64,000 nucleotides of DNA from Phormidium lacuna HE10JO (GTDB lineage Bacteria > Cyanobacteriota > Cyanobacteriia > Cyanobacteriales > JAAUUE01), in contig CALRPI020000022.1 of assembly GCA_943370025.1 (NCBI GenBank), positions 226-64,225 of the forward strand, in the 5' to 3' direction. This document shows positions 1-64,000 of this stretch, piece after piece (positions within the stretch are counted from its first letter, which is position 1; every line of letters starts with the position of its first letter). The translations under genes and the position numbers were made by a program. Below the pieces are notes generated by a model. The model was not told where the DNA came from. It saw only the letters and a program-made list of their open reading frames with translations, and did not search any database.

Positions 1-98
1 AATGTTTCCAGTTCTAATGGATACTAAGAAGTTCCTAGAGGGGTTTGGATGTTGCAAGTATCGAAAGTTATTATGCTGAGGATAACCGTTACCAATGT

Positions 99-3000
99 TT
101 AAGCGCTGAAGTACTTCGCCGTCGGATGGTAGGTGATGATTGCCGTGGTGGATTGTTCGGGGTAGAGTTGTTCGCTTTCATCCATAGAGATATGCAGGCG
201 ATCGCTCCCCAGCAGTTCTAGTAATTTGTACTGATCTTGCATATTTGGGCAGGCGGGATAGCCAAAACTATAGCGAGAACCGGGGTAGCGTTGTGCCAAA
301 ATATCTCGGAGGTTATCAGGTTCCTGCTCCCCAAAGCCCAACTCTCGGCGAATCCGGGCATGGAGCCATTCGGCGATCGCCTCCGCCGTCTGCACCGCCA
401 ACCCGTGGAAGTAGAGATAATCGGTGTATTGATTGCTATCAAACAATTCCTTGGCAAACTGGGTGGCAATCTCCCCCACCGTCACCGCCTGCATCGGGAA
501 CACATCCATCACCCCTAAATCCTTGGGGGCAAAGAAGTCGGCAATGCAAAGACGGCGCAAAGATTTCTGGCGGGGAAACTCAAAGGTAGCAACTAATTGA
601 CTATGATCCTCTGGGTTGTAGAGATACAAAGAATTACCTTCAGCATTGCAAGGAAAATAGCCATAAACCGCTTGGGGATGGAGCAGATTTTCTTTGACAA
701 TTCGTTCTTTCCATTGATCGAGGATCGGATAAACCTTGGCTTGCAAAAATTCATCGTACTCTGACCTAGATTGCTCTTGGGGTTTGCGGAATTGCCACTG
801 CCCAGCCACTAGAGCTTGAAGGTCTAAATAGTTAAATAATTCCTCTAGAGGAATATCTGTAGGTTGCAGAACTTGAGTTCCCCAGAAGGGTGGCTTAGGG
901 CGAAGAACATCGATCGCAACAGCCTCCGATCGTCGGGTATCCACTTCTATTGCTGTAGCAGTTTCCTTAGCTTTACTGTTAGTTTCTTCGGCAACTTCCG
1001 GCACTAAAAGTTCCACCCCTTGGTCTCCGGGAAATCCTTGTAAATCATCCCATTCTCCAGCATTTTTAGCTGGCATAAGTTTATCCATAAAATGTAGATC
1101 GGCAAAGGCATCTTTGCCGTAGATCACCTTGCCTTTGTAGGTTTTTTGGCAATCATCATAGACAAATTTAGGAGTCAGGGCTGCCCCGCCTAAAATTACT
1201 GGCACGGTAATTCCTTTCTGATTAAATACCTCCAGATTTTCCTTCATGAAAGCTGTAGATTTCACCAACAATCCACTCATGGCAATACAATCTGCCCCGT
1301 GTTCAGTATAGGCATCAATAATATTATCTACCGGTTGTTTAATTCCTAAATTAATAACTTTATAGCCATTATTAGACAGAATAATATCCACCAGATTTTT
1401 GCCAATGTCATGGACATCGCCCTTGACGGTGGCAATAATAAATGTCCCCTTGGCATTATTTCCTGCCTCCTTTTTTTCCATAAAAGGTTCCAAGAAAGCC
1501 ACGGCAGATTTCATGGTTTCTGCCGATTGCAATACAAAAGGTAATTGCATCTGTCCCGAACCGAATAATTCCCCAACAACTTTCATCCCATCCAACAAGA
1601 AAGTATTCACAATCTGGAGAGGTGGATATTTTTCTAGGGCTTTTTTTAGCTGGTCTTCTAAACCAATTCTTTCCCCGTCAATAATGTGTTGCTTGAGCCT
1701 TTCTTCGACGGGCAAATTATCATTAACTTCTTGGGTATTCTTGGTGGTTTTACCCATGAATAGAGTGGTTAATTCTCCCAAGGGATCGTAGGTGCAAATA
1801 TCTCCTTGAAATTCCCGACGATCGTAGATCAGCTTTTGACAGATTTCTTGGTATTCCGGTTCGATTTTTGCTAGGGGCAGAATCTTACTGGCACTGACGA
1901 TCGCTCCATCCAAACCCACCTGCATTGCCTCATGGAGAAACATGGAGTTGAGAACTACACGAGCAGCGGGATTCAAGCCGAAGGAAATATTAGAAACCCC
2001 CAGCATAATATGACAATCCGGTAAGTTTTCCCGGATCATTTTGATGGATTCGATCGTCGCCTTGCCATTCTCCCGATCTTCCTCAATCCCGGTGGAGACA
2101 GGCAGGGCAAGGGTATCAAAGAAAATTTCTGTCGGGGGAATGCCAAACTCCACTGCCTGTCGGTAGGCACGCTGGGCGATCGCAAACTTGCGATCGGCAG
2201 TCCGTGCCATGCCCTCTTCATCGATCGTCCCAATCACCACCCCGGCTCCATACTTTTTGGCGAGGGACAACACTTTCAAGAATCTCGGCTCCCCATCTTC
2301 GTAGTTGGTGGAATTAAGAATACACTTACCCCCAGCCACCTTCAGACCCGCTTCCATTTTTTCCCACTCGGTGGAATCCAGCATCAGGGGCAGGGTAATG
2401 TTGGTGACAAGACGAGAAACCAACTCCCGCATATCTTTCTCGCCATCCCTGCCCACATAATCCACGTTCACATCCAGAATATGCGCCCCTTCCTTCACCT
2501 GTGCCTTTGCCAGTGCCACTAAACCATCCCAATCTTCAGCATTGAGTAAATCTCGACACTTCTTGGAACCACTGGCATTCAGCCGTTCCCCCACAATGAG
2601 GAAGGAATTATCTTGGGTGTAGGGTTGGGCAGAATAGATGGAAGCGGCGGCGGGTTCAAAGTGATAATCCCGTGGTTTGGGTTTCAGGATCGCTCCAATC
2701 GCTGCCAGTTCCTTGATATGTTCAGGACGAGTACCACAGCAGCCGCCGATAACTTGGACTCCCCAATCTTCCACAAAGCGTTGCAGAGCTATGCGTAATT
2801 CCATCGGCGTGAGTTTGTAATGGGCATGACCGCCAATATTCTCCGGCAGTCCCGCATTGGGAACACAGGAAACCACGAAGGGGGAATGCTCACAGAGATA
2901 TTTGATATGTTCCGCCATCCGATCGGGTCCGGTGGCGCAGTTCAAGCCGAGAATATCAATGGGGTAGCGCTCCAGAATCGTTAAAGCCGCCCCAATCTCG

Positions 3001-3620
3001 GAACCAATCAGCATGGTTCCTTGAATTTCCATCGTCACCGACACCATCAAAGGTTTGCGATCGCCCTTTTCCTGAAATACCTGTTCAATCCCATTCAGAG
3101 CCGCCTTAATCTGCAAGACATCCTGACAGGTTTCCACAATAAACAAATCTACCCCACCATCGTACAAACCCCGTGCCTGCTCTGCAAAGCCCGCTTCCAT
3201 GGTGTCGTAGTCGATGTGTCCCAAGGTGGGCAATTTCGTGCCTGGTCCGATCGATCCGGCGACAAATCTGGGCTTGGCGGGGTCAGTAAATTCTGCGGTA
3301 ACACTTTTTGCCAACTCTGCCGCAGTTTTATTCAGGTAATAGGACTGATCTGCCAAATCATACTCCGCCAAAACTAGGGGGGTACAGCCAAAGGTATCGG
3401 TCTCGATCACGTCTGCCCCCGCCAGCAAAAAGTCCCGGTGTACCTTCGCCACCGCCTCTGGCTTGGTATGCACCAAATATTCATTACAGCCCTCATACTC
3501 CGCTCCCCCAAAATCTTCTGCTGTCAAGTTTTGGCTCTGCAAGTTAGTTCCCATCGCTCCATCAAAAACAATCACGGGGCGATCGGGACTATGGAGATGG
3601 GAGAGGAAGGGACTCTTCAT
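99..3620 (-). CDS. metH: Cobalamin-dependent methionine synthase
   Basis: 1173-aa ORF. Homocysteine-binding, pterin-binding, B12-binding (GDVHDIGKN, the DxHxxG motif) and AdoMet-activation modules occur in canonical order. Confidence 0.95.
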
Positions 3621-3761
3621 AAGGCTTAAGATTTAAGTTCAATAATTCAATAGAACGGGCTGTAATACCTAGCTTACCTTAGTTCTAGATTGCTGACAAT
3701 GAAGTGACTTTTGCAAAGAGATCTGAAGTTTAGACTAAATTAAAAAAGATGGAAGCGATCT

Positions 3762-3833
3762 CAAAAGTCGGGAATCTAGCCCAAATCTCTTTGTCAACCC
3801 CAAAACCCCGCCAGATTACCGACTTTTCCTCTT
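3762..3833 (+). repeat. 72-bp MITE-like element, copy 1 (conserved arms AAAAGTCGGGAATCT and AGATTMCCGACTTTT)
   Basis: Terminal inverted repeat of about 15 bp. Conserved 25-nt left and 20-nt right ends, with a variable core. Same orientation as copies 2 and 3. Confidence 0.8.
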
Positions 3834-3834
3834 C

Positions 3835-4029
3835 ATGGCATCGATAGTTCCCTCTAGCCAAAACTCATCTGAAAGGGTGGAACAGGAAGCGATCGCCTTT
3901 CGGCTTACCTCTAGGGTGAAGTTACCAGATGCGATTATTGCGGCAACTGCTAGAGTATATAATTTAAGTTTGTTGACGCTCGATCGACAATTACATACCA
4001 AGTTTACGGCTTACATGACCGATGGGTAA
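3835..4029 (+). pseudogene. C-terminal remnant of a PIN-domain (VapC-like) toxin
   Basis: 64-aa ORF ending LPDAIIAATARVYNLSLLTLDRQL, typical of a PIN C-terminal half. No N-terminal half is present. The ORF begins right at the end of a 72-bp repeat copy (3762-3833). Confidence 0.5.
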
Positions 4030-4251
4030 TCTATGCCCCCTATCGATCGCTTTACAAATGCTCTACCCCTAAAATGAACTAGGATTGCAAGAAGATTTGA
4101 TAACTGCTAACTGATATAGCAATCCTAAATCATTTGCAAATCATTTTAGTACTTATGATCTAATGATGGCAATGACTCTATCTTTTATGCTTCAATGGTT
4201 TGAGACAAAAAACAAAGGTACTACTAATCTAGCAAATCAAATAGGATTGCT

Positions 4252-4282
4252 ATAACTGATAACTGATAACTGATAACTGATT
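4252..4282. repeat. Heptanucleotide tandem repeat (ATAACTG) x4
   Basis: ataactgataactgataactgataactg abuts and overlaps the stop codon of the STAND gene. It is the reverse complement of the CAGTTAT repeats at 55382-55416. Confidence 0.85.
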
Positions 4283-7200
4283 ACCTGCTAATACCGTCGC
4301 ACAAGTGCCTATCTTCTTCACTAACTTTTGGATTATTCTGCAAATAACCAGCTACCCAATCACAATTATCTCGTATTAAAAAATCTATATTAAATATAGA
4401 TTCCAAGTCTGGAAGATTCCACAGTTTGATGGTATTGTCAAAACTGCCAGTTGCCAAGGTTTTGCCGTCAGGGCTAAGACTCACACTAAAGACAAAGTCA
4501 GTATGTCCAGAGAGGGTGCGGAGTTCCTTTCTTGTCTCTACATTCCACAACTTGATAGTCCTGTCTCCACTACCAGTTGCCAAGGTTTTGCTATCAGGGC
4601 TAAAACTCACGCTATAGACAGCTCGAGTATGCCCGGAGAGGGTGTAGATTTCCTTTCCTTCTACATTCCACAGTTTGATTGTCTTATCCCAACTACCAGT
4701 TACCAAGGTTTTGCTGTCAGAGCTAAAACTCACACTTGAGATAGATTCACTATGCCCGGAGAGAGTCCGAATTTCCTTTCCTGTTTCCACATTCCACAGT
4801 TTGATGGACTTGTCTTTACTGCCAGTCGCCAACGTCTTGCCATCAGGGCTAAAGCTCACGCTCAAAACAGAGTTAGTATGCCCGGAGAGAGTCCGAATTT
4901 CCTTTCCTGTTTCTACATTCCACAGTTTTATAGACTTGTCTTCACTGCCGGTCGCCAAGGTCTTGCCGTCAGGGCTAAAACTTACACTTATGACAGACTC
5001 AGTATGACCGGGAAGGGTGCGGAGTTTTTTCCCCGTCTCTACATTCCACAGTTTGATGCTATTGTCTCCACTGCCGGTTGCTAAAGTCTTGCCGTCAGGG
5101 CTAAAACTCACGCTCCAGACCTGGTTAGTATGCCCGGAGAGGGTACAGATTTCTTTTCCTGTCTTTACATTCCACAGTTTGATGGTCTTATCATAACTGC
5201 CGGTTGCCAAGGTCTTGCCGTCAGGGCTAAAACTCACGCTCTCTACAGGGTCAGTATGCCCAAAGAGGGTGCGAAGTTTCTTTCTTGTCTCTATATTCCA
5301 CAGTTTGATGGTTTTGTCTTTACTGCCGGTCGCCAAGGTCTTGCCGTCAGGGCTAAAACTCACGCTCCAGACCTGGTTAGTATGCCCGGAGAGGGTACGG
5401 AGTTCCTTTCCTGTTTCTACATTCCACAGTTTTATAGTCTTATCGTAACTGCCGGTCGCCAAAGTCTTACCGTCAGGACTAAAACTAACGCTTGTGACAT
5501 AATTAGTATGCCCAGAGAGGGTGCGGATTTCCTTTCTTGTCTCTACATTCCACAGTTTGATGGTTTTGTCTTTACTGCTGGTCGCCAAGGTCTTGCCATC
5601 AGGGCTAAAACTTACACTCCAGACAGATTTAGTATGCCCGGAGAGGGTGCGGATTTCCTTTCCTGTCTCCACATTCCACAGTTTGATGGTTTTGTCATCA
5701 CTAGCAGAAGCAAAGGTCTTACCGTTGGGGCTAAAACTTACGCTATTGACATAGTCAGTATGCCCGGAGAGGGTGCGGATTTCCTTTCCTGTCTCTACAT
5801 TCCACAGTTTGATATTCCTGTCTCCACTGCCGGTCGCCAATATCTTGCTGTCAGGGCTAAAACTCACGCTCAAAACAGATTCAGTATGCCCGGAGAGGGT
5901 ACGAATTTCCTTTCCTGTCTCTATATTCCATAGTTTAATAGTCTTGTCTCTACTACTAGTCACTAATATCTTGCCATCAGGGCTAAAATTTACGCTATTG
6001 ACATAGTCAGTATGCCCAGAGAGGGTACGGATTTCCTTTCCTGTCTCTACATTCCACAGTTTGATATTCCTGTCTCCACTGCCGGTTACCAATATCTTGC
6101 TGTCAGGGCTAAAACTCACACTCAAAACAGAGCTAGTATGCCCTACTAATCGGTTGTATTCTATTCCTTGAAAACTAACTATCTGCAAGGCATTCAAAAC
6201 CTCTGGGTTATTGGTATGTTGGTTTTGTAAGATTTTTCCTGCCTTGATCGCTTGAATGAAAGCCTCTAATTCTTTATGTTCGTTGAATAGAGATAAGGAA
6301 TATCGCCCCAAGGATTCTGCTTGATTTAGTTCCGCCTGGTTCTTCTGACTCCACGCCATCAACCCCAACCCACTGCTAACCACCACCGCCACCAGAGAAC
6401 CCGCCGCAATTCTCCAAGCAGTTCTGATTTCCCGTTTCCTCCGGGCTGCCTCAGCTTGCCCAATACGTTCCTTCTCTTGAATACTCTCCTCAATAAACTC
6501 CAGTACATCCCTCAAATCCTCTGGGCGTTCCCGCAACTTTTCCTCCACCTCCACCAGCACTGCCCCCCGTAACAACGAACCCGCATCCTTACTTGTGGCT
6601 TCCCATTGCCCCTTCGCCGCCCGTAGCCGCTCCTGCCAAGCCCGAAACACCCTATCCTTATCCATCCAGCCCCGCAAAACTCCCCAATGGCGAATCAGCG
6701 CCTCATGGACTACCTCCACCGTTTCCTGATCCTGAAGATTCCGACTAGTCACCACCAACCGTGCATCCGCCAACTGCCTCACCAACCCCCAGCTTTCCTC
6801 CCCCAACTCCCCCTTCATGGCGATCCGCCGCGTATCCTCCGCCCCCTCCCCCGGACGCACCAACTGCACAAAAATCCGTCGAACTTGCTCCTGCTCCTCA
6901 GCGCTCAAATTGTTATATTTCTCATTCGCATACTTAGCCAACGCCCCCTCTACTCGACCAATATCTTCATAAGCCTTGTGAGTTAACTGCTTCCCAGTCC
7001 GTTGCTTCCACAACTCCGTCAAAGCAAACTCCAGCAAAGGCAAATTTCCCGGCTGATCCGCCACATCCCTCAGAATCCGCTCCACCAACCCCGCCTCAAA
7101 ACCCACCTCCAACTTAGCCGCTGGTGCTGCAATTACCTCAGTTAGTTCCTCTTGATTCATTGACCTAATCTTGATATCTACACTCCGCAACACATCCGCA

Positions 7201-7934
7201 AACCGAGGATAAGCAAGGGCATTCCCCAAGAAATCTGCCCGCATCGTTGTCACCAAAACCGTAGACGGTAGAGCTAGAGAAGTTTGAGTTTCTAAACCAT
7301 TTAATAAACAATCCAGAAACCTCCGGCGAGTTTCCTCATCCACAAGAGTATAAATTTCCTCAAATTGATCAGCAATCAACAACACCCGATGATTAGGATT
7401 ATTTCGCCGAATCTTCCCCAAAACATCCACCAGCGAAACATCCCCATTTTTTAGGTACGCCCTTAGCTTTTTCCCTTGGGCAATTTGATCCGTTTGATCT
7501 AAGCCGGGAGTATAAAGAGGTACTAGCGCTTGAGCAAGGTTATGGAAAGGGTCAGCTCCCGGACGAAAATGCGTAAACTGCCAATGCCCCTCCTGTTGTA
7601 ATCTCGGCACTAAACCAGCCAAAACCACTGAAGATTTCCCACTGCCAGAAGCCCCCAGCACCGGAATAAAATTCCGGGTTTTAGTCGCCTCATAAAGCTC
7701 ATCAATAAATACATCCCGCCCAAAGAAAAACTCCGCATCCTGAGGACCAAAATGCAACAAACCCCGATAAGGACAAGGGAGATTTTCCCTATCCTCAGCA
7801 TTCACCGGATCAGCAGGCTTTACCTCTTCCCGATAGTAATAGTTATAGATAGTAACAGTGGCATTGCCCGTAGCGGAGGTGGCTGCAATCTCCGCCCCTG
7901 TAATCTTCTGGTTGATCTCACTTTCCTCAGCCAT
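4281..7934 (-). CDS. NLR-like STAND P-loop NTPase with a short N-terminal prion-like motif, a central hydrophobic segment and 14 WD40 repeats
   Basis: 1217 aa. PYRGLLHFGPQDAEFFFGRD followed by Walker A GASGSGKSS, as in NACHT/nSTAND-type proteins. Hydrophobic stretch at residues 506-527. Fourteen 42-aa GHTxxVxSVSFSPDGKTLATGSxDKTIKLWN units. Confidence 0.9.
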   Translation of the reverse strand: MAEESEINQKITGAEIAATSATGNATVTIYNYYYREEVKPADPVNAEDRENLPCPYRGLLHFGPQDAEFFFGRDVFIDELYEATKTRNFIPVLGASGSGKSSVVLAGLVPRLQQEGHWQFTHFRPGADPFHNLAQALVPLYTPGLDQTDQIAQGKKLRAYLKNGDVSLVDVLGKIRRNNPNHRVLLIADQFEEIYTLVDEETRRRFLDCLLNGLETQTSLALPSTVLVTTMRADFLGNALAYPRFADVLRSVDIKIRSMNQEELTEVIAAPAAKLEVGFEAGLVERILRDVADQPGNLPLLEFALTELWKQRTGKQLTHKAYEDIGRVEGALAKYANEKYNNLSAEEQEQVRRIFVQLVRPGEGAEDTRRIAMKGELGEESWGLVRQLADARLVVTSRNLQDQETVEVVHEALIRHWGVLRGWMDKDRVFRAWQERLRAAKGQWEATSKDAGSLLRGAVLVEVEEKLRERPEDLRDVLEFIEESIQEKERIGQAEAARRKREIRTAWRIAAGSLVAVVVSSGLGLMAWSQKNQAELNQAESLGRYSLSLFNEHKELEAFIQAIKAGKILQNQHTNNPEVLNALQIVSFQGIEYNRLVGHTSSVLSVSFSPDSKILVTGSGDRNIKLWNVETGKEIRTLSGHTDYVNSVNFSPDGKILVTSSRDKTIKLWNIETGKEIRTLSGHTESVLSVSFSPDSKILATGSGDRNIKLWNVETGKEIRTLSGHTDYVNSVSFSPNGKTFASASDDKTIKLWNVETGKEIRTLSGHTKSVWSVSFSPDGKTLATSSKDKTIKLWNVETRKEIRTLSGHTNYVTSVSFSPDGKTLATGSYDKTIKLWNVETGKELRTLSGHTNQVWSVSFSPDGKTLATGSKDKTIKLWNIETRKKLRTLFGHTDPVESVSFSPDGKTLATGSYDKTIKLWNVKTGKEICTLSGHTNQVWSVSFSPDGKTLATGSGDNSIKLWNVETGKKLRTLPGHTESVISVSFSPDGKTLATGSEDKSIKLWNVETGKEIRTLSGHTNSVLSVSFSPDGKTLATGSKDKSIKLWNVETGKEIRTLSGHSESISSVSFSSDSKTLVTGSWDKTIKLWNVEGKEIYTLSGHTRAVYSVSFSPDSKTLATGSGDRTIKLWNVETRKELRTLSGHTDFVFSVSLSPDGKTLATGSFDNTIKLWNLPDLESIFNIDFLIRDNCDWVAGYLQNNPKVSEEDRHLCDGISR
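4383..6149 (-). repeat. Fourteen tandem 126-bp WD40-coding units with high nucleotide identity
   Basis: Strings such as ctacattccacagtttgat and ggctaaaactcacgct recur every 126 nt. The repeats are coding, not non-coding satellite. Confidence 0.9.
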
Positions 7935-8021
7935 GAAACCCCCTAATTAAACTAATCTGAGTCAATAAATCTCTTCCACAAATAAATTCCTATGGATACC
8001 AAACTCTTTATGACTATTCCC

Positions 8022-8130
8022 AGTCCGCGCAGGCGGACTTTGTTCTCCTAGCTGCGATTTTAATCGCCGGGTTTCTAGTTAGAGGCGGTTGAAACCGCGT
8101 CTACAAGAGCGAAGTCCGCCTGCGCGGACT
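8022..8130. repeat. Multi-hairpin palindromic element bounded by AGTCCGCGCAGGCGGACT and AGTCCGCCTGCGCGGACT
   Basis: Two terminal hairpins that are reverse complements of each other, plus internal palindromes gcgattttaatcgc and gcggttgaaaccgc. Lies in the Bell/STAND intergenic region. Confidence 0.75.
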
Positions 8131-8148
8131 AAAAGTAGAAATTTATTG

Positions 8149-8577
8149 TCAAGTCTCTTTAGATGTGTCATGCTCAGTGATGCCGCTGATACTAGCATTC
8201 CCTGAACCAGAGGTAGCAGCATATTTAACATTACTAATATTTTGGTTAATGATCTGCTGACCACCGGGCTGAGCTTTGAGCTTATCGAGTAAATCTTGAG
8301 CTAATCGAATAACTTCACTATCTCGATCGATCGCCGCCTCAGCCAATTTCTTTTTCAGAGGAGCCTCGTAGGTTTCTGGATCCGTTGCGTGTTCTTCCAA
8401 CACCATCTCCGCCTTGGGTTCCCCAGCAAACCTTTTCTTGATCAAACCTTTCAAACCCTGATAGGCATCCTTAACCGCAGTCCCCGCAGTTTCCTTCGTA
8501 GCTGCGATCGCCCCCGCCGCCAAAGCCGCAATAACCAGAGAAATAGGATCCATAAATTTATCCTCAATAATTTCCAT
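8149..8577 (-). CDS. Bell-like small helical protein with a hydrophobic N-terminal helix and a C-terminal amyloid-type signalling motif
   Basis: 142 aa. N-terminus (M)DPISLVIAALAAGAIAAT, then about 90 helical residues. The C-terminus IINQNISNVKYAATSGSGNASISGI matches the N-terminus of the adjacent STAND protein. The start may be Met9 (nt 8553). Confidence 0.65.
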   Translation of the reverse strand: MEIIEDKFMDPISLVIAALAAGAIAATKETAGTAVKDAYQGLKGLIKKRFAGEPKAEMVLEEHATDPETYEAPLKKKLAEAAIDRDSEVIRLAQDLLDKLKAQPGGQQIINQNISNVKYAATSGSGNASISGITEHDTSKET

Positions 8578-8607
8578 AATTTTAACTTGCTAATTACAAG
8601 AGGATAT

Positions 8608-8680
8608 CAAAAGTCGGGAATCTAACCCAAATCGCCCCCCAGCAACAAAGTCTCAAAAAGATTCCCGACTTTTCCTCTAC
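8608..8680 (+). repeat. 72-bp MITE-like element, copy 2
   Basis: aaaagtcgggaatctaacccaaatc...agattcccgacttttcctct. Lies 30 nt upstream of the Bell-like gene start. Confidence 0.8.
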
Positions 8681-8807
8681 ATCATCATCTCTCCCTCAAA
8701 AATCACAAAATAGTAAAACCCCATCAGTTACATCAAAGCGATCGCCCATCACCATAACTTGGTTGCTATAATCAACACCAGATAACTACTAGGAGTTTCA
8801 GGGAATT

Positions 8808-10208
8808 ATGACTAGCGATCGAGCAAAACGGATTATAGATATTCTCCAGCAGGGACAGCCAGAAGAGCAGGCGATCGTTCAGGGTTGGGTACGCACCAAG
8901 CGGGAATCCAAGGGCTTTAGTTTTATGGAACTCAACGATGGTTCCTTCATGGCGAACCTGCAAGTGGTGATCAATGCCGATCTGCCAGACTATGATGTGG
9001 TGATCAAGAAAATTAATACCGGAGCCTCGGTGGAAGTGGCTGGCACCTTAGTTGCTTCCCAAGGCAAAGGACAAAGAATCGAACTCCGGGCTGAGAGTCT
9101 CACTGTATTTGGCGAGGCAGACCCAGAAACCTATCCCCTCCAGAAAAAGCGCCATTCCTTTGAGTTCTTGCGATCGATCGGGCATCTCCGAGCTAGAACT
9201 AATACTCTTTCTGCTGTATTCCGGGTGCGAAATGCCTGCGCTGCGGCAATTCATCAGTTTTTCCAAGAACAGGGCTTCCTGTGGATCCATGCCCCGATTA
9301 TTACTGCCAACGATTGCGAAGGGGCAGGGGAATTATTCACTGTAACTAGTTTGGATTTGCAGAAATTGCCGAAAACCGAGGATCAAAAAGTAGACTTCTC
9401 TCAGGATTTTTTTGGTAAAAAGGCTTACCTGACCGTCAGTGGCCAGCTACAGGCAGAAGTAATGGCGCTAGCTTTCCGAGATGTTTACACCTTTGGTCCC
9501 ACGTTCCGGGCAGAAAATTCTAATACTTCTCGCCATTTAGCCGAATTTTGGATGGTGGAGCCGGAGATGGCTTTTTGCAACTTGCAAGGGAATATGGATC
9601 TGGCTGAGGCATTTTTGAAGTATGTATTTAAGTACGTGCTGGAGCATTGTCAAGCTGATATGGAATTTTTCCAAGAACGGATTGATAAAACCGTCTTAGC
9701 CACCGCCGAAAATATTATTAATAATCAGTTTGAAAGGTTGACCTATACGGAAGCGATCGCTATCTTACAAAAAGCAGATAAAACCTTTGAATTTCCCGTC
9801 AACTGGGGCTTAGACTTGCAATCAGAACACGAGCGCTATCTTGCCGAAGAAGTTTTCAAAAAACCCGTAATCCTCACCAATTATCCCGTAGAAATTAAAG
9901 CCTTTTATATGCGCCTAGATGAGGATGAAAAAACCGTAGCAGCGATGGATGTCTTAGCACCCAATATTGGGGAAATTATTGGTGGTTCCCAACGGGAAGA
10001 AAGATTGGATGTATTGGAGAGAAGAATTATTCAGCAGGGGATGGATCCGGCAGACCTGTGGTGGTATCTGGATCTGCGCCGCTATGGCACAGTTCCCCAC
10101 GCGGGCTTCGGCTTAGGGTTTGAGCGGTTGGTACAATTTATGACTGGGATGGGCAATATTCGTGATGTGATTCCCTTCCCAAGGTTTCCAGAGAATGCCG
10201 ATTTTTGA
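8808..10208 (+). CDS. asnS: Asparagine--tRNA ligase
   Basis: 466 aa. N-terminal OB fold ([23 protein letters not shown]) and class IIb catalytic core ([30 protein letters not shown]). Confidence 0.92.
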
Positions 10209-10218
10209 TTTATTAAAA

Positions 10219-10256
10219 CTTGAGAGTGGATGGCCACAGCTACCCACTCTCAAACT
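10219..10256. repeat. Related TGAGAGTGG...CCACTCTCA hairpin directly after the asnS stop (possible terminator)
   Basis: cttgagagtggatggccacagctacccactctcaaac lies 11 nt after the asnS stop codon. Confidence 0.6.
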
Positions 10257-10328
10257 TCTATCGTTATTTCTTAAGTAGGGGCGCAAGGCTTTGCGCCCTA
10301 TTACTTTGTGCCCTAGCTATGAGAATAT

Positions 10329-10625
10329 TTACAAAGCGCCCATGTTAGATAGACCAAGAATCACACCAAACCCAAGAATATGCCCGAAAGCGGTAGTAGC
10401 AAGCACAGCAGGCAGACCAAAACCACCAAATAGATTGGGGCTAGGCATAGCAGGACCTTTGCTGTAGTCTTGCATAGTTAGTTTGCCAAAGGCGATCGCT
10501 GCAATATTGCAGGCAATCATAATAATTCCAGTTGTGGGAGTCCAAGAAGCATCAACGGGGGTAGCGATCGCAATTAATAAAGTTGAGTAATTCAATTTAC
10601 TTTCTCCTTGAGTGAAAAAAAACAT
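10329..10625 (-). CDS. psaK: Photosystem I subunit PsaK
   Basis: Two-helix membrane protein with WTPTTGIIMIACNIAAIAFG and FGGFGLPAVLATTAFGHILG, characteristic of PsaK. The true start is probably downstream of the first ATG. Confidence 0.8.
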   Translation of the reverse strand: MFFFTQGESKLNYSTLLIAIATPVDASWTPTTGIIMIACNIAAIAFGKLTMQDYSKGPAMPSPNLFGGFGLPAVLATTAFGHILGFGVILGLSNMGAL

Positions 10626-10812
10626 TTACAAAAAGTTACTCTTCCCTAGGAGGGTGGAGTATTAATTCTAGATATTACTTTAATTTGCTTCTTAAGCAAT
10701 AATTCATAAAATTACTTTACAACTCTAGGTAGTCCTAACAGGTAAGGATTTTAGGGTCAGGATTTCCCTCGCAGTGCGGGAGAAATCCTGACTTCTTGGG
10801 TACTACCCAACG

Positions 10813-11652
10813 TTATTTCCCCCGCTCAGGCAAATCGATACTAATCGGAGTCGGTAGATCAGCTAAATTAGGCAACTCGATTAGCTCCTTTTCTACTTCC
10901 TTGATCTCAATTTCAATGAGTTGTTTGTCTACTTCTTCTTCCTTAATTTCAATTTCAACGAATTGTTTCTCCACTTCCTTGAGATTAATCGGCATTCTCA
11001 AAGGTTCTGGTTCTTCTTCTACCAAGACATTGGGTAGAGTCTTCACCAAATCATCAAGAGGACGAGGAATCACCGTCACGGCATTTAACTCCCAGCCCCG
11101 GCGCAGAGCTTCGGCAATCCCCGCCTCGATCGCCACTGCCACATTGGTCACCGAACCTTGAATAATGGCAGTACACAAACCATCGCCAATGGTTTCATAG
11201 CTAATCAGTTCCACATTGGCAGATTTGAGCATGGCATCCGCTGACCCCACCATCGCTGGGAAGCCTCTAGTTTCCAGAAACCCCAACGCCTGACTACTAT
11301 GGCGTTGATCCCGTTCCCCTTCCATCAGCCGCAGCAGCCGAGAACTAAAGGGGAATATGTATTCCATGTTGGGATGGGGACGGGGCAGCAAAATGGAAGA
11401 GACTAACTGCCCCGATCGCTGTGCCTCTTCTGCCCCAATTTGGATTGCCAAGCGAACTTCTGCCATCTTGCCCCGGACGATCGCACTCACATAGCCACTG
11501 CCAATTTTTTCATAGCCAATCAAGCGCACCCCAGAGGCTTTGAGCATCACATCGGCTGTGTCAATAATTGAGGGGAAACTCCGGGTAGAAATAACTCCCA
11601 AGGCTGTTTCCCACAATGGATCCTTATTTCGCCAATGATCCTGATCCTGCAT
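10813..11652 (-). CDS. ccmO: Carboxysome shell protein with two BMC domains (CcmO-like)
   Basis: 279 aa with two tandem BMC domains (ALGVISTRSFPSIIDTADVMLKASGV and ALGFLETRGFPAMVGSADAMLKSANV) and an acidic repetitive C-terminal tail. Confidence 0.75.
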   Translation of the reverse strand: MQDQDHWRNKDPLWETALGVISTRSFPSIIDTADVMLKASGVRLIGYEKIGSGYVSAIVRGKMAEVRLAIQIGAEEAQRSGQLVSSILLPRPHPNMEYIFPFSSRLLRLMEGERDQRHSSQALGFLETRGFPAMVGSADAMLKSANVELISYETIGDGLCTAIIQGSVTNVAVAIEAGIAEALRRGWELNAVTVIPRPLDDLVKTLPNVLVEEEPEPLRMPINLKEVEKQFVEIEIKEEEVDKQLIEIEIKEVEKELIELPNLADLPTPISIDLPERGK

Positions 11653-11723
11653 AGCCCCATACCTAAAATCTTAGACTTCCTTCTCAATGTACCAAAATTT
11701 GTCGGGTATCAACGGTTGTCTAT

Positions 11724-13295
11724 TTAGGATGCGATCGCCAGTGCCTTCTCCTTGGTTTCTAGGGGAGCTGATAAAGCCTCTTCTAAGGGAGCGCAACCTA
11801 GGCGTTCTTCGAGGATATTCATTACCTCTCGCCCAAAATCATTGGGGTTTCGATGCCAAGCTTGGAGGCACACTTCCCCAAAGAAAGAGCCGAGGGGTTC
11901 TGGGTTCCAGAGGAGCTTTTTGGCAGTCCAAGGCATCAAGCTCATAGGATCATAACCCGGTTGTAAAATTTCCTTTTTCAGGGCGTAATCTTCCAGATGG
12001 GTGTGGGGTTGCAAACCGATAAAGAAAATTGCTGGTTCCACCTTATCTGCCCCAAAGATTCTTTCTAACTCTCGATGGTAGGCGATCGTTTGCCGAATTG
12101 TCCGATGGGTTTCATCAATGACATTAAAGGAATAATTAACCGACACCAAAGAATTAAACCCAGCCGATTTCAGGTCACGGCAGTTTTCTAGTACCACCCG
12201 CAGATTGTAGCCCATCCGCATCTTACGGACTAGCTCCTGAGAGCCGCTAGTAATACCAATCTCAAAATAGTTCATCCCCGTTTGCACCATCAGATCGCAC
12301 AATTGAGGGGTGAGGTTGTCTGCCCGGATGTAGGCAGCCCAATGAATATCCTTCATGCCCGCCGCAATGATTTTTTGGAGGAGTTCTACGGCATCATCAA
12401 TAAATTTCCGAGCGGGAATAAATTGGGCATCCGTAAACCAAAAGTTGCGAACTCCGCGATCGTACAATTGACGCATCTCCGCCACCACCTCATCTGCCGG
12501 ATTAATCCGTACCTGTTTGCCTTCCACTACGGTATATACGCAATAGCAGCAATTATGGGGGCAGCCCCGCTTCGTTTGCACCCCCAGATAAAAATCCTGA
12601 TCTTGCAGATAGTAAGAAAAATCTGTCCAAATACTCTCGATATAATCGTAATTGCAAGCACTTTTTTCTAAAGGCGTAGGCTGTTCATGAATCATTCGCT
12701 CTCTGGGCTTGGTTTCCCCCACCACATAACAGCGTTCGCTACTAATATCTTCGCCGCGCAAAAGTTTTTCTAACAGGGTTTCCCCCTCCCCCACCGAGAG
12801 AATTGAACCGAAGGGAAGCTTGTTCTGCATTTGTTCATAAAATACACTCACCGCTCCGCCCCCAACCACCACCCGTGCTTGGGGCTGGTAGCGTTTGGCT
12901 CGCTGTAGTCCACGATCGATCAATCCCCGGTTGCGCCATAATTCATTGTAGTAAGACAGAGCTAAACGTAAGCCCCCGATCGCTCCCCGTAATTTCAGTA
13001 AGGGATTCAAAGCATAATAAAATTCAAAGGCATTTTGCAGCGGATTGCCCCCTCGTCCCCCCACAGGGGCATAGATCTGGATATCGCGCCAAGAAAACAC
13101 CAACAGAGTCGGCTGAAATTCATCCACACAGGCATCTAGGGCAGTATTGAAATCTAGGGGGGGAATAGTCCCCAGATCAAAAATTCTTTGCTCGATTTCT
13201 GGGAATAATTTATGGACATGATCAGATAGATAAACTACACCGATCGGGAAGATGGGGTTACAAGGGAGGCGAACATAAAGAATTTTTTCTGGCAT
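11724..13295 (-). CDS. B12-binding-domain radical SAM protein (conserved cyanobacterial family)
   Basis: 523 aa. N-terminus LYVRLPCNPIFPIGVVYLSDH and the CxxxCxxC cluster in KRGCPHNCCYCVY. It may be the family annotated as the PSII high-light acclimation radical SAM protein; that assignment is from memory and unverified. Confidence 0.8.
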   Translation of the reverse strand: MPEKILYVRLPCNPIFPIGVVYLSDHVHKLFPEIEQRIFDLGTIPPLDFNTALDACVDEFQPTLLVFSWRDIQIYAPVGGRGGNPLQNAFEFYYALNPLLKLRGAIGGLRLALSYYNELWRNRGLIDRGLQRAKRYQPQARVVVGGGAVSVFYEQMQNKLPFGSILSVGEGETLLEKLLRGEDISSERCYVVGETKPRERMIHEQPTPLEKSACNYDYIESIWTDFSYYLQDQDFYLGVQTKRGCPHNCCYCVYTVVEGKQVRINPADEVVAEMRQLYDRGVRNFWFTDAQFIPARKFIDDAVELLQKIIAAGMKDIHWAAYIRADNLTPQLCDLMVQTGMNYFEIGITSGSQELVRKMRMGYNLRVVLENCRDLKSAGFNSLVSVNYSFNVIDETHRTIRQTIAYHRELERIFGADKVEPAIFFIGLQPHTHLEDYALKKEILQPGYDPMSLMPWTAKKLLWNPEPLGSFFGEVCLQAWHRNPNDFGREVMNILEERLGCAPLEEALSAPLETKEKALAIAS

Positions 13296-13655
13296 GAAGA
13301 TAATATTTTAATTGAGTTTCTTTGATATTCTTAATGGTTTTAATATTGATTTTTGTTGTTATTTACTCTTCTTTTGTTATTAATTAAATCTTGATTTCCC
13401 ACAATCTTGATTTTCAATAAAAACCTCCAGAGTTTGAAGTAATGGTTCAAGTTTAATTGCTTTGATTAAATTTCTGCCAGCTACTGCATACCTGTAATGC
13501 AAAAACCGAGTTTACATACCTTAACTGTAACAAAATATTTAGGTTCTCTCAACTAAGAAACAAATTTTTTTGAGAAATCTCAGATAAAAATATCGAGCAC
13601 CTAGACTGCAAAAGTTATTAACCCCTTTTGTGATCGCCGTCACCAATCAGGTTAT

Positions 13656-14311
13656 GTTGTGAGAATCCTTGCAGAGCGAAGGTTTTCACAACACAACTCA
13701 TCTCAACGCTCTCGGTGATTGCTATAGCTAAGAGAAATTGGCTAAACCCTCAGTTTTATCAATGAATATCCTTAACCTTCTCGATCATGAATCTCTGTCT
13801 TGGAGCTAGACCATAACATGATCCCAAAGATTGGAAATAATCATTGCCAAGATTAAATCTATTGTCCCTATGGCTTTTTGGCTTTGCTAGAGCAGTCCTA
13901 ACGGGGTTGAAAACAGCGCACTCTTCAGGTGCGTTGTTTTACAAACCCCTAAAGTTCATCAACGATTTAGGATTGCCATAGCAGGCAATTCACACCCTGA
14001 AGAAATATTCATCCAATATCTATAGCCATCCTATTTGAGTTTAGAATGGCGCACCCGAAGGGTGCGCCATTCTAAACCATTTACACATTTACAGTTGGCA
14101 AATCAATTAGGATCGCTATATAGCCATTCTAAATGGGTTGAGAACGTCTTCCCCTCCGGGGGAGCTGTTCTCAACCCTCTAAAATTCTAACCTTAATTAG
14201 GATCGCGCTATATCTGGCACTAGCAACCCCAGATATTTTCCCTTGCTAAAGTTAAGAGAAATTGTTTGCTGGAAGCAATTTGATCCCGTGGAGAATTTAG
14301 GATTGTCATAG
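13656..14311. repeat. Cluster of REP/BIME-like units: variable GTTGAGAAC...GTTCTCAAC-type hairpins alternating with a constant (A)TTAGGATYGCYATA motif
   Basis: Hairpins at 13656-13692, 13903-13949, 14041-14075 and 14135-14177. Constant motif at about 13714, 13965, 14105, 14195 and 14295. Confidence 0.75.
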
Positions 14312-14419
14312 ATTAAATATTTTAGAGGGATTGGTATTAAGGTTTACAGCTAAGGAAGATTACTAGTGTTAGGTTAAATTAAGTTAAGACAAAAATACAT
14401 TTTAATTCAACTTAAAGCC

Positions 14420-14710
14420 ATGGCTCAAATTCTTGATCCCCTGCCACCGGACAATAGTGATCACCTAGTTTGTTTCTACGTCAACGCAACTAGTCAAATT
14501 CAGATTGCTCGGATTACTAATGTTCCTAACTGGTATTTTGAACGAGTGGTTTTTCCCGGACAAAGATTAGTATTTGAGGCTCCTAGGGAGGGGCAACTAG
14601 AAATTAATACAGGTATGATGGCTAGTTCTATTCTCTCTGATACTCTTTCCTGCGAGAGTTTGGCTATGGTGGAAGCAAATGTTGCGGAAGTTACCCCAAC
14701 TGCTATTTAA
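14420..14710 (+). CDS. DUF1830-family cyanobacterial protein
   Basis: 96 aa. CFYVNATSQIQIARITNVPNWYFERVVFPGQRLVFEAP matches my recollection of the DUF1830 signature. Confidence 0.65.
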   Translation: MAQILDPLPPDNSDHLVCFYVNATSQIQIARITNVPNWYFERVVFPGQRLVFEAPREGQLEINTGMMASSILSDTLSCESLAMVEANVAEVTPTAI

Positions 14711-14880
14711 CCCTATTTCGAGGGTATCTCAAAAGTTGCAAAAAAATCTAAACCGCAAATTGTTTATCAAGATAATCCCAAATTAAAGAAATGGTTTCAC
14801 CGTTTTCTTGATTTAAGTCTTTACACAGTAAGGTGTTCAAAATTTTATTTGTATTAAACATTTTGCAAAATCGTATTAGA

Positions 14881-14921
14881 TAATTGAGAACGGCGCACCA
14901 TTTGGGTGCGCCGTTCTCAAT
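14881..14921. repeat. Hairpin of the same family (attgagaacggcgcacc...ggtgcgccgttctcaat)
   Basis: Near-perfect 17-bp stem. The sequence is related to the hairpin at 14041-14075. Confidence 0.7.
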
Positions 14922-14995
14922 TCATGCCAAATCAAAAAAAGGTAAAACTTTTTTTGATTTAATTCCTTACGTAGCAAGCTGTTTCGTAAGTTACA

Positions 14996-15099
14996 GGTTA
15001 CAGCAGTTTGAGAGTGGGCTTCGACTCCGCTCAGCCCACTCTCAAACCTAACATTGACAGAACTTTCAACTTTTGTGGCATGTCTCATTTGAACGCAAA
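14996..15099 (+). repeat. About 100-bp repeat (CAGCAGTTTGAGAGTGGG hairpin plus a conserved tail), copy 1
   Basis: Aligns over its length to the reverse complement of 58969-59062. The hairpin loop carries the CTTCGACTCCGCTCAG motif. Confidence 0.75.
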
Positions 15100-15129
15100 G
15101 TGCTGTAAGTCACAGGTTATGAAACAAGA

Positions 15130-16872
15130 CTAGCTAAACTGCTGGGCGTAGTATCTGGCATACCTGCCCTCTCGATCGAGAAGTTCCTCATGGGTTCCTG
15201 ATTCCACAATCTGCCCCTGCTCCACCACCAGAATTCTCGTAGCCCGGCGGACGGTGGCGAGACGATGGGCAATGATGAATACCGTCCGATCGCGCATCAC
15301 CCGTTCTAGTGCTTCTTGGACTAAAGCCTCAGACTCTGAATCTAGGGCAGAGGTGGCTTCATCTAGGACTAAGATGCGGGGATTGTGGAGGATGGCACGG
15401 GCGATCGCAATTCGTTGTTTTTGTCCCCCAGAAAGATTCACCCCCCGCTCTCCGACCCATGTTTGATAGCCTTGGGTAAACTGACTGATAAATTGGTGGG
15501 CATTGGCGATTTTTGCCGCCGCTTCCACTTCTGAGAGATTAAATTGGGCTTGACCAAAGGCAATATTTTGGGCGATCGTCCCCGAAAACAAGGTGGTTTC
15601 CTGCGGGACAATGCCCATCTGACGGCGCAAACTCTTCAGGGTGACATCTTGAATATCCATGCCATCGATCAATACCGATCCTGACTGGGGATCGTAGAAG
15701 CGGAAGAGCAGATTCACTAGGGTAGTTTTCCCTGCCCCCGATGCGCCCACTAGGGCAATCACTTCCCCCGGCAGGACTAATAAATCTAAACCCTTGAGGA
15801 CTGGTTTCCCAGACTCGTAGGCAAAACTCACCTGCTGGTATTCAACTTTCCCAGTCACCGTTGGTAATACTTTAGCATTGGGTTTTTCGGTCACTGTGGG
15901 GTGAATTGCCAGTAGCTCAAAGATGCGATCGACCGATGCCTCTACCTGTTTAATTTCGTTGTAATTAATCGTCAGATGGCTAATGGGATCAATCAAAAAA
16001 CCCACTCCAGCGATGTAGCTCATAAACTCCGTCGGGGTCAGGTTCTTGTTGGCAATCTGCCAAGCTCCAAGAAATAACAAAAACAGGATCGATAGGGCAT
16101 AGAGAAAGCCAATCACCGGAAACTGGATCGCCTTTAGGTATTCCGCCGCATACCTAGATTGTCGATTTGCCTCCGCCTCGACCCGGAACCGCTCGATTTC
16201 GTAATCCTCTGCCGCAAAAGCTTGGACTAATCTAATTCCGCTAAAGACCTCGTTCAGTAGGGAAGAAATATTAGAAACTCCCGTTTGGCTACGGCGGGAA
16301 AATTTCAATAGCTGTTCCCCAAACCAACCGATCAGAAAAGCCATCAGGGGGGCAACGATCAACGTAGCAAAGGTCAATTGCCAATTGAGATAGATCATGT
16401 AGCCCAAAACGACAATCAACTGCAACACGCAGGGAGTAAAGTCATGGAAGATTTTATTCACTACCTCGCCAATGCGATCGATATCTTCCGTGAGGCGATA
16501 GGTCAAATCCCCCGTTTGGGCAGTTTCAAAATAGCTTAAATTTAGGCGTTGTAGATGAGCATAGACTTTCTGGCGTAAATCCAAAGTAATTGCCAAGGAG
16601 GCTCTTGCCATCAAAGAATCCTGCCCGTACTGCATGATTTTTTGCAATAGGAACATCAGGGCAGTTAAACCCGCTGCCTCAGCTAGTCCTTGGAGATTTC
16701 CATTCCCAATATAGCCCCCCAGAGTCCCCACCAACTTCATTAAAATAGGCCAAAAAACCGTAAACCCGATCGTACAGGCAAAAGCTTGGAGAATTACGGC
16801 AGTTTGGGGGCGGAGGTAGGGGAGGAGCAGCCAGTAGCTGGCACGGGCTTTGGTTTGATGCGGGCTATTCAA
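15130..16872 (-). CDS. ABC exporter, fused permease/ATPase (MsbA/MdlB-like)
   Basis: 580 aa. Six-TM domain, Walker A GASGAGKTT, signature LSGGQKQR and Walker B ILVLDEATS. Confidence 0.9.
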   Translation of the reverse strand: MNSPHQTKARASYWLLLPYLRPQTAVILQAFACTIGFTVFWPILMKLVGTLGGYIGNGNLQGLAEAAGLTALMFLLQKIMQYGQDSLMARASLAITLDLRQKVYAHLQRLNLSYFETAQTGDLTYRLTEDIDRIGEVVNKIFHDFTPCVLQLIVVLGYMIYLNWQLTFATLIVAPLMAFLIGWFGEQLLKFSRRSQTGVSNISSLLNEVFSGIRLVQAFAAEDYEIERFRVEAEANRQSRYAAEYLKAIQFPVIGFLYALSILFLLFLGAWQIANKNLTPTEFMSYIAGVGFLIDPISHLTINYNEIKQVEASVDRIFELLAIHPTVTEKPNAKVLPTVTGKVEYQQVSFAYESGKPVLKGLDLLVLPGEVIALVGASGAGKTTLVNLLFRFYDPQSGSVLIDGMDIQDVTLKSLRRQMGIVPQETTLFSGTIAQNIAFGQAQFNLSEVEAAAKIANAHQFISQFTQGYQTWVGERGVNLSGGQKQRIAIARAILHNPRILVLDEATSALDSESEALVQEALERVMRDRTVFIIAHRLATVRRATRILVVEQGQIVESGTHEELLDREGRYARYYAQQFS

Positions 16873-17011
16873 GCGATCGTTTTCCTTAGGTAGTGGGTGA
16901 TTAACTAGATATATTATCCTGAGTGCTGGTGATTAGTATCTATAATTGATATTTATAGTCAAGTTAGCTATTCAGGTTAATAATTGGGATCGCGCAAGGA
17001 GAGAACTGGGC

Positions 17012-17698
17012 ATGTCAGGGAAAATATTATTGGTGGATGATGAGCCGGGATTGCGGCAGGCAGTACAGGAATACCTACAGGAGAGTGGCTTTGGGGTGAC
17101 AGTGGCGGGGAATGCCACTGATGCTTGGGGGCTATTGCAGCAGGAAACTCCAGATTTGATCATCTCTGATATCATGATGCCCCAAGTAGATGGCTATGAG
17201 TTTCTCAAGCAACTCCGGGGAGATAGCCGGTTTAGTAGTCTGCCCGTGGTGTTTCTGACGGCGCGGGGGATGACTAGCGATCGCATCTTGGGCTACCAAG
17301 CTGGGTGTGATGCTTACCTTGCCAAGCCCTTTGACCCCGATGAACTGGTGGCACTGGTGGAAAATTTGCTCGATCGACGGATTGCCGTCACCGCCACCAA
17401 AGATAGCAATGAACAACTAGAAGATATTGCCAAACAAATTGCCGAAATTCGTAGCCTCCTCAACCAAAAGGGCGGCATTGTCACCACCCCCAGCCCGATC
17501 CGCATCGACCTCACCCCTAGGGAGCAGAGTGTTCTAGATTTAGTAACTCAAGGTCTGATGAATAAGGAAATTGCCCGCCAGCTAGAAACCAGTGTCCGCA
17601 ATGTAGAAAAATACGTCTCCCGCTTATTTGGCAAAACTGGCACCAATAGCCGCACCGAGTTAGTCCGCTACGCCCTAGAGCATGGTTTAACTAATTAA
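17012..17698 (+). CDS. NarL/LuxR-family response regulator
   Basis: Receiver domain (ILLVDDEPGL, DLIISDIMMPQVDG) plus a C-terminal LuxR helix-turn-helix (LTPREQSVLDLVTQGLMNKEIARQL). The ATG at 17012 is preferred over the upstream TTG at 16946. Confidence 0.9.
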   Translation: MSGKILLVDDEPGLRQAVQEYLQESGFGVTVAGNATDAWGLLQQETPDLIISDIMMPQVDGYEFLKQLRGDSRFSSLPVVFLTARGMTSDRILGYQAGCDAYLAKPFDPDELVALVENLLDRRIAVTATKDSNEQLEDIAKQIAEIRSLLNQKGGIVTTPSPIRIDLTPREQSVLDLVTQGLMNKEIARQLETSVRNVEKYVSRLFGKTGTNSRTELVRYALEHGLTN

Positions 17699-17750
17699 CG
17701 TTAGTTCGGTTTAAGCAAAAGCCTTGACCCTAAGCCTAGAGACGTTCCCT

Positions 17751-17862
17751 GAGCGGAGTCGAAGGGAACATTTCCGCTACAAATGAAGATAAGCCATCGA
17801 AGATTTGTAGTGGGTTTTGGCTACTTCGGCTTCGCTCAGTATAAATTCGACTCCGCTCAGCC
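17751..17862. repeat. Three copies of the CTTCGRCTYCGCTCAG motif, one of them inverted
   Basis: gagcggagtcgaag (17751), cttcggcttcgctcag (17823) and ttcgactccgctcag (17847). The same motif occurs at 15019, 32627 and 55421-55470. Confidence 0.7.
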
Positions 17863-17980
17863 AGCAATACCAGCAATAATAGTTATAGTTTTCATAAAAT
17901 GGTATTAGGAGGATTTCTTATCCCGAACTCACGTTAACTAACACGTCAGTTCAGCGACCTTACCCTTCTCCTAATTCGCA

Positions 17981-20900
17981 TTACCAAGGGTTGCCGATCA
18001 TGGTGAAGGCGCTCCAGTAATAAGGATGGGTTAAGCGTCGATCGCCCAGCTTTCTCAACTCGTCATTCAGGGCAAAGTTGCCCTTGGGGGTGACTAAGCT
18101 GCCGCCTTCTAGGCGCACTTCTCCCCGGAGCATTGCCAGTTGTGCCTGCCGTAGTGCTTCAGATTTGGTTGTGGTGGTTTGTAGTTGTTGATAAAACTCT
18201 GCCATCAAGCCCATAGTGCCTTCATCGCTGACTTGCCAGAGACTAGCTAGGGCAGACCGGACTCCAGAGGTGACGGCTAATCCGGCAAAACCTAGCTCGG
18301 CATCTGTATTACCTAGGGCGGTTTCGCAGGCGCTGAGGACTAAGAGGTCTACGGGAGGAGTGCCAAAACCTGTGGAGCGGATTTGCTCTAGGGTGAGTCT
18401 TTCGGTTCCCCAGAGTTGGATGTAGGAGTTGACCTTATCTCCGTAGAAGGAACCGTGGGTGGCGAGATGGACTATTCTCTGGTTTGGACTGCGGTTCTGG
18501 CGGAGATTACTCAGGGTGAAGTTTTCGTTGAGGAAAATATTTCCGCCCCGGATTTGGTTGATGGCTTTGAGTTCTACGGGAACTCCGGGTAGAGGTGGAA
18601 GATTGTCAACCACAAAGCGATCGGCTCCCATTGCCATTACTTGTGAATCTTTGAGGGAACTATAGGTGGTATCGGTCAGGGTCAATGAGGGCATCAAAGC
18701 AACGCTGTAGTCTTCGATGATGAATCGATTATCTTTGCTCTGCATGGCGGCGATCGGCATTGACCTTAATCCTCTATCCATAAGAAAGACTAGGTTATCA
18801 ATTTTTAGTCTTTTCAGGTCTTCTTCAAGAGGAGCAACAATCAGGTCATACATCCGCCTAGAGCCACGGCCATACACGCTCCTCCGGGCAACGCCTCTGG
18901 TAAGTTCCCCAGCACTTTCGAGAACTTCGGGGCGGGTTAATGCGTTATACCGAACTCTTACTAGGTCGCCAGTGGGGGGGACAAGGACAATTTCTAGGGT
19001 ATCGGTATTGCTGGGATTGCGGAAGAGTTGACTCCGGGCGGAACTGACGGAGCGGTTATTGGCAGCAGTGTCGTTGGCGGGGGAGAAGAAGACGTAGATG
19101 AGGGCTGGTTTGACGTTGGTTTGTCTGGTGATCCGGTTGAGGATGTCTTGTGCCTGATTGACATCGAGGGTGGCGACTTCATCGGCAAGTCCAGTGAAGG
19201 CTTGAAATTCTTCTTTGAAGGGGTCGTCTAGGAGGCGGATTCTGTCATTGAGGTTGATGACGGGGATTCTGTCGATGATGGGGATATTTGAGTTGGCAGT
19301 GGCTAGGGAAATGGGGGATTGTACGCCGGGGGAGGTGGCATCAAGGATTGGTCGATCGAGCACTAGAGCCACGGGAGCGGGTGGTGGCAATGGGAGTAAT
19401 GATAGTTGTTGGGGAGTTGGGATTATTACGGTCGGGACTACAGGAGGGGCTACAACTACTGTTGGTGGTGGAGGGGTTGGGGGAGTAGAAATAAATGAGG
19501 AAAGTGGTGTGGTTTCAGGGATGAGGATTGGGGGTGGTGTCCCAACAACTATAGGGTCTGGGGTTTGGGGTGGAGTTGGGTTAATTAGTAGAGAAACCAG
19601 TCCGGAAGACAAGGAAGAGGATGGGGCTGTGGAGGAGATAGAGGGAGTCGGGAGCGGAGTAGGAGAGATAGAGGGAGTCGGGAGCGGAGTAGGAGTGGGG
19701 ACTGTGGTTCTGATGGTGATGTTTGTGCCGTAGGGGTTGATGGCGGGGGGGACGGGAACAATGAGGTTATTGATGGTGTTAGTTCCAGTACCAGAGGTAA
19801 TAGCTGCCCTTGTGCCATTATTGGTGGCGTTGCCAACTAGAAAAGGAACATTAGTGCTACCACCATGAGTGATATCAATTGAGCCACCCCCTAAACCCCC
19901 TTGAGTAGAGATACTAGGTCTACTACCATCTCTTGATACTAAGAAGCTAGTATATATTCCTGGAGCAAGAAGAAATAAGTTACCTGCATTGATAGTTATA
20001 TTACCTCCATAGCCACCACTACCTACGCTTTCACTATAAATGCGATCAGTAGATAAATTACCCTGAGATGAGATGTTGATAGACCCACCATTTCCATTAG
20101 AGAAAGAATTAGAAGTAGTGTCACTAGTAATAGATAAATTACCCTGAGATGAGATATTGATAGACCCACCATTTCCATTAGAGAAAGAATTAGAACTAAT
20201 GGCACTAGTAATAGATAAATTACCCTGAGATGAGATGTTGATAGACCCACCATTTCTATCACCGTCAGAAATAATGGAATTAGTAGATAAATTACCTTGA
20301 GATGAGATGTTGAGAGACCCGCCAATTCCAGAAAGAGTCGAAGAAGAATTAATGTAACCAGTAGATAAATTACCCTGAGATGAGATGTTGAGAGACCCAC
20401 CATTTCCAGCAGAGAAAGACCTAGTGTCGTTAATATAAGAATAAGTCCTAATGTCACCAGTAGATAAATTACCCTGAGATGAGATGTTGAGAGACCCACC
20501 ATCTCTTGAGTTACCCCTATTAGCATGAGAATAAGAAATAATATCATTAGTATTGATACTCTGCGCGGTTATAGTAATGACTCCTCCACTTCCAGAATCA
20601 CCAGTTGCAGTAATGCTATTATTTTCGACCGCAGAACTACTGTTAATCTCTCCAGTAGCTCTAAAAATTCCATTATTTGTAGGAGGATTTTGATTAATCA
20701 TAATATTGCCCCCATTTCCTGCATTTCCATTTCCTGCGGAGAGAGAACGACTATCAAGGGCAAAGACAAGCCTTGGGTCAATCTGATTAATAGTTGCTCC
20801 AAGAAGAGTTATATTATTATTTATCGCATCAATATCAATATCAATATCAATATTGCCCCCATTCCCCGCAGTTCCAGATCTAGACCCTGATGTGGTATTA

Positions 20901-22909
20901 ATGCCCCTTACCGTTATGCCGCCATTAGTTGCCCTAACTACAATATTTCCCCCATTCCCAGAAGTACCTAAATCAACACGGGAATAGGCAGCAACAGCTC
21001 CTGTCAATGGATTTGAAGGTGTTCCCATATTTACACTCTGAGCAGCGATCGTTATATCGCCTGCATTGCTAGAATTACCAGAAATGTAAGGAGGAGGGTT
21101 AAGAGGAACACCATTTATATCAGCAGGCACGTTATTTACTACTGATCGACTGTCAACGTTACCAGAAATATTGATATTACCAAGGGGAGCAAGGATATTG
21201 ATTATTCCCCCAGCCCCTGCATTCCCACTACCGACACCAGACCCACTACTAATAGACCCAGCACTGATATCACCCACAGATGCAGTTAAGTTGATACTGC
21301 CCCCATTCTGAGCTGATATAGTAGAAGCATCTATATCACCCGCCGTAATACTGGCAGCACTGATAGCAATATTTCTCCCTGGCGCAACAATTCTATCCCC
21401 CGCATTCATCAAGAAATTCCCCACCCCATTCCCATCCTGATCCGCTCGAAAAGTTATGGAACCCCCCGGCGCACCAACAAAAGTTAAGGCATTGCCTGTT
21501 AAAGTCCCAAGGGTAATATTATTACTCGCCTCCAAAACCACATTTGCCGCAGCCGGCAGAGCTTGCAGCGTTGCCTGAGAAATCGTGATATCTCCCGCAC
21601 TGCAACCCACCGCCACCGTTGGCAAAGTGCAACCCCCTAAAGCATCTGCCCCATTATTAATAAAAATATTCACCGGGTCTAACAACAAAGTCCCGAAACT
21701 TCCCTGTGGCGCTGATAAATCTGCATTCCCAGCAAAGGTTAAAACCTGCGCCCCCGACACCTCGGCAAATCCGCCATTTCCAGAACTAGCTCCACCCCTA
21801 GCTGAGATATTGCCATAAAATCTGGTAGTATCATCAGCCCAAACTATTACTCTGCCACCGTTACCAGTATTCAGCGCATCCGCATTCAAGAAAGAACCAG
21901 CATCCACATAGGTAATCCGAGAATTAAACGGATTAACTCCCCCGCCCCGATATTCCCCACCAACTCGAATCGTTCCCCCGCCATTGCTACCACTAGCATT
22001 TAGATTGGCATTCACTAGGGCAACCCTGTCACCCAAAACATTAATTACCCCTCCCTGAGAACCCGTACTGAGATTTCCAGCAGTAATATTTATCCCTTGA
22101 CCAGTGGGAATATTAACCCCTGCAACTTCCACAGTTGACCCATTGCTACTAATTCCCGGTAAATCTGACCCCGTAAGTAACCGAGGCAAATCCAGAGGCG
22201 TGATCACAGAATCTACAGGAAGAACAATTTCTAAACTTAATAAATGCCCCGGCTGGGAAATCCTCACCCGATTCGTTCCCGGTACAGCCGCTAAAGTAAT
22301 ATTCCCAGCATTGATATTCCCAGTATTAACAATATTCCCCCCAATCAAACTAATCCCCTGTCCCGGAGTCACCGATAAATTCCCAGCATTGACAATACTT
22401 CCAGCTTGGTTAGTAGTGAAGAGAAAACTATCAGGATACCCAACCAAAGCCGAGAAGTTATTATCCCCAAAAGCATTAAATAAATTATTCCCAAACCCAA
22501 TTTGATTCGCTGTCGTTGCCGTAAAACTAGCAGGAATATTTAAACTTGCTCCCTGTCCAAAAACTATCCCGGCAGGATTCATCAAGAACAGGTTAGAATT
22601 TCCCCCCGTAACTTGCAATAAACCATTAATAAAAGAAGGATTTCCCCCATTGACCCTAGCCAGAATATTTTTAATCTGAGGATTGCTCAAAAAGTTGGCA
22701 ACTTGGGCAGAATTGACATTGAAATCCCGAAAACTATGGAAAAGATTTCCCCCCGCCTGAGTTCCCCCAATGATATTAATCTGGTTTCCTTGGGGATTAA
22801 CCACAGTTCCCGCACCGTTGGGGACGATCTGGGCTAGAGTTGGCGGCACAAAACCTAGGGCAAGAACTAAGCCTAGGGAGGCTTTAGCAAGACAGGGGTA
22901 GATAGACAT
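17981..22909 (-). CDS. Secreted giant protein: TPS (filamentous haemagglutinin N-terminal) domain, beta-helix repeats, Pro/Thr linker and C-terminal CHAT caspase-like domain
   Basis: 1642 aa. Signal peptide, then GNQINIIGGTQAGGNLFHSFRDFNV and LFLMNPAGIVFG (TPS domain). GGSxNISSQGNLS tandem units. PT-rich linker. CHAT domain with candidate His (VHLATHGSF) and Cys (LVLSACETALG). Confidence 0.88.
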   Translation of the reverse strand: MSIYPCLAKASLGLVLALGFVPPTLAQIVPNGAGTVVNPQGNQINIIGGTQAGGNLFHSFRDFNVNSAQVANFLSNPQIKNILARVNGGNPSFINGLLQVTGGNSNLFLMNPAGIVFGQGASLNIPASFTATTANQIGFGNNLFNAFGDNNFSALVGYPDSFLFTTNQAGSIVNAGNLSVTPGQGISLIGGNIVNTGNINAGNITLAAVPGTNRVRISQPGHLLSLEIVLPVDSVITPLDLPRLLTGSDLPGISSNGSTVEVAGVNIPTGQGINITAGNLSTGSQGGVINVLGDRVALVNANLNASGSNGGGTIRVGGEYRGGGVNPFNSRITYVDAGSFLNADALNTGNGGRVIVWADDTTRFYGNISARGGASSGNGGFAEVSGAQVLTFAGNADLSAPQGSFGTLLLDPVNIFINNGADALGGCTLPTVAVGCSAGDITISQATLQALPAAANVVLEASNNITLGTLTGNALTFVGAPGGSITFRADQDGNGVGNFLMNAGDRIVAPGRNIAISAASITAGDIDASTISAQNGGSINLTASVGDISAGSISSGSGVGSGNAGAGGIINILAPLGNINISGNVDSRSVVNNVPADINGVPLNPPPYISGNSSNAGDITIAAQSVNMGTPSNPLTGAVAAYSRVDLGTSGNGGNIVVRATNGGITVRGINTTSGSRSGTAGNGGNIDIDIDIDAINNNITLLGATINQIDPRLVFALDSRSLSAGNGNAGNGGNIMINQNPPTNNGIFRATGEINSSSAVENNSITATGDSGSGGVITITAQSINTNDIISYSHANRGNSRDGGSLNISSQGNLSTGDIRTYSYINDTRSFSAGNGGSLNISSQGNLSTGYINSSSTLSGIGGSLNISSQGNLSTNSIISDGDRNGGSINISSQGNLSITSAISSNSFSNGNGGSINISSQGNLSITSDTTSNSFSNGNGGSINISSQGNLSTDRIYSESVGSGGYGGNITINAGNLFLLAPGIYTSFLVSRDGSRPSISTQGGLGGGSIDITHGGSTNVPFLVGNATNNGTRAAITSGTGTNTINNLIVPVPPAINPYGTNITIRTTVPTPTPLPTPSISPTPLPTPSISSTAPSSSLSSGLVSLLINPTPPQTPDPIVVGTPPPILIPETTPLSSFISTPPTPPPPTVVVAPPVVPTVIIPTPQQLSLLPLPPPAPVALVLDRPILDATSPGVQSPISLATANSNIPIIDRIPVINLNDRIRLLDDPFKEEFQAFTGLADEVATLDVNQAQDILNRITRQTNVKPALIYVFFSPANDTAANNRSVSSARSQLFRNPSNTDTLEIVLVPPTGDLVRVRYNALTRPEVLESAGELTRGVARRSVYGRGSRRMYDLIVAPLEEDLKRLKIDNLVFLMDRGLRSMPIAAMQSKDNRFIIEDYSVALMPSLTLTDTTYSSLKDSQVMAMGADRFVVDNLPPLPGVPVELKAINQIRGGNIFLNENFTLSNLRQNRSPNQRIVHLATHGSFYGDKVNSYIQLWGTERLTLEQIRSTGFGTPPVDLLVLSACETALGNTDAELGFAGLAVTSGVRSALASLWQVSDEGTMGLMAEFYQQLQTTTTKSEALRQAQLAMLRGEVRLEGGSLVTPKGNFALNDELRKLGDRRLTHPYYWSAFTMIGNPW
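20040..20500 (-). repeat. Coding tandem repeats (GGSxNISSQGNLSx units) inside the TPS-CHAT gene
   Basis: gtagataaattaccctgagatgagatgttga(t/g)agacccacc recurs six times at intervals of about 60-90 nt. Confidence 0.85.
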
Positions 22910-22982
22910 AGGACGAATAGACTCCTTGTAGAAATAAGCAGGACCTACGCACTTAAATTGATGAATAGCTTACACCCCGGAT

Positions 22983-23081
22983 GATCCCCCCTAGCCCCCC
23001 TTAAAAAGGGGGGAACCGTTTCAAAGTCCCCCTTTTTATAGGCTTTGCCTTCCCGTAAGGGTAGGGAGATTTAGGGGGATC
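22983..23081. repeat. About 100-bp element with terminal inverted repeats GATCCCCCCTAG and TTAGGGGGATC
   Basis: gatcccccctagccccccttaaaaaggggggaac...gggagatttagggggatc, between the cyclase and TPS-CHAT genes. Confidence 0.65.
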
Positions 23082-23329
23082 AAGACTTTTCAGACATCCT
23101 CTTACAACAAACTACTTTAAGATCGGCTTGAGGAGCAATACGTCATTTGCCGTAGTCTTTTGTTAAGCGATCTTTACAACCATCAATTACTTAAATCTGC
23201 CCGATCGCTACCCTCCATCTCCCTCAGCAAAGACTCAATAGTACTAATAATCTTGATCGCAATTCCTGATAATGATCTGAAAACTCTGGGTCTAAATTTC
23301 GGGAGGCAAAGATGGCTTCAGCTCTCCAG

Positions 23330-25318
23330 TTATGGAATAGATTCGGGAACCTTGTTGCCCTTGACGAGGAAAATCTCTACCTCTTTATGCTGCCCCTTGA
23401 GGTTGTCGGATCCCCAAGATTCAACCTCAAACCGATCTTCTAGGTAAATCAAGGTATCATAGCCGATTAAAATGCGGCAGTTGCTGGGTTGGATTTCTTT
23501 TTTGTAGCTTTCTAGCCGTGAAGCAGTGTTGACACTATCCCCAATCACGCCGTATTCCATCCGGTCTTTCCCCCCCAAGGAGCCAACGACAATATTGCCA
23601 GTAAAAATCCCAATCCGCATTTGAATTGTGGGCAGGTTCCGTTTGCGCCAACTATAGTTCAGCTCCTCCAGTCGATCGCCAATGGCCAAGGCTGCGTATA
23701 CCGCTCGCTGGGTATCTAAAGTCACCTCAGCATTTTGGACTCGGGACATCGGCACGCCAAAAACCGCCATTACTCCATCCCCGGTAAATTTATTAATGAT
23801 CCCTTCCCGGAGCATTATTTCCGTCGTAATTTCCTCCAAAATTTCATTGAGCCATACTAAAAGCGACTCTGGGGGCATGGTTTCCGAAATTGTACTAAAG
23901 CCCTTAATATCCAGAAATAGCATGGTGGCTGTGAGCTTAATCCCCGGTAGTTTGCCAGATTTCAACAGGCGATCGCGTCCCTGCCAGAGGGCTTCGGCAA
24001 TTTCTGGGGAAGTATTTTGCCCCAAGAGCTTCATGACGATCGTATTCTTTTGCCGGGCTTCGTAGGCTTGGTAGGTGACCACAATGGTCATGGTCAGGAT
24101 AAATCCCACCGCAGGCGTAGCCAGGGGGATTAGAACAGAGGTGTTAAAAAAATAAACCCCGGTGGCGAGGATGATTGCCCCACATCCTAAGGCTCCCAGC
24201 AGCAGAGAAGAAGGATGCCGCATTAGCCAAGGCAGCAACGCTCCCAAGAGAATCCAGCCACCGATCCAAGTCCATTCCCAAGAATTTTGCCAAAACCTAA
24301 ATAGGGGACGATCGCCCTTGGCTGCGTCTAAAAATTGACTGACCATCTGGGCATGAACTCTCACCCCCGGCATCTTAAAATCATCCTTGAGGACAGGACT
24401 GAAGGGGGTAAAGAAATCATCCTTGAGACTGCTGGCCGTGGAGCCGATCAGGACAATCTTATCCTTGACTATTTTCGGATCAACCTTGCCCGTCAAAAAA
24501 GCCGTCAGACTAATTTCCTTAGCCACATTCCCTGCATTCCGATAGTTAAGAATAATTTGCATCCCCCCAGAATCGAAGTTTTTGTAGATCCCCGCCGAAG
24601 GTCTCAGGGGATATAGCACCGCCTTGCCCAATTGCATATAATCAGGATTCTCTTGGCTTGGTTGGGGGCTAATGCCTTCCTTTTGTAAATAGTTAATAGC
24701 TACTTGCATGGCAAAAGAGGCGACTAGTTGCCCATCGCCGGGGGATTCTGCTAACCAAAGATTCCGCCGTACTGCATTGTCTGTAGTATCGATCGCAATA
24801 TCATTAAACCCGACTTGATTGGGGTCAACTCCCGGCGGTGCTGGGGTATCCCTGACGAGATCAAGGCTGCGGACATTGATCACATTGGGCTTCTGGAGTT
24901 GAGTCAGCAGACGAGTGCCGCCATTTTCTTCCTTGGGTTCTACCGGCAGGTTGCGATACAAATCTAGACCAATGACTCTAGGTTGATTAGCTTGGAGTTT
25001 TTCTAGGAGACTGGCAAGGGTCTTGTCTGGGAACGGCCAACGATTTTGCTCCCGCAAGTCAGCCTCAGTAATTCCAATAATCAGGATGCGGGGATCTGAG
25101 GACAATTGGTCTCGCGATCGCACCATATAATCAAAAACTCGTAACTCCCAATGCTGAAAATGTCCCCCAGTGCGGAGACCGATGATGATACCAGAAACTG
25201 TGATAGTGGCAATCGCCACTAATTTTGCACCATCAAGGTCTGGCAACTTGCTAATAATCTTATTAACCCAGTAGGGAAGGCGTTTAAGCATCATCTGGTA
25301 TCTCAATGGTATAAACAA
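23330..25318 (-). CDS. CHASE2 sensor fused to a class III adenylate/guanylate cyclase
   Basis: 662 aa. N-terminal TM, periplasmic CHASE2-like region, three or four TM helices, then a cyclase domain (MLFLDIKGFS, FTGDGVMAVFG, GDSVNTASRLES). Confidence 0.88.
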   Translation of the reverse strand: MFIPLRYQMMLKRLPYWVNKIISKLPDLDGAKLVAIATITVSGIIIGLRTGGHFQHWELRVFDYMVRSRDQLSSDPRILIIGITEADLREQNRWPFPDKTLASLLEKLQANQPRVIGLDLYRNLPVEPKEENGGTRLLTQLQKPNVINVRSLDLVRDTPAPPGVDPNQVGFNDIAIDTTDNAVRRNLWLAESPGDGQLVASFAMQVAINYLQKEGISPQPSQENPDYMQLGKAVLYPLRPSAGIYKNFDSGGMQIILNYRNAGNVAKEISLTAFLTGKVDPKIVKDKIVLIGSTASSLKDDFFTPFSPVLKDDFKMPGVRVHAQMVSQFLDAAKGDRPLFRFWQNSWEWTWIGGWILLGALLPWLMRHPSSLLLGALGCGAIILATGVYFFNTSVLIPLATPAVGFILTMTIVVTYQAYEARQKNTIVMKLLGQNTSPEIAEALWQGRDRLLKSGKLPGIKLTATMLFLDIKGFSTISETMPPESLLVWLNEILEEITTEIMLREGIINKFTGDGVMAVFGVPMSRVQNAEVTLDTQRAVYAALAIGDRLEELNYSWRKRNLPTIQMRIGIFTGNIVVGSLGGKDRMEYGVIGDSVNTASRLESYKKEIQPSNCRILIGYDTLIYLEDRFEVESWGSDNLKGQHKEVEIFLVKGNKVPESIP

Positions 25319-25575
25319 TAAAAGAAGCTAATTCAGATAGGATAGGACTTACGGACTGCTAACGAACTTAGTTATTCTCTGGTATCGCCCCCTATTTTCT
25401 AGACTACAACATACTCCTAAGTTAATCCTGAACATCAGAGACAATTTATTTGCAAATTTTTGCACGTTAAAGAATTAAGCTCAACTAATTAGGAAAAGCT
25501 CCCTAATCCTAGGGCATTGCTATAAGATTAAATATGTTGCTATTTGTAAAGAAGCTATAGCAACCTTGAATTAAG

Positions 25576-25650
25576 TTGAGAACGCCTTCCCCTCCGGGGA
25601 AGGCGTTCTCAACACTCTAATAATTCTAAACTTAATTAGGATTGCTATAT
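25576..25650. repeat. REP/BIME-like unit (hairpin plus AATTAGGATTGCTATA)
   Basis: gttgagaacgccttcccctccggggaaggcgttctcaac, followed by ctctaataattctaaacttaattaggattgctata. Nearly the same flank as at 14178-14212. Confidence 0.75.
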
Positions 25651-25666
25651 TTATACACAAGACTCT

Positions 25667-27064
25667 ATGCTAATCCCTCCTCCTAACCTAACCCAAGTAA
25701 AAACAACTCTGACCGAGAAAATAACAGAGAAAATATTTTTGGGTAATGAGCCAACCCCAGAGCTACTGGCAATTCTCACCGTGTATTTTGTCCAAGGCAT
25801 ACTCGGTTTAGCTCGGTTAGCGGTCAGCTTTTTCTTGAAGGATGAATTAAACTTAAGTCCGGCTCAAGTAGCTGCTTTAATGGGGATCGCTGCCCTGCCT
25901 TGGGTGATTAAGCCAGTCTTTGGGTTTCTTTCCGATAGTTTGCCAGTACTGGGTTATCGCCGTCGATCGTACATTATGCTTTCCGGACTGCTGGGGACGA
26001 TCGCTTGGCTAGCCATGGCCACGATCGTCGATTCTGCCCCCAAGGCAACCGTAGCAATTCTCCTCAGCTCTCTCTCGGTGGCAATTAGCGATGTAATTGT
26101 AGATTCTTTGGTAGTGATGCGGATTCAGCAACAAACCCAAAAAGAAGCCGGTTCTTTGCAATCTCTTTGTTGGGGAGTTTCTGCCTTAGGGGGGCTGATT
26201 ACTGCTTATATTAGTGGTTCCCTTTTGCAGCATTTTAGTACTCAAGTAGTTTTTGGGATTACCGCTTCATTCCCCCTGCTAGTTTCCTGTGTGGCGATGC
26301 TAATTCAAGAAGAAAAGGTGAGCGATCGACCCAATTTCTCTACCGTCCGCCACCAAACTCAGCAACTCTGGCAGGGCATGAAACAAAAAGCTATCTGGCT
26401 GCCTACTCTATTTCTCTTCATCTGGCAATCTACTCCTACCGCCGATTCGGCATTCTTTTTCTTCACCACCAATGAACTAGGTTTTACCCCAGAGTTTCTA
26501 GGTAGAGTCCGCCTAGTTACCAGTCTCGCTTCCCTCGTAGGTGTAGCCATCTTTCAGCGCTATCTCCGGCATCTTTCCTTTCGCTTAATCCTGGGCTGGA
26601 GTACGGTGATTGCCGCCGCCTTGGGCATGACTACCCTGCTGTTAGTGACCCATACCAACCGTCTATTGGGGATTGATGACCACTGGTTTAGTTTGGGCGA
26701 TAGCCTAATCTTGACAGTGATCGGGCAGATTACCTTCATGCCGGTGCTGGTTCTCTCTGCCAAGATTTGTCCCTCCGGTGTGGAAGCGACATTTTTTGCC
26801 CTGCTGATGTCAATCTGGAACCTAGGCGGCTTGCTTTCCCACGAATCGGGGGCATTGCTTACCCATGCTCTGGGGGTGACGGATAGTAATTTTGATAACC
26901 TGTGGATATTGGTCGTAATCACCAACCTAACCACCCTGATTCCCTTGCCCTTTCTAGGTTGGCTTCCCCACGGCACAGAGGAAATGGATTCAACAGAAAT
27001 TCTCAGCCCAGAGCCAGAAATGGGAGCAAATCATCCCCCCAAATCACCGGTACTAGGCAGCTAA
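25667..27064 (+). CDS. Folate/biopterin transporter (BT1) family MFS protein
   Basis: 465 aa, about 12 TM helices. YFVQGILGLARLAVSFFLKDEL and PWVIKPVFGFLSD are typical of the FBT family. Confidence 0.75.
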   Translation: MLIPPPNLTQVKTTLTEKITEKIFLGNEPTPELLAILTVYFVQGILGLARLAVSFFLKDELNLSPAQVAALMGIAALPWVIKPVFGFLSDSLPVLGYRRRSYIMLSGLLGTIAWLAMATIVDSAPKATVAILLSSLSVAISDVIVDSLVVMRIQQQTQKEAGSLQSLCWGVSALGGLITAYISGSLLQHFSTQVVFGITASFPLLVSCVAMLIQEEKVSDRPNFSTVRHQTQQLWQGMKQKAIWLPTLFLFIWQSTPTADSAFFFFTTNELGFTPEFLGRVRLVTSLASLVGVAIFQRYLRHLSFRLILGWSTVIAAALGMTTLLLVTHTNRLLGIDDHWFSLGDSLILTVIGQITFMPVLVLSAKICPSGVEATFFALLMSIWNLGGLLSHESGALLTHALGVTDSNFDNLWILVVITNLTTLIPLPFLGWLPHGTEEMDSTEILSPEPEMGANHPPKSPVLGS

Positions 27065-27120
27065 ATTCTTGGCTAGAACTTATCCCAAATTTTAAAAAAG
27101 GGTTGCACCTTTTTTTAATT

Positions 27121-27176
27121 TACAGCAGTTTGAGAGTGGGTGGCTGTAGCCACCCACTCTCAAACTGCTGTAAATC
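27121..27176. repeat. Palindromic copy of the TTTGAGAGTGGGTGGC hairpin
   Basis: tacagcagtttgagagtgggtggctgtagccacccactctcaaactgctgta. Stem of about 24 bp. Confidence 0.8.
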
Positions 27177-27541
27177 CCTACGCAGCAAGATATTCAGAGT
27201 ATTATTTGTATCAACTGTTTGGCAAAATGGTATAAAAAGCGGGGACTGACTTCAAAGTCGGGCTTAAGCCCTCCGGGCATACAAGAAAATGGGGATCGAA
27301 ACTTTTGCCACCCACAGTAAAACTTTTTTAGGACTTATGCACTGTCAAAAAATTATCGAGAGTTGTGGAAGTTTTTGCAGGTACTCCGTACCTGCAAACA
27401 CTTCCAAATACCCAAGTCCTTTTTTTCGATTGAGGAATGCTCAGAGAACGATCGTCAACCATGTCTTAACCAGAATGGTGCTTGCTATAGTTAGAACTGT
27501 TGCCAAAATAGTCAAACTGTAGCAAGTGCCATAGGAATTAA

Positions 27542-28456
27542 ATGCAGAAAATATCTTCACCTAACCTGACGATGGGCGGTACTGAATGGTTGTCGTTAGT
27601 AGTGCTGTCGGTGATTTGGGGTGGTTCTTTCTTTTTGATCAAGATTGCTCTCCAAGATTTTTCGCCCTTATTTGTAGTGGTGGGGAGGATTTTGGTGGCG
27701 GCGATCGCCCTAAATATTTTTGTCTATGGCTCCGGTCACAAAATGCCTACTTCGCCAGCTACTTGGGGCAGATTTATGATCATGGGGGTTCTGAATAATA
27801 TTATTCCCTTTAGCCTCATAGTTTGGGGACAAACCCATATTAGTAGTAGTTTGGCTGCGATTCTGAATGCGACAAATCCTTTATTTATCGTCATTCTGGC
27901 ACATTTTCTGACCAAGGATGAAAAATTAACTATCCATCGTCTGTTGGGAGTGGTGATTGGTTTGGTGGGGGCAGTAGTTCTGATTGCCCCTGATCTGCAT
28001 AGCTTAAGCTGGGAAGGTTGGGGACAGTTAGCGGTAATGGGTGGAGCGATTTTCTACGCCCTGGGTGGTATCTATGCTAGGGGATTGAGGCAATTTCCCC
28101 CCATGGTGGTGGCAGCAGGAACTGTCACCTGCTCTACCTTGGTGTTGTTACCTATAGGTTTAATTCTTGAAGGGTCTAGGGTCATCTCGGCACAGGGCAG
28201 TAGCTGGTTAGCGGTGGTGACCTTGGGGTTTCTCTGTACAGCGATCGCCTACCTGCTCTATTTCCGGTTGATTGCTGTTGCTGGAGCCACTAACGCCGCT
28301 TTGGTGACCTTTTTAATCCCAATCAGTGCCTCGATTTTCGGGATATTGATTCTCCATGAAAAACTAGAAAGTAATATGGTAATGGGGATGATCTTAATTT
28401 TTGCTGGTTTAGCGGTAATTGATGGCAGATTATGGCGGAGGGAAAAAGTTGGATAA
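27542..28456 (+). CDS. EamA/DMT-family transporter
   Basis: 304 aa, ten TM helices in two EamA-like halves. Confidence 0.8.
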   Translation: MQKISSPNLTMGGTEWLSLVVLSVIWGGSFFLIKIALQDFSPLFVVVGRILVAAIALNIFVYGSGHKMPTSPATWGRFMIMGVLNNIIPFSLIVWGQTHISSSLAAILNATNPLFIVILAHFLTKDEKLTIHRLLGVVIGLVGAVVLIAPDLHSLSWEGWGQLAVMGGAIFYALGGIYARGLRQFPPMVVAAGTVTCSTLVLLPIGLILEGSRVISAQGSSWLAVVTLGFLCTAIAYLLYFRLIAVAGATNAALVTFLIPISASIFGILILHEKLESNMVMGMILIFAGLAVIDGRLWRREKVG

Positions 28457-29315
28457 AGCTACAAACCCGACTAATTTACGAGATAACTTACTAGGGCATC
28501 TCCAAGAGATTATCCGGGAACGCCATCCCTATCTCGCTAGCGGAGGTCATTTTTATGTGCAAACCTATATTCGCCAACAATTATCCCTCTGGGGAGAAGT
28601 GATCACCCATGAGTTTAGTCATTCAGGACAATTACATAAAAATCTGATCCTAAATTTACCAGCTACAACTGTGGCGAATAACTGTAGACCAATGATAATT
28701 ATTGGTGCCCATTACGATGGTGTGCCCAACTCTCCGGCGGCGGATGACAATGGCACGGGGGTAGCGGCTCTGCTGGAGTTGGCAAGACTCTTTGCGGCGC
28801 AACCTCTGGCGTATCCAGTCCAGTTGGTGGCTTTTGATCTGGAAGAGTATGGATTTTTGGGTAGTATTGCCTATGTAGAAAGCCTGAAGCAGCAGGGGCA
28901 ACAGGTGCGAGTGATGTTGTCCCTGGAAATGCTGGGTTATTGCGATCGCACCCCCAATTCTCAAACCTACCCAGCCGGCTTGGAGCGCTTCTATCCCAAT
29001 ACCGGAGATTTTATTGCCCTAATTGGCAACCTAATGCTGCTGCCAGACCTAATCAAAATGGGTGGAGCGATTCGGGAGTCTGGGACTCCCTGCGAGTGGC
29101 TACCAGTCCCAAACCGGGGGCTACCCATTCCCACCACTCGCCTGAGTGATCATGTACCTTTCTGGGATGCGGGTTATCCAGCTTTGATGGTGACAGATAC
29201 GGCGTTTATGCGGAATCCCCATTACCACAAGGAGAGCGATCGCCTAGACACCCTAGACTTAGATTTCCTGACGGGGGTTTGCCAAGGTTTAGCGATCGCC
29301 TTAAGGACTCTATAA
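28422..29315 (+). CDS. M28-family metallopeptidase
   Basis: GAHYDGVPNSPAADDNGTGVAALLELARL and AFDLEEYGFLGS are zinc-ligand motifs of M28 aminopeptidases. Overlaps the upstream gene by about 35 nt. Confidence 0.8.
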   Translation: MADYGGGKKLDKATNPTNLRDNLLGHLQEIIRERHPYLASGGHFYVQTYIRQQLSLWGEVITHEFSHSGQLHKNLILNLPATTVANNCRPMIIIGAHYDGVPNSPAADDNGTGVAALLELARLFAAQPLAYPVQLVAFDLEEYGFLGSIAYVESLKQQGQQVRVMLSLEMLGYCDRTPNSQTYPAGLERFYPNTGDFIALIGNLMLLPDLIKMGGAIRESGTPCEWLPVPNRGLPIPTTRLSDHVPFWDAGYPALMVTDTAFMRNPHYHKESDRLDTLDLDFLTGVCQGLAIALRTL

Positions 29316-29368
29316 ATATCTTTAGCGGCTTTTGTCTGTCCGCTGTAATGGCTTATTCTGCCTCACTT

Positions 29369-30379
29369 TCACCCTATTTGAATTTTAGTGTAACTGAGAA
29401 AATGTTCTATTTTTGATAAGGCTGGAAATTTATTCAGGATTACTGACTGCAACTTGCTTGGCAAAAATAGCATCATAAAAATTCTTGCTAACACCTTCCA
29501 TGTCACCTTTTGCCTGAGGGGAGTAAGATCAGAAAACAACATTTTGATCAGAGCTTTTAAGCCCTGCCAACCCCTTTGGTGAGTGGGAATTCCTTCCAGA
29601 GATTTATAGCTAAGATAGCGATAAATATTCGTTAAACTGGGTCGCCTTAGATACTGTAAATTAGCCGGAGCTTGACTGAAAGCTTTTTGCAAAGCCCTGA
29701 TGGTTCCTCGCTCCTGCTGAACAAGTTGACTAGAGAGAGAATTGAACGATCGCCTATACAATATCTGCACTTGAGGCACCGCAATAAATTCATACTTTTT
29801 CGCCAATCTAATACACAGATCCCAATCTTCTGAAGGCTTGGTAAATTCATCAAAGAAACTATTGAAATCCTCCTCAGATTCTTGAATAGCAAACAACGCT
29901 TCTCGACGGACTAAAAAGTTTGATCCAGAGCCAAACAAATTATAAAGCAATGCATAGGCATAGATATTTCCACTCGGACCCGGAGCTGAAGCATGGCGCA
30001 AGAAATTTCCTTGTTCATCAATCCAATCTGTACCGCTATAGGCAACGGCAGCTTGGGGATGATCTTGTAGTGCCTGATATTGAATTTCTAATTTATCTGG
30101 TGTCCACAGATCATCTCCATCAATGAAAGATAGATACTTCCCTTGAGACTTCCTAATTCCTCGATTCCGGCTAGTAGCTGGGCCACCGTTGGGATAGTTA
30201 TAGATACTAACTCTAGGATCGGTAATTTGTTGAACAACTGCTGCTGTGCGATCGCTAGAACCGTCATTAATGACGATTATTTCTAAATTAGTAAAAGTTT
30301 GAGCTAAAACTGATTGAATTGTTTCTAAAATAGTCTTCTCGCCATTATAAACCGGAATCACTATTGATATCTGTGGCAT
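29369..30379 (-). CDS. Family 2 glycosyltransferase
   Basis: 336 aa. ISIVIPVYNGEKTILETIQSVLAQTF, VINDGSSD and FIDGDD. Paralogous to the neighbouring gene at 30462-31457. Confidence 0.85.
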   Translation of the reverse strand: MPQISIVIPVYNGEKTILETIQSVLAQTFTNLEIIVINDGSSDRTAAVVQQITDPRVSIYNYPNGGPATSRNRGIRKSQGKYLSFIDGDDLWTPDKLEIQYQALQDHPQAAVAYSGTDWIDEQGNFLRHASAPGPSGNIYAYALLYNLFGSGSNFLVRREALFAIQESEEDFNSFFDEFTKPSEDWDLCIRLAKKYEFIAVPQVQILYRRSFNSLSSQLVQQERGTIRALQKAFSQAPANLQYLRRPSLTNIYRYLSYKSLEGIPTHQRGWQGLKALIKMLFSDLTPLRQKVTWKVLARIFMMLFLPSKLQSVILNKFPALSKIEHFLSYTKIQIG

Positions 30380-30427
30380 GATTGTAATCTTCGGTTAGAG
30401 GTCATTTACAAAGTGTCTAAACGGTCT

Positions 30428-30455
30428 GTTTTTCGCCCCTCCGGGGCGAAAAACA
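30428..30455. other. 12-bp stem-loop between the two GT2 paralogues
   Basis: gtttttcgcccc-tcc(g)-ggggcgaaaaac. Confidence 0.45.
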
Positions 30456-30461
30456 AGTATC

Positions 30462-31457
30462 TTAGGGATCATGTCTAATATGATTGAGGAAATAATGTAC
30501 TCTTTGTAAGCTAGGGAATCTATTTAATATTCTTTGGATTTTCTTGTTTGAGAGGAACATAACCATAAAAATTCTAATTAATATTTGCCAAGCAACAGAA
30601 TATCTTAAAATAGTAGGATAGTTAACTAATAACTTGAAAAATAATTCTAAGCCTTTGATTCCTTGTTGATAGCTAGGAAATCCCTCGGTGGATTTATAGG
30701 TTAAATAGATATAAGTATTCGACAAGCTAATTCTCTTTAGATATTGCAAATGGGGTGGAGCTTGTCTAAAGGCTTTGCGAATTACCTTAATGGTTTCTTG
30801 CTCTTGATATCTGAGTTTACTAGACATGGAATTAGGCGATTGTCGATACAATATCTGGGGTGCATCTATCCTGACAAATTGATATTTGGCGGCTAATCTA
30901 ATCAAAAAATCCCAATCTTCTGAGGCTTTTAACGATTCGTCAAAACCGCCAGTTATGGATAAAACGTCTCTCTTTATTAAGGCATTAGAGCCAGAACCGA
31001 CAATATTAGATAATAATAAAACACCATAAATATCACCACTAAGACTAGGAGGAGAAGAATGTTTTAGAAAGTTACCAGCTTCATCGATCCAGTCAGTGCC
31101 ACCATAGGCAACTGCTGCTTGGGGATAGGTTTGCAGAGCCTGATATTGACTAGCTAATTTATCCTTTGTCCAGAGATCGTCAGCATCAAGAAAAGAAATA
31201 TATTCTCCTTCAGCTTTGGTAATCCCGCGATTTCGGCTAGCTGCTAATCCCCCGTTGCTATAGGAGTATAATTTAATCCGGGGATCGGCAGTTTCCTTGA
31301 TGATTTTCTGGATGACTTCTACGGTGTTATCTTGAGAGCCATCGTTAATAATAATTAGTTCAAAATCTGTAAATGTTTGTGCCAACACTGAGGCGATCGT
31401 CTCTTCGATCGTTCTTTCGCCGTTATAGACTGGAATAACTACAGAAATTTGGGGCAT
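30462..31457 (-). CDS. Family 2 glycosyltransferase
   Basis: 331 aa. ISVVIPVYNGERTIEETIASVLAQTF, INDGSQD and FLDADD. Collinear with 29369-30379 along the full length. Confidence 0.85.
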   Translation of the reverse strand: MPQISVVIPVYNGERTIEETIASVLAQTFTDFELIIINDGSQDNTVEVIQKIIKETADPRIKLYSYSNGGLAASRNRGITKAEGEYISFLDADDLWTKDKLASQYQALQTYPQAAVAYGGTDWIDEAGNFLKHSSPPSLSGDIYGVLLLSNIVGSGSNALIKRDVLSITGGFDESLKASEDWDFLIRLAAKYQFVRIDAPQILYRQSPNSMSSKLRYQEQETIKVIRKAFRQAPPHLQYLKRISLSNTYIYLTYKSTEGFPSYQQGIKGLELFFKLLVNYPTILRYSVAWQILIRIFMVMFLSNKKIQRILNRFPSLQRVHYFLNHIRHDP

Positions 31458-32602
31458 AGTTGGTGAATTGCTTGAGTGATTGTGGCTGGACTAGAGGCAA
31501 AACGACAAAACTCCACATCCTTTGTCCAAGTTTCATACCATAGTTGATTTTTACCATAGGAATTAGGCAGAAAAACGTGGGGAATTTTTAATAGAGTACA
31601 CAAAATATGCCCGTGGAGACGATTAGTAATCACTAAAGAATAATGGTTGAGCTGATAAATTGATCGATGAAAGTAATCCCAAGAAGTTTCCACCATCTTG
31701 GCTTGATCTGGAGTCCCAAAGAAGTTTTCATAGGGATAACTTTTTTTCCAACTCTCTACAGCTTGCCGACTCAACGGATGGGATAATACCTCTTGCCATA
31801 ATTCTCGATAAATGCGCACGGCTCCCGGTAAACGCCAATACCAGAGAGATTCGGCGGTGATGTGCGATCGCAATAACTTTTCCTCTAGGGGCAACCAATC
31901 TTGCACTACTAACCTAGGCAACTCTAAAATAGTCGAGTTTAATTCAGCAACTATTTCTTGATCATCTCGACAGTGATAGAGAATCTTATTTTGCCGCCAA
32001 TTGAAACCTAAATATTGCATATAGGGTAAATCTGCCAGCATAAATGCCATATCTGGAGAAAGGAATACTCGACAATTATGGAAATTTTCCGTGGCTACAG
32101 CATAGCTGCGGGGGTCGCGGACAAAAATAGTTAAGTTCCTATGAGAGTTAAAAATCTTGGCTGCTCTTTGTAAATTATCATTTTCTTGAAAATAAATAGT
32201 TTGAGGTAGAATGATAATGTGATGATCGGGATATTTCTGAATAATTTCTTCACGAAATTGTTGATGGTCACACCAGATATCCCCAAGGTTACCGCCACCC
32301 TGCAATAGAATAGTTCCATTACCTATTTTTTGCTGCATTACCTCCTGAGAAAAGTTATAAATTCCTGATAGGTAATTAATTTTTAGATTGGATTGTTGAG
32401 CTAGATAAATAATTGTGCCTAAACCAATTAAATGATCACCAATATTGGGATAGTCTGGATAATTTAAGAACACACATTCTTGTATAGCTCCGATCTGAGC
32501 AAGAGCTTTGACCAATTCTTGCTTGAGAGCGATCGCATTAGATCGGGTTGATGAGTTTAAGTTCATGTACGGCACTTTTCCTTGAAATGGAATACATTGC
32601 AT
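31439..32602 (-). CDS. Polysaccharide pyruvyl transferase family protein
   Basis: 387 aa. NIGDHLIG, LLQGGGNLGD and ITNRLHGHI are motifs typical of CsaB/WcaK-type pyruvyl transferases. The start may be Met13. Confidence 0.7.
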   Translation of the reverse strand: MQCIPFQGKVPYMNLNSSTRSNAIALKQELVKALAQIGAIQECVFLNYPDYPNIGDHLIGLGTIIYLAQQSNLKINYLSGIYNFSQEVMQQKIGNGTILLQGGGNLGDIWCDHQQFREEIIQKYPDHHIIILPQTIYFQENDNLQRAAKIFNSHRNLTIFVRDPRSYAVATENFHNCRVFLSPDMAFMLADLPYMQYLGFNWRQNKILYHCRDDQEIVAELNSTILELPRLVVQDWLPLEEKLLRSHITAESLWYWRLPGAVRIYRELWQEVLSHPLSRQAVESWKKSYPYENFFGTPDQAKMVETSWDYFHRSIYQLNHYSLVITNRLHGHILCTLLKIPHVFLPNSYGKNQLWYETWTKDVEFCRFASSPATITQAIHQLCPKFL

Positions 32603-32652
32603 TCTCTAAAATTTAGATGCCTTGGGCTTCGACTTCGCTCAGCCCACGGCAT

Positions 32653-33588
32653 CTAAAACCGATAGAATGGACTAACTGTGCAGCCCCAAAGAAATATCAA
32701 TTCACAATCACTAACTAAATCTCGTTTTCCAGCTAAATTATAGCGGAGTAAATGTTTAATAACTCGCTTCAGATTGCCGTAGATAATTCTCAGGAAAATT
32801 ACTGGTCTTTGTCTAGCGGCAGGTGCATTAATAATCACCAAATTGTAGGTAGCTAAACCACAACTCTGGGATAAGTTCATCAGATATTTTCTTTCTAAGC
32901 GCCAAGGAGGAATTTCATGCTCTATTTCTAAGTCAGGAGTATACCAAATTCTCCAACCAGCTTTGTGCATATATAAAAGGGGTTCGTAGTCTTCCCCCCT
33001 AGCAATTTTTCCTGCCGTATTTCCTAAAACTTTCGGGTTGTGCGGCACGCTATCTAGCCATGCTTCTTTCCTCACAACCAATCCCGCTCCGGGAGGTAGA
33101 TGAATTCTTTCTGGAGCAAAAGCATGGGGTGTTTCTCCATGATCTCGAATTGCTAAGTAGGCGGCAATCCTTTCAAAATTTGGTGGCGGTGGTGTCGTGT
33201 ATTTACCGTAAATTTTGCCATTAAAAGCCCCTACTTCTGGATGCTCTAGACCAAATTCGTAGGCATTAATTACCCAATGCTCCCTAGGTAAATTGTCATC
33301 ATCAAGGAAGCCAATCAATTCACTAGTTGCAGCTTGAATTGCCCGATGTCTGGCAAAGGCTGCCCCTTGCTTTTCTTCGAGAATATAAACTAATCCGCAG
33401 GGCAAATCCCAGTTTTGTTGATAGCTTCTAATTACTTCAGCAGTATGATCTTTACTATTATTATCAACAACAATAATTTCCCAGTTCAGAGACTCTGTAC
33501 CTAGTTGCGATCGCAGCTTATCTAATAATTTTGGTAATCGCTCTGCCCCATTGTAGGTAGGAATGGCTACGGTAAAGTCTTTGGTCAT
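32653..33588 (-). CDS. Family 2 glycosyltransferase, HpsE/F/G-like (hormogonium polysaccharide type)
   Basis: 311 aa. FTVAIPTYNGAERLPKLLDKLRSQ, WEIIVVDNNSKD and FLDDDN. Paralogous to 33673-34620. Confidence 0.75.
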   Translation of the reverse strand: MTKDFTVAIPTYNGAERLPKLLDKLRSQLGTESLNWEIIVVDNNSKDHTAEVIRSYQQNWDLPCGLVYILEEKQGAAFARHRAIQAATSELIGFLDDDNLPREHWVINAYEFGLEHPEVGAFNGKIYGKYTTPPPPNFERIAAYLAIRDHGETPHAFAPERIHLPPGAGLVVRKEAWLDSVPHNPKVLGNTAGKIARGEDYEPLLYMHKAGWRIWYTPDLEIEHEIPPWRLERKYLMNLSQSCGLATYNLVIINAPAARQRPVIFLRIIYGNLKRVIKHLLRYNLAGKRDLVSDCELIFLWGCTVSPFYRF

Positions 33589-33626
33589 AGCTACTGAGAT
33601 TTTTGCTTAGGGTAATAATTTGGGTG

Positions 33627-33661
33627 TAATAACGTCCACCGCAGCGCGGTGGACGTTATTA
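33627..33661. other. Perfect 16-bp stem-loop between the two HpsE-like glycosyltransferase genes
   Basis: taataacgtccaccgc-agc-gcggtggacgttatta. No U-tract, so it is not a clear intrinsic terminator. Confidence 0.5.
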
Positions 33662-33672
33662 ATCGTTTAGCA

Positions 33673-34620
33673 CTACCTTTTTTTATGCCTTAAATATCCC
33701 TTGCGCCACAGGTAAAATGGACTGATCAAGCTGCTAGTCAGTAATTCTAGCTCACAGACGGCTACTAGGTCTGTTTTTACTTTAGTTCGATGTTTGAGGA
33801 GATGCAACAGGATTTTTCGCAGATCATTGCCAAAATAGGCGAGGGTGAGCAGGTATTTTTTGATGCCGTAGGTAGCGATCGTCCTTGTCACATAACGACT
33901 ATAGCCAATGCCTCGTAAAAAGGGGATCAAGTACTTTTTCTCTAGGCGGGCAGCGGGGATTTTATGGGTGATTTCCATGGCTGGGTTATACCAAATCTGC
34001 CACGGACTAGCTTGAATATAGCTCAACATTTCCAAGTCTTCACTAGTGAGCATATTACCCTCAACTCTGCCGTTCAGGGTCATTTCAGCGGGAACATACT
34101 GCTGCCAAACCGATTTCCTCACCACCAAGCCAGCAGAGGGGGGAAGCAGGCGATTATCTTTTCTGTATAACAAGGGAATATCTCCCCGCTCGGTGATAGC
34201 TAGAAATGGGGCAATCCGATCGAAATTTGGAGGCGGAGGAACGGCATAATCAGCATGAATTTGGCTGCCGTAAGCCCCAGCTTGGGGATGGGTTTGGGCA
34301 AAATCTGCCACGGCTCTCACCCAGCCCAGATCAGGAATCGTATCATCATCTAAAAATGCCACTAGTTCTCCCTGTGCTTCCTTAAAAGCCTGATGACGCG
34401 CAAATCCCGCCCCTTGTCTCAGTTCTTGGCAATAGCGTAGCCGGGGCAGGAGGATTTGATAATGATTAATTACTTCTCGAATATTGTCGCTACTGTTGTT
34501 ATCAACTACCAGAATTTCCCAAGTAATATTCTCAATATTTACCTGTCTTTGGAGTTGCTGCAAAACTTCGGGTAATCTAGCAGCTCCGTTGTAGGTGGGA
34601 ATAGCGATCGTGATATCCAT
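33673..34620 (-). CDS. Family 2 glycosyltransferase, HpsE/F/G-like
   Basis: 315 aa. ITIAIPTYNGAARLPEVLQQLQRQ, WEILVVDNNSSD and FLDDDT. Confidence 0.75.
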   Translation of the reverse strand: MDITIAIPTYNGAARLPEVLQQLQRQVNIENITWEILVVDNNSSDNIREVINHYQILLPRLRYCQELRQGAGFARHQAFKEAQGELVAFLDDDTIPDLGWVRAVADFAQTHPQAGAYGSQIHADYAVPPPPNFDRIAPFLAITERGDIPLLYRKDNRLLPPSAGLVVRKSVWQQYVPAEMTLNGRVEGNMLTSEDLEMLSYIQASPWQIWYNPAMEITHKIPAARLEKKYLIPFLRGIGYSRYVTRTIATYGIKKYLLTLAYFGNDLRKILLHLLKHRTKVKTDLVAVCELELLTSSLISPFYLWRKGYLRHKKR

Positions 34621-34686
34621 AAAATCTTGAGTTACTAGTTAAAATGTAATTTTTTTTTGGGTTAGGATGTTATGACGGTTCTAAAT

Positions 34687-34730
34687 GGGTTGAAAAGGTT
34701 GTAGCCTCCGGGTGCAACCTTTTCAACCCG
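34687..34730. repeat. REP/BIME-like hairpin
   Basis: gggttgaaaaggttgtagcctccgggtgcaaccttttcaaccc, preceded by ttctaaatg as in the 14.1-kb copies. Confidence 0.65.
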
Positions 34731-34778
34731 TCTAATTTTATCAACGATACTTAGTAGGATAATTATCCAATCAGAAAT

Positions 34779-35090
34779 ATGATTTTAACTAACTACAAAT
34801 ATATAGAGTTAAATAGCGATCATGTTCCCTATATTGCTGGAACAACTATGAAATTAGTGGAGTTGGTCTCTAGCCATATTACCTATGGATGGAGTCCTGA
34901 AGAAATTCATTTTCAGCATCCCTATTTAAGTATGAGCCAAATTCATTCGGCTTTAGCCTACTATTGGGATCACAAAACTACTTTAGATGCAGATATCCAA
35001 AAGCGATTTGAGCAGGTGGAGAAATTACGTCAAGAGGCTGGGGAGTCAGATTTAGTTAAGAAGCTTAGCACTCAGGGACTTCTTCCATGA
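34779..35090 (+). CDS. DUF433-family putative antitoxin
   Basis: 103 aa. Overlaps the next ORF by 4 nt (ATGA). The SPEEIHFQHPYLSMSQIHSALAYY region is DUF433-like. Confidence 0.7.
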   Translation: MILTNYKYIELNSDHVPYIAGTTMKLVELVSSHITYGWSPEEIHFQHPYLSMSQIHSALAYYWDHKTTLDADIQKRFEQVEKLRQEAGESDLVKKLSTQGLLP

Positions 35091-35433
35091 CGATCACCTT
35101 TTACATGGATGAGCATGTGCACCGAGCAATTATCAATGGGCTAAAGTTACGCAATGTTGATGTACTAACGGTGCAAGAGAACGATCGAATGGGGATCAGT
35201 GATGAGGTGGTTTTAGCTCGATCGATTGCCCTGAAAGGATTGTATTTACTCAAGATGATGATTTTCTGTTGATTGCTAATCGCCTCCAGCAACAGGGAGT
35301 ATATTTTACTGGTGTGATCTATGGCCATCAACAAAAAGTAACTATTAGGGACTGTGTAAGAGATTTAGAAATTATTGCCAAAGCTGCCGATCCAGAAGAC
35401 TTAGCAAGCTTAGTTCAGTATCTTCCTTTATGA
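35087..35433 (+). pseudogene. DUF5615 (PIN-like) putative toxin, frameshifted
   Basis: Frame 1 gives MTITFYMDEHVHRAIINGLKLRNVDVLTV...ALKG, then stops at 35272. Shifting one frame near 35237 continues IVFTQDDDFLLIANRLQQQGVYFTGVIYGHQQ...YLPL, ending at the stop at 35431-35433. Confidence 0.7.
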
Positions 35434-35632
35434 GTTTTAGCCCAGATAATTTTGGATTTAATGTTAACTATAGCTCCTAGAGATAACGTAGTAGATGGGA
35501 AGAATGTCTGATCGCCATTTTCAATGAACGCTGTAGACTTAAAAGTACCTTAACCCTTGTACACTAAGGACACTAAATACAGCGTCACGTTATTCAGTTC
35601 ATAAACTACCAATTTCAAGTTAGGGGAAATTC

Positions 35633-36556
35633 ATGAGTCAACATCGAGTAATGCTAGGGATTGTTGGAGACAGTGCCGCCGGAAAGACCACACTCACCAA
35701 AGGGATTGCCCAAGTACTAGGGGCAGAGAATGTTACGGTGATTTGTACCGATGATTATCATAAGTACGATCGCCAACAGCGCAAAGACCTAGGTATCTCG
35801 GCACTGCATCCAGATTGTAATCATCTAGATATTATTCAGCAACATTTATCTTTGTTGCGATCGGGACAGCCGATTCTGAAACCCATCTATAGCCACAGCC
35901 ACGGCACTTTTCAGGCTCCAGAATATATCAAACCTGCCCAGTTTGTGATTGTCGAAGGGTTATTAGGGTTTGCCACCCGTGGTTCGCGGGATTGCTTTGA
36001 TGTCAAAGTCTATCTAGCTCCCCCAGAGCAACTCCGCTATGACTGGAAAATCAAGCGAGACACCATGAAACGGGGCTACAGCGAGGCAGAGGTTTTAGAA
36101 CAACTGCGGCAGCGAGAGCCAGATTCCGAAGCTTATATTCGTCCCCAGAGAGCTTCCTCAGATATTGTGGTAAGTTTTTATCCTCCCGATGCTGCCACCG
36201 ATAGCTCCCATCTCAATGTCCGCCTAGTCTTGCGTCCCACCATTCCCCACCCAGAATTACCAGACCTATTATCTGCTGACCCCAACTCTGCTGTTCGCTT
36301 GGGGTTAGATCGAGATATGGGCAAGCCGGTGGATGTCTTAGAAATTGATGGCAATGCCACCCAAGAACAGGTGACAGCCCTAGAGCGGATACTGTGTCAG
36401 GAAGTCCCCAGCCTTGGTTCTTTTTGTAGCCTAGAAGGTAATACCCAAGTGGGGAAATTAGTTGGCACGACAGGGGAACTGCTCCAAAGTTATCCCCTCG
36501 CCCTAACGCAGCTATTGATTGCCTACCATGTCCTGAAAGCAGCAGGTGGTTACTAA
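35633..36556 (+). CDS. Phosphoribulokinase/uridine kinase family P-loop kinase (PRK-like paralogue)
   Basis: 307 aa. P-loop GDSAAGKTT, then TDDYHKYDR and VIVEGLL. Shorter and divergent compared with the canonical Calvin-cycle PRK as I remember it. Confidence 0.75.
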   Translation: MSQHRVMLGIVGDSAAGKTTLTKGIAQVLGAENVTVICTDDYHKYDRQQRKDLGISALHPDCNHLDIIQQHLSLLRSGQPILKPIYSHSHGTFQAPEYIKPAQFVIVEGLLGFATRGSRDCFDVKVYLAPPEQLRYDWKIKRDTMKRGYSEAEVLEQLRQREPDSEAYIRPQRASSDIVVSFYPPDAATDSSHLNVRLVLRPTIPHPELPDLLSADPNSAVRLGLDRDMGKPVDVLEIDGNATQEQVTALERILCQEVPSLGSFCSLEGNTQVGKLVGTTGELLQSYPLALTQLLIAYHVLKAAGGY

Positions 36557-36592
36557 ACCTGACCAGAAATATAATTTATCAGGAGGTTCTCA

Positions 36593-36796
36593 ATGGTTAA
36601 ACCCCGCTACGATGCTGACAAAAATGAATCAAGACATGGGGCAACCAGTCCTGATAAATGCCCGGAAATGGAAAACAAATATGGTTGGAAATTGAAACGG
36701 GTGGAAATCGTGGAGACCCCTGTACTTGAGGTTGATTGTGTATTCAATGGTAAGACTGAATTTCCTAAGCCCTACAATGAAACGGAGGAGGACTAA
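36593..36796 (+). CDS. Hypothetical 67-aa protein
   Basis: Preceded by AGGAGG 7 nt upstream. Lies 36 nt after the PRK-like stop. No family recognised. Confidence 0.45.
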   Translation: MVKPRYDADKNESRHGATSPDKCPEMENKYGWKLKRVEIVETPVLEVDCVFNGKTEFPKPYNETEED

Positions 36797-36801
36797 CTAC
36801 T

Positions 36802-37248
36802 ATGCATAAGTATATTATTTTCCAAGCTGAATCAGATGCAGGGCTACCCCACTGGAAAGAGCGAAAACTACACCATACTCAAGCACTAACTTGGATACTT
36901 GCAGAAAATTGGGATAGCTCAGGAAGCGCAAACCCAGAGCCGGGTTACAGACCCACTGAGTATGTTCGGGTAGATGCCCTCCACAATCCAGATCAGCATG
37001 GCTATAGCACTCATTATCGTGATGGAGATTGGGTGGTAGAAAGGGTGGAAGAATACACACCGGACTTACCAATGGGGACTAAGTTTGATGCGATCGTAAT
37101 TTGCTACTGCAAATATGATCCAATTAATGCACCGCTTCAGCCTATGCCCGATCGCACAATCTCCGCTGAGTCCTTTGGGGGAGATGAGGCAAAATATCAA
37201 GAATATCTAGATTCCCAAAAAGTAGGGGCATTACAGGGGCAATCTTAG
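36802..37248 (+). CDS. Hypothetical 148-aa protein
   Basis: Starts 5 nt after the previous stop, with GGAGGAGGA upstream. No family recognised. Confidence 0.5.
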   Translation: MHKYIIFQAESDAGLPHWKERKLHHTQALTWILAENWDSSGSANPEPGYRPTEYVRVDALHNPDQHGYSTHYRDGDWVVERVEEYTPDLPMGTKFDAIVICYCKYDPINAPLQPMPDRTISAESFGGDEAKYQEYLDSQKVGALQGQS

Positions 37249-37707
37249 CCAGCGACTGAGGAAGTTTTTCAGGCGATCGAGCCATGAGGGACGGGGTAAT
37301 TCCTGCCCTTTATTTTGATAATTCCCCAGAATTTGTCGCCCCAGCAAAGTCAGACGAAACCCATCAGTTATGCCCTGTCCATCTACTTCTCGCCGTACCA
37401 AGCCCACTTGAATCAGCCAGAGGACGGCCGCTTCTGCTGTCAATTCTCCTAGGGATTTTTTGGTATAACCCCGGTCTACTCCTGTGGCTCCGGTAATATC
37501 CTGTAGAGAAATACTACTGGTCTGCATCTGGCTGAGGAACAGCAACAAAAATGGAGAGCAGAGAAAAGCTCGATCGGCACGGGCTAGAGCTTGGGTTGTG
37601 TAGGTAGGAACTATTGGAGTTTTAGTTGCAGTCATAGCAATAGTTAAAAAAGATTTTTTTAGGGCTAATACTGAGGGAATGGATGTCTCTGGAATGAGTA
37701 AAATCAA
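37231..37707 (-). CDS. Conserved cyanobacterial hypothetical protein
   Basis: 158-aa ORF; the start may be Met25 (nt 37635). [31 protein letters not shown] looks like a conserved cyanobacteria-only family. The 3' end overlaps the convergent ORF by 18 nt. Confidence 0.5.
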
Positions 37708-37788
37708 TCAGCTTCTTTCTATGTTAGATTGATAGAACGTCTTGAAGTTTTCAAGGCTATCCCTGCCCTTAATTCAACTATATATTTC

Positions 37789-38820
37789 ATGTTTGGTCTC
37801 ATTGGTCATCTTACCAGTTTAGAACACGCTCAAAAAGTAGCCAGAGACTTAGGCTATCCAGAATATGCAGACCAAGATTTAGACTTTTGGTGCTCTGCTC
37901 CCCCCCAGATAGTTGATACGATCAAAGTTACTAGCATTACTGGGCAACAGATTGAAGGCAAGTACATTGAATCTTGCTTCTTACCAGAAATGCTGGCGAA
38001 CCGCCGCATCAAGGCGGCTATCCGCAAAATTCTTAACTCCATGGCTCTAGCCCAAAAGCACGATATTCAGATCACCGCTTTGGGAGGTTTTTCTTCGATT
38101 ATTTTTGAAGAATTTAATCTCCATGAAAATAAACAAGTCCGCAATGTAGAGCTAGAGTTCGATCGCTTCACCACGGGCAACACTCATACTGCCTACATTA
38201 TCTGTCGTCAAGTAGAGCAGGTTTCTGCTCAGTTAGGCATTGATCTGGCTAAGGCTACGGTGGCGGTCTGTGGAGCTACGGGGGATATTGGCAGCGCGGT
38301 GTGTCGCTGGCTAAATGAAAAAACCGAAGTTCCTGAAATCCTTCTGATTGCCCGCAACCAAGAAAGATTACATAATCTCCAAGCCGAGCTAGGACGGGGC
38401 AAAATTATGGAGCTAACGGAAGCCCTGCCTCAAGCAGATATTATCGTTTGGGTGGCAAGTATGCCCAAGGGAGTGGAGATTCTCCCAGAACAGCTTAAAC
38501 AGCCTTGCCTACTGATTGATGGTGGATATCCCAAAAACCTAGGAACCAAACTCCAGTATCCGGGGGTGCATGTGGTCAATGGTGGCATTGTGGAACATTC
38601 CCTTGATATTGAATGGAAAATCATGGAAATAGTCAATATGGACGTGCCGGAGCGGCAACTATTTGCCTGTTTTGCGGAGGGAATGCTATTGGAATTTGAA
38701 AACCTCCACACCAATTTCTCTTGGGGCAGAAATCAAATCACCGTCCCCAAGATGGAACAAATCGGCGCAATTTCTATCAAGCATGGCTTTAGACCATTGT
38801 TAGCACCCCAGCAAACTTAG
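37789..38820 (+). CDS. aar: Long-chain acyl-[ACP] reductase (alkane pathway)
   Basis: [43 protein letters not shown] is the hallmark AAR N-terminus. NAD(P)-binding motif [12 protein letters not shown]. Confidence 0.9.
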
Positions 38821-38846
38821 AGAAAAGGCGATCGACCTAGGGCTGC

Positions 38847-38918
38847 AAAAGTCGGGAATCTAGCCCAAATCTCCTGCTCAATATCAAAATCTCAACAAGA
38901 TTCCCGACTTTTCCTCTT
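38847..38918 (+). repeat. 72-bp MITE-like element, copy 3
   Basis: aaaagtcgggaatctagcccaaatc...agattcccgacttttcctct. Lies between the convergent aar and ABC exporter genes. Confidence 0.8.
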
Positions 38919-38932
38919 TACCACTTCTCCTT

Positions 38933-40714
38933 CTAACTCAAACCCTCTTGGACTCTCCATAAACCAGTATAGATTCCTTGCTGGGCAATCAATTCCTCAT
39001 GGGTTCCTTGCTCTACGACCTTGCCGTATTCCATGACATAGATACAGTCGGCATTTCTAATAGTTGATAGGCGGTGGGCGATCGCGATCGTAGTTCTATT
39101 TTTAGTAATCTTTTCTAGGGATTTCTGAATAGCGGCTTCGGTTTCATTGTCTACAGCAGAGGTAGCTTCATCGAGGATGAGGATGGGAGGATTTTTCAGG
39201 ATGGCGCGGGCGATCGCAATTCTTTGCCGCTGACCACCGGATAATTTTTGTCCCCTTTCTCCCACAATCGTGTCGTAACCGGAGGGCAGTTGATTGATAA
39301 ATTCATGAGCCTCTGCTACTTGAGCAGCAGCAATAATTTCTGTGAGGGAAGCATCAAAAGTTCCGTAGGCAATATTATCAGCAACTGTGCCATGAAATAG
39401 AAACACATCTTGGCTAACTAAGCCGATACTTTGGCGCAAATCTCGCAATTTAATTTTTCTAATATCTACTCCATCGAGGGTAATTGTCCCTTGATTAATT
39501 TCGTAGAGACGGAGAAGTAATTTCACCAGCGTACTTTTCCCGGAACCTGTAGAGCCGACGATCGCAATAGTCTTCCCCGCAGGAATATCGAGGGATAAAT
39601 TAGTCATGATTGGCGATCGATCTTGATAGCTGAAACTAATATTCCGAATCAACAGTTCTCCCTTCACTGTGCCTAAATTTAGAGATTGAGTCCCGGAACA
39701 AATAGTAATAGGAGTATCCAACAAACCCATGACTCGATTTGTAGAAGCCATAGCTCTTTGATACTGATCTAGAGTTTCTCCCAAGCGGGTGAGAGGCCAT
39801 AATAGGCGCTGGATGAGAAATACCATGACGCTATAATTTCCCACCGAAAGCCGACCTTCCACCGCCGCCATCCCACCTAATAACAAAGTGGCGGTAAATC
39901 CTAGGAGAATTAAAATTCTAATCAGGGGAATAAAGGCGGCACTATACTTAATTGCTCGGCGATTACTCTGGCGGTAAGCATTACTTTCTGCCCTGACTCT
40001 TTCCAATTCATAAGCCTCGGAGGTGAAACTTTTAATAGTCGTAATTCCGCCTAAATTATTCGCTAGGCGGCTATTAATAAAACTAGCTTTTTCTCGAACT
40101 TCGGCATAGCGAGGAGCAAGGAATTTCTGGAAGGCGATCGATCCCCACAAAATAAAGGGCATGGGCAGCATCGATAACCATGCCACATCGGGAGCAAGGG
40201 CAAAAAATGCCCCGCCAATAATTAATACGGTAGTGACAACTTGGATAACTTCATTAGCTCCAGAATCAAGAAATCTTTCTAGTTGATTGATATCATCATT
40301 GACGATCGACATCAAGGTTCCAGTACTACGTTCTTCAAAATAAGCTAATTCTAATTCTTGGAGATGGCTGTAGGTATCAATACGCAGATCATGTTCGATC
40401 GATTGAGATAAATTCCGCCACAAACAGGCGTAGGCATACTCAAAAGCCGATTCTAAACTCCAGATAATAAAGGAAAGTAGAGAGATGAATATAAATTGCT
40501 GCCACAGGTCTTTGATACCCATTTGGGCAATAATTGAATCCTGTTTTTTGATAATAATATCCACCGCTACGCCAATCAATGCGGGGGGAGCAAGGTCAAA
40601 AATCTTGTTGAGAATAGAAGAGGCGATTGCTAGCCAAATATCTTTTTGATAACGGTTGCCGTAGTTAATAAGACGAATTAATGGGGGTTGGTGCTGACCT
40701 GATTTTTTATTCAA
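38933..40714 (-). CDS. ABC exporter, fused permease/ATPase
   Basis: 593 aa. Walker A GSTGSGKST, signature LSGGQRQR and Walker B ILILDEATS. Confidence 0.9.
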   Translation of the reverse strand: MNKKSGQHQPPLIRLINYGNRYQKDIWLAIASSILNKIFDLAPPALIGVAVDIIIKKQDSIIAQMGIKDLWQQFIFISLLSFIIWSLESAFEYAYACLWRNLSQSIEHDLRIDTYSHLQELELAYFEERSTGTLMSIVNDDINQLERFLDSGANEVIQVVTTVLIIGGAFFALAPDVAWLSMLPMPFILWGSIAFQKFLAPRYAEVREKASFINSRLANNLGGITTIKSFTSEAYELERVRAESNAYRQSNRRAIKYSAAFIPLIRILILLGFTATLLLGGMAAVEGRLSVGNYSVMVFLIQRLLWPLTRLGETLDQYQRAMASTNRVMGLLDTPITICSGTQSLNLGTVKGELLIRNISFSYQDRSPIMTNLSLDIPAGKTIAIVGSTGSGKSTLVKLLLRLYEINQGTITLDGVDIRKIKLRDLRQSIGLVSQDVFLFHGTVADNIAYGTFDASLTEIIAAAQVAEAHEFINQLPSGYDTIVGERGQKLSGGQRQRIAIARAILKNPPILILDEATSAVDNETEAAIQKSLEKITKNRTTIAIAHRLSTIRNADCIYVMEYGKVVEQGTHEELIAQQGIYTGLWRVQEGLS

Positions 40715-40801
40715 AGTTTTTTATATTTTATTTAAGATTAAGTTTGGGAGCGACTATTAGTATAGCAATTTTATTGTGATGCTAGAAACCAGTCTTGATG
40801 G

Positions 40802-43120
40802 TTATTTGACTCCTACAACAGGCAAGCCTTGAGCTTCTCGCTGGGCAACTTCGGTGTTGAGGTCGAGGAGGAATTCGAGAGGGTCGTTGTTGGGTTTGAT
40901 GCCGTAGGCTTGGGCAACGATCTGATCTAATTGGGCGTGGAGCTTGGTGAGTTGGCTAGTGGGTTCGTGGAAGAATTGGTTATATATTTGGGTGATGCCG
41001 CATTGTTGATTTTCCATATATTCGGTACGGAAATTATGAAGGCTTTTCATAGTCGATCGAATGGCAGTTTTAATTTCCTTTGGGCAATTTTGTGGAAAGG
41101 GAAAGGTCTGAAAACAAGTAGTAGGAGTATAGGCAATATCTGCCTTCAGAGTTGAGCTTTGGGCATACATCCAAGTTCGATGGAAACTGGAAGTTAAAAT
41201 TCCAAGAATATAAAAATCATTGGTAGCTATGACAACTGATTTGTCACCTGCTAACCAACTAGATTGAAAAGGAATAAAAATTGCCCATTTAGATACTCTA
41301 GGAACAGCAAAACAATAGGATAGAGAGGCTAACCTCTGGCGCATCATTGTACATTTTGTACTATGTTTCCACCAATAGGTCTTGAGCTTGTCGTGTCTAT
41401 TTTCCCTTTCTTTAGGGATTGTGGAGAATAGTCTTGCCAAGGGTAAGGCGTATTCCTTTGCTTCTTCTAAGTTCATATCATCAAAATCAATAATCCATCT
41501 TTCGGGATGACCATGGGGATTTTGGGCTAAGTTTGCTCCCATGGAAAAGGACTTGAGAACTTCTTGATTTCTAGGATCAGATTCAATCCAATTATCAACT
41601 TCGGCTTTGGTAATAATAAATCCTGCTCCATTAGGTTCCACTCCTCGAAAACACCAGTTAGAATTTACCTTTAGTTTGAATGCTTGGGTGACATTAATCT
41701 CAGCTTTGAGGGAAGAATTGATATTTGAAACGGACTTTCGATCGATCTGATAGGATAATTCTTGAGGCTGAGATGTTTTCAGCCAATTGATAATACTAAT
41801 ATGGACTTTTGCTTCTCCCGACCAAGGCTGAGTCGAAACAGCATCATAAATATATCCGTTATTTTGCAGAATATAATCTAGAGCTGCTCGACGACTTTGA
41901 CCTTGAGAAATAGAATTAGTGGCAATCAAACCAGCTCGATGATTTGCCTTTAATTGATCGTGAGCCAAGCGGAACCAATAGGCGCAAATATCTACATGAC
42001 CTTTGACCTCGGGAAATTTTTGATTAAGCCGATCGACATAATCATCTCCCAGTTCTAGCCGCTGTCGATAACCACCCAAGAAAGGCGGATTGCCAATTAT
42101 GGTATCAACTGGCTCCCACTCAGAAAACAACGCATCTTGACAGCAAATATTAGCATCTAGATTATCTAAAGGTAGCGCTTGATCAAAATCCATAAAGAAG
42201 TTCGATCGCTCCCTATCAAGTAATTTTTTCCCTTCATCGATCGCTAATTTCTTCCCCAACATTAATGTCATCTTTGCCAACTCCACGGCGAAAGGTTTTA
42301 TATCCATGCCATAGAATTGGGTAGTCTGAATTAGAGGAATTTTATCTAAATTAACAGTAGAAAGATTGCCGAAATTCTCCTGTATCTTGATGATTAATTC
42401 TATTTCCAATCGCTTCATTTCTCGATAGGCAACATAAAGAAAATTTCCACAGCCACAAGCCGGATCTAATACCTTAAACTCCGTCATTTCTCGATGCAAG
42501 ATTAATAGATCTTGCTGGGTTTTTGCTGCCTCGATCCGTTGTCGCCACGGCTGAATAATCGTTGGCAAAATTACCTTTTGAATATCCGCCTCACTGGTAT
42601 AGTGTGCCCCTAAAGCATGGCGTTCTGCCTTCCCCATGCTGGATTCAAAAAGCGTTCCAAAAATCGCTGGCTCTACCTTTGACCAATTTTCTGCCGCTGC
42701 CTGCAAAAGGAGATCAATCTCGGTAAAAGTTAGCTCGATCGCGTCCCCTCCCGAAAAGATGCCCCCATGAAAATAGGGAACTTGGTAATAGCGACTACCC
42801 GCCGGAGCCGGGCGTTGGCATAAGCCTTGCATAGCAATATCGCTGCCCATCTGCTGAAACAATCCCCCAATTAAATCGGCAGAACTGCCATTTTTCTTTT
42901 GGCAATCCTTCAGCAACCCTGTGAATAAATTCTGGGGCAGCAGATCAATGCTTTCAGCAAATAGCGCCACCACACACTGAAGCATGAATTTTTGAGCAGT
43001 TTCTGGGGCTTGTTTTCTGGCTACTAACTGATTAAAAACTTGGGCAGCTTTATCCGCCACTACACGGGTGACGGCAATCGGGTTTTGGTTAAAAACTTGT
43101 TCTTGATGCTCTAATTCCAA
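40802..43120 (-). CDS. MmeI-family (type IIL/IIG-like) N6-adenine DNA methyltransferase with target-recognition region, lacking the nuclease domain
   Basis: 772 aa, starting at a TTG. LGAHYTSE, VLDPACGCGNFLYVAYREMKRLEIE and IIGNPPFLGG are collinear with MmeI as I recall it. See the remnant at 43111-43260. Confidence 0.8.
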   Translation of the reverse strand: MELEHQEQVFNQNPIAVTRVVADKAAQVFNQLVARKQAPETAQKFMLQCVVALFAESIDLLPQNLFTGLLKDCQKKNGSSADLIGGLFQQMGSDIAMQGLCQRPAPAGSRYYQVPYFHGGIFSGGDAIELTFTEIDLLLQAAAENWSKVEPAIFGTLFESSMGKAERHALGAHYTSEADIQKVILPTIIQPWRQRIEAAKTQQDLLILHREMTEFKVLDPACGCGNFLYVAYREMKRLEIELIIKIQENFGNLSTVNLDKIPLIQTTQFYGMDIKPFAVELAKMTLMLGKKLAIDEGKKLLDRERSNFFMDFDQALPLDNLDANICCQDALFSEWEPVDTIIGNPPFLGGYRQRLELGDDYVDRLNQKFPEVKGHVDICAYWFRLAHDQLKANHRAGLIATNSISQGQSRRAALDYILQNNGYIYDAVSTQPWSGEAKVHISIINWLKTSQPQELSYQIDRKSVSNINSSLKAEINVTQAFKLKVNSNWCFRGVEPNGAGFIITKAEVDNWIESDPRNQEVLKSFSMGANLAQNPHGHPERWIIDFDDMNLEEAKEYALPLARLFSTIPKERENRHDKLKTYWWKHSTKCTMMRQRLASLSYCFAVPRVSKWAIFIPFQSSWLAGDKSVVIATNDFYILGILTSSFHRTWMYAQSSTLKADIAYTPTTCFQTFPFPQNCPKEIKTAIRSTMKSLHNFRTEYMENQQCGITQIYNQFFHEPTSQLTKLHAQLDQIVAQAYGIKPNNDPLEFLLDLNTEVAQREAQGLPVVGVK

Positions 43121-43260
43121 AGTTGCCCCAACCTCTTGATATCAGTACCAAAGGAGCAGAAAAGGCGATCGCAAAATACCTGAGCCTCGCCCTTCTCATC
43201 CCCCCGCAAAGTTTGAGCATAGTCAACAAATTCTTGAATATCCTGCGATGTACTAACCAT
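43111..43260 (-). pseudogene. N-terminal remnant of the MmeI-family enzyme, out of frame with the main ORF
   Basis: The ATG at 43260 opens a 49-codon ORF: MVSTSQDIQEFVDYAQTLRGDEKGEAQVFCDRLFCSFGTDIKRLGQLWN. The GDEKGEAQ-F-DRLF--FG pattern is typical of the extreme N-terminus of MmeI/PglX-type enzymes. The ORF is out of frame with 40802-43120 and overlaps it by 10 nt. Confidence 0.6.
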
Positions 43261-43377
43261 GGCCAACCTACCTATTTCTTTGTCTCTCTAGGATAGTTTC
43301 TCTCTGGTAATGTGGCTACTATAATTTAATAATAAAAGTAGCAAAAAAGTAGCAAAAGTACTCTAATATTTTATCTC

Positions 43378-43611
43378 ATGAACTCAACAACCAGCTTACT
43401 CACCCGCATTACCCAAACACCCGGTCAGTGTGGTGGTCGTCCTTGTATTCGGGGAATGCGAATTAGAGTCACTGATATTTTAGAAATGCTTGCGGAAAAC
43501 GTTAATGTTATTGAAATTTTAGAAGATTTCCCCGATCTGGAACTGGCGGATATTCAAGCCTGTCTCCTCTTTGCAGCACGTCGTACTGATTTCCCCAGAT
43601 TGACAGCATGA
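43378..43611 (+). CDS. DUF433-family putative antitoxin
   Basis: 77 aa. GQCGGRPCIRGMRIRVTDILEML is the DUF433 signature. Overlaps the next gene by 4 nt. Confidence 0.8.
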   Translation: MNSTTSLLTRITQTPGQCGGRPCIRGMRIRVTDILEMLAENVNVIEILEDFPDLELADIQACLLFAARRTDFPRLTA

Positions 43612-43949
43612 AGATTTGGATTGATGCTCAATTACCTCCAACACTGGCAAATTGGCTGTCAGTTACCTTTGGTTTAGAAACAGTTGCGCTGCGAGACTTA
43701 TCACTGCGAGATGCTCAAGATATTGAAATTTTTGAAGCTGCACGAACTGAAAATGCTGTGATTATGACGAAAGATAGCGACTTTATTGATTTGGTATGTA
43801 GACTAGGAGCACCTCCTCAGATTTTATGGCTAACCTGTGGAAATGTCACAAATCGAAATTTACGACAACTATTAACTGCTACTTTACCCGATGCATTGGA
43901 ACAGCTACGGCAAGGAGAAATAATTGTAGAGATTAGTAATACTCCTTAA
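43608..43949 (+). CDS. DUF5615 (PIN-like/Mut7-C-like) putative toxin
   Basis: 113 aa. MKIWIDAQLPPTLANWL and IMTKDSDFIDL are typical of the DUF5615 partner of DUF433. Confidence 0.8.
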   Translation: MKIWIDAQLPPTLANWLSVTFGLETVALRDLSLRDAQDIEIFEAARTENAVIMTKDSDFIDLVCRLGAPPQILWLTCGNVTNRNLRQLLTATLPDALEQLRQGEIIVEISNTP

Positions 43950-43977
43950 AATCATCTAAGCGGAGAGGTTTGAACAA

Positions 43978-44238
43978 ATGAATGAATTAGATATAGAAAT
44001 GAGGGTTATTCGGACAATCCAAACAGTTAAAAATGGGCAGATTTTATTAGATTTGCCATCGGAATTATCGGAAAAAGAAGTAGAGGTGATTATTTTAATC
44101 AAAGATGTTCCTAAAACCCAGAGAAAGAGTTTAAGAGGAGCTTTGCAAAATTATGCCCACCCTGATTTGATTGATTTAGAGTCTAGTGCTTGGGAGAATG
44201 CAGCAGAGAAAAAATATTACAGTTGTGGTTTGAGATAA
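43978..44238 (+). CDS. Small hypothetical protein, possibly an orphan antitoxin-like
   Basis: 86 aa, with GGAGAGG upstream. NGQILLDLPSELSEKEVEVIILIKD resembles the swapped-hairpin type of small antitoxin. No partner gene follows. Confidence 0.4.
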   Translation: MNELDIEMRVIRTIQTVKNGQILLDLPSELSEKEVEVIILIKDVPKTQRKSLRGALQNYAHPDLIDLESSAWENAAEKKYYSCGLR

Positions 44239-44336
44239 AAATGTAGCTCAAGTCTCTACTTTTTTTTACTAAAGTTGCTACCCATCCTCACCTGTGGCAA
44301 AATTAAGGGTAATTGCAATCTTCCCTATTTTTCCCC

Positions 44337-47300
44337 ATGACTATCTCGAACCTAGCCACCCAGTACGATGCCGCCACCACCGAAGCCAAGTGGCAGGAAT
44401 TTTGGGAATCTGAGCAAACCTTCAAAGCCGACCCCAACCATCCCGGTCAGCCCTATTGCGTCGTCATTCCGCCCCCCAACGTCACCGGGAGCCTGCACAT
44501 GGGTCATGCCTTCGAGAATGCCCTAATTGATACCTTGGTGCGCTACCAACGGATGCAGGGGCGGAATACCCTGTGGTTGCCGGGGACAGACCACGCCAGT
44601 ATTGCAGTCCAAACTATTCTAGAAAAACAACTCAAAGCTGAAGGCAAAACCCGCCAAGAATTAGGTCGGGAGAAATTTTTAGAACGGGCTTGGCAGTGGA
44701 AGGCAGAATCCGGGGGGACGATCGTTAATCAACTGCGCCGCTTAGGAGTCTCGGTAGATTGGTCACGGGAACGCTTCACCATGGATGCCGGGTTATCCCA
44801 AGCCGTGATTACAGCATTTTGTCAGTTGCACAAAGAAGGTTTAATTTACCGGGGCAATTATTTGGTGAACTGGTGTCCCGCTTCCCAGTCTGCCGTCTCC
44901 GATCTGGAAGTAGAAAACAAAGAAACCGCCGGGAGCCTCTGGCATTTTCGCTATCCCCTCAGCAATGGCACCGGCTACCTAGAAGTTGCCACCACTCGCC
45001 CAGAAACCATGCTGGGAGATACAGCCGTGGCGGTGCATCCAGAGGATGATCGCTACAAAGCATTGATTGGGCAAACCATCAAACTGCCAATTATGGGGCG
45101 AGAAATTCCCATTATTGGCGATGAACTGGTCGATCGCAAATTTGGTACCGGCTGCGTTAAAGTCACCCCTGCCCATGATTTCAACGACTTTGAGATGGGC
45201 AAACGCCATAACCTGCCTTTCATTAACATCATGAATCGCGATGGCACTCTGAATGAGAATGCCGGAGAATACCAAGGGCAAGATCGTTTTGTGGCACGAC
45301 GGAACGTGATTCAGCGCCTAGAAGCAGAAGGGGTATTGGTAAAAATTGAAGAATATAAACATACGGTTCCCTATAGCGATCGCGGCAAAGTTCCCGTGGA
45401 ACCCCTGCTGTCGACCCAATGGTTTGTCAACATCCGTCCCTTAGCTGATAAAACCCTAGAGTTGTTGGATCAAGATACGTCTCCTGCCTTTGTCCCCCAG
45501 CGCTGGACTAAGGTCTATCGAGATTGGCTGGTGAACCTTAAGGATTGGTGCATTTCTCGGCAATTATGGTGGGGGCATCAGATTCCAGCTTGGTATGCTG
45601 TGAGTGAAACCGAGGGGGAAATTACCGACCAGACTCCGTTTATTGTGGCTGCTAATGCGGAAGAGGCAAGAATAGAAGCGATCGCGAAATTTGGCACCCA
45701 AGTCCAGCTAGAACAAGACCCAGATGTGTTGGATACTTGGTTTTCTGCTGGGTTATGGCCTTTTTCTACGATGGGCTGGCCCGAAAATACTCAGGATTTA
45801 GCGACCTATTACCCAACTACAACTCTAGTCACAGGTTTCGATATTATTTTCTTCTGGGTGGCTCGGATGACCATGATGGGGACGTATTTCACGGGTAAGA
45901 TGCCTTTTGATACGGTCTATATTCATGGCTTGGTGCGGGATGAAAATAATAAAAAAATGTCCAAGTCTTCTAATAACGGCATCGATCCCCTAATCCTGAT
46001 CAAAAAGTATGGTACCGATGCCCTGAGATTTACCCTGATCAAAGAAGTGGCTGGGGCAGGGCAGGATATTCGGATTGAATATAACCGGAAAACCGATGAA
46101 TCTGTCTCTGTAGAAGCCTCCCGAAATTTCACCAACAAGATTTGGAATGCCTCCCGCTTCGTGATGATTAGCCTAGAGGGGCAGACTCCGGCACAATTGG
46201 GATTCCCAGAAATAGATCAGTTGGAGTTGAGCGATCGCTGGATTCTCTCCCGCTACCACCAAGCCATCCAACAAACCTCCCAGCAACTAAATAACTATGG
46301 TTTTGGCGATGCAGCTAAGGGCTTGTACGAATTTATCTGGGGCGATTTCTGCGACTGGTATATCGAGCTAGTCAAATCTCGCCTGCAACCAGAGGCAGAA
46401 CCAACCTCCAAAAAAGTGGCACAACAGGTCTTAGCACATGTCTTAGAAGGGATGCTCAAGTTACTCCATCCCTTCATGCCCCACATCACCGAAGAACTCT
46501 GGCACAATCTGGTGCAGCTAGAGGATAAATCCCTATCTTTAGCAGCCTATCCTGCCGTAGCGATCGACCTGATTAACCCAGACTTAGAAAATCAATTTGA
46601 CCTGCTGATCGGCACGATTAGAACTATTCGCAACCTCCGGGCAGATGGAGATGTAAAACCGGGGATTCATGTTCCGGTAATTCTCCGCAGCGAGAGTATT
46701 AAGGAATGTCAGATATTGCGTCAAGGGCAAATTTATATCCAAGACTTGGCAAAAGTTTCTACCCTAGAAATTACGGAAGTTAATCCTGTAATTAATCATG
46801 TAGTTAATAATAATGTGGGTTTGTCTCCAACCCCCCAACCCTTGCTACCAGAAACAGCTCCCCCGCTCAGCATCTCTGACTCTCCAGTGGTGAATAAACC
46901 CCAAACGTGGCTGCTGCTCCCCGCTCTACCTCTATTTTTTATCCTCTTGGTAGCCATCCTCTCTCTATTGGGTTTGGGGGCAATTTACCAAGTATTGCTG
47001 AAGAGCATGGGCAAGCAGCCCCTAATCCAACTAAAATCAATACCTAGTATCTCAGACCCAGCAACAACTGATCTATCTCCAGTTCACCCTTCCCAGCAAT
47101 CTTTGACTGGGGTGGTGGGTACAGTCCAAGTACTGATTCCTTTAGATGGTGTGGTAGATTTAGTAGCATTGCAGTCTAAGCTAGAGAAGAACCTGAGCAA
47201 AACTAAATCAGAAATTGATGCTCTCACAACACGTTTGAGTAATCCTGGTTTCGTGGATAAGGCTAAACCAGAGGTGGTGCAAGCCGCCCGGACTGCTTTA

Positions 47301-47366
47301 GAGGAAGCAGAAAAGCAAGCTGCCATTCTGAGCGATCGCCTATCTAGCCTACCGCCCCTTACTTAA
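44337..47366 (+). CDS. valS: Valine--tRNA ligase with a C-terminal hydrophobic insertion
   Basis: HIGH motif ([14 protein letters not shown]), KMSKS (KKMSKS) and a C-terminal coiled coil. The ATG at 44337 is preferred over the TTG at 44313. A ~100-aa insert lies at nt 46780-47105. Confidence 0.95.
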
Positions 47367-47394
47367 CCCTTAACCCTATTTTCAATCGTTTGCC

Positions 47395-47829
47395 ATGCTA
47401 CACCTGGCGCAAGTACAACAAAATCAGATTTCAGATGAGCCAGAATTGAGGATCCTTGCCACCCAAGAGTCCGAAAGTTCTTGGGTTTTACTCACGAAGG
47501 AAAAAATTCTGCCAAGCCCCCACAGTAAGGGATTGAGCGAGGGTTTATTGGTTTTAGTAGAAACCAATGATCACGATGATCAACAGGATATTGCGAGTAT
47601 CCGGTCTGCCAAAAATTGGGTGTTAGATTTCGTAGAGAAGTATTTGACCCTAGGCATCACTCCTAGTTTCCTGCAACAGGAAGCAGAACGAGTCGAGGAG
47701 TGGCGGCAAGAGCTAACCCTGCAAAGCCAAGACCTAGGACGCAGACAATGGGAAATGGAAGCTCGGCGCGAACAAATTCAAGCCCTAGAAGAAGAGATTA
47801 AGCGCAAACAAGAGGAATCTGATAATTAA
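47395..47829 (+). CDS. Hypothetical protein with a C-terminal coiled coil
   Basis: 144-aa ORF directly after valS. The charged helical C-terminus reads EWRQELTLQSQDLGRRQWEMEARREQIQALEEEIKRK. Confidence 0.5.
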   Translation: MLHLAQVQQNQISDEPELRILATQESESSWVLLTKEKILPSPHSKGLSEGLLVLVETNDHDDQQDIASIRSAKNWVLDFVEKYLTLGITPSFLQQEAERVEEWRQELTLQSQDLGRRQWEMEARREQIQALEEEIKRKQEESDN

Positions 47830-48182
47830 AATTAAAGGTGTTATAGCGTTTTTCCTGTATAGCGATCGCCAAGCTGTCTGTGTAGTGGAACCCCCATAAA
47901 GCGAGGGTTCTACTACGCTAATTAGCCTCAGAACCTTGGCGGTTAATATATTGGTGTAGTCATGGCGACAAAAACTAGAGATAATGCAAAGATAGGCAAA
48001 AATTCATGTAGAGATCCTAAATGATTTCATCCGCCTGCGGTGGGTGAAATCATTTCCCAGAAGCAATTTAACTTCGTAAATGATTTAGTATCTCTATAGT
48101 ATTAATAAAAAAGTGGTGAGGCTCCTCAGTGCGGCGGCTCTTCACCGGATAAATATTTACATTTGGTTACATTTTTAAGATT

Positions 48183-49598
48183 ATGCAAAGACATAGATCA
48201 GTACTAGTATTTGTGATTGTTCTGGTGGCGGTGGCGATCGCTGTCATCATCAAAATTCCGCCACGGCTAGGTCTAGACCTGCGAGGTGGCTCTCAGCTAA
48301 CGATTCAAGTTAAAACCACCGATCAAATCCGAGAAATTACAGCGGAAAGGCTGCAAGATGTCTTGAAAATCATTGAAAACCGGGTGAACGGCTTGGGAGT
48401 CTCCGAGGCAGTAGTGCAAACTGCTGGGGAAGATCAAATATCTGTGCAACTACCGGGAGTCAACGATCCCACCCAAGCAGAGCGGGTTTTGGGGGGAACC
48501 GCCCAGCTAGAATTTCGCAAGCAAAAGCCCGGCACCGAGGCACAGTTTCAGATCGAACTCCAACTCCGCCAACAACTCCAAGCCGAGCAAGCAGTCCTCA
48601 AAGCTGGGGGTGGCGATCCAGAGGCTGTGAAGAAGAACCAGGAATCTTTGAATCGCAGCAACGAAGCGATTAAGAATCTCTTTGAAGTGACGGGATTTAC
48701 CGGAAAAAACCTCCGGGATGCCAGACCCCAACCAACTCCTGCCAATGGCTGGCAGGTTTCCCTGAGTTTCGACGATGAGGGCGCAAAATTATTTGCCGAC
48801 CTAACTAAGGACTTGGCGGGAACCGGCAGAAGTATTGGGATTTTTCTCGATAACTTCCTGATTAGTTATCCCAACGTGGGGGCAGAGTTTGCCCAATCGG
48901 GGATTACGGGAGGCGGGGCGACAATTTTTGGTGAGTTCTTTACAGCTCAAAGTTCTAACGAACTGTCGGTACAATTGCGGGGCGGGGCTTTACCTCTGCC
49001 GGTAGAGATTATTGAAAACCGGACAGTGGGAGCTAGTTTAGGGCAGGATAGTATCAACAGTAGTATTAATGCGGCGCTGGGGGGCACGTTCCTGGTCTTG
49101 GTATTTATGGCAGTTTATTACCGCTTGCCGGGGGTGATTGCCAACTGTGCCTTGATTATCTACACCCTGCTCACCTACGCGGTCACGGTATTAATTGGAG
49201 TCACCCTCACCCTGCCGGGAATTGCGGGTTTTATCCTGAGTATTGGCATGGCGGTGGATGCCAATGTGTTGATTTTTGAGCGGACGAGGGAAGAACTGCG
49301 GGATGGGAAGACGCTTTATCGATCGGTAGAATCTGGCTTCTATCGAGCTTTTTCCAGTATTTTGGATGGCAATGTGACCACCGTTATTGCCTGTGCGGCT
49401 CTATTCTGGTTGGGGACGGGCTTGGTGAAGGGGTTTGCCCTGACTCTAGCGATCGGGGTGGTGATCAGTATGTTTACAGCAATCACCTGTACTCGAACTT
49501 TCATGCTCCTGCTAGTTTTGGGTATGCCTAGCCTGAAACAAAATCCAGAACTTTTTGCTCCCAATGTTAATCAAAAAGTAGTGGCACTAGAGAAGTGA
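48183..49598 (+). CDS. secD: Protein translocase subunit SecD
   Basis: 471 aa. LGLDLRGGSQLTIQV, a periplasmic domain, and six TM helices with GIAGFILSIGMAVDANVLIFER. Confidence 0.9.
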   Translation: MQRHRSVLVFVIVLVAVAIAVIIKIPPRLGLDLRGGSQLTIQVKTTDQIREITAERLQDVLKIIENRVNGLGVSEAVVQTAGEDQISVQLPGVNDPTQAERVLGGTAQLEFRKQKPGTEAQFQIELQLRQQLQAEQAVLKAGGGDPEAVKKNQESLNRSNEAIKNLFEVTGFTGKNLRDARPQPTPANGWQVSLSFDDEGAKLFADLTKDLAGTGRSIGIFLDNFLISYPNVGAEFAQSGITGGGATIFGEFFTAQSSNELSVQLRGGALPLPVEIIENRTVGASLGQDSINSSINAALGGTFLVLVFMAVYYRLPGVIANCALIIYTLLTYAVTVLIGVTLTLPGIAGFILSIGMAVDANVLIFERTREELRDGKTLYRSVESGFYRAFSSILDGNVTTVIACAALFWLGTGLVKGFALTLAIGVVISMFTAITCTRTFMLLLVLGMPSLKQNPELFAPNVNQKVVALEK

Positions 49599-49704
49599 AA
49601 ATATCTCCGGCGGTGCCGGGGATATTGACTCAGAAATTATTATTCTAGAAACTAATCAAAATGAATCAAAATGTTAATCAAGAAGCTGCAAAGTGGGGGG
49701 AATT

Positions 49705-50673
49705 ATGAGAATTAATGTGATTAAGCAGCGCAATCTCTGGTGGATTATCTCTTCGGTAGTTATTCTTAGTGGGATTGTCTCGATGATTATTTCTTGGACT
49801 CGCCCTGATATTGGTGCGCCCCTGAGACCGGGCTTAGATTTTATTGGTGGCACAAAATTACAGGTAGAACTAGACTGCTCTGTAGCCAAAAACTGCGATC
49901 GCCCCATTAACCTTAATGTTGTTCGTCAGTTGATGGAAGACCAAGGACTAGGCGGCAGCACAATTCAAATTATTGGAGACAAGCAACAGGGTTTAACGAT
50001 TAGAGCCAAGACTCTGGATGTGGAGCAACGGAACAAGCTCCAAGCAGCCCTAAAAGAAAAACTGGGGACTTTTGACCCAAAATCTACCCAAATTTCCACC
50101 GTGGGTCCCACTTTAGGTAAGCAGATTTTCATTGCTGGAGCTTTAGCGATTATTGTTTCCTTTGCGGGAATTTTGATTTATTTAACGATCCGGTTCCAGT
50201 TTGACTATGCCTTCTTTGCCTTTGTGGCACTGTTCCATGATGTGTTTATTACCGTGGGGATTTTCTCCATGCTAGGGTTGGCTTTTGGCATTGAGGTAGA
50301 TAGCTTATTTGTGGTGGCAATTCTGACGATTATTGGTTTCTCGGTCAATGATACGGTGGTGATCTATGATCGCGTCCGGGAGGTGCTGAGCCTCAACCCT
50401 GATGACCCGATTGGCCAGATAGTTGATGATGCAGTGAATCAGACCCTGAGTCGATCGATCAATACCACCTTCACCACCATGCTCCCTCTGTTTGCCATTT
50501 ATCTTTTTGGCGGCGAAACCCTAAAGAACTTTGCCTTAGCATTGATCATTGGCTTTATCGCTGGGGCTTATTCCAGTATTTTCATTGCCAGCACGCTCCT
50601 CGCTTGGTGGCGAGAAAGTCACCCGGTGGAAGCACCCAAGCCCAAGGTAGTTAAACCTTCTGAGCAGGTATAA
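49705..50673 (+). CDS. secF: Protein translocase subunit SecF
   Basis: [11 protein letters not shown], and TM helices with [18 protein letters not shown]. The ATG at 49705 is preferred over the GTG at 49693. Confidence 0.9.
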
Positions 50674-50699
50674 GATGATCCCACTAGAGGGAAATTGTT

Positions 50700-51119
50700 A
50701 TGGATGAGCCACAGGATTTTTTGGGGAGTAGGGGTAAGTCTGATCTGGAGGCAAGTCTTGATCCCCAACTGGTCAACCAGATGCAAAAGCTACATCAATT
50801 AACTGTCTATGGTCGATGGTTTTTTGTCATATTCCTGTGGTTGTCGATCGCTCCTTGGAGTTTATGGAAACTGCGCGCAGAGATTGCCCTAGGGCAAGAT
50901 TATTTTACTTGGGTCTTGGTGCGGTACACGATCGTCTATAATCGCCTGCCTATTTTTGCCCTAGGCTTTTGTGTGGCGATGACTACAGCGGTGCTCGTCT
51001 GGCAGAGCCGGAATATTTTATTTGGACTCCCCAAGACGGAAAAACAGCGTCTTCTGCAACAGGTAATAAAAATCTCCCAGCAGGGAAAGTCTCATCCCCT
51101 CTGGAAGTTTATTCAGTAG
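50700..51119 (+). CDS. Hypothetical membrane protein
   Basis: 139 aa with two hydrophobic helices (WFFVIFLWLSIAPW and IFALGFCVAMTTAVLVW). Confidence 0.5.
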   Translation: MDEPQDFLGSRGKSDLEASLDPQLVNQMQKLHQLTVYGRWFFVIFLWLSIAPWSLWKLRAEIALGQDYFTWVLVRYTIVYNRLPIFALGFCVAMTTAVLVWQSRNILFGLPKTEKQRLLQQVIKISQQGKSHPLWKFIQ

Positions 51120-51273
51120 CGATCGTCCCTAATCTCACCACGTCACAAATCACTGCGAATATTAGCTAGAATGTTGTAGTGCCACAATTGATAGGCGATC
51201 GCTCAAATTAATAAGCGCAAATGATTATATTACAGACAATTTGCAAGAATATACTAACTTAGACTCTGAGTAT

Positions 51274-51501
51274 ATGAATATCAAGCTAGATTTGCCCAAT
51301 CTATTAGAGCAAGAGTTATCTTTGGAAGCTACAAGGCTAAATGTATCTCTTTCTGATTATATTCTCAAGGTGTTGATGCTGAGACGAGATTGGTTAGAGG
51401 AAGTGGAAGAGGCTGAAGACTTGGCAGATGCTAAAATTGCTTTACTGGAAGATGGCTTTATCCCTTTGACAGATGTTAAAAGGGAATTAGGAATTAGCTA
51501 G
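51274..51501 (+). CDS. Type II antitoxin (partner of the RelE/ParE toxin)
   Basis: Ends 1 nt before the toxin start codon. The acidic C-terminal half is typical of antitoxins. The ATG at 51274 is preferred over the TTG at 51241. Confidence 0.65.
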   Translation: MNIKLDLPNLLEQELSLEATRLNVSLSDYILKVLMLRRDWLEEVEEAEDLADAKIALLEDGFIPLTDVKRELGIS

Positions 51502-51762
51502 ATGTCATACGAAGTTGGGTTTAAGCCTTCTGCTTTGCGAGAAGTTCGGAAATTGGATGAGGTTACACGCAAGGCTATTATTTCAGAAGTTGAGTTGCTT
51601 GCTGATAATCCGCGTCCTGATGGTTGTAAGAAGCTAAAGGGAGAGAGTAATTTATATAGGATTCGGGTTTTAGGTAATTATCGTGTTGTTTATGAAATAC
51701 AGGATCGGCGGTTGATTGTTACTGTTGTTAAGGTTGGTCATCGGCGAGATGTGTATAAGTAG
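51502..51762 (+). CDS. RelE/ParE-family type II toxin
   Basis: 86 aa. LADNPRPDGCKKLKGESNLYRIRVLGNYRVVYEIQDRRLIVTVVKVGHRRDVY is the classical RelE/ParE core. Confidence 0.85.
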   Translation: MSYEVGFKPSALREVRKLDEVTRKAIISEVELLADNPRPDGCKKLKGESNLYRIRVLGNYRVVYEIQDRRLIVTVVKVGHRRDVYK

Positions 51763-51843
51763 CGATCGCCTCTAATCTCGAAAAGCTAATAATTTCTCAT
51801 ATCTCTTCTTGAATTTATTTGATTTGCAAATAACTTGATCTTG

Positions 51844-52848
51844 TTATGCTACAGACTGAGATTTTATCCTAGATGTTTGAGGCTTTCTTGTGTGATTTTT
51901 CCAATCTTCTACTGTTTTTCTGAATAGCCAACAATCTAAGGAAGTATCATCTACAAAGCCACGCAGTTCTGGATCAATCCAAATATGCAAAAGATCATTG
52001 CAGCCTATATTTTTAGCTGCTTGTTCAATATCTTGCCATTGTTGGATAAAGTTTTCCGCCCAAGATTTCTTATTGGTTACAGAGCGAACAAACTCTAGCC
52101 CTGCTTCGATCATTCTTTTTCCATTTGTACCACGAGCATTTATTGGTTCCCAGAAAATGACTTCAGGTTCAAATTTCATCACCTCCTGTAACAAATTTTG
52201 AAAATCTTGTAATTGCATTGTTGGTGGGGTGGGGGCGATCGCCACATATAACTTTATTCCCGCTTCATATCCCTTCATCATGGATTTGTAACGGTCAGAT
52301 GGAAGGGGAGCTGCGGGTTCAATTTTACGGCTAAGTTCATCATCAAGCATGGGCAAACTCATACCAACAGTTACATTAGGCGATCGCAAAATGTCTATAT
52401 CATTTATCCATAGAGGGCTACGAGTCAAAATCCGTACTCTTTTGTCATATTTGAGTAATACTTCGACAACTTGCCGAGTGATTGTTGCGGTTCGATGATT
52501 TTGGTAAGGGTCGGTTCCAGAACAGAGCATGACGACTCCTTGCCCTGATTCTGTCGTTTTCCAAGTTCTTTTACGACTAAGAGTTTCTTCTAGTTGTTCG
52601 GCAATACCTTCACGGACAAAGAGATATTTCCCCCAGTCCATTTGGGGATTATCAACGCCCTTGAGTGATAGCTGTGCTTGTCTGGTTCTGATCACTGGGG
52701 TTGAGGGGACATAACAAAATGTGCATCCATGCAAACAACCAGAAGCAACGTTAATCACGTAGTCACATAGTCCTTTTTTTCTTAGTGCGCTTTCCTGTAG
52801 AGGACTAGCGACAGTTTCAGTGCCTCTTACAGTATCCATAAAAAACAA
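51844..52848 (-). CDS. Radical SAM enzyme, SplB/COG1533-like (DNA-repair-photolyase-type fold)
   Basis: 334 aa. The CxxxCxxC cluster in INVASGCLHGCTFCYVPS lies near the N-terminus, followed by CSGTDPYQ, as in COG1533-type radical SAM proteins. Confidence 0.75.
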   Translation of the reverse strand: MFFMDTVRGTETVASPLQESALRKKGLCDYVINVASGCLHGCTFCYVPSTPVIRTRQAQLSLKGVDNPQMDWGKYLFVREGIAEQLEETLSRKRTWKTTESGQGVVMLCSGTDPYQNHRTATITRQVVEVLLKYDKRVRILTRSPLWINDIDILRSPNVTVGMSLPMLDDELSRKIEPAAPLPSDRYKSMMKGYEAGIKLYVAIAPTPPTMQLQDFQNLLQEVMKFEPEVIFWEPINARGTNGKRMIEAGLEFVRSVTNKKSWAENFIQQWQDIEQAAKNIGCNDLLHIWIDPELRGFVDDTSLDCWLFRKTVEDWKNHTRKPQTSRIKSQSVA

Positions 52849-52869
52849 ACCTTAGATATTTGAAAGTTG

Positions 52870-52923
52870 TAGAAAAAACTTTAATATGACTGTATAGTAC
52901 ACTATAGTACACTAGAAAAAACT
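52870..52923. promoter_or_regulatory. Direct repeats in a divergent promoter region: TAGAAAAAACT (x2, 43 bp apart) flanking TATAGTACAC (x2, tandem)
   Basis: tagaaaaaact at 52870-52880 and 52913-52923. tatagtacac at 52893-52902 and 52903-52912. Lies between the radical SAM and TcmP-like genes. Confidence 0.4.
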
Positions 52924-52949
52924 ATGTTGACAATGTTGGGGAAGTAAAA

Positions 52950-54209
52950 ATGTCAGAAAATAAGACTTTTTGGAACTCTGATGGAAGTCATCTGCCAGAG
53001 GTAGAACCCCATACAAAAGCTAAACATAGATTGGTTGAAGAATATATCCAGAATTGGATTGTGACGCTTTGCGGCAATAACATCGGTAAGCGTAAAAAAG
53101 TCATGATCATAGATGGCTTTTGTGGTGGCGGTATGTACCGTGATCCTGAAAATGGGGAAATGTGGGCTGGTTCTCCAATACGAATTATTCAAGCAGTCGA
53201 AAAGGGATTAGAACGAGTCAAGAGAGAGAAATCCAAGCCAGATTATAGCCTGCAAGCGAAATACATTTTTATTGATTCCAATAAAGATCACTTAGAATCT
53301 CTTAAGGTTCACATGAGAGGTAACGGATTAGATAGCTATTTAAATGATCCTGAGAAGTGTGAATTAATTCATGGCAAATTTGATCAAAAATTAGACCTTA
53401 TCCTGTTGGAAGCAAAAAAATCAAAATGTTCATCATTTTTCCTCTTAGATCCATTTGGTTATACTGATGTGTCCATGCAAAATATGAGAGATATTATTGA
53501 TCTCAAAAAATCAGAAATACTCTATACATTCATGATTGAATTTGTAACTCGATTTCTTAAGGAAAGAGATGGCAAGCTCAAGAAGGCTTTTGAAAAAGTT
53601 TTAGAGGCTGATAGTTACTACGAAATAGAGACTAAATTTAATAGCACGCCCGCTCAACAAGAATGGTTAAAAAATCAAACTCTGAATCTATTTCGCAAAA
53701 GGACAAATGCTGATTTTGTGTACGGATTTTCTCTGCTACATAATCAATCGCTAGTTAAATATTATTTGATACATTTAGCAAGTAGGGTTGTAGCTCAAAG
53801 AGTCATGAAGTCAGCAATGTGGGTAGAAAATAATTTAGATTTTTTATGTAGACATCATGATCAGGTTTATGGAATGGGACATAAAAGTATCTATTACTAT
53901 GAAGACCAAAATTTTCCTCGTCTTTTTGATGTTAAACACACAAATACTCAATCTTGCATAGAGAAGTTAGATGAAGACCTAATGCCATTGATATATAGTG
54001 GAGAAGGGGTTCAATTTTCTGATCTTGAGCTTCAAACAATACAAAGAAATCCAGCCACTATTAGACATTATGCTGAATTTGTTAATCAACAAAGAGATGC
54101 TAAAGAACTTGAAGTTATAAGAGATGGAAAAATCACAACCTCTAAACAAGTTAAACCAACTGATATTATCTTGAGGGCTAAATACAAGCAGACCAAATTA
54201 TTTATATGA
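52950..54209 (+). CDS. TcmP-like (three-Cys-motif partner protein family) Rossmann-type protein
   Basis: 419 aa. Ordered motifs HTKAKHRLVEEYIQNW, IIDGFCGGGMYRD, GSPIRI, FIDSNKDHLESL and FFLLDPFGY match my recollection of TIGR04474 TcmP. AT-rich, with no HIP1 sites. Confidence 0.55.
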   Translation: MSENKTFWNSDGSHLPEVEPHTKAKHRLVEEYIQNWIVTLCGNNIGKRKKVMIIDGFCGGGMYRDPENGEMWAGSPIRIIQAVEKGLERVKREKSKPDYSLQAKYIFIDSNKDHLESLKVHMRGNGLDSYLNDPEKCELIHGKFDQKLDLILLEAKKSKCSSFFLLDPFGYTDVSMQNMRDIIDLKKSEILYTFMIEFVTRFLKERDGKLKKAFEKVLEADSYYEIETKFNSTPAQQEWLKNQTLNLFRKRTNADFVYGFSLLHNQSLVKYYLIHLASRVVAQRVMKSAMWVENNLDFLCRHHDQVYGMGHKSIYYYEDQNFPRLFDVKHTNTQSCIEKLDEDLMPLIYSGEGVQFSDLELQTIQRNPATIRHYAEFVNQQRDAKELEVIRDGKITTSKQVKPTDIILRAKYKQTKLFI

Positions 54210-54432
54210 ATTTTATTATGATTTGAATATCAAATAACATACTACGTTCTAACAAAAAAATCTTGAAATACTAGGATTAATATCAATGTCGTATAGCGAA
54301 TTTAAGACATCGCTCAAGTACAGAAAAAATTTGGCTTGACGGTGAAAACAAGTTGTAATAACTATAGTCTAACCCTAAGATAAAGCTTATTGGACTGTAT
54401 TTATTTATGGGCTATTTTCTTGACCCCACAAC

Positions 54433-55380
<948 letters not shown>

Positions 55381-55381
55381 T

Positions 55382-55524
55382 CAGTTACCAGTTATCAGTT
55401 ATCAGTTATCAATTACTTGTGCTGAGCGAAGTCGAAGCATCAGTTACTTGTGCTGAGCGAAGTCGAAGCATCAGTTACTTGTACTGAGGAGTTCGACAGG
55501 CTCACTGTAAGACTTGTCGAAGCA
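55382..55524. repeat. Short tandem repeats: (CAGTTAY) x5, then 31-nt units CAGTTACTTGTGCTGAGCGAAGTCGAAGCAT (two clean, one interrupted)
   Basis: Read directly from the sequence. Fills most of the gmd-fcl intergenic spacer. Confidence 0.85.
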
Positions 55525-55624
55525 TCAGTTACCAATCATTTTATCAATTCAATTATCAATTCAGTTATCAGTAAACAGTTATAAAATTTTGCCGATAACT
55601 GTTCACTGATAGCTGTTCACTGTC

Positions 55625-56689
55625 CTAGTCTACAGTTCCCATATCCTGACGGATAAACGCATTATCCTCTTGAGAATTTCCAGCCGGGGGTAATCCCAGA
55701 GCTTTTAGGTCTGAATCTACCATCAAATGAACTAGCTGTTCAAAGGTGACGGAAGGTTCCCAACCCAGCTTGGCTTTTGCTTTGGAAGGATCTCCGATGA
55801 GCAAATCTACTTCTGCTGGACGGAGGTAGCGGGGGTCAAACTCGACATAATCTTCCCATTTGAGGCTGGCATACTCAAAGGCAATATCTAAAAACTTCTT
55901 GATCGAATAGGTTTCCCCTGTTGCCACCACGTAATCATCTGGCTCATCCTGCTGGAGCATTAACCACATAGCTTTGACGTAATCCTTGGCATAGCCCCAA
56001 TCTCTTTGGGAATCAAGATTACCGAGGAAAAGTTTCTTCTGTTTGCCAGCCACAATCCGAGCGATCGCCCTAGTAATCTTCCGAGTCACAAAGGTTTCAC
56101 CCCGGCGAGGGCTTTCGTGGTTAAACAAAATTCCATTGCAGGCAAATAAGCCGTAGGACTCACGATAATTAACGGTTTGCCAATGAGCATAAACCTTAGC
56201 GCAAGAATAGGGGCTACGGGGATAAAAAGGGGTGGTTTCCTTTTGGGGAACTTCCATTACCTTGCCAAACATTTCCGAGGAGCCAGCTTGATAGAACCTG
56301 ACTTCAATTCCCGTTCTTTGTTGGTAGTCTCGCACAGCTTCTAGGAGCCGGAGATTGCCCATAGCCACAGTGTCTACTGTGTATTCGGGGGAGTCAAAAC
56401 TAACCCGAACATGGGATTGCGCTCCTAGGTTATAAATCTCTACAGGCTTTACTTCCTCAAGAATTCGGCGCAGGGTCGTGCCATCAGTTAAATCTCCATA
56501 GTGGAGTCGTAACTTAGGGGCTTCGTTATGGGGGTCTTCGTAAATATGGTCAATCCGGTCAGTATTAAAAGTAGAAGTCCGGCGAATAATGCCATGAACT
56601 TCATAACCTTTTTCTAGCAACAGCTCTGCTAGATAAGAACCATCTTGACCTGTAATACCAGTAATTAGCGATCGCTTACGTTCCGTCAT
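55625..56689 (-). CDS. gmd: GDP-mannose 4,6-dehydratase
   Basis: 354 aa. [40 protein letters not shown] and [17 protein letters not shown] are Gmd hallmarks. Confidence 0.95.
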
Positions 56690-56853
56690 TGCTTATATTG
56701 TTCCTAGGAGAAACTAGGCAGCCTACCATATTGAGCAGCCTAGAGTTTGTTTTAGCACGCCATACACCCCCCAGTACTAGCCGAGGGGGTATGATTATTT
56801 ATCCCCAAGTTAGCTTAAAGTTTTCCAATCGTCACCTATTTCAGAATGTTTAC

Positions 56854-57582
56854 TTAGTAAGCACCATTATTCTTGGTAAATAAAACTACACCAACTGTTT
56901 TGACAATCAGGAGTAAGTCTAACCAAAAATTTTGACTATTGACATAGTAGACATCGATCTGGACACGGCGAGGATAGGGAATATTATTACGCCCTGAAAC
57001 TTGCCACAAGCCCGTAATACCGGGACGAATTGTCAGTACCTTATCAATATGTTGACCGTACTTGGGCAATTCTTCCGGAACCAAGGGGCGTGGACCAACC
57101 ACACTCATATCTCCCATTAACACATTCCAGAATTGGGGAAACTCGTCGAGGCTGGTTACTCGCAAGAATCTACCAATCCATGTAATCCGTGGATCATGAC
57201 GCAGCTTAAAATTATCTTCAAACTCCGTTCGCAGTTGAGGGGAGGTGGCAATTAAGTCCTCCAAAACCTCATCTGCATTTTCTACCATTGTCCTGAATTT
57301 GATACAGCCGAAATGCTTGTGATCTTTACCAACTCGTTCTTGGATATAGAATACAGACCCAGGAGAACTTATAGCTATGAGCAACGCCAGTATTAGGTAC
57401 ACTGGCGAAAAGAACACTAGCACTGATAAAGAAAACAAAACATCAAACAGCCGTTTGACAGATTCTCCGTCTAGACGTTGGCGAGTCAAAGCGGTTTTCT
57501 TGCCTCTGGTGAGGGGTTGAAATCCTAATTTGACAAATGCCCGAAGTATCCTGACGGAGGTAAGTTGGCTTTCGGCAGTCAT
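56854..57582 (-). CDS. Polyprenyl-phosphate sugar phosphotransferase (bacterial sugar transferase family)
   Basis: 242 aa. KRLFDVLFSLSVLVFFSPV, DEFPQFWNVLMGDMSVVGPRP and GITGLWQVSGR. Confidence 0.88.
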   Translation of the reverse strand: MTAESQLTSVRILRAFVKLGFQPLTRGKKTALTRQRLDGESVKRLFDVLFSLSVLVFFSPVYLILALLIAISSPGSVFYIQERVGKDHKHFGCIKFRTMVENADEVLEDLIATSPQLRTEFEDNFKLRHDPRITWIGRFLRVTSLDEFPQFWNVLMGDMSVVGPRPLVPEELPKYGQHIDKVLTIRPGITGLWQVSGRNNIPYPRRVQIDVYYVNSQNFWLDLLLIVKTVGVVLFTKNNGAY

Positions 57583-57648
57583 CTTACTCCTTCACTTCAC
57601 ACCACACAGTCCCGATCATAAATCACTTGTGTCTCTTACTCATGGGAT

Positions 57649-58812
57649 TTATGACCAAAAAGCAAGATTTTTTTTTGAGCCCCCAGACTTGAAATCTAGA
57701 TGACAGTCTTCTAAGAACGCTAGATAGCGACTTTCAAAGATTTTTGGAGCAAAATTGGCAGCGTGCGATCGCGCAAGTTCTGGTTGGAACTTTTTTCCCT
57801 CTGCTTCAAAAATTTTTACTGCTTCTATTAAACCTGTTTCGGTGGGACTGTCAAATAATAACCCAGTAGCTGCCTTGGGAGACTGGCGCAAGTCTTGGAT
57901 AGTTTCCAACGCCCCACCTGCCCCATAGGCAATTACAGGAGTACCACAAGCTTGAGCCTCAACTAGAGCAATACCAAAGTCTTCCACAGCCGCATAAACA
58001 AATGCTTTTGCTCGACTCATGTATTTTTCTACCACAGCATCCGATTGATACCCCATGAGCCTAACATTAGGTTGAGCAATTTGTTGCAATTGTTTTAATT
58101 CTGGTCCGCTACCAATGATGATCAGATTGCGTCCTAATTTGTTAAAGGCTTTGACTATCAAGGATACTCGCTTATAGCTAACCAATCGGGAAACTACTAA
58201 ATAAAAGTCTTCTTTTTCGGATTGGAAAGGGAAGCGATCGATTTCTACAGGGGGATAAATAACTTTAGCAGGGCGACGGTAACAGCGCCAGATTCTCCGG
58301 GCAGTATGGTGGGAATTGGCAATAAAATAATCAACTCGATTGGCACTAATCACATCCCACTGCCGGAGGTGGTGGAGTAGGTATCGGGTAAAAACACCGG
58401 GAATACCCCTTCCCAAACGGCTGCTGTGGAGATAATCGAAGGTCAAGTCCCAAATATAGCGCATGGGGGTGTGGCAGTAGCACAGGTGCATTTGCTGGGG
58501 GCTGGTGAGGATACCCTTGGCTACCGCGTGAGAAGAAGAAAGAATCGTGTCGTAATCTCGTAGATCTAGTTGCTCGATCGCTAAGGGCAAAAATGGCAGG
58601 TATTTCTGAACTCCATTCTTCGCACCGGGGAAGTTTTGCAGGAAAGTATGGCCAATAGAGCGACCATAGAGATAGCTGTGGGGATTACTAGACTCAAAGT
58701 CAATTAGGGCATAGACATCCGCCGGAATATGTTTGAGAATTTCTTTAACTACTAATTCTGAGCCACCAGTAGCTTTGGGGGTCAACCACTCGTGAACCAG
58801 GGCATATTTCAT
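57649..58812 (-). CDS. Family 4 glycosyltransferase
   Basis: 387 aa. GT-B fold with EDFGIALVEAQACGTPVIA (E-x7-E-like motif). Confidence 0.85.
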   Translation of the reverse strand: MKYALVHEWLTPKATGGSELVVKEILKHIPADVYALIDFESSNPHSYLYGRSIGHTFLQNFPGAKNGVQKYLPFLPLAIEQLDLRDYDTILSSSHAVAKGILTSPQQMHLCYCHTPMRYIWDLTFDYLHSSRLGRGIPGVFTRYLLHHLRQWDVISANRVDYFIANSHHTARRIWRCYRRPAKVIYPPVEIDRFPFQSEKEDFYLVVSRLVSYKRVSLIVKAFNKLGRNLIIIGSGPELKQLQQIAQPNVRLMGYQSDAVVEKYMSRAKAFVYAAVEDFGIALVEAQACGTPVIAYGAGGALETIQDLRQSPKAATGLLFDSPTETGLIEAVKIFEAEGKKFQPELARSHAANFAPKIFESRYLAFLEDCHLDFKSGGSKKNLAFWS

Positions 58813-58968
58813 AATATTGGTGTGATTGTGATCTGTAGTGCAATTTTTCCTCAGGAAAGATGACTACAATTCTATATTGACTGATCTATATTGACTGAAT
58901 AATGGCTAAACTAGACTAACTTGGTTTGGTATCTGGGGTTCCTAAGATCATTATTCACTACCGCACCT

Positions 58969-59062
58969 AGCGTTCAAATGAGGCACGCCACAAATATTGA
59001 AAGTCTTGTCAATGCTGGGTTTGAGAGTGGATGGCTATAGCCACCCACTCTCAAACTGCTGT
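58969..59062 (-). repeat. About 100-bp repeat, copy 2 (inverted orientation)
   Basis: The reverse complement reads cagcagtttgagagtgggtggctatagccatccactctcaaacccagcattgacaagactttcaatatttgtggcgtgcctcatttgaacgc. Compare 15001-15095. Confidence 0.75.
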
Positions 59063-59167
59063 AAATCTAATTGTTTCTGGCAAATGATTTTACTCGACTT
59101 CCGTGGGGGAAATCCTTGAGGAAAGCTGTCCATTAAATTAAGAAACTATTCTATTGCTATTTATCCC

Positions 59168-64000: not shown

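Follow-up and report, generated by a model that had tools for sequence, protein, structure and literature searches.

A candidate Bell/BASS-NLR-type gene pair with matching terminal motifs and a predicted membrane-spanning receptor in Phormidium lacuna

Introduction

Do a small helical protein and the STAND-WD40 receptor encoded next to it, which share a motif at their facing termini, form a regulated-cell-death or immunity module, and to which known type would it belong? This question is raised by two adjacent genes in a stretch of 64,000 nt from Phormidium lacuna HE10JO (GCA_943370025.1 CALRPI020000022.1:226-64225), in the following called the window. A sequence-only reading had proposed a Bell/BASS-NLR pair and stated that no cyanobacterial pair had been tested functionally. 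This holds for the biology of a Bell/NLR pair but has to be corrected for the motifs: Podospora had already served as a host to assay the BASS3 motif pair of Nostoc punctiforme for cross-seeding and prion behaviour (Dyrka et al. 2020, bioRxiv 10.1101/2020.01.06.895854). Among bacterial systems, a biological role has been demonstrated only for the Bell-related Bab/Agp system (BASS11) of E. coli ECOR25, which provides abortive infection against phages and kills on infection with phage T5 (Ibarlosa et al. 2024, bioRxiv 10.1101/2024.11.07.622273). Here, we analyzed both genes, their products and their relatives in other genomes.

Results

Effector gene, fold and family

The open reading frame of the small protein is present as described and runs upstream to an ATG at 8577 (8149..8577, minus strand; 142 aa), but its start was probably placed too early. 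GAGGA is found 7 nt 5' of a second ATG at 8553, and a M-[D/E]-P start is common to every homologue; therefore, the effector likely begins with MDPIS at 8553 and comprises 134 aa, with the motif at residues 101-125. The database copy of the protein also has 134 aa. The N-terminus reads M-D-P-ISLVIAALAAGAIAA with an acidic residue at position 2, and helix 1 (MDPISLVIAALAAGAIAAT) is a hydrophobic N-terminal helix of the 'MEPIS' type. Ibarlosa et al. (2024) describe this motif and the function of helix 1; Bab, Bell and Hell have such an N-terminus as well and require it for killing.

The proposed domain of about 100 aa opening with a hydrophobic helix was recovered by AlphaFold2 using 59 homologues as input, with helices at residues 3-19, 25-41, 46-57, 59-72, 79-94 and 98-107. 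Mean pLDDT values were 82-96 per 10-residue block for residues 1-100 and below 50 for residues 110-134. In this model, the effector is a helical bundle (residues 3-107) followed by a disordered tail.

Table 1. Features of the gene pair in the window (positions counted from the first nucleotide of the window).
Feature	Position	Strand	Basis
Effector gene, Bell/HetE-N-like	8149..8553	-	ORF and homologue starts; probably 134 aa from ATG 8553
Helical globular domain, residues 1-100	8254..8553	-	AlphaFold2
Effector-side motif IINQNISNVKYAATSGSGNASISGI (residues 101-125, numbering of the 134-aa protein)	8179..8253	-	Shuffle test
Putative swapped cassette with linker, tail motif of the effector, spacer and N-terminal motif of the receptor	7836..8312	-	DNA identity
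Intergenic spacer, 214 nt, unusually long	7935..8148	-	Sequence
Hairpin element, about 110 nt	8020-8131		RNA fold -86.7 kcal/mol, z = -8.2
Receptor gene, 1217 aa	4281..7934	-	ORF; motif, nSTAND1, transmembrane helix and 14 WD40 in order
Receptor-side motif EINQKITGAEIAATSATGNATVTIY, residues 6-30	7845..7919	-	Shuffle test, gapped alignment
nSTAND1 NTPase module, residues 55-451	6582..7772	-	Pfam PF20703
Single helix IAAGSLVAVVVSSGLGLMA predicted to span the membrane (residues 509-527)	6354..6410	-	Kyte-Doolittle
WD40 array, 14 repeats of 42 aa (126 nt)	4404..6167	-	Tandem Repeats Finder, Pfam WD40 x14

Indirect evidence points to homology of the effector domain with the Bell domain. All homologues listed carry a precomputed PF20701 (HetE-N) annotation, and in the profile search recommended with the original proposal, using a local Pfam copy, HetE-N was matched by 21 of 59 aligned relatives (best E = 1.4e-5), whereas the window effector itself stayed below every Pfam threshold in the local model, which we count against our main reading. 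The tails of two more distant relatives, L077 and L080 (tblastn E of about 1e-20), hardly differ from the tail of BAZ82063.1, a Bell protein listed by Dyrka et al. (2020). Effector domains 75-90% identical to that of the window carry BASS3-type tails, and the tail of L011 (90%) is a RHIM-like BASS3 motif.

Searches of the PDB gave a best E of 4 for the effector model (Foldseek) and only a chance match (E = 1.1) for its sequence profile; small helical bundles of variable topology match poorly. No sequence or fold match to Bab was obtained in these searches, the presence of a Bab structure in the PDB set being uncertain. Structural kinship with HeLo, MLKL or Bab is without support from them, and this was also weighed against the main reading.

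Receptor with nSTAND1 NTPase, predicted transmembrane helix and WD40 array

The neighbouring STAND-WD40 gene on the same strand was confirmed in place and length (Table 1), including 14 WD40 repeats, but its NTPase proved to be of the nSTAND1 and not of the NACHT/NB-ARC type. The nSTAND1 profile matched with E = 1.4e-119 over positions 1-378 of 379, whereas NACHT, with E = 0.047 and 14 bits versus a cut-off of 26.7, remained below the Pfam threshold, and five partners from other motif classes gave the same result. By its sequence, the receptor is classified as an nSTAND1 family member (Kaur et al. 2021) with intact Walker A (GASGSGKSS, residues 94-102) and Walker B (LLIADQFEE) motifs. The pattern G-x-x-G-x-GK[ST] is present in the open frame, and GASGSGKSS (with one position nearly invariant) and IADQFEE are invariant in an alignment of 44 sequences. 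In a fold search with a model of residues 1-640, Apaf-1 was the best match (E = 1.6e-8), followed by plant CNL resistosomes and CED-4.

Tandem Repeats Finder described the WD40 array by a period of 126, 13.7 copies and 80% matches. All 14 repeats are in frame and 78% identical to one another on the protein level, with variation concentrated at repeat positions 12, 13, 15 and 31 according to per-column diversity. In this respect, the array is comparable to the HET-S/NWD2 type: the WD40 repeats in fungal NLRs differ little from one another outside a few hypervariable positions.

Between NTPase and WD40 array, a transmembrane-like helix preceded by RRKREIR is predicted (Kyte-Doolittle 19-residue mean 2.01), which was absent from the sequence-only reading. 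Hydrophobicity at this position is shared by 44 distinct partners with cores just 26% identical, and a hydrophobic segment is present in 93 of the 96 closest database homologues. The K+R count is 5.1 upstream versus 2.0 downstream, being higher upstream in 40 of the 44 partners. AlphaFold2 assigned a pLDDT below 50 to residues 503-530, and the segment is not packed into the fold.

Matching motifs

Recomputation of the gapless match between effector C-terminus and receptor N-terminus gave the same 11 of 25 identities (BLOSUM62 score 51). The best ungapped 25-mer register scored 58, and a gapped local alignment 59 (z = 8.5). The similarity held against the shuffled controls that had been proposed as a test: composition-preserving shuffling of the termini gave best scores with a mean of 12.3 (sd 5.6, maximum 49), and 0 of 2000 shuffles reached 58. 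Both motifs fit the family consensus, which is QQII.Q.ISNVKYAATSGSGNASISGI on the effector side (57 distinct relatives) and Q.EIQQ.VTE.EYAATSATG.ATITITN on the receptor side (30 distinct homologues), the latter motif being followed by a conserved NYYYREE. Receptor residues 1-49 have AlphaFold2 pLDDT values below 50 (10-residue block means 24-39). The motifs are rich in I, T, S, A, G, Q and N, with 0.1% L and 1.1% P, in agreement with the P and L depletion described for BASS motifs (Dyrka et al. 2020).

The motif does not seem to belong to BASS1-10. Compared with 39 typed representatives of these classes, BASS11 being outside the comparison, the motif (..YAATSGSGNASISGI) reached a best local score of only 32 with z at most 3.7 (cognate 59, z = 8.5), so that no representative was matched; this, too, counts against the main reading. 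Table S2 of Dyrka et al. (2020) contains none of the strings AATS, YAATS and NVKYAA, and the pair table therein lacks AATS, GEVKG, APVQ and GVAG, which stem from tail motifs of the subfamily.

Concerted change of the motifs among relatives

In 63 of 77 relatives, a large same-strand ORF directly follows the effector gene. Across these 63 loci, effector-tail and receptor N-terminal motifs change class in concert: 60 of the 63 Bell tails scored best against an N-terminus of their own motif class, with a mean score of 59.7 for cognate combinations and 22-23 for other classes, and when each class was reduced to a single representative, only 8 of 20000 permutations did as well. Thereby, the original proposal withstood its own refutation test, which asked whether orthologous pairs conserve the two motifs together. 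The named relatives belong mostly to Nostoc, Anabaena, Calothrix, Microcoleus, Trichocoleus, Leptolyngbya and Microcystis, with few Chloroflexota, which indicates occurrence in filamentous or colonial prokaryotes.

At the window locus, the class change may be visible on the DNA level. DNA identity to the closest relative L011, a BASS3-type pair, is 87-100% over 8552-8314, drops to 0-57% over 8312-7836 and is back at 70-100% beginning with 7834. L001, which has the same motif class, is the nearer one to the window over the two motifs (77-90% and 57-70%). Compared with L011, only the contiguous region 8312-7836 with both motifs is replaced, which looks like a cassette swap in one step.

Discussion

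Comparison with known systems

The window pair resembles the Bell/BASS-NLR type (Dyrka et al. 2020) in its helical effector of about 130 aa with hydrophobic helix 1 and acidic residue 2, in the C-terminal motif of about 25 aa recurring at the N-terminus of an adjoining same-strand STAND protein with WD40 repeats, and in its distribution mostly among filamentous or colonial cyanobacteria; sister pairs of its subfamily carry BASS3-type motifs. Dyrka et al. define pairs by motif recurrence within 5 kb, usually on the same strand, and the two genes here are 214 nt apart. Differences are the nSTAND1 receptor, the conserved predicted transmembrane helix and a motif outside the BASS1-10 representatives. 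The architecture proposed from the sequence alone is retained in its sequence-level predictions and corrected with respect to NTPase class and motif.

Bab/Agp also combines a small helical effector with a MEPIS-type helix 1 and a C-terminal motif that recurs at the N-terminus of the adjacent sensor; it differs by a shorter Bab domain (about 80 aa), its position in a prophage defence hotspot and its motif. In HET-S/NWD2 of Podospora anserina, the C-terminal amyloid motif of a pore-forming helical effector corresponds to the N-terminus of an adjacent STAND protein with WD40 repeats (Ibarlosa et al. 2024), amyloid in the window pair being proposed by analogy. Unlike the window pair, this system is fungal, with a NACHT NTPase, a HeLo effector and a cytosolic receptor, and HET-S has two motif pseudo-repeats instead of one copy. 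In structure, the NTPase model matches Apaf-1 and the plant CNL resistosomes (AP-ATPase STAND proteins) best, and C-terminal WD40 propellers serve as ligand sensor in Apaf-1. In contrast, they have neither an amyloid motif nor a transmembrane helix between NTPase and sensor, and a CARD or CC domain on the same chain serves as output.

Alternative explanations

Concerted motif change and gene adjacency prove that there is a specific interaction but say nothing about its physical form. The termini could also pair stoichiometrically, e.g. by beta-strand addition like homotypic adaptor domains, and recruit the effector to the activated STAND oligomer with no prion-like templating. The side-specific consensus across genera (NVK..SGSGNASIS vs E.E..SATG.ATIT) would suit such a fixed heterodimer interface, and Kaur et al. 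place small domains of this kind among effectors or effector-associated modules with amyloid not invoked. Nevertheless, we consider such docking unlikely, as the motifs resemble BASS1, BASS3 and BASS11, which formed fibrils and prions in tests (Dyrka et al. 2020; Ibarlosa et al. 2024): they span about 25 aa, agree in composition including the lack of P and L, and are predicted to be disordered in the monomers. Also, sister pairs use the RHIM-like BASS3 motif with two nearly identical proteins.

It is quite improbable, in our view, that the pair is a decayed or uncoupled remnant which no longer signals after a repeat insertion separated the genes, even if several features point in this direction. 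In most relatives, the next open frame is found 16-22 nt past the Bell stop versus 214 nt here, the spacer contains a hairpin of -86.7 kcal/mol, a PIN fragment adjoins the pair, and L015, L049, L069, L023, L046 and L076 have clear deletions or frameshifts. Against decay, both reading frames are complete with intact Walker motifs, 14/14 WD40 repeats are in frame, and the motifs fit the family consensus. The hairpin element also occurs in L081 and L006, and the insertion was kept by the closest relative, which rules out a very recent disruption. Spacer and hairpin may uncouple the expression of the two genes in the window genome, which we count against the main reading.

The spacer showed Rfam CRISPR-DR28 matches, but a CRISPR array was rejected, the matches being two inverted copies, 63 nt apart, in one long hairpin. 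The pair is located between the housekeeping genes metH and asnS with no obvious defence island, which was likewise entered against the main reading.

Chance resemblance of two low-complexity N/S/T/G-rich termini, which their compositional bias could suggest, is refuted to near certainty by the shuffling result and by a pairing that recurs in dozens of genomes with classes changing in step.

Proposed mechanism and implications

We regard it as likely that the two genes constitute a module for regulated cell death or immunity which belongs to the Bell/BASS-NLR type. From HET-S/NWD2, BASS and Bab/Agp, we propose that the motifs form amyloid with templating and that the membrane is attacked, and we also derive the biological trigger from them; by the same analogy the motifs would form cross-beta structures. 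According to the positive-inside rule, the receptor would reside in the membrane with motif and NTPase in the cytoplasm and the WD40 propellers on the far side. Binding of a ligand to the variable face of the array would lead to NTP-dependent oligomerisation of the NTPase, as in other STAND proteins. The oligomer would gather the disordered N-terminal motifs into a cross-beta nucleus, which would template the effector (134 aa) at its C-terminal tail with the matching motif. Refolding of the tail could then release the hydrophobic MDPIS helix from the effector bundle, and its insertion into the membrane would kill or arrest the cell. No studied precedent was found for a route across the membrane from an outside ligand to NTPase oligomerisation, a further point against this reading.

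The motif and the predicted membrane-spanning sensor of the pair are not listed in earlier surveys; NACHT and NB-ARC neighbours were the only ones screened by Dyrka et al. (2020). Since the conserved transmembrane helix is predicted between NTPase and WD40 array, the sensor of this receptor is probably extracytoplasmic and may not be an intracellular one.

Gene Pair and Surroundings

The effector, a small helical protein with a C-terminal tail motif, and the adjoining receptor, an nSTAND1 protein with a WD40 array, are encoded head to tail (table). For the effector, a start downstream of that of the longest open frame was chosen: all 120 listed effector homologues begin with M-[D/E]-P, the database copy has 134 aa, and GAGGA is located 7 nt upstream of the second ATG (8553); therefore, the gene was taken as 8149-8553. 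MetH, AsnRS and the PIN fragment were sought in all 81 fetched loci and found in none of them, so there is no synteny between the pair and its relatives.

Features of the locus and its surroundings, with DNA identity to locus L011 for three segments
Feature	Position	Strand	Remark
metH	99-3620		flank, receptor-gene side
PIN-domain fragment, 64-aa ORF	3835-4029	+	flank, receptor-gene side
ATAACTG, 4.3 perfect tandem copies	4252-4281		touches receptor-gene stop codon
Receptor gene, 1217 aa	4281-7934	-	downstream gene of the pair
Hairpin of ~110 nt	8020-8131		in the 214-nt intergenic gap
Effector open frame, 142 codons	8149-8577	-	upstream gene of the pair
asnS	8808-10208		flank, effector-gene side
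1642-aa protein	17981-22909	-	N-terminal two-partner-secretion (TPS) domain, C-terminal CHAT protease domain
CHASE2-adenylate/guanylate cyclase	23330-25318	-	next after the 1642-aa TPS/CHAT protein
Effector domain	8552-8314		87-100% identity to L011
Linker, tail motif, spacer, receptor N-terminal motif	8312-7836		0-57% identity to L011
Receptor	7834 onward		70-100% identity to L011

Some further features were recorded. In the PIN-domain ORF, similarity to the PIN profile is confined to the C-terminal third (profile positions 73-115 of 120, E = 2.6e-6), and the ORF is probably the truncated remnant of a VapC-like toxin adjoining the receptor gene. Short tandem heptamer repeats similar to the heptamer tandem occur in heterocystous cyanobacteria. 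GC skew is strong at 18001-20000 (+0.285), and its most negative value in the window (-0.329) is found at 6001-8000, over the spacer and the part of the receptor gene that codes for the NTPase.

Motif Match and Joint Change of Both Motifs

The match between effector tail and receptor N-terminus is real. In an ungapped alignment, the two 25-mers are identical at 11 positions (BLOSUM62 score 51), and the best 25-mer register of the two termini scores 58. Over 2000 within-terminus shuffles, the mean of the best score was 12.3 (sd 5.6), and the highest value, 49, stayed below 58. A gapped comparison gave a score of 59 (z = 8.5).

A search of 5.8 billion proteins yielded 364 effector relatives, nearly all cyanobacterial. 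Their helical domains are alike, and their tails fall into distinct classes. The window effector bears the class ..ISNVKYAATSGSGNASISGI; others are FQGEVKGIQVGDRNTQENKF, NQTQTNTVSGVNVGGNFEFKPVQ, GDVFGVAGTNSGTVNIG, GDIKGIVGDVSGGNINQ and INIGQGAKGIIGQTVTGATI, and classes beyond these six sequence types are also present. Of 80 genomic loci fetched, 77 had an intact small gene, which was directly followed by a large same-strand ORF in 63; the open frame of this ORF most often opens 16-22 nt past the stop of the effector gene. The N-terminus of the following ORF carries the motif class of the upstream tail: cognate tail-to-N-terminus scores average 59.7 versus 22-23 for partners of another class, and when each class was reduced to a single representative, only 8 of 20,000 permutations were as good. 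The sequence-only reading had claimed the 25-mer match and had named motif co-conservation in orthologous pairs as its test; none of the 2000 shuffles was as good as the match, and 60 of 63 tails find their best partner within their own class.

Motif Class and Described BASS Families

The effector-side consensus, derived from 57 distinct sequences, is QQII.Q.ISNVKYAATSGSGNASISGI; on the receptor side (30 distinct sequences) it is Q.EIQQ.VTE.EYAATSATG.ATITITN, followed by a conserved YYYREE. Common to both sides is the core I.Q.[IV][ST]...YAATS[GA][ST]G[ND]A[ST]I[ST]. The motif is rich in I, T, S, A, G, Q and N, with 0.1% L and 1.1% P. BASS motifs, the described bacterial amyloid-motif families, are depleted in P and L and enriched for Q, N, G, V and I (Dyrka et al. 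2020).

The sequence-only reading had proposed a comparison of the receptor N-terminus with BASS motif models. Against 39 representatives taken from Table S2 (BASS1-10 and unassigned pairs), the best score of the motif was 32, which is background level. An assignment by eye to BASS6 (ASGERSIAAKTIGTAVTGD) or BASS10 was rejected, as the scores were likewise at background level. The strings AATS, GEVKG, APVQ and GVAG are absent from the pair table of Dyrka et al., probably because only NACHT and NB-ARC neighbours were screened in that survey (Dyrka et al. 2020).

Among the 120 closest receptor homologues (P0269-P0388), many different N/Q/G/S/T-rich N-terminal motifs occur, and nearly all of these proteins have ..I.I.NY[YF]Y[RS]E directly before the NTPase. 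Homologue P0328 has a 155-aa N-terminal extension, and P0382 a CHAT domain in place of the N-terminal motif. Possibly, the conserved NYYY junction belongs to the signalling element.

Mosaic Structure and Spacer

The closest full relative in the fetched set is L011, which carries a BASS3-type motif pair, and identity to it drops over the segment holding both motifs (table). In the two motifs, L001, whose pair shares the motif class found here, is the closer match (77-90% and 57-70%). The receptor NTPase is ~75% identical to the best-matching partners in each of the motif classes A, B and C; therefore, motif class does not follow the phylogeny of either protein. Since the tail and the head of the next gene are adjacent in the DNA, one recombination event can replace both motif copies. 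Such a cassette swap is a simple genetic explanation for how the copies stay matched while classes diversify.

The hairpin in the intergenic gap has a folding energy of -86.7 kcal/mol (z = -8.2). Its arms match Rfam CRISPR-DR28 with 36.1 and 28.4 bits (gathering score 35), but a CRISPR array was ruled out, as the two matching copies are an inverted pair forming one long hairpin. In L081, the closest relative, three copies of the element come after the effector gene (2655-2914), and one copy is located in the gap of L006 (6454-6472). Its shared location between the genes in two relatives suggests a small mobile palindromic repeat of the REP/MITE-like kind.

Effector Domain

AlphaFold2 with 59 homologues gave a confident helical bundle (helices 3-19, 25-41, 46-57, 59-72, 79-94 and 98-107), with a mean pLDDT of 82-96 per 10-residue block over residues 1-100 and pLDDT < 50 in the tail (residues 110-134). 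The N-terminus MDPISLVIAALAAGAIAA corresponds to the 'MEPIS' region, a conserved part of Bab, Bell and Hell domains that some antiphage NLRs also have and that is needed for killing (Ibarlosa et al. 2024). Helix 1 contains a conserved glycine (G14).

In local Pfam, NCBIfam and PADLOC searches, neither the 142-aa nor the 134-aa form had a significant family match, the Pfam model remaining below threshold; the family assignment therefore rests on relatives. The precomputed annotation PF20701 (HetE-N) is present on all listed effector homologues. HetE-N matched locally in 21 of the 59 aligned relatives (best E = 1.4e-5), and EAD10 in 7. Domains 75-90% identical to the window effector bear tails such as FQGEVKGMQMGDRNTQTNTF, of the RHIM-like BASS3 type, for which Table S2 gives the comparison sequence VDASQAKGVQIGDYNTQTNTF (Dyrka et al. 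2020). In the more distant relatives L077 and L080, the tail is nearly identical to that of the Bell protein BAZ82063.1 of Dyrka et al. By sequence, the window protein is connected to the Bell set of that study through these two links, the BASS3-tailed close domains and the L077/L080 tails.

With 3442 cluster representatives at E ≤ 0.001 in a profile search, the family is large; most of the 150 listed have 120-140 aa, and their tails differ widely. Foldseek with the effector model against the PDB gave no useful match and the sequence profile against PDB chains found nothing, and for this reason fold identity with HeLo, MLKL or Bab is not claimed.

Receptor and Predicted Transmembrane Helix

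Receptor residues 55-451 match Pfam nSTAND1 from end to end (E = 1e-119), whereas NACHT reaches only E = 0.047; Walker A (GASGSGKSS) and Walker B (LLIADQFEE) are conserved. In five other motif classes, the partners likewise belong to nSTAND1, with NACHT below threshold, and at least 3948 nSTAND1 receptor homologues were found at E ≤ 1e-20. For a model of residues 1-640, the top structural match was Apaf-1 (E = 1.6e-8), and plant CNL resistosomes, CED-4 and Dark came next; disorder is predicted for residues 1-49 (AlphaFold2).

The C-terminal half is made up of 14 WD40 repeats, each 42 aa (126 nt) long, which match at 80% of nucleotides and are pairwise 78% identical as protein. Variation is almost confined to repeat positions 12, 13, 15 and 31, which would sit on the top face of the WD40 fold, where ligands bind. 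The same pattern of WD40 variation is seen in fungal NLRs of the HET-E/NWD2 group. Plus-strand ORFs across the array (4416-6143; e.g. 5130-5933; up to 267 aa) recur with its 126-nt period and almost certainly arise from the repeats rather than being genes.

Between NTPase and WD40 array, the segment IAAGSLVAVVVSSGLGLMA (residues 509-527; mean hydropathy 2.0) is preceded by RRKREIR. The equivalent position is hydrophobic in 44 distinct partners, although the 19-residue cores are only 26% mutually identical, and K+R average 5.1 in the 15 residues before the segment versus 2.0 after it, with more before in 40 of the 44. A hydrophobic segment is also present in 93 of the 96 closest database homologues. 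Because hydrophobicity is kept without sequence and positive charge lies on the NTPase side, a single-pass membrane anchor is predicted, which would put the motif and the NTPase on the cytoplasmic side and the WD40 array on the other. In the AlphaFold2 model of residues 1-640, residues 503-530 are of low confidence and unpacked; a transmembrane helix would fit this, although the model does not decide the matter. The sequence-only reading overlooked this conserved segment. In a limited literature check (Kaur 2020 and 2021, Doré 2024, Ibarlosa 2024), a transmembrane helix between nSTAND1 and repeats is not described.

Proposed Mechanism and Alternatives

By analogy with known STAND proteins, the variable WD40 face would bind a ligand, and the NTPase would then oligomerise in an NTP-dependent manner. 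Following HET-S/NWD2, BASS1, BASS3 and Bab/Agp, the BASS11 pair of E. coli, the clustered N-terminal motifs would nucleate a cross-beta fold that templates the effector tail, and the freed helix 1 would attack the membrane.

The main rival is a specific docking interaction of non-amyloid nature between the two proteins. A lesser one is that the pair is uncoupled or decaying in the Phormidium lacuna HE10JO genome, for which the deleted forms in other genomes speak: in one Nostoc and two Microcystis genomes (L015 5974-8589, L069 5926-6993, L049 6001-6528), the effector domain and half a motif are fused in frame to the post-NTPase part of the receptor. These fusions are deletion derivatives of the pair, which retain transmembrane helix and WD40 repeats and have lost the second motif and the whole NTPase.

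It is possible, if rather doubtful as a whole, that the receptor is a membrane-spanning NLR-like protein whose hypervariable WD40 array senses a ligand (e.g. a phage component, a piece of cell wall or a signal sent by a neighbouring cell) in the periplasm or thylakoid lumen, that oligomerisation of the cytoplasmic nSTAND1 domain carries the signal across the membrane, with an amyloid nucleus that arms a pore-forming effector as the output, and that thousands of such cyanobacterial receptors exchange their motif pairs as single DNA cassettes. If true, cassette exchange would keep parallel receptor-effector channels insulated from one another.

Relation to Known Systems

The proposal of a Bell/BASS-NLR pair was borne out in kind by the motif match, the joint change of class, the helical effector and the STAND-WD40 partner. 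The pair differs from the published Bell/BASS-NLR definition in the NTPase clade and predicted membrane topology of its receptor and in its motif family. The accompanying statement that no cyanobacterial pair had been tested needs to be qualified, as BASS3 motifs of Nostoc punctiforme were tested as prions (Dyrka et al. 2020); it stands for the biology of Bell/NLR pairs. In fungi, signalling through amyloids between NLR-like receptors and death effectors is an established mechanism; for bacteria, the literature searched held only Bab/Agp, tested in phage defence (Ibarlosa et al. 2024), with a demonstrated biological role.

The pair belongs to a large, mostly cyanobacterial branch not captured by the founding survey, which could not see nSTAND1-linked pairs because of its restriction to NACHT and NB-ARC neighbours. 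With ~4.4 kb, the pair itself is compact and could be directly cloned and tested. The branch adds a motif family not found among the BASS1-10 representatives compared, and it suggests that its receptors read signals outside the cytoplasm, which would change the choice of ligands to seek.

Follow-up and report, generated by a model that had tools for sequence, protein, structure and literature searches.

A predicted TpsA-type exoprotein with a C-terminal CHAT protease module, one of about 20 dispersed paralogues that probably share a single exporter

Adhesins, cytolysins and CDI toxins are textbook cargo of two-partner secretion, and it is established behaviour of TpsA proteins that the beta-helix is threaded out and folds at the cell surface. 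In Bordetella, FhaB has a large C-terminal region, including a Pro-rich segment, that remains periplasmic and governs maturation (Noel et al. 2012, as cited in PMC5422565). In the CdrA/CdrB system of P. aeruginosa with LapG/LapD, the periplasmic cysteine protease LapG cuts the adhesin tail and thereby releases the adhesin under second-messenger control (PMC5422565). Among CHAT proteins, DdvA is a periplasmic TPR-CHAT protein beside a flexible linker, its H862/C907 pair has been described as a canonical dyad, and self-cleavage was proposed by the authors (PMC11506125). In the system of CyaD1/CyaD2/CyaK with NsrA in Sinorhizobium meliloti, the CHASE2 adenylate cyclases are activated by a protein signal via an outer-membrane beta-barrel protein (PMC13001267).

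The term 'CHAT' is absent from the TPS review PMC5422565, and literature searches for CHAT together with two-partner secretion, filamentous haemagglutinin, TPS domain, CHASE2 or DUF928 returned no paper on a TPS-CHAT architecture. The cyanobacterial papers mentioning a 'CHAT domain' that we checked were unrelated to it. A TpsA protein with its own caspase-fold protease is thus described neither in the review nor in the other papers found, yet it is abundant: the architecture is common in databases, with 1359 matches in the protein collection plus 563 loci across species-representative genomes. Almost all of the best 80 of these 563 loci are labelled cyanobacteria, most of them from filamentous genera.

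In the window analyzed here (the whole stretch of DNA, 64,000 nucleotides), one such protein of 1642 aa is encoded by a single open reading frame that starts with ATG and has no internal stops (ORF list and translation). Its features are the following.

17981..22909, minus strand: whole TPS-CHAT gene, 1642 aa plus stop codon, with Pfam TPS and CHAT matches
22832..22909, minus strand: predicted Sec signal peptide, residues 1-26 (MSIYPCLAKASLGLVLALGFVPPTLA, followed by QIV), read from the sequence
22244..22831, minus strand: TPS secretion domain, residues 27-222, with NSNLFLMNPAGIVFG (NPNG-type motif), from PF05860, TIGR01901 and EtpA homology
19709..22243, minus strand: predicted Gly/Ser/Asn-rich beta-helix passenger, residues 223-1067, from composition, TRF and paralogue identity
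19238..19708, minus strand: Pro/Thr/Ser-rich linker, residues 1068-1224, 157 aa, 26% Pro, from composition and TRF
17984..19237, minus strand: two-lobed CHAT protease module, residues 1225-1642, as predicted from an AF2 model and Foldseek
17990-18862, minus strand: Pfam CHAT match (PF12770), residues 1350-1640
18455..18457, minus strand: candidate catalytic His1485 (HLATHG), invariant in the alignment and aligned with H585 of 7x8a_D
18326..18328, minus strand: candidate catalytic Cys1528 (LSACET), invariant in the alignment and aligned with C627 of 7x8a_D

The putative signal peptide has, by eye, a basic n-region, a hydrophobic core and a T-L-A cleavage motif before Q. PF05860 matched residues 27-222 (E 1.7e-40; 140 bits vs. 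a Pfam cut-off of 33.5) and TIGR01901, the filamentous haemagglutinin N-terminal domain, matched residues 57-135 (83 bits vs. an NCBIfam cut-off of 29.1), while the conserved NPNG-type motif of TPS domains is present as 'LFLMNPAGIVFG'. The solved TPS exoprotein EtpA (8cpk) is homologous to residues 23-396 (E 5.6e-20), and HxuA (4i84) to the N-terminal part of the protein (E 1e-4). A long beta-helical passenger is predicted from the EtpA homology reaching residue 396 and from G/S/N-rich repeats. Residues 223-1067 consist of 16% G, 13% S and 12% N, and contain a Cys427/Cys436 pair, six 'NISSQGNLS' repeat units that belong to an 81-nt tandem array at 20050-20419 (period 81, 4.7 copies; TRF). The linker that follows holds a perfect 30-nt duplication (19635-19695; TRF). 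The TPS-to-CHAT architecture proposed in an earlier, sequence-only reading is thereby borne out (ORF, PF05860, TIGR01901 and PF12770), the motifs quoted there are present, and its Pro/Thr linker at about 19365-19715 lies close to the one delimited here.

At the C-terminus, PF12770 was matched with E 5.3e-67 and 226.7 bits (Pfam cut-off 24), covering profile positions 4-289 of 289. An AF2 model of residues 1225-1642 (pLDDT 85, pTM 0.88) had its best Foldseek match in Csx29/TPR-CHAT (~395 columns, E 1e-13), with further matches to separase, DdvA (E 2e-5), gingipain (RgpB) and caspases (caspase-1/-4); as modelled, the module is of the caspase/separase-type fold. H1485 and C1528 are invariant in an alignment of 13 diverse CHAT domains from the same genome, and a profile alignment placed them opposite H585 and C627 in the Craspase TPR-CHAT structure (chain 7x8a_D), residues that we take to be catalytic in Craspase. 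The PDB match needed a profile built from the genome's own CHAT domains; phmmer with the CHAT region as its single query sequence gave no matches in the PDB. Judged by these alignments, the His/Cys dyad is intact at the canonical positions of the module. The sequence-only reading had staked its protease call beforehand on such a profile alignment, and the two codons it had named are exactly those of H1485 and C1528. Cys1528 is, moreover, the sole Cys within the last 1200 residues.

The genome contains 20 TPS-domain loci, all of the TPS-CHAT family, and no other TPS-domain proteins were found in it. Intact fusions are encoded at 15 of the 20 loci, with uninterrupted frames of 869-1814 aa in which signal peptide, TPS domain and dyad are all preserved; the broken members are split (C24), truncated (C16 and C58) or remnants with stop codons (C96 and C47:35250-35747). 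The TPS domains of the paralogues are 47-93% identical to that of the 17981..22909 gene, and identity over residues 400-1100 is only 20-50%. The C-terminus, 85-99% identical to that of several paralogues, is the most conserved part. In sequence comparison the paralogues are mosaics, their TPS and CHAT ends being conserved and their centre hypervariable, a pattern which suggests recombination among the copies. Paralogue C54 (508 aa) consists of a signal peptide and a CHAT domain of the same clade (41-50% identity). Except for generic ABC and response-regulator families, no genes conserved beside the paralogues were found in the genome. Some 200-aa ORFs near several paralogues have the look of Uma2-type endonucleases (by eye, one sequence) and were taken as unrelated. 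Sequencing runs containing the TPS-CHAT sequence, searched for RNA evidence, were DNA metagenomes only.

No TpsB-like ORF is encoded within the window, as the sequence-only reading had reported. The genome search for POTRA/ShlB transporters that it had proposed returned a single ShlB-type TpsB (POTRA_2 and ShlB) on another contig (C58:26221-28014); the completeness score of the genome is 99.99%, although a second TpsB could be hidden in this draft MAG of 171 contigs. The tpsB gene is divergent to, and adjoins, a CHAT-truncated paralogue that lacks the catalytic half of CHAT, and the divergent tpsB-tpsA pair is kept in congeners. The TPS domain of this TpsB-adjacent paralogue is 74% identical to that of the 17981..22909 gene. 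In a Synechococcales genome (L138), a 45%-identical TpsB and an intact TPS-CHAT gene of 1627 aa are divergent neighbours. A TpsB within 10 kb was found at only three of the 31 well-flanked family loci and was absent from the other 28, and three full-length homologues in long contigs had neither a TpsB nor a CHASE2 gene within 10 kb. Across 41 related genomes, we counted 358 TPS-domain genes vs. 140 ShlB-type matches. Orphan status, that is, no adjacent TpsB, is the usual state of this family. Some TpsBs are known to export more than one TpsA (PMC5422565), and judging from gene content the ~20 copies probably have the C58 TpsB in common as their outer-membrane exporter, so that export of the present protein via this shared TpsB is likely. 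The missing local TpsB is explained because the sole genomic TpsB lies on C58 and all 20 TPS loci belong to one family. The local absence noted in the sequence-only reading therefore stands but is no anomaly, and the locus is less surprising than it first seemed, since the absence has an ordinary explanation.

Taken as a whole, the best explanation, to which we assign a probability of roughly 0.6, is that the product of the gene is an exoprotein of the TpsA type (type Vb) ending in a CHAT protease of its own (caspase-fold, clan CD), catalytically competent as predicted, and that the gene is one of ~20 dispersed paralogues. The protein would be exported by Sec, with the signal peptide cut after A26 as read from the sequence, and its TPS domain would dock in trans on the POTRA domains of the sole TpsB, a step suggested by gene content and by cognate pairs in other genomes; the beta-helix would then be threaded out and fold at the cell surface. 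These three predicted steps are well supported at the sequence level, and the signal peptide and TPS domain on which export had been predicted earlier hold up. For the last step, we infer that the Pro-rich linker of 157 aa crosses pore and wall while the CHAT module stays periplasmic, where it would work as a regulated protease. Its target could be its own linker, whose cleavage would free the fibre in the manner of LapG with CdrA and as has been suggested for DdvA, or, alternatively, periplasmic partners (DUF928 or CHASE2 proteins), with output to the neighbouring CHASE2 cyclase. Against this explanation as a whole stand the neighbour of the C58 TpsB itself, which lacks the catalytic CHAT half, the chance of another TpsB hidden in the draft MAG, the lack of conserved neighbours at the other paralogues and, at the present locus, the absence of a nearby DUF928 gene, a terminator-like hairpin between the cyclase and TPS-CHAT genes, and a CHASE2 adjacency that two congeners lack.

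Given export, we lean somewhat towards a periplasmic CHAT module as the preferred topology. Stand-alone TPR-CHAT genes in TPS/DUF928/CHASE2/TpsB clusters all have a signal-peptide-like start and no TPS domain, and because these unfused homologous proteases carry only Sec signals, they point to the periplasm for CHAT. The C54 paralogue and the single Cys in the module are in line with this, as are the periplasmic TPR-CHAT of DdvA beside its flexible linker (PMC11506125) and the periplasmic retention of the FhaB and CdrA C-termini, the latter being cut there by LapG (PMC5422565). However, the sequence has no identifiable secretion-arrest element, and CHAT may reach the surface. The whole passenger including CHAT would then pass through TpsB and fold outside atop a beta-helical stalk, as a surface-displayed or released extracellular protease acting on external proteins such as those of the matrix, the sheath or neighbouring filaments. 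TpsA proteins with functional extracellular C-terminal domains are known (PMC5422565), clan CD proteases can act extracellularly (gingipain RgpB is among the fold matches), the long linker could be a stalk, and a single Cys would suit any oxidising compartment. We nevertheless regard such a surface protease as possible but unlikely: the unfused CHAT homologues in related clusters have Sec signals only, CHASE2 and DUF928, the partners that recur, belong to the periplasm or the inner membrane, and a hypervariable stalk with a constant tip would be an odd design for a surface enzyme that recognises substrates. Of the exported or surface-displayed protease of the sequence-only reading, the prediction of export is upheld and surface display becomes one possible topology, given the Sec-only homologues and the periplasmic FhaB and CdrA C-termini (PMC5422565).

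The contact-dependent antagonism that had also been considered would make CHAT a polymorphic toxin of the CDI type, delivered into neighbour cells, with an immunity protein for self-protection. A TPS domain with a predicted long beta-helix is CdiA-like, there are many paralogues, and a 'VENN' tetrapeptide occurs at residue 761. Conservation runs opposite to that of CdiA, however, with the C-terminus the most conserved part and the centre variable; no conserved small, immunity-like ORF was found downstream of the paralogues, Pfam gave no PT-VENN or pretoxin domain, and the VENN lies 880 residues from the C-terminus and recurs in none of the 14 aligned paralogues. Given where conservation falls, the missing immunity ORF and a VENN that is not conserved, we rejected this reading as very improbable. 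An anti-phage defence reading had no support from PADLOC, the protein matching none of its families. It could further be supposed that paralogues without an adjacent TpsB are not exported, being either copies in decay or a reservoir from which one expressed locus recombines. Several members are visibly broken, and the mosaic identity pattern suggests recombination between copies, but the 15 intact copies make loss of function improbable, and intact orphans are the rule across many cyanobacterial genera.

Upstream of the TPS-CHAT gene lie two further features.

23330..25318, minus strand: CHASE2 and class III nucleotide cyclase gene, 662 aa, upstream and co-oriented, a possible functional partner (Pfam)
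23010..23032, minus strand: terminator-like hairpin with a T-run, within the 420 nt that separate the CHASE2-cyclase and TPS-CHAT genes (consensus scan, low weight)

The cyclase gene matched PF05226 (E 1.3e-67) and PF00211 (E 4.8e-20), while terminator-like sites in the region were no more numerous than in shuffles and the promoter scan did no better. In relatives, TPS, TPR-CHAT, DUF928, CHASE2 and TpsB recur as separate adjoining genes in a cyanobacterial neighbourhood (L049-L060). CHASE2 genes lie within TPS/CHAT/DUF928 clusters at at least 12 loci in five relatives, and beside fused TPS-CHAT genes at seven (L080, L081, L084, L087, L088, L110 and L131). Pairs of DUF928 and CHASE2 adjoin fused TPS-CHAT genes in five of 31 well-flanked loci, among which most fused genes stand alone. 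No DUF928 gene was found within the window, the four copies of the genome being on C1 and C38, and two congeners (G003 and G004) keep the CHASE2-cyclase and BT1 synteny with no TPS-CHAT gene downstream. By gene content, the upstream gene fits the recurrent neighbourhood, and its adjacency to TPS-CHAT is not conserved within the genus. A dedicated sensor/effector unit, in which the cyclase would respond to the state of the TpsA, or to products of its cleavage, by making cAMP/cGMP, is compatible with the best explanation and concerns the adjacency only; we hold it tentatively, as a possibility with the weight of evidence somewhat against it. The two genes are co-oriented neighbours, CHASE2 recurs in the clusters and beside fused genes of relatives, S. 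meliloti CHASE2 cyclases answer a protein signal via an outer-membrane barrel protein (PMC13001267), and chance adjacency is roughly estimated at ~3% (19 paralogues, 3-4 CHASE2 genes, ~4500 ORFs). On the other side are the orthologous loci of the two congeners, the missing DUF928 that accompanies CHASE2 in other cases, the 420-nt gap with its terminator-like hairpin, and the lack of a CHASE2 neighbour in all 14 other intact paralogues.

The similar ends and diversified middle of the paralogues suggest that diversifying selection acts on a surface repertoire whose enzymatic output stays constant. The recurrent linkage of TPS, CHAT, DUF928 and CHASE2 offers a testable lead to the targets of extracytoplasmic CHAT proteases and to what CHASE2 receptors sense. 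More speculatively, and in our view rather improbably, TPS-CHAT proteins could form a trans-envelope proteolytic relay, with a hypervariable surface beta-helix tethered via the TpsB pore and the linker to a latent periplasmic protease. Engagement of or damage to the fibre (by kin filaments, phage, grazers or shear) would activate the protease, which would cut its own linker or DUF928/CHASE2 partners and switch on cyclic-nucleotide signalling. If true, the input to which CHASE2 sensors respond would be a proteolytic event, and the ~20 mosaic paralogues would be diversified surface probes of the filament with one exporter in common.

Compared with described systems, the protein shares with FhaB/FhaC the Sec signal, the N-terminal TPS domain, a beta-helical passenger as predicted here, and a TpsB of POTRA domains and barrel, and FhaC, like the proposed C58 TpsB, exports more than one TpsA. 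The FhaB prodomain is no protease and is degraded by separate proteases, whereas the TPS-CHAT C-terminus is an intact CHAT; fhaB and fhaC are adjacent, whereas the TpsB here would act in trans for up to ~20 paralogues. EtpA (ETEC) and HxuA (H. influenzae) are homologous in the TPS domain and the initial coils of the beta-helix, but have adhesin or haem-acquisition passengers, no protease domain and genes beside those of their TpsB. CdiA/CdiB likewise combine a TPS domain, a long filamentous passenger and a functional C-terminal domain; in CdiA the body is conserved and the toxin tip varies, with an immunity gene behind it, in contrast to the conserved tip and variable body of TPS-CHAT, for which no such gene was found.

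For the module itself, the best structural matches to residues 1225-1642 are Craspase TPR-CHAT (Csx29) and separase, with pseudo-protease and active lobes and an aligned dyad; both are, however, cytoplasmic, TPR-bearing and regulated by RNA-guided Cas7-11 or securin, and identity is 12-15%. DdvA (Myxococcus xanthus, PDB 8rot) resembles the present protein in its extracytoplasmic CHAT, canonical His-Cys dyad and long flexible linker, but is an anti-sigma factor of the inner membrane that carries TPR repeats, lacks a TPS domain and beta-helix, and has a putative protease role. CyaD1/CyaD2/CyaK have the CHASE2 and class III cyclase architecture of the 23330..25318 gene, with no TPS or CHAT component known there. 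The cyanobacterial TPS/TPR-CHAT/DUF928/CHASE2/TpsB neighbourhood is built from the same families as the present locus, where TPS and CHAT are fused beside CHASE2, DUF928 and TpsB are missing, and the CHAT module lacks the TPR arm. The best functional analogy, with no homology claimed, is CdrA/LapG/LapD, a TpsA with a periplasmic cysteine protease and a nucleotide-signalling membrane protein; LapG is a separate protein and not of the CHAT/caspase fold, and LapD is an inside-out receptor for c-di-GMP rather than a CHASE2 cyclase.

The subject gene is one unbroken open reading frame of 1642 codons, as seen in the ORF listing and its translation, and the ORF listing, Pfam, NCBIfam and composition together recovered every element that the sequence-only reading had listed for it, each at its place. 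The analysis bears out the observation and supports the interpretation in part: the predicted protease stands, whereas the missing transporter does not stand as an anomaly. The main points are a 20-to-1 ratio of paralogues to transporter, mosaic diversification and a link to CHASE2 and DUF928 genes.

17981-22909 (-), TPS-CHAT gene
Residues 27-222 of its product, TPS secretion domain (Pfam, E 1.7e-40)
Residues 1350-1640 of its product, full-length CHAT domain (Pfam, E 5.3e-67)
23330-25318 (-), CHASE2 and class III nucleotide cyclase gene, immediately upstream of the TPS-CHAT gene and on the same strand

Read by eye, residues 1-26 have the appearance of a predicted Sec signal peptide, with a basic n-region, a hydrophobic core and TLA before Q. 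The 1642-aa protein was also matched by the NCBIfam filamentous-haemagglutinin N-terminal domain, and its residues 23-396 share homology with a TPS exoprotein of solved structure, EtpA (8cpk, E 5.6e-20), and, less strongly, with HxuA. An 81-nt tandem array at 20050-20419 codes for six 'NISSQGNLS' units within residues 223-1067 (Gly 16%, Ser 13%, Asn 12%); the linker that follows, residues 1068-1224, is 26% Pro. A perfect 30-nt direct duplication in this Pro/Thr linker (window 19635-19695, giving TPLPTPSIS twice) fits recent slippage and variation in linker length. The whole protein has only four cysteines, namely C6 in the signal peptide, the C427/C436 pair and the catalytic C1528, a content compatible with an oxidising compartment.

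In an alignment of 13 diverse CHAT domains from the genome, H1481, H1485 (HLATHG) and C1528 (LSAC) are invariant, and the profile of this alignment matches the Craspase TPR-CHAT chains in the PDB (E ~1e-9). In chain 7x8a_D, H585-G586 falls under H1485-G and A626-C627 under A-C1528, H585 and C627 being the Craspase catalytic dyad. The His/Cys dyad claimed from the sequence is thus present in the profile alignment, and the call of a predicted protease therefore holds. Residues 1225-1642 were modelled with AlphaFold2 from a 14-sequence alignment (mean pLDDT 85, pTM 0.88). In Foldseek, ~395 of the 418 modelled residues aligned with Csx29/TPR-CHAT, at E values down to 1e-13, so that the functional unit exceeds the Pfam CHAT match. 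Separase, the periplasmic TPR-CHAT of DdvA, SAVED-CHAT, gingipain RgpB and caspases-1 and -4 were also matched. From the model, we take the CHAT unit to be a two-lobed module, the layout predicted for residues 1225-1642 being the pseudo-protease lobe plus active lobe of separase and Craspase; the conserved motif RLLDDPFKEEFQ marks its beginning, directly behind the linker.

A search of the whole window bore out that no TpsB is encoded in its 64 kb. This had been regarded as a puzzle, which dissolves at the level of the genome, where a TpsB was found on contig C58, and of the TPS-CHAT family, for which such absence is ordinary. The product of the C58 gene (C58:26221-28014) has 597 aa, or 574 aa if counted from an internal Met that is the likely start; it combines POTRA_2 and ShlB domains and bears a signal peptide of its own. 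The gene is the sole POTRA_2 and ShlB gene in the assembly, which has a completeness score of 99.99%. A second, weak ShlB match was rejected as an 841-aa BamA-like protein. In total, 20 TPS-domain loci were identified in the genome, all of one family with the window gene, so that the single TpsB has no candidate substrates outside the TPS-CHAT family. Intact fusions of 869-1814 aa make up 15 of the 20, and the remainder are split (C24), contig-broken (C153/C152), truncated in CHAT (C16, C58) or a remnant (C96). The TPS domains of the paralogues are 47-93% identical to that of the window protein (74% for the copy adjoining TpsB), and a TpsB can in some cases serve more than one TpsA (PMC5422565). 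On C58, tpsB is divergent to a 1065-aa family member (region C58:26221-31456) that ends after the pseudo-protease lobe and thus lacks the catalytic His/Cys. Divergent pairs of tpsB and a CHAT-less or CHAT-truncated tpsA were also found in three congeners (G001, G002 and G004; loci L064-L066), where two of the TpsAs have 1174 and 909 aa and the third runs off its contig. The contig of the fourth congener, G003, stops at TpsB, so that no neighbour is visible there. This suggests that the TpsB-adjoining copy is a conserved non-catalytic 'cognate' rather than a random pseudogene. At locus L138 from a Synechococcales MAG, a TpsB 45% identical to that on C58 is divergent to an intact 1627-aa TPS-CHAT gene, and full fusions can therefore be the adjacent partner of a TpsB.

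A protein-collection search gave 1359 significant matches to the TPS-CHAT protein. Among the 120 listed, nearly all combine PF05860 and PF12770 in 1100-2800 aa, the named sources are cyanobacteria (e.g. Microcoleus, Oscillatoria, Laspinema, Trichocoleus, Coleofasciculus, Allocoleopsis and Nostoc), and the annotation is 'CHAT domain-containing' or 'filamentous hemagglutinin family' protein only. In some homologues (P0035, P0055, P0074, P0083, P0101, P0102 and locus L063:10001-14779), precomputed Pfam matches place GT family 2 models (PF00535, PF10111, PF13641) beside TPS and CHAT, either as a real extra domain or as a spurious match to the repetitive region. Species-representative genomes scanned with the CHAT-module alignment yielded 563 loci, the best 80 of which were annotated with purpose-built HMMs; these 80 are all labelled cyanobacteria except one Sericytochromatia MAG, intact fusions (median 1611 aa) occur in 60, and tandem fusion arrays are common (e.g. 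L118, with three or four). Among the 31 of these 80 loci with at least 5 kb of flank on both sides, a TpsB was found in three, a CHASE2 gene in five and a DUF928 gene in five, as judged with the purpose-built HMMs and ORFs called by length, on which all neighbourhood counts given here depend. Across 41 genomes of the same order (the window's and 40 relatives), 358 TPS-domain matches compare with 140 ShlB matches, a total that counts weak BamA-type matches too, and the four congeners have 6-8 TPS versus 1-2 ShlB matches. TPS-CHAT genes without an adjacent TpsB are the rule for the family. The architecture is common in public databases; literature searches found no paper treating TPS and CHAT together, and CHAT is not mentioned in a review of TPS (PMC5422565). 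No RNA runs were found to contain the window sequence, the genome being a lake-water MAG. The window gene belongs to a widespread and uncharacterised kind of TpsA that has a caspase-fold protease built in.

Compared with 14 paralogues in 100-residue windows, the protein shows 75-95% identity to its closest paralogues over residues 1-400 and 85-99% over residues 1300-1642, with mostly 20-50% identity to paralogues over residues 400-1100. The closest paralogue shifts along the gene (C21, C10 and C19 at the N-terminus; C10 and C19 at 401-500; C24 and C152 at 1201-1300; C18 and C21 at 1501-1600). Such a pattern is consistent with recombination or gene conversion, which would homogenise the secretion and protease ends as the surface-exposed centre diverges. 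Conserved ends and a variable centre are the reverse of the CdiA pattern, and a CDI-type toxin was rejected: no conserved ORF was found downstream of the paralogues by neighbour comparison, Pfam found no PT-VENN domain in the 1642-aa protein, and its VENN tetrapeptide is not conserved among the paralogues. Together these findings argue against such a toxin, and the contact-dependent antagonism raised in the sequence-only reading is disfavoured.

Two TPS-bearing paralogues, C79:153-4232 and C47:31266-35207, carry a CHAT of a different clade (32-33% identical to the window's) resembling TPR-CHAT proteins of the genome with an 'HWATHG' motif, which points to more than one joining of TPS and CHAT or to an exchange of the C-terminal module. 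Broken copies comprise one split into ORFs of 247 and 1739 aa (C24:11179-17175), one with a TAG within the CHAT region (C16:63211-66867), a CHAT remnant with two TGA codons adjoining an intact copy (C47:35250-35747) and a short family remnant (C96:5863-7064); the breaks may be due to sequencing errors. ORFs of ~200 aa, judged Uma2-like endonucleases by eye from one sequence, recur beside several paralogues (C3:29025-29627, C19:42500-43102, C58:31529-31909 and others) and are taken to be unrelated to the TPS-CHAT genes.

In the 12 relatives searched with the CHASE2-cyclase protein, many CHASE2 genes share contigs with TPS or ShlB matches, and 18 CHASE2 regions with such matches were fetched. 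Nine of these, from four relatives (G006, G008, G010 and G011), contain a TPR-CHAT gene, a DUF928 gene and a CHASE2 gene; the TPR-CHAT products bear signal peptides and have 850-960 aa, the CHASE2 genes have various outputs, a TPS gene of ~800-1100 aa lies on the fetched stretch in all but one, and a TpsB was found in four fetched regions, two of them overlapping. Four families are therefore separate neighbours there, while here a TPS-CHAT fusion stands beside CHASE2. DUF928 and CHASE2 pairs lie directly beside a fused TPS-CHAT at L080, L081, L084, L087, L088, L110 and L131. This general linkage speaks for a dedicated unit of the CHASE2-cyclase and TPS-CHAT genes at the window locus. However, two congeners keep the synteny of CHASE2-cyclase and BT1 transporter with no TPS-CHAT gene downstream, the DUF928 genes of the genome lie elsewhere (one adjoins a different CHASE2 gene on C1, and C38 has three in tandem), a 420-nt gap separates the two genes, with a terminator-like hairpin at 23010-23032, and none of the 14 other intact paralogues has a CHASE2 neighbour. 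We consider such a unit doubtful, and a specific functional link between the two genes at this locus can be proposed only tentatively. The pair on C1 (C1:17166-20684) is followed by a response regulator, and the tandem genes occupy C38:32594-35247, neither site being near a TPS-CHAT gene. The cyclase domain of 23330-25318 matches PADLOC PycC (Pycsar cyclase) models (E 2.6e-25), a match that most likely reflects the general resemblance among class III cyclases and not a role in defence.

On sequence and gene content, it is well supported that the protein would be exported by Sec, its TPS domain recognised by the single TpsB and its beta-helix threaded outward and then folded. The location of the CHAT module, like its targets, is something we infer; given export, its retention in the periplasm has a probability of about 55-60%. 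The periplasm is favoured because unfused CHAT proteases of related clusters carry Sec signals only, as does a 508-aa paralogue on C54, because the recurrent partners CHASE2 and DUF928 face the periplasm, and because the 157-residue Pro-rich linker is estimated to be long enough for the TpsB pore and wall. In the C54 protein (C54:16135-17661), a short spacer joins the signal peptide to a two-lobed CHAT of the clade found in the TPS-CHAT proteins (41-50% identity); it has neither TPS domain nor beta-helix, and resembles a form of the module exported by Sec alone, presumably into the periplasm. The main rival, proposed in the sequence-only reading, is that the whole protein is exported and its protease displayed outside the cell; gingipain-type extracellular clan CD enzymes show it to be chemically feasible, and we judge it the less likely of the two. 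With a periplasmic CHAT module, the protein would be a fibre bearing its own release or relay protease.

Known systems also favour the periplasm. The C-terminal prodomain of FhaB stays there (PMC5422565), as is favoured here for the CHAT module. The C-terminal tail of CdrA is likewise periplasmic and is cut by the separate periplasmic cysteine protease LapG, releasing CdrA (PMC5422565), whereas here the protease is built into the TpsA. In DdvA, a periplasmic TPR-CHAT adjoins a flexible linker, whose self-cleavage was proposed by the authors (PMC11506125); here the CHAT module adjoins a Pro-rich linker.

Follow-up and report, generated by a model that had tools for sequence, protein, structure and literature searches.

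Does a radical SAM enzyme encoded next to a methyltransferase-like protein work together with it, and if so, on what? This question is raised by a 64,000-nucleotide stretch of the genome of the cyanobacterium Phormidium lacuna HE10JO (hereafter, the window), where a radical SAM gene (rSAM) and a gene of the three-Cys-motif partner type (TcmP) are transcribed divergently across a 101 bp spacer (Table 1). A first-pass annotation of the letters had proposed that the two proteins act together on DNA or RNA, either in modification or in defence. Both open reading frames are located exactly where it had placed them, and all of the motifs it had quoted are present in the translations (GCLHGCTFCY in the 334-aa protein; HTKAKH..YIQNW, IIDGFCGGGMY, GSPIRI, FIDSN and LLDPFGY in the 419-aa protein). 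As set out below, we likewise infer a joint function on nucleic acid.

Table 1. Positions of the rSAM-TcmP cassette and of its parts in the window
Feature	Position	Strand	Basis or remark
Two-gene cassette	51761..54213	.	Extent set by DNA homology (blastn); low GC
rSAM gene, SPL/COG1533 type, 334 aa	51844..52848	-	PF04055; fold match to SPL
C38-x3-C42-x2-C45 [4Fe-4S]/SAM cluster codons	52714..52737	-	Invariant in homologues
Intergenic (promoter) region	52849..52949	.	Divergent; 10-bp tandem duplication TATAGTACAC x2 at 52895-52914
TcmP gene, 419 aa, predicted methyltransferase-fold core and C-terminal winged helix	52950..54209	+	TIGR04474
Rossmann SAM-methyltransferase-like domain, residues 20-293	53007..53828	+	TIGR04474 match; class I methyltransferase beta/alpha order in the model
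GMT-like winged helix-turn-helix, residues 326-391	53925..54122	+	PF22560, 31 bits vs cutoff 27

The pair had been described as lying in an accessory islet beside a RelE/ParE module, and this is borne out by the sequence. GC content is 0.32-0.41 over positions 51000-54500, compared with ~0.46 in the flanks; the upstream neighbour of the cassette (51502-51762) is a ParE/RelE toxin gene (PF05016, 50 bits) next to a weak candidate for a RelB-like antitoxin (51241-51501), and the genes flanking the islet encode SecD, SecF and GDP-sugar enzymes. Homology by blastn to L006 and L009, two differently located loci with the same long TcmP, covers 2.45 kb and two genes, with edges at the stop of the RelE/ParE gene on the left and 4 bp beyond the TcmP stop on the right. 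In Pseudanabaena, copies of the cassette occupy differing chromosomal sites even within the genus. We conclude that the cassette is discrete and horizontally mobile. A 17-nt pair (51815-51831 and 54221-54237) considered as its terminal inverted repeats was rejected, being at chance level by our own estimate for this AT-rich region and having its right arm outside the shared homology. At one chromosomal site, pflB-pflA, rSAM is accompanied by either the long or a shorter, type-C TcmP, and homology of the window cassette to type-C loci stops inside the intergenic region: the TcmP half is exchanged in place between subtypes, and the rSAM half stays ~69% conserved.

The assignment of the 419-aa protein to TcmP is confirmed by a match to TIGR04474 of 176.6 bits (cutoff 53, E 8.7e-52) which takes in residues 20-293 and profile positions 1-262 of 263. 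This family numbers 3,652 representatives at 50% identity; its bacterial and archaeal members are carried by phages, by conjugative plasmids and in genomic islands. The resemblance to methyltransferase motif I pointed out previously agrees with the AF2 model (pLDDT 88, pTM 0.89), in which the core is predicted to adopt a class I Rossmann SAM-methyltransferase fold in which motif I is rich in glycine and beta-2 ends in an acidic residue. Its best PDB fold match is RlmJ, the 23S rRNA m6A2030 methyltransferase of the DUF519 family (E 3.8e-6, TM 0.51 normalised to RlmJ), and the top Foldseek matches also include TYW4, TrmM, PRMT5, the PacII m6A methyltransferase and the RlmJ-like LPL1258. By eye, RlmJ and TcmP have in common, in the same order, an N-terminal helix with K-H, D-x-x-x-G-x-G-x-Y, GSP, an acidic residue ending beta-2 and a D-P ending beta-4. 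The likeness is structural only; hhalign comparison of the two profiles aligned just the N-terminal helix and motif I (P ~0.03, probability <2%), and a PDB profile search returned no solved relatives of TcmP by sequence. Unlike RlmJ, a solitary housekeeping RNA enzyme, TcmP carries an additional winged helix-turn-helix, which is modelled confidently (pLDDT 88-96 over residues 331-410) and which subtypes B and C, the short TcmPs, lack. Reading the "GMT" of PF22560 by way of the Gamma-Mobile-Trio was discarded, as the paper shows no such link.

The only residues universal over all TcmP subtypes are those of the putative SAM pocket: K25, D55, G59, G61, D167 and G170, together with D or E at position 109. 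At the site of motif IV, the window protein has D167-P-F-G170 and E. coli RlmJ has DPPY; the TcmP subtypes read DPFG, DQYG, DQKG or DENG, giving a universal D-x-x-G with an aromatic residue at position 3 or 5. Methyl transfer by TcmP is not assured, because the canonical (D/N)PP(Y/F) motif is missing and no aromatic residue is fixed.

The partner had been taken for a radical SAM lineage different from the one usually found beside TcmP, and so it proved. The 334-aa protein is a member of the superfamily (PF04055, 40 bits vs gathering 29.5), and C38, C42 and C45, along with C28, are conserved without exception in the cyanobacterial and haloarchaeal homologues and in the fusion. Spore photoproduct lyase (SPL) is the best PDB fold match of its AF2 model (pLDDT 86; E 3e-7, TM 0.55), and SPL structures take up the six top places (E 3e-7 to 3e-6, TM 0.55-0.57, ~318 aligned columns). 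SplB is a radical SAM TIM-barrel enzyme working on a flipped-out base pair in DNA and falls into the same SSN megacluster as rSAM, but the two are only 14-15% identical in sequence, and the SPL family profile PF20903 reaches 13.5 bits against a gathering threshold of 27, over residues 26-50 only. A PDB sequence search gave E 0.7 to SPL and nothing beyond cluster-motif matches among solved structures. Two further differences are that C28, upstream of the cluster, is the sole extra universal cysteine of the window-type rSAM, and that SplB works alone whereas this rSAM is almost always accompanied by TcmP. The closest families by sequence are the uncharacterised COG1533-type PA0069, Rv2578c and TIGR04470 ("radical SAM mobile pair protein B"); rSAM belongs to none of these, because its scores (99.5, 65.4 and 65.6 bits) are far under the respective cutoffs of 360, 430 and 410. 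The true start of the gene is probably the ATG at 52839, as homologues begin at the position of M4, and a CAA to TAA nonsense change in the window copy removes ~20 residues of a variable C-terminal tail.

Co-occurrence of the two genes extends well beyond the window. Scanning 185,579 species for the pattern, with one genome per species, gave 112 confirmed relatives, and their distribution is sporadic. In this survey, the SPL-like variant was confined to cyanobacteria and haloarchaea; rSAM identity across cyanobacteria is 65-70%. TcmP lies directly beside rSAM in 71 of 80 related cyanobacterial loci; among the other nine, three end at a contig edge and in two the rSAM open reading frame had not been called. 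The clade-specific TcmP is directly upstream of rSAM in 56 of 78 loci (36 co-directional, 20 divergent), and most of the remainder carry shorter subtypes which also pass TIGR04474 (213-217 and 56.6 bits). Haloarchaeal megaplasmids and a Nostoc conjugative plasmid repeat the arrangement, and no conserved third gene was seen beside the cyanobacterial pairs. Identity matrices of rSAM and TcmP correlate with r = 0.82, a value reached in 0 of 2000 permutations; mean pairwise identity is 69% for the former and 48% for the latter. The pairing is not due to chance. Some genomes hold more than one copy (e.g., L017 and L026 in a single MAG), and Nostocaceae keep the pair in stable synteny next to pntAB.

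The canonical partner of TcmP is DUF5131 (Gp37/Gp68, PF07505), as the first-pass annotation had stated, and genuine DUF5131 partners were seen at other loci. Three of six genes sampled from the TcmP clade of the window pair with DUF5131 and three with an SPL-like rSAM; among viral TcmP loci, DUF5131 is the partner in 8 of 9. The SPL-like enzyme repeatedly takes the place of DUF5131 in cyanobacteria and haloarchaea and is not a peculiarity of the window. Direct comparison of the two partners by hhalign yielded a collinear but non-significant alignment (215 columns, P ~0.009, 4% probability), the window rSAM does not match PF07505, and a BFVD fold search for DUF5131 similarity was uninformative owing to missing names. 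Because hhalign was not significant, their kinship is taken from RadicalSAM.org, which places both DUF5131 and SPL in Megacluster-5. DUF5131 is a sister radical SAM lineage; in one TcmP clade, it and the SPL-like enzyme are interchangeable.

TcmP-DUF5131 pairs correspond to the PADLOC candidates PDC-M30 (long TcmP with winged helix) and PDC-M41 (short TcmP). They resemble the window cassette in being self-contained two-gene units of variable order and orientation on prophages, plasmids and islands, in having an A component of the same TIGR04474 family and in the three-cysteine cluster of the partner. The window TcmP matches the PDC-M30A models (E 1.7e-24, 5.1e-23 and 2.5e-21) as well as PDC-M41A; the canonical partner matches PDC-M30B and PDC-M41B, with Gordonia phage gp41 (DUF5131-type) scoring 351-366 bits against the B models, whereas the window rSAM matches no PADLOC model at E <= 0.1. 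The two B components also differ in layout, DUF5131 being ~250 aa long with CX6CX2C and the window protein a PF04055 SPL/COG1533-type enzyme with CX3CX2C. Our literature searches found neither an experimental study of the TcmP family nor an experimental validation of a PDC-M30 anti-phage phenotype.

To our knowledge, SPL and phage M6 gp53 are the only radical SAM enzymes known to act on DNA, and their fold is the one predicted for the window-type rSAM. The latter enzyme is an SPL-like isomerase of thymidine hypermodification, which works post-replicatively on DNA as one step in a multi-enzyme base modification carried by a mobile element (PMC8989533). It shares no detectable sequence similarity with rSAM and is absent from the phage matches at E 1e-5; further to that, it sits in a cluster with a 5-hmdU kinase, an aGPT-Pplase and a PLP enzyme, none of which occurs beside the rSAM-TcmP pair.

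We tentatively suggest that the pair is a self-contained mobile module whose two proteins jointly place a covalent mark on nucleic acid, with DNA as the likeliest substrate, through two SAM chemistries; we rate this reading at somewhat under an even chance. TcmP would be the targeting and substrate-presenting subunit, holding SAM in its Rossmann pocket (motif I D55-x3-G59-x-G61, D109 ending beta-2 and the motif-IV-like D167-P-F-G170) and docking on nucleic acid by its C-terminal winged helix. It would present, and possibly N-methylate, a flipped-out base, in the way of RlmJ-type m6A methyltransferases. rSAM could then reductively cleave a second SAM on the C38/C42/C45 [4Fe-4S] cluster, and the resulting 5'-deoxyadenosyl radical might take a hydrogen either from the base that TcmP presents or from the newly installed group, a step modelled on the two characterised SPL-fold enzymes, which act on thymine derivatives in DNA. 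TcmP may be a fast-diverging, exchangeable specificity element and rSAM the conserved catalytic engine. The mark could be an epigenetic self-label or a protection from restriction, serving mobile elements and hosts; against this, neither a cognate nuclease nor a reader was seen beside the pair at the examined loci, so that a mark would lack an obvious purpose.

Supporting a joint module are the pairing, the co-inheritance, the mobility of the cassette, the exchange of partners and the two predicted folds. DNA as its substrate is suggested by the SPL and M6 gp53 precedent and by the company that such genes keep: the TcmP-DUF5131 pair of a temperate Gordonia phage is part of the prophage lysogeny module, that of pCAR1 adjoins an integrase, and in an early/replication module of a mobile element one rSAM homologue (62% identity) occurs as a fusion with Dcm and Dam DNA methyltransferases. 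This fusion is a singleton among 5.8 billion proteins, so that a recurrent architecture was rejected. Its rarity speaks against the module, as do the lack of the canonical motif IV in TcmP, the insignificant TcmP-RlmJ profile comparison, the fact that RlmJ and TrmM are RNA enzymes, and the stable synteny in Nostocaceae, which resembles that of a housekeeping gene more than that of an arms-race gene. Alternatively, TcmP could be an RlmJ/TrmM-like N6-adenine methyltransferase, with rSAM modifying the same rRNA or tRNA nucleotide a second time. The RNA m6A enzymes RlmJ, TrmM and RlmJ-like LPL1258 among the top fold matches and a weak profile match to RsmD fit such a pathway, and the order of methyltransferase and then radical SAM enzyme is known from tRNA, where Trm5 is followed by TYW1. 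Set against this are an accessory, mobile pair found on plasmids and phages, the Dcm-Dam fusion, a diversity of TcmP subtypes unexpected for a conserved RNA target and the action of both characterised SPL-fold enzymes on DNA (PMC8989533), and we regard RNA modification as quite improbable. Repair of DNA, with the SPL-like enzyme reversing a base lesion (a thymine adduct from UV or desiccation, or an alkyl group) and TcmP acting as a lesion-recognising base-flipper and not as a methyltransferase, is improbable too. It would agree with SPL being the best structural match, with the JGI family name of rSAM ("DNA repair photolyase"), with the high conservation of rSAM, with the stable synteny in Nostocaceae and with hosts that are light-exposed and often desiccation-tolerant, and non-catalytic base flipping would be in keeping with the degenerate motif IV of TcmP. 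A repair enzyme would not be expected to fail the SPL profile, to be distributed so sporadically, to reside on plasmids and at varying sites even within Pseudanabaena, to be present in multiple copies in some genomes, to go with several TcmP subtypes swapped in place or to have in DUF5131, typical of phages and plasmids, an interchangeable counterpart.

Autonomous defence against phages or plasmids, as a variant of PDC-M30/M41 in which TcmP recognises invading DNA and rSAM damages or inactivates it without a nuclease (for instance, through strand breaks or crosslinks that follow hydrogen abstraction), is unlikely in our estimation but agrees with a number of observations. Besides the PADLOC matches of TcmP and of its canonical partner, these are the fast divergence of TcmP and its swapping between subtypes, and several neighbourhoods: the Gordonia pair immediately follows the immunity repressor, where prophage defence genes are usually located; the Nostoc plasmid copy adjoins BREX-1, a CHAT-TPR gene and an IS element; the Haladaptatus copy adjoins a helicase gene; toxin-antitoxin modules flank several copies, including that in the window; and an S. 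meliloti table grouping putative transcriptional units lists TcmP directly under the Hna defence helicase. However, PDC systems are unvalidated candidates, and a location in defence islands was not consistent in cyanobacteria, where the nearest neighbours vary widely (167 Pfam families over 119 flanking ORFs, none in more than four loci, PIN in three) and do not support an enrichment of defence genes. Self/non-self discrimination is not evident in a system of two genes, and homologues in early/replication modules of mobile elements suit self-protection better than host defence. The stable synteny in Nostocaceae speaks against defence too. The cyanobacterial rSAM clade was not found in IMG/VR viral contigs, annotated phages carry only distant rSAMs (<=31% identity), and the copy in Acidianus two-tailed virus has no annotated TcmP or methyltransferase neighbour.

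The analysis shows that one protein with a predicted RlmJ-like methyltransferase fold can have either an SPL-type enzyme or DUF5131 as its partner, and it names the few universally conserved residues of TcmP. Together, these lead to a testable hypothesis of DNA modification by two enzymes and two SAM molecules. If confirmed, it would add to the known classes of DNA modification or defence chemistry and would assign a function to PDC-M30 and PDC-M41. A bolder version, which we consider doubtful, is that TcmP-rSAM and, by extension, TcmP-DUF5131 form a two-enzyme machine with a chemistry not yet known on DNA, in which the methyltransferase-fold protein presents or methylates a base and its radical SAM partner then elaborates, crosslinks or removes the group, giving either a new post-replicative base modification or a nuclease-free radical inactivation of foreign DNA.

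Promoter-like hexamers on both strands of the region between the two genes and the results of a terminator scan did not rise above shuffled expectation, and the 10-bp tandem repeat was dismissed as an operator, its duplication being private to the window copy. The two halves of the intergenic region differ in their conservation: the half near rSAM is conserved across all Pseudanabaena-type loci, and the half near TcmP is specific to the TcmP subtype.

Both ORFs lie where the first-pass annotation had placed them, divergent and separated by 101 bp, and every motif quoted there was found in the translations. The 419-aa protein, proposed to belong to the three-Cys-motif partner family (TcmP, TIGR04474), is a clear member (176.6 bits vs. 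a cutoff of 53); it carries a GMT-like winged helix (PF22560) at the C-terminus and matches the A component of the PADLOC candidate defence system PDC-M30. The 334-aa protein scores above the gathering threshold of Pfam Radical_SAM (40 vs. 29.5 bits), and its matches to the COG1533-type PA0069, Rv2578c and 'radical SAM mobile pair protein B' fall far under the family cutoffs. The true start of this radical SAM (rSAM) gene is probably the ATG at 52839, as homologues begin at M4. At its stop (51844-51846), the gene differs from the closest homologues (354 aa) by a CAA->TAA nonsense change, with a 3-nt deletion shortly before it; the nonsense change removes about 20 residues of a variable, low-confidence C-terminal tail and is probably harmless, since the tail is absent from many homologues. 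The locus is an ordinary, intact member of the variant described below, in which TcmP is paired with an rSAM of the spore photoproduct lyase (SPL) type.

Coordinates of features in the window and at related loci in other genomes (handles L001 to L103)
Sequence	Feature	Positions	Strand	Remark
Window	Predicted membrane protein, 139 aa	50700-51119		no family match; between secF and toxin-antitoxin cassette
Window	22-nt direct repeat, left copy	51115-51136		20/22 identical to right copy
Window	Antitoxin/ParE-RelE cassette	51241-51762		bracketed by the repeat
Window	ParE/RelE toxin gene	51502-51762		upstream neighbour
Window	22-nt direct repeat, right copy	51758-51779		
Window	Radical SAM gene, 334 aa	51844-52848	-	ORF
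Window	10-bp tandem duplication (TATAGTACAC x2)	52895-52914		divergent promoter region
Window	TcmP gene, 419 aa	52950-54209	+	ORF
L001	pflB-pflA/adhE site with rSAM and type-C TcmP	2996-9762		Pseudanabaena-type genome
L072	Dcm-Dam-rSAM fusion, 1178 aa	6318-9854		Hormoscilla MAG
L074	LCM/TIGR00027-type SAM methyltransferase	3742-4557		Symploca; divergent from rSAM
L091	pflB-pflA/adhE site with long-TcmP pair	3000-13169		Pseudanabaena-type genome
L092	TcmP and two SPL-like rSAM genes	2257-6047		haloarchaeal megaplasmid
L093	TcmP and two SPL-like rSAM genes	910-7409		haloarchaeal megaplasmid
L098	Second radical SAM gene	1-858		Calothrix sp. NIES-2098
L099	Frameshifted rSAM	2032-2975		partner of TcmP P0027
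L103	DUF5131-TcmP pair	4324-7287		Chroococcus

Homologues of both proteins number in the hundreds each, almost all cyanobacterial, and many contigs are common to both match lists. When one genome per species was scanned with an rSAM alignment, 80 loci were recovered from cyanobacteria, one Sericytochromatia MAG and three unclassified MAGs. A window-clade TcmP lies immediately upstream of the rSAM in 56 of the 78 loci with a called rSAM ORF (36 co-directional, 20 divergent), and most apparent exceptions have instead a divergent 280-310-aa gene that also belongs to TIGR04474 (type B, 213-217 bits; Pseudanabaena type C, 56.6 bits). With 51 long, 10 type-B and 10 type-C partners, TcmP is present in 71/80 loci; three of the other nine are cut at a contig end, two lack a called rSAM ORF and four (L024, L053, L072 and L074) are genuine exceptions. 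No third conserved gene was found at the surveyed loci. Among 39 full-length long-type loci, the rSAM and TcmP identity matrices correlate at r = 0.82 (0/2000 permutations as high), with mean pairwise identities of 69% and 48%, respectively. TcmP also stands beside two paralogous rSAMs, about 40% identical to that of the window, on haloarchaeal megaplasmids, and a divergent type-B pair is found on a Nostoc conjugative plasmid. The pairing proposed in the first-pass annotation is real and recurrent.

Some loci depart from the simple pair. The longer haloarchaeal rSAMs are extended at the N-terminus, where CxxC...CxxC spacing resembles a zinc ribbon, and a DEAD/DEAH helicase gene adjoins the TcmP-rSAM genes in Haladaptatus. 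The second radical SAM gene of Calothrix lies about 1 kb past the pair's rSAM and about 2 kb from TcmP. At L074, the methyltransferase standing in place of TcmP is a further methyltransferase-fold partner of the rSAM; a small ATPase-like gene, possibly ParA-type, comes next.

The partner in the window is of a different radical SAM lineage from the canonical one, as had been supposed. A Gordonia temperate phage encodes a full-length TcmP with a winged helix-turn-helix (wHTH) domain (gp42, annotated 'methyltransferase'), placed after the immunity repressor and converging on a DUF5131 protein (gp41, 338 bits) that matches both PDC-M30B and PDC-M41B. These matches identify PDC-M30 as long TcmP plus DUF5131 and PDC-M41 as short TcmP plus DUF5131, whereas the SPL-type rSAM of the window matched no PADLOC model. 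On viral contigs DUF5131 adjoins TcmP in 8/9 TcmP loci, one such TcmP being 38% identical to that of the window, and pCAR1 has an integrase gene, then DUF5131 and then TcmP, with IS elements on both sides. Six long-type cyanobacterial TcmPs sampled from the TcmP side were split evenly, three with DUF5131 and three with an SPL-like rSAM, which in one case is broken by a frameshift. MJ0683-like, DUF5131 and SPL proteins share one RadicalSAM.org megacluster (PMC9477430). Within one TcmP family, therefore, SPL-like rSAM and DUF5131 behave as sister partners that can stand in for each other; their profiles are collinear over the Cys cluster and strand motifs, without reaching significance. The window locus belongs to the TcmP family but lacks the partner that defines the named systems; the description that suits it best is a recurrent and undescribed variant, with an SPL-type radical SAM enzyme replacing DUF5131. 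The rSAM partner of P0027 is frameshifted into two ORFs (residues 4-107 and 103-316), which reflects a pseudogene or, alternatively, an indel in the assembly. TniQ and Cas6 genes adjoin the Chroococcus pair, a possible sign of a CRISPR-associated transposon.

L006 and L009 carry the same long TcmP at different sites, and their DNA homology with the window covers exactly 51761-54213. With ten Pseudanabaena-type loci carrying type-C TcmP, homology covers the rSAM gene only and ends near 52895, in the intergenic region. L091 and L001 occupy one site, between pflB (pyruvate formate-lyase) and pflA/adhE (activase and adhE), with a long and a type-C TcmP, respectively, indicating that the TcmP half was exchanged in place. 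The cassette is discrete, mobile and modular. Nostocaceae keep the pair in stable synteny next to pntAB.

Both structure models are confident. The six best PDB matches of the rSAM model (pLDDT 86) are all SPL structures (TM 0.55-0.57). From cyanobacteria to haloarchaea, the rSAM keeps C28, the C38/C42/C45 cluster, T112-D113-x-Y115, E234-P-I-N-x-R-G-x-N242 and H288-x-W-x-D292 among its invariant residues. The TcmP model (pLDDT 88, pTM 0.89) has a core of class I methyltransferase fold, for which the best PDB match is RlmJ, the 23S rRNA m6A2030 methyltransferase (E 3.8e-6), followed by TrmM, TYW4, PRMT5, an RlmJ-like DUF519 protein and the PacII m6A DNA methyltransferase; profile comparison with RlmJ was not significant. 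Few residues are universal once all subtypes, DUF5131-partnered ones included, are compared: K25 of the N-terminal helix, motif I D55/G59/G61, an acidic position 109 where beta-2 ends, and D167/G170 at the place of motif IV, which together form a predicted SAM-pocket constellation. Motif IV is DPPY in E. coli RlmJ but D-x-x-G in TcmP (DPFG in the window). Conservation is lowest in the C-terminal wHTH (42% vs. 51% for the core), a domain missing from types B and C.

RNA modification fits the top TcmP fold matches; against it stand the mobile, variable nature of the pair and the L072 fusion, in which Dcm C5-cytosine and Dam N6-adenine methyltransferases precede an rSAM domain with 62% identity to the window rSAM. 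A repair system fits the SPL fold and light-exposed hosts; against it stand mobility and plasmid carriage, multiple TcmP subtypes and a phage-type alternative partner. A defence effector is suggested by the PADLOC candidacy, the position in a prophage lysogeny module, a BREX-adjacent copy on the Nostoc plasmid, an S. meliloti table of putative transcriptional units listing TcmP directly below Hna, and frequent toxin-antitoxin neighbours. However, no self/non-self logic is visible in the pair, and cyanobacterial neighbourhoods are not consistently defence islands, for which the first-pass annotation had suggested a test: immediate neighbours vary by genus, with 167 Pfam families in 119 flanking ORFs and none in more than four loci (PIN domains in three).

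Both characterised SPL-fold enzymes, the repair enzyme SPL and phage M6 gp53, act on DNA bases; gp53, a post-replicative isomerase in thymidine hypermodification, was called the first rSAM installing a DNA modification (PMC8989533). Together with the L072 fusion, this makes a two-component DNA-modifying module the most economical reading. TcmP would bind SAM, dock on DNA and present, perhaps methylate, a base; the rSAM would then direct a 5'-deoxyadenosyl radical at that base or at the group just installed. Specificity would come from TcmP, which is divergent and exchangeable, and the chemistry from the conserved rSAM. The footing of this scheme is a linked, co-inherited pair with the stated folds; the later steps, from DNA and SAM to radical and specificity, we infer. 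Modification and defence are compatible, and one need not exclude the other. The L072 fusion gene belongs to an early/replication module of a mobile element, next to a repressor and a primase. The fusion has no second example in the protein database, and about 280 of its residues lie outside the three assignments.

In the literature searched, which did not extend to the two papers naming PDC-M30, no experimental study of TcmP, DUF5131 or PDC-M30/M41 came to light, and the two families appear only in tables of genes and in one list of families; wider searches returned nothing on a TcmP-rSAM system. As a whole, the system is a promising place to look for new DNA chemistry.

The islet has a GC content of 0.32-0.41, vs. 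about 0.46 outside, and is flanked by genes for SecD, SecF and GDP-sugar enzymes. The RelE/ParE module reported beside the pair is present, and the gene before its toxin gene is a weak candidate for a RelB-like antitoxin. The direct repeat bracketing this module includes the cyanobacterial HIP1 palindrome GCGATCGC, and its right copy is the terminal sequence of the rSAM cassette, conserved in all close relatives, which suggests that the module inserted or recombined there. The tandem duplication between the divergent genes is private to the window genome, as L006 and L009 have one copy.
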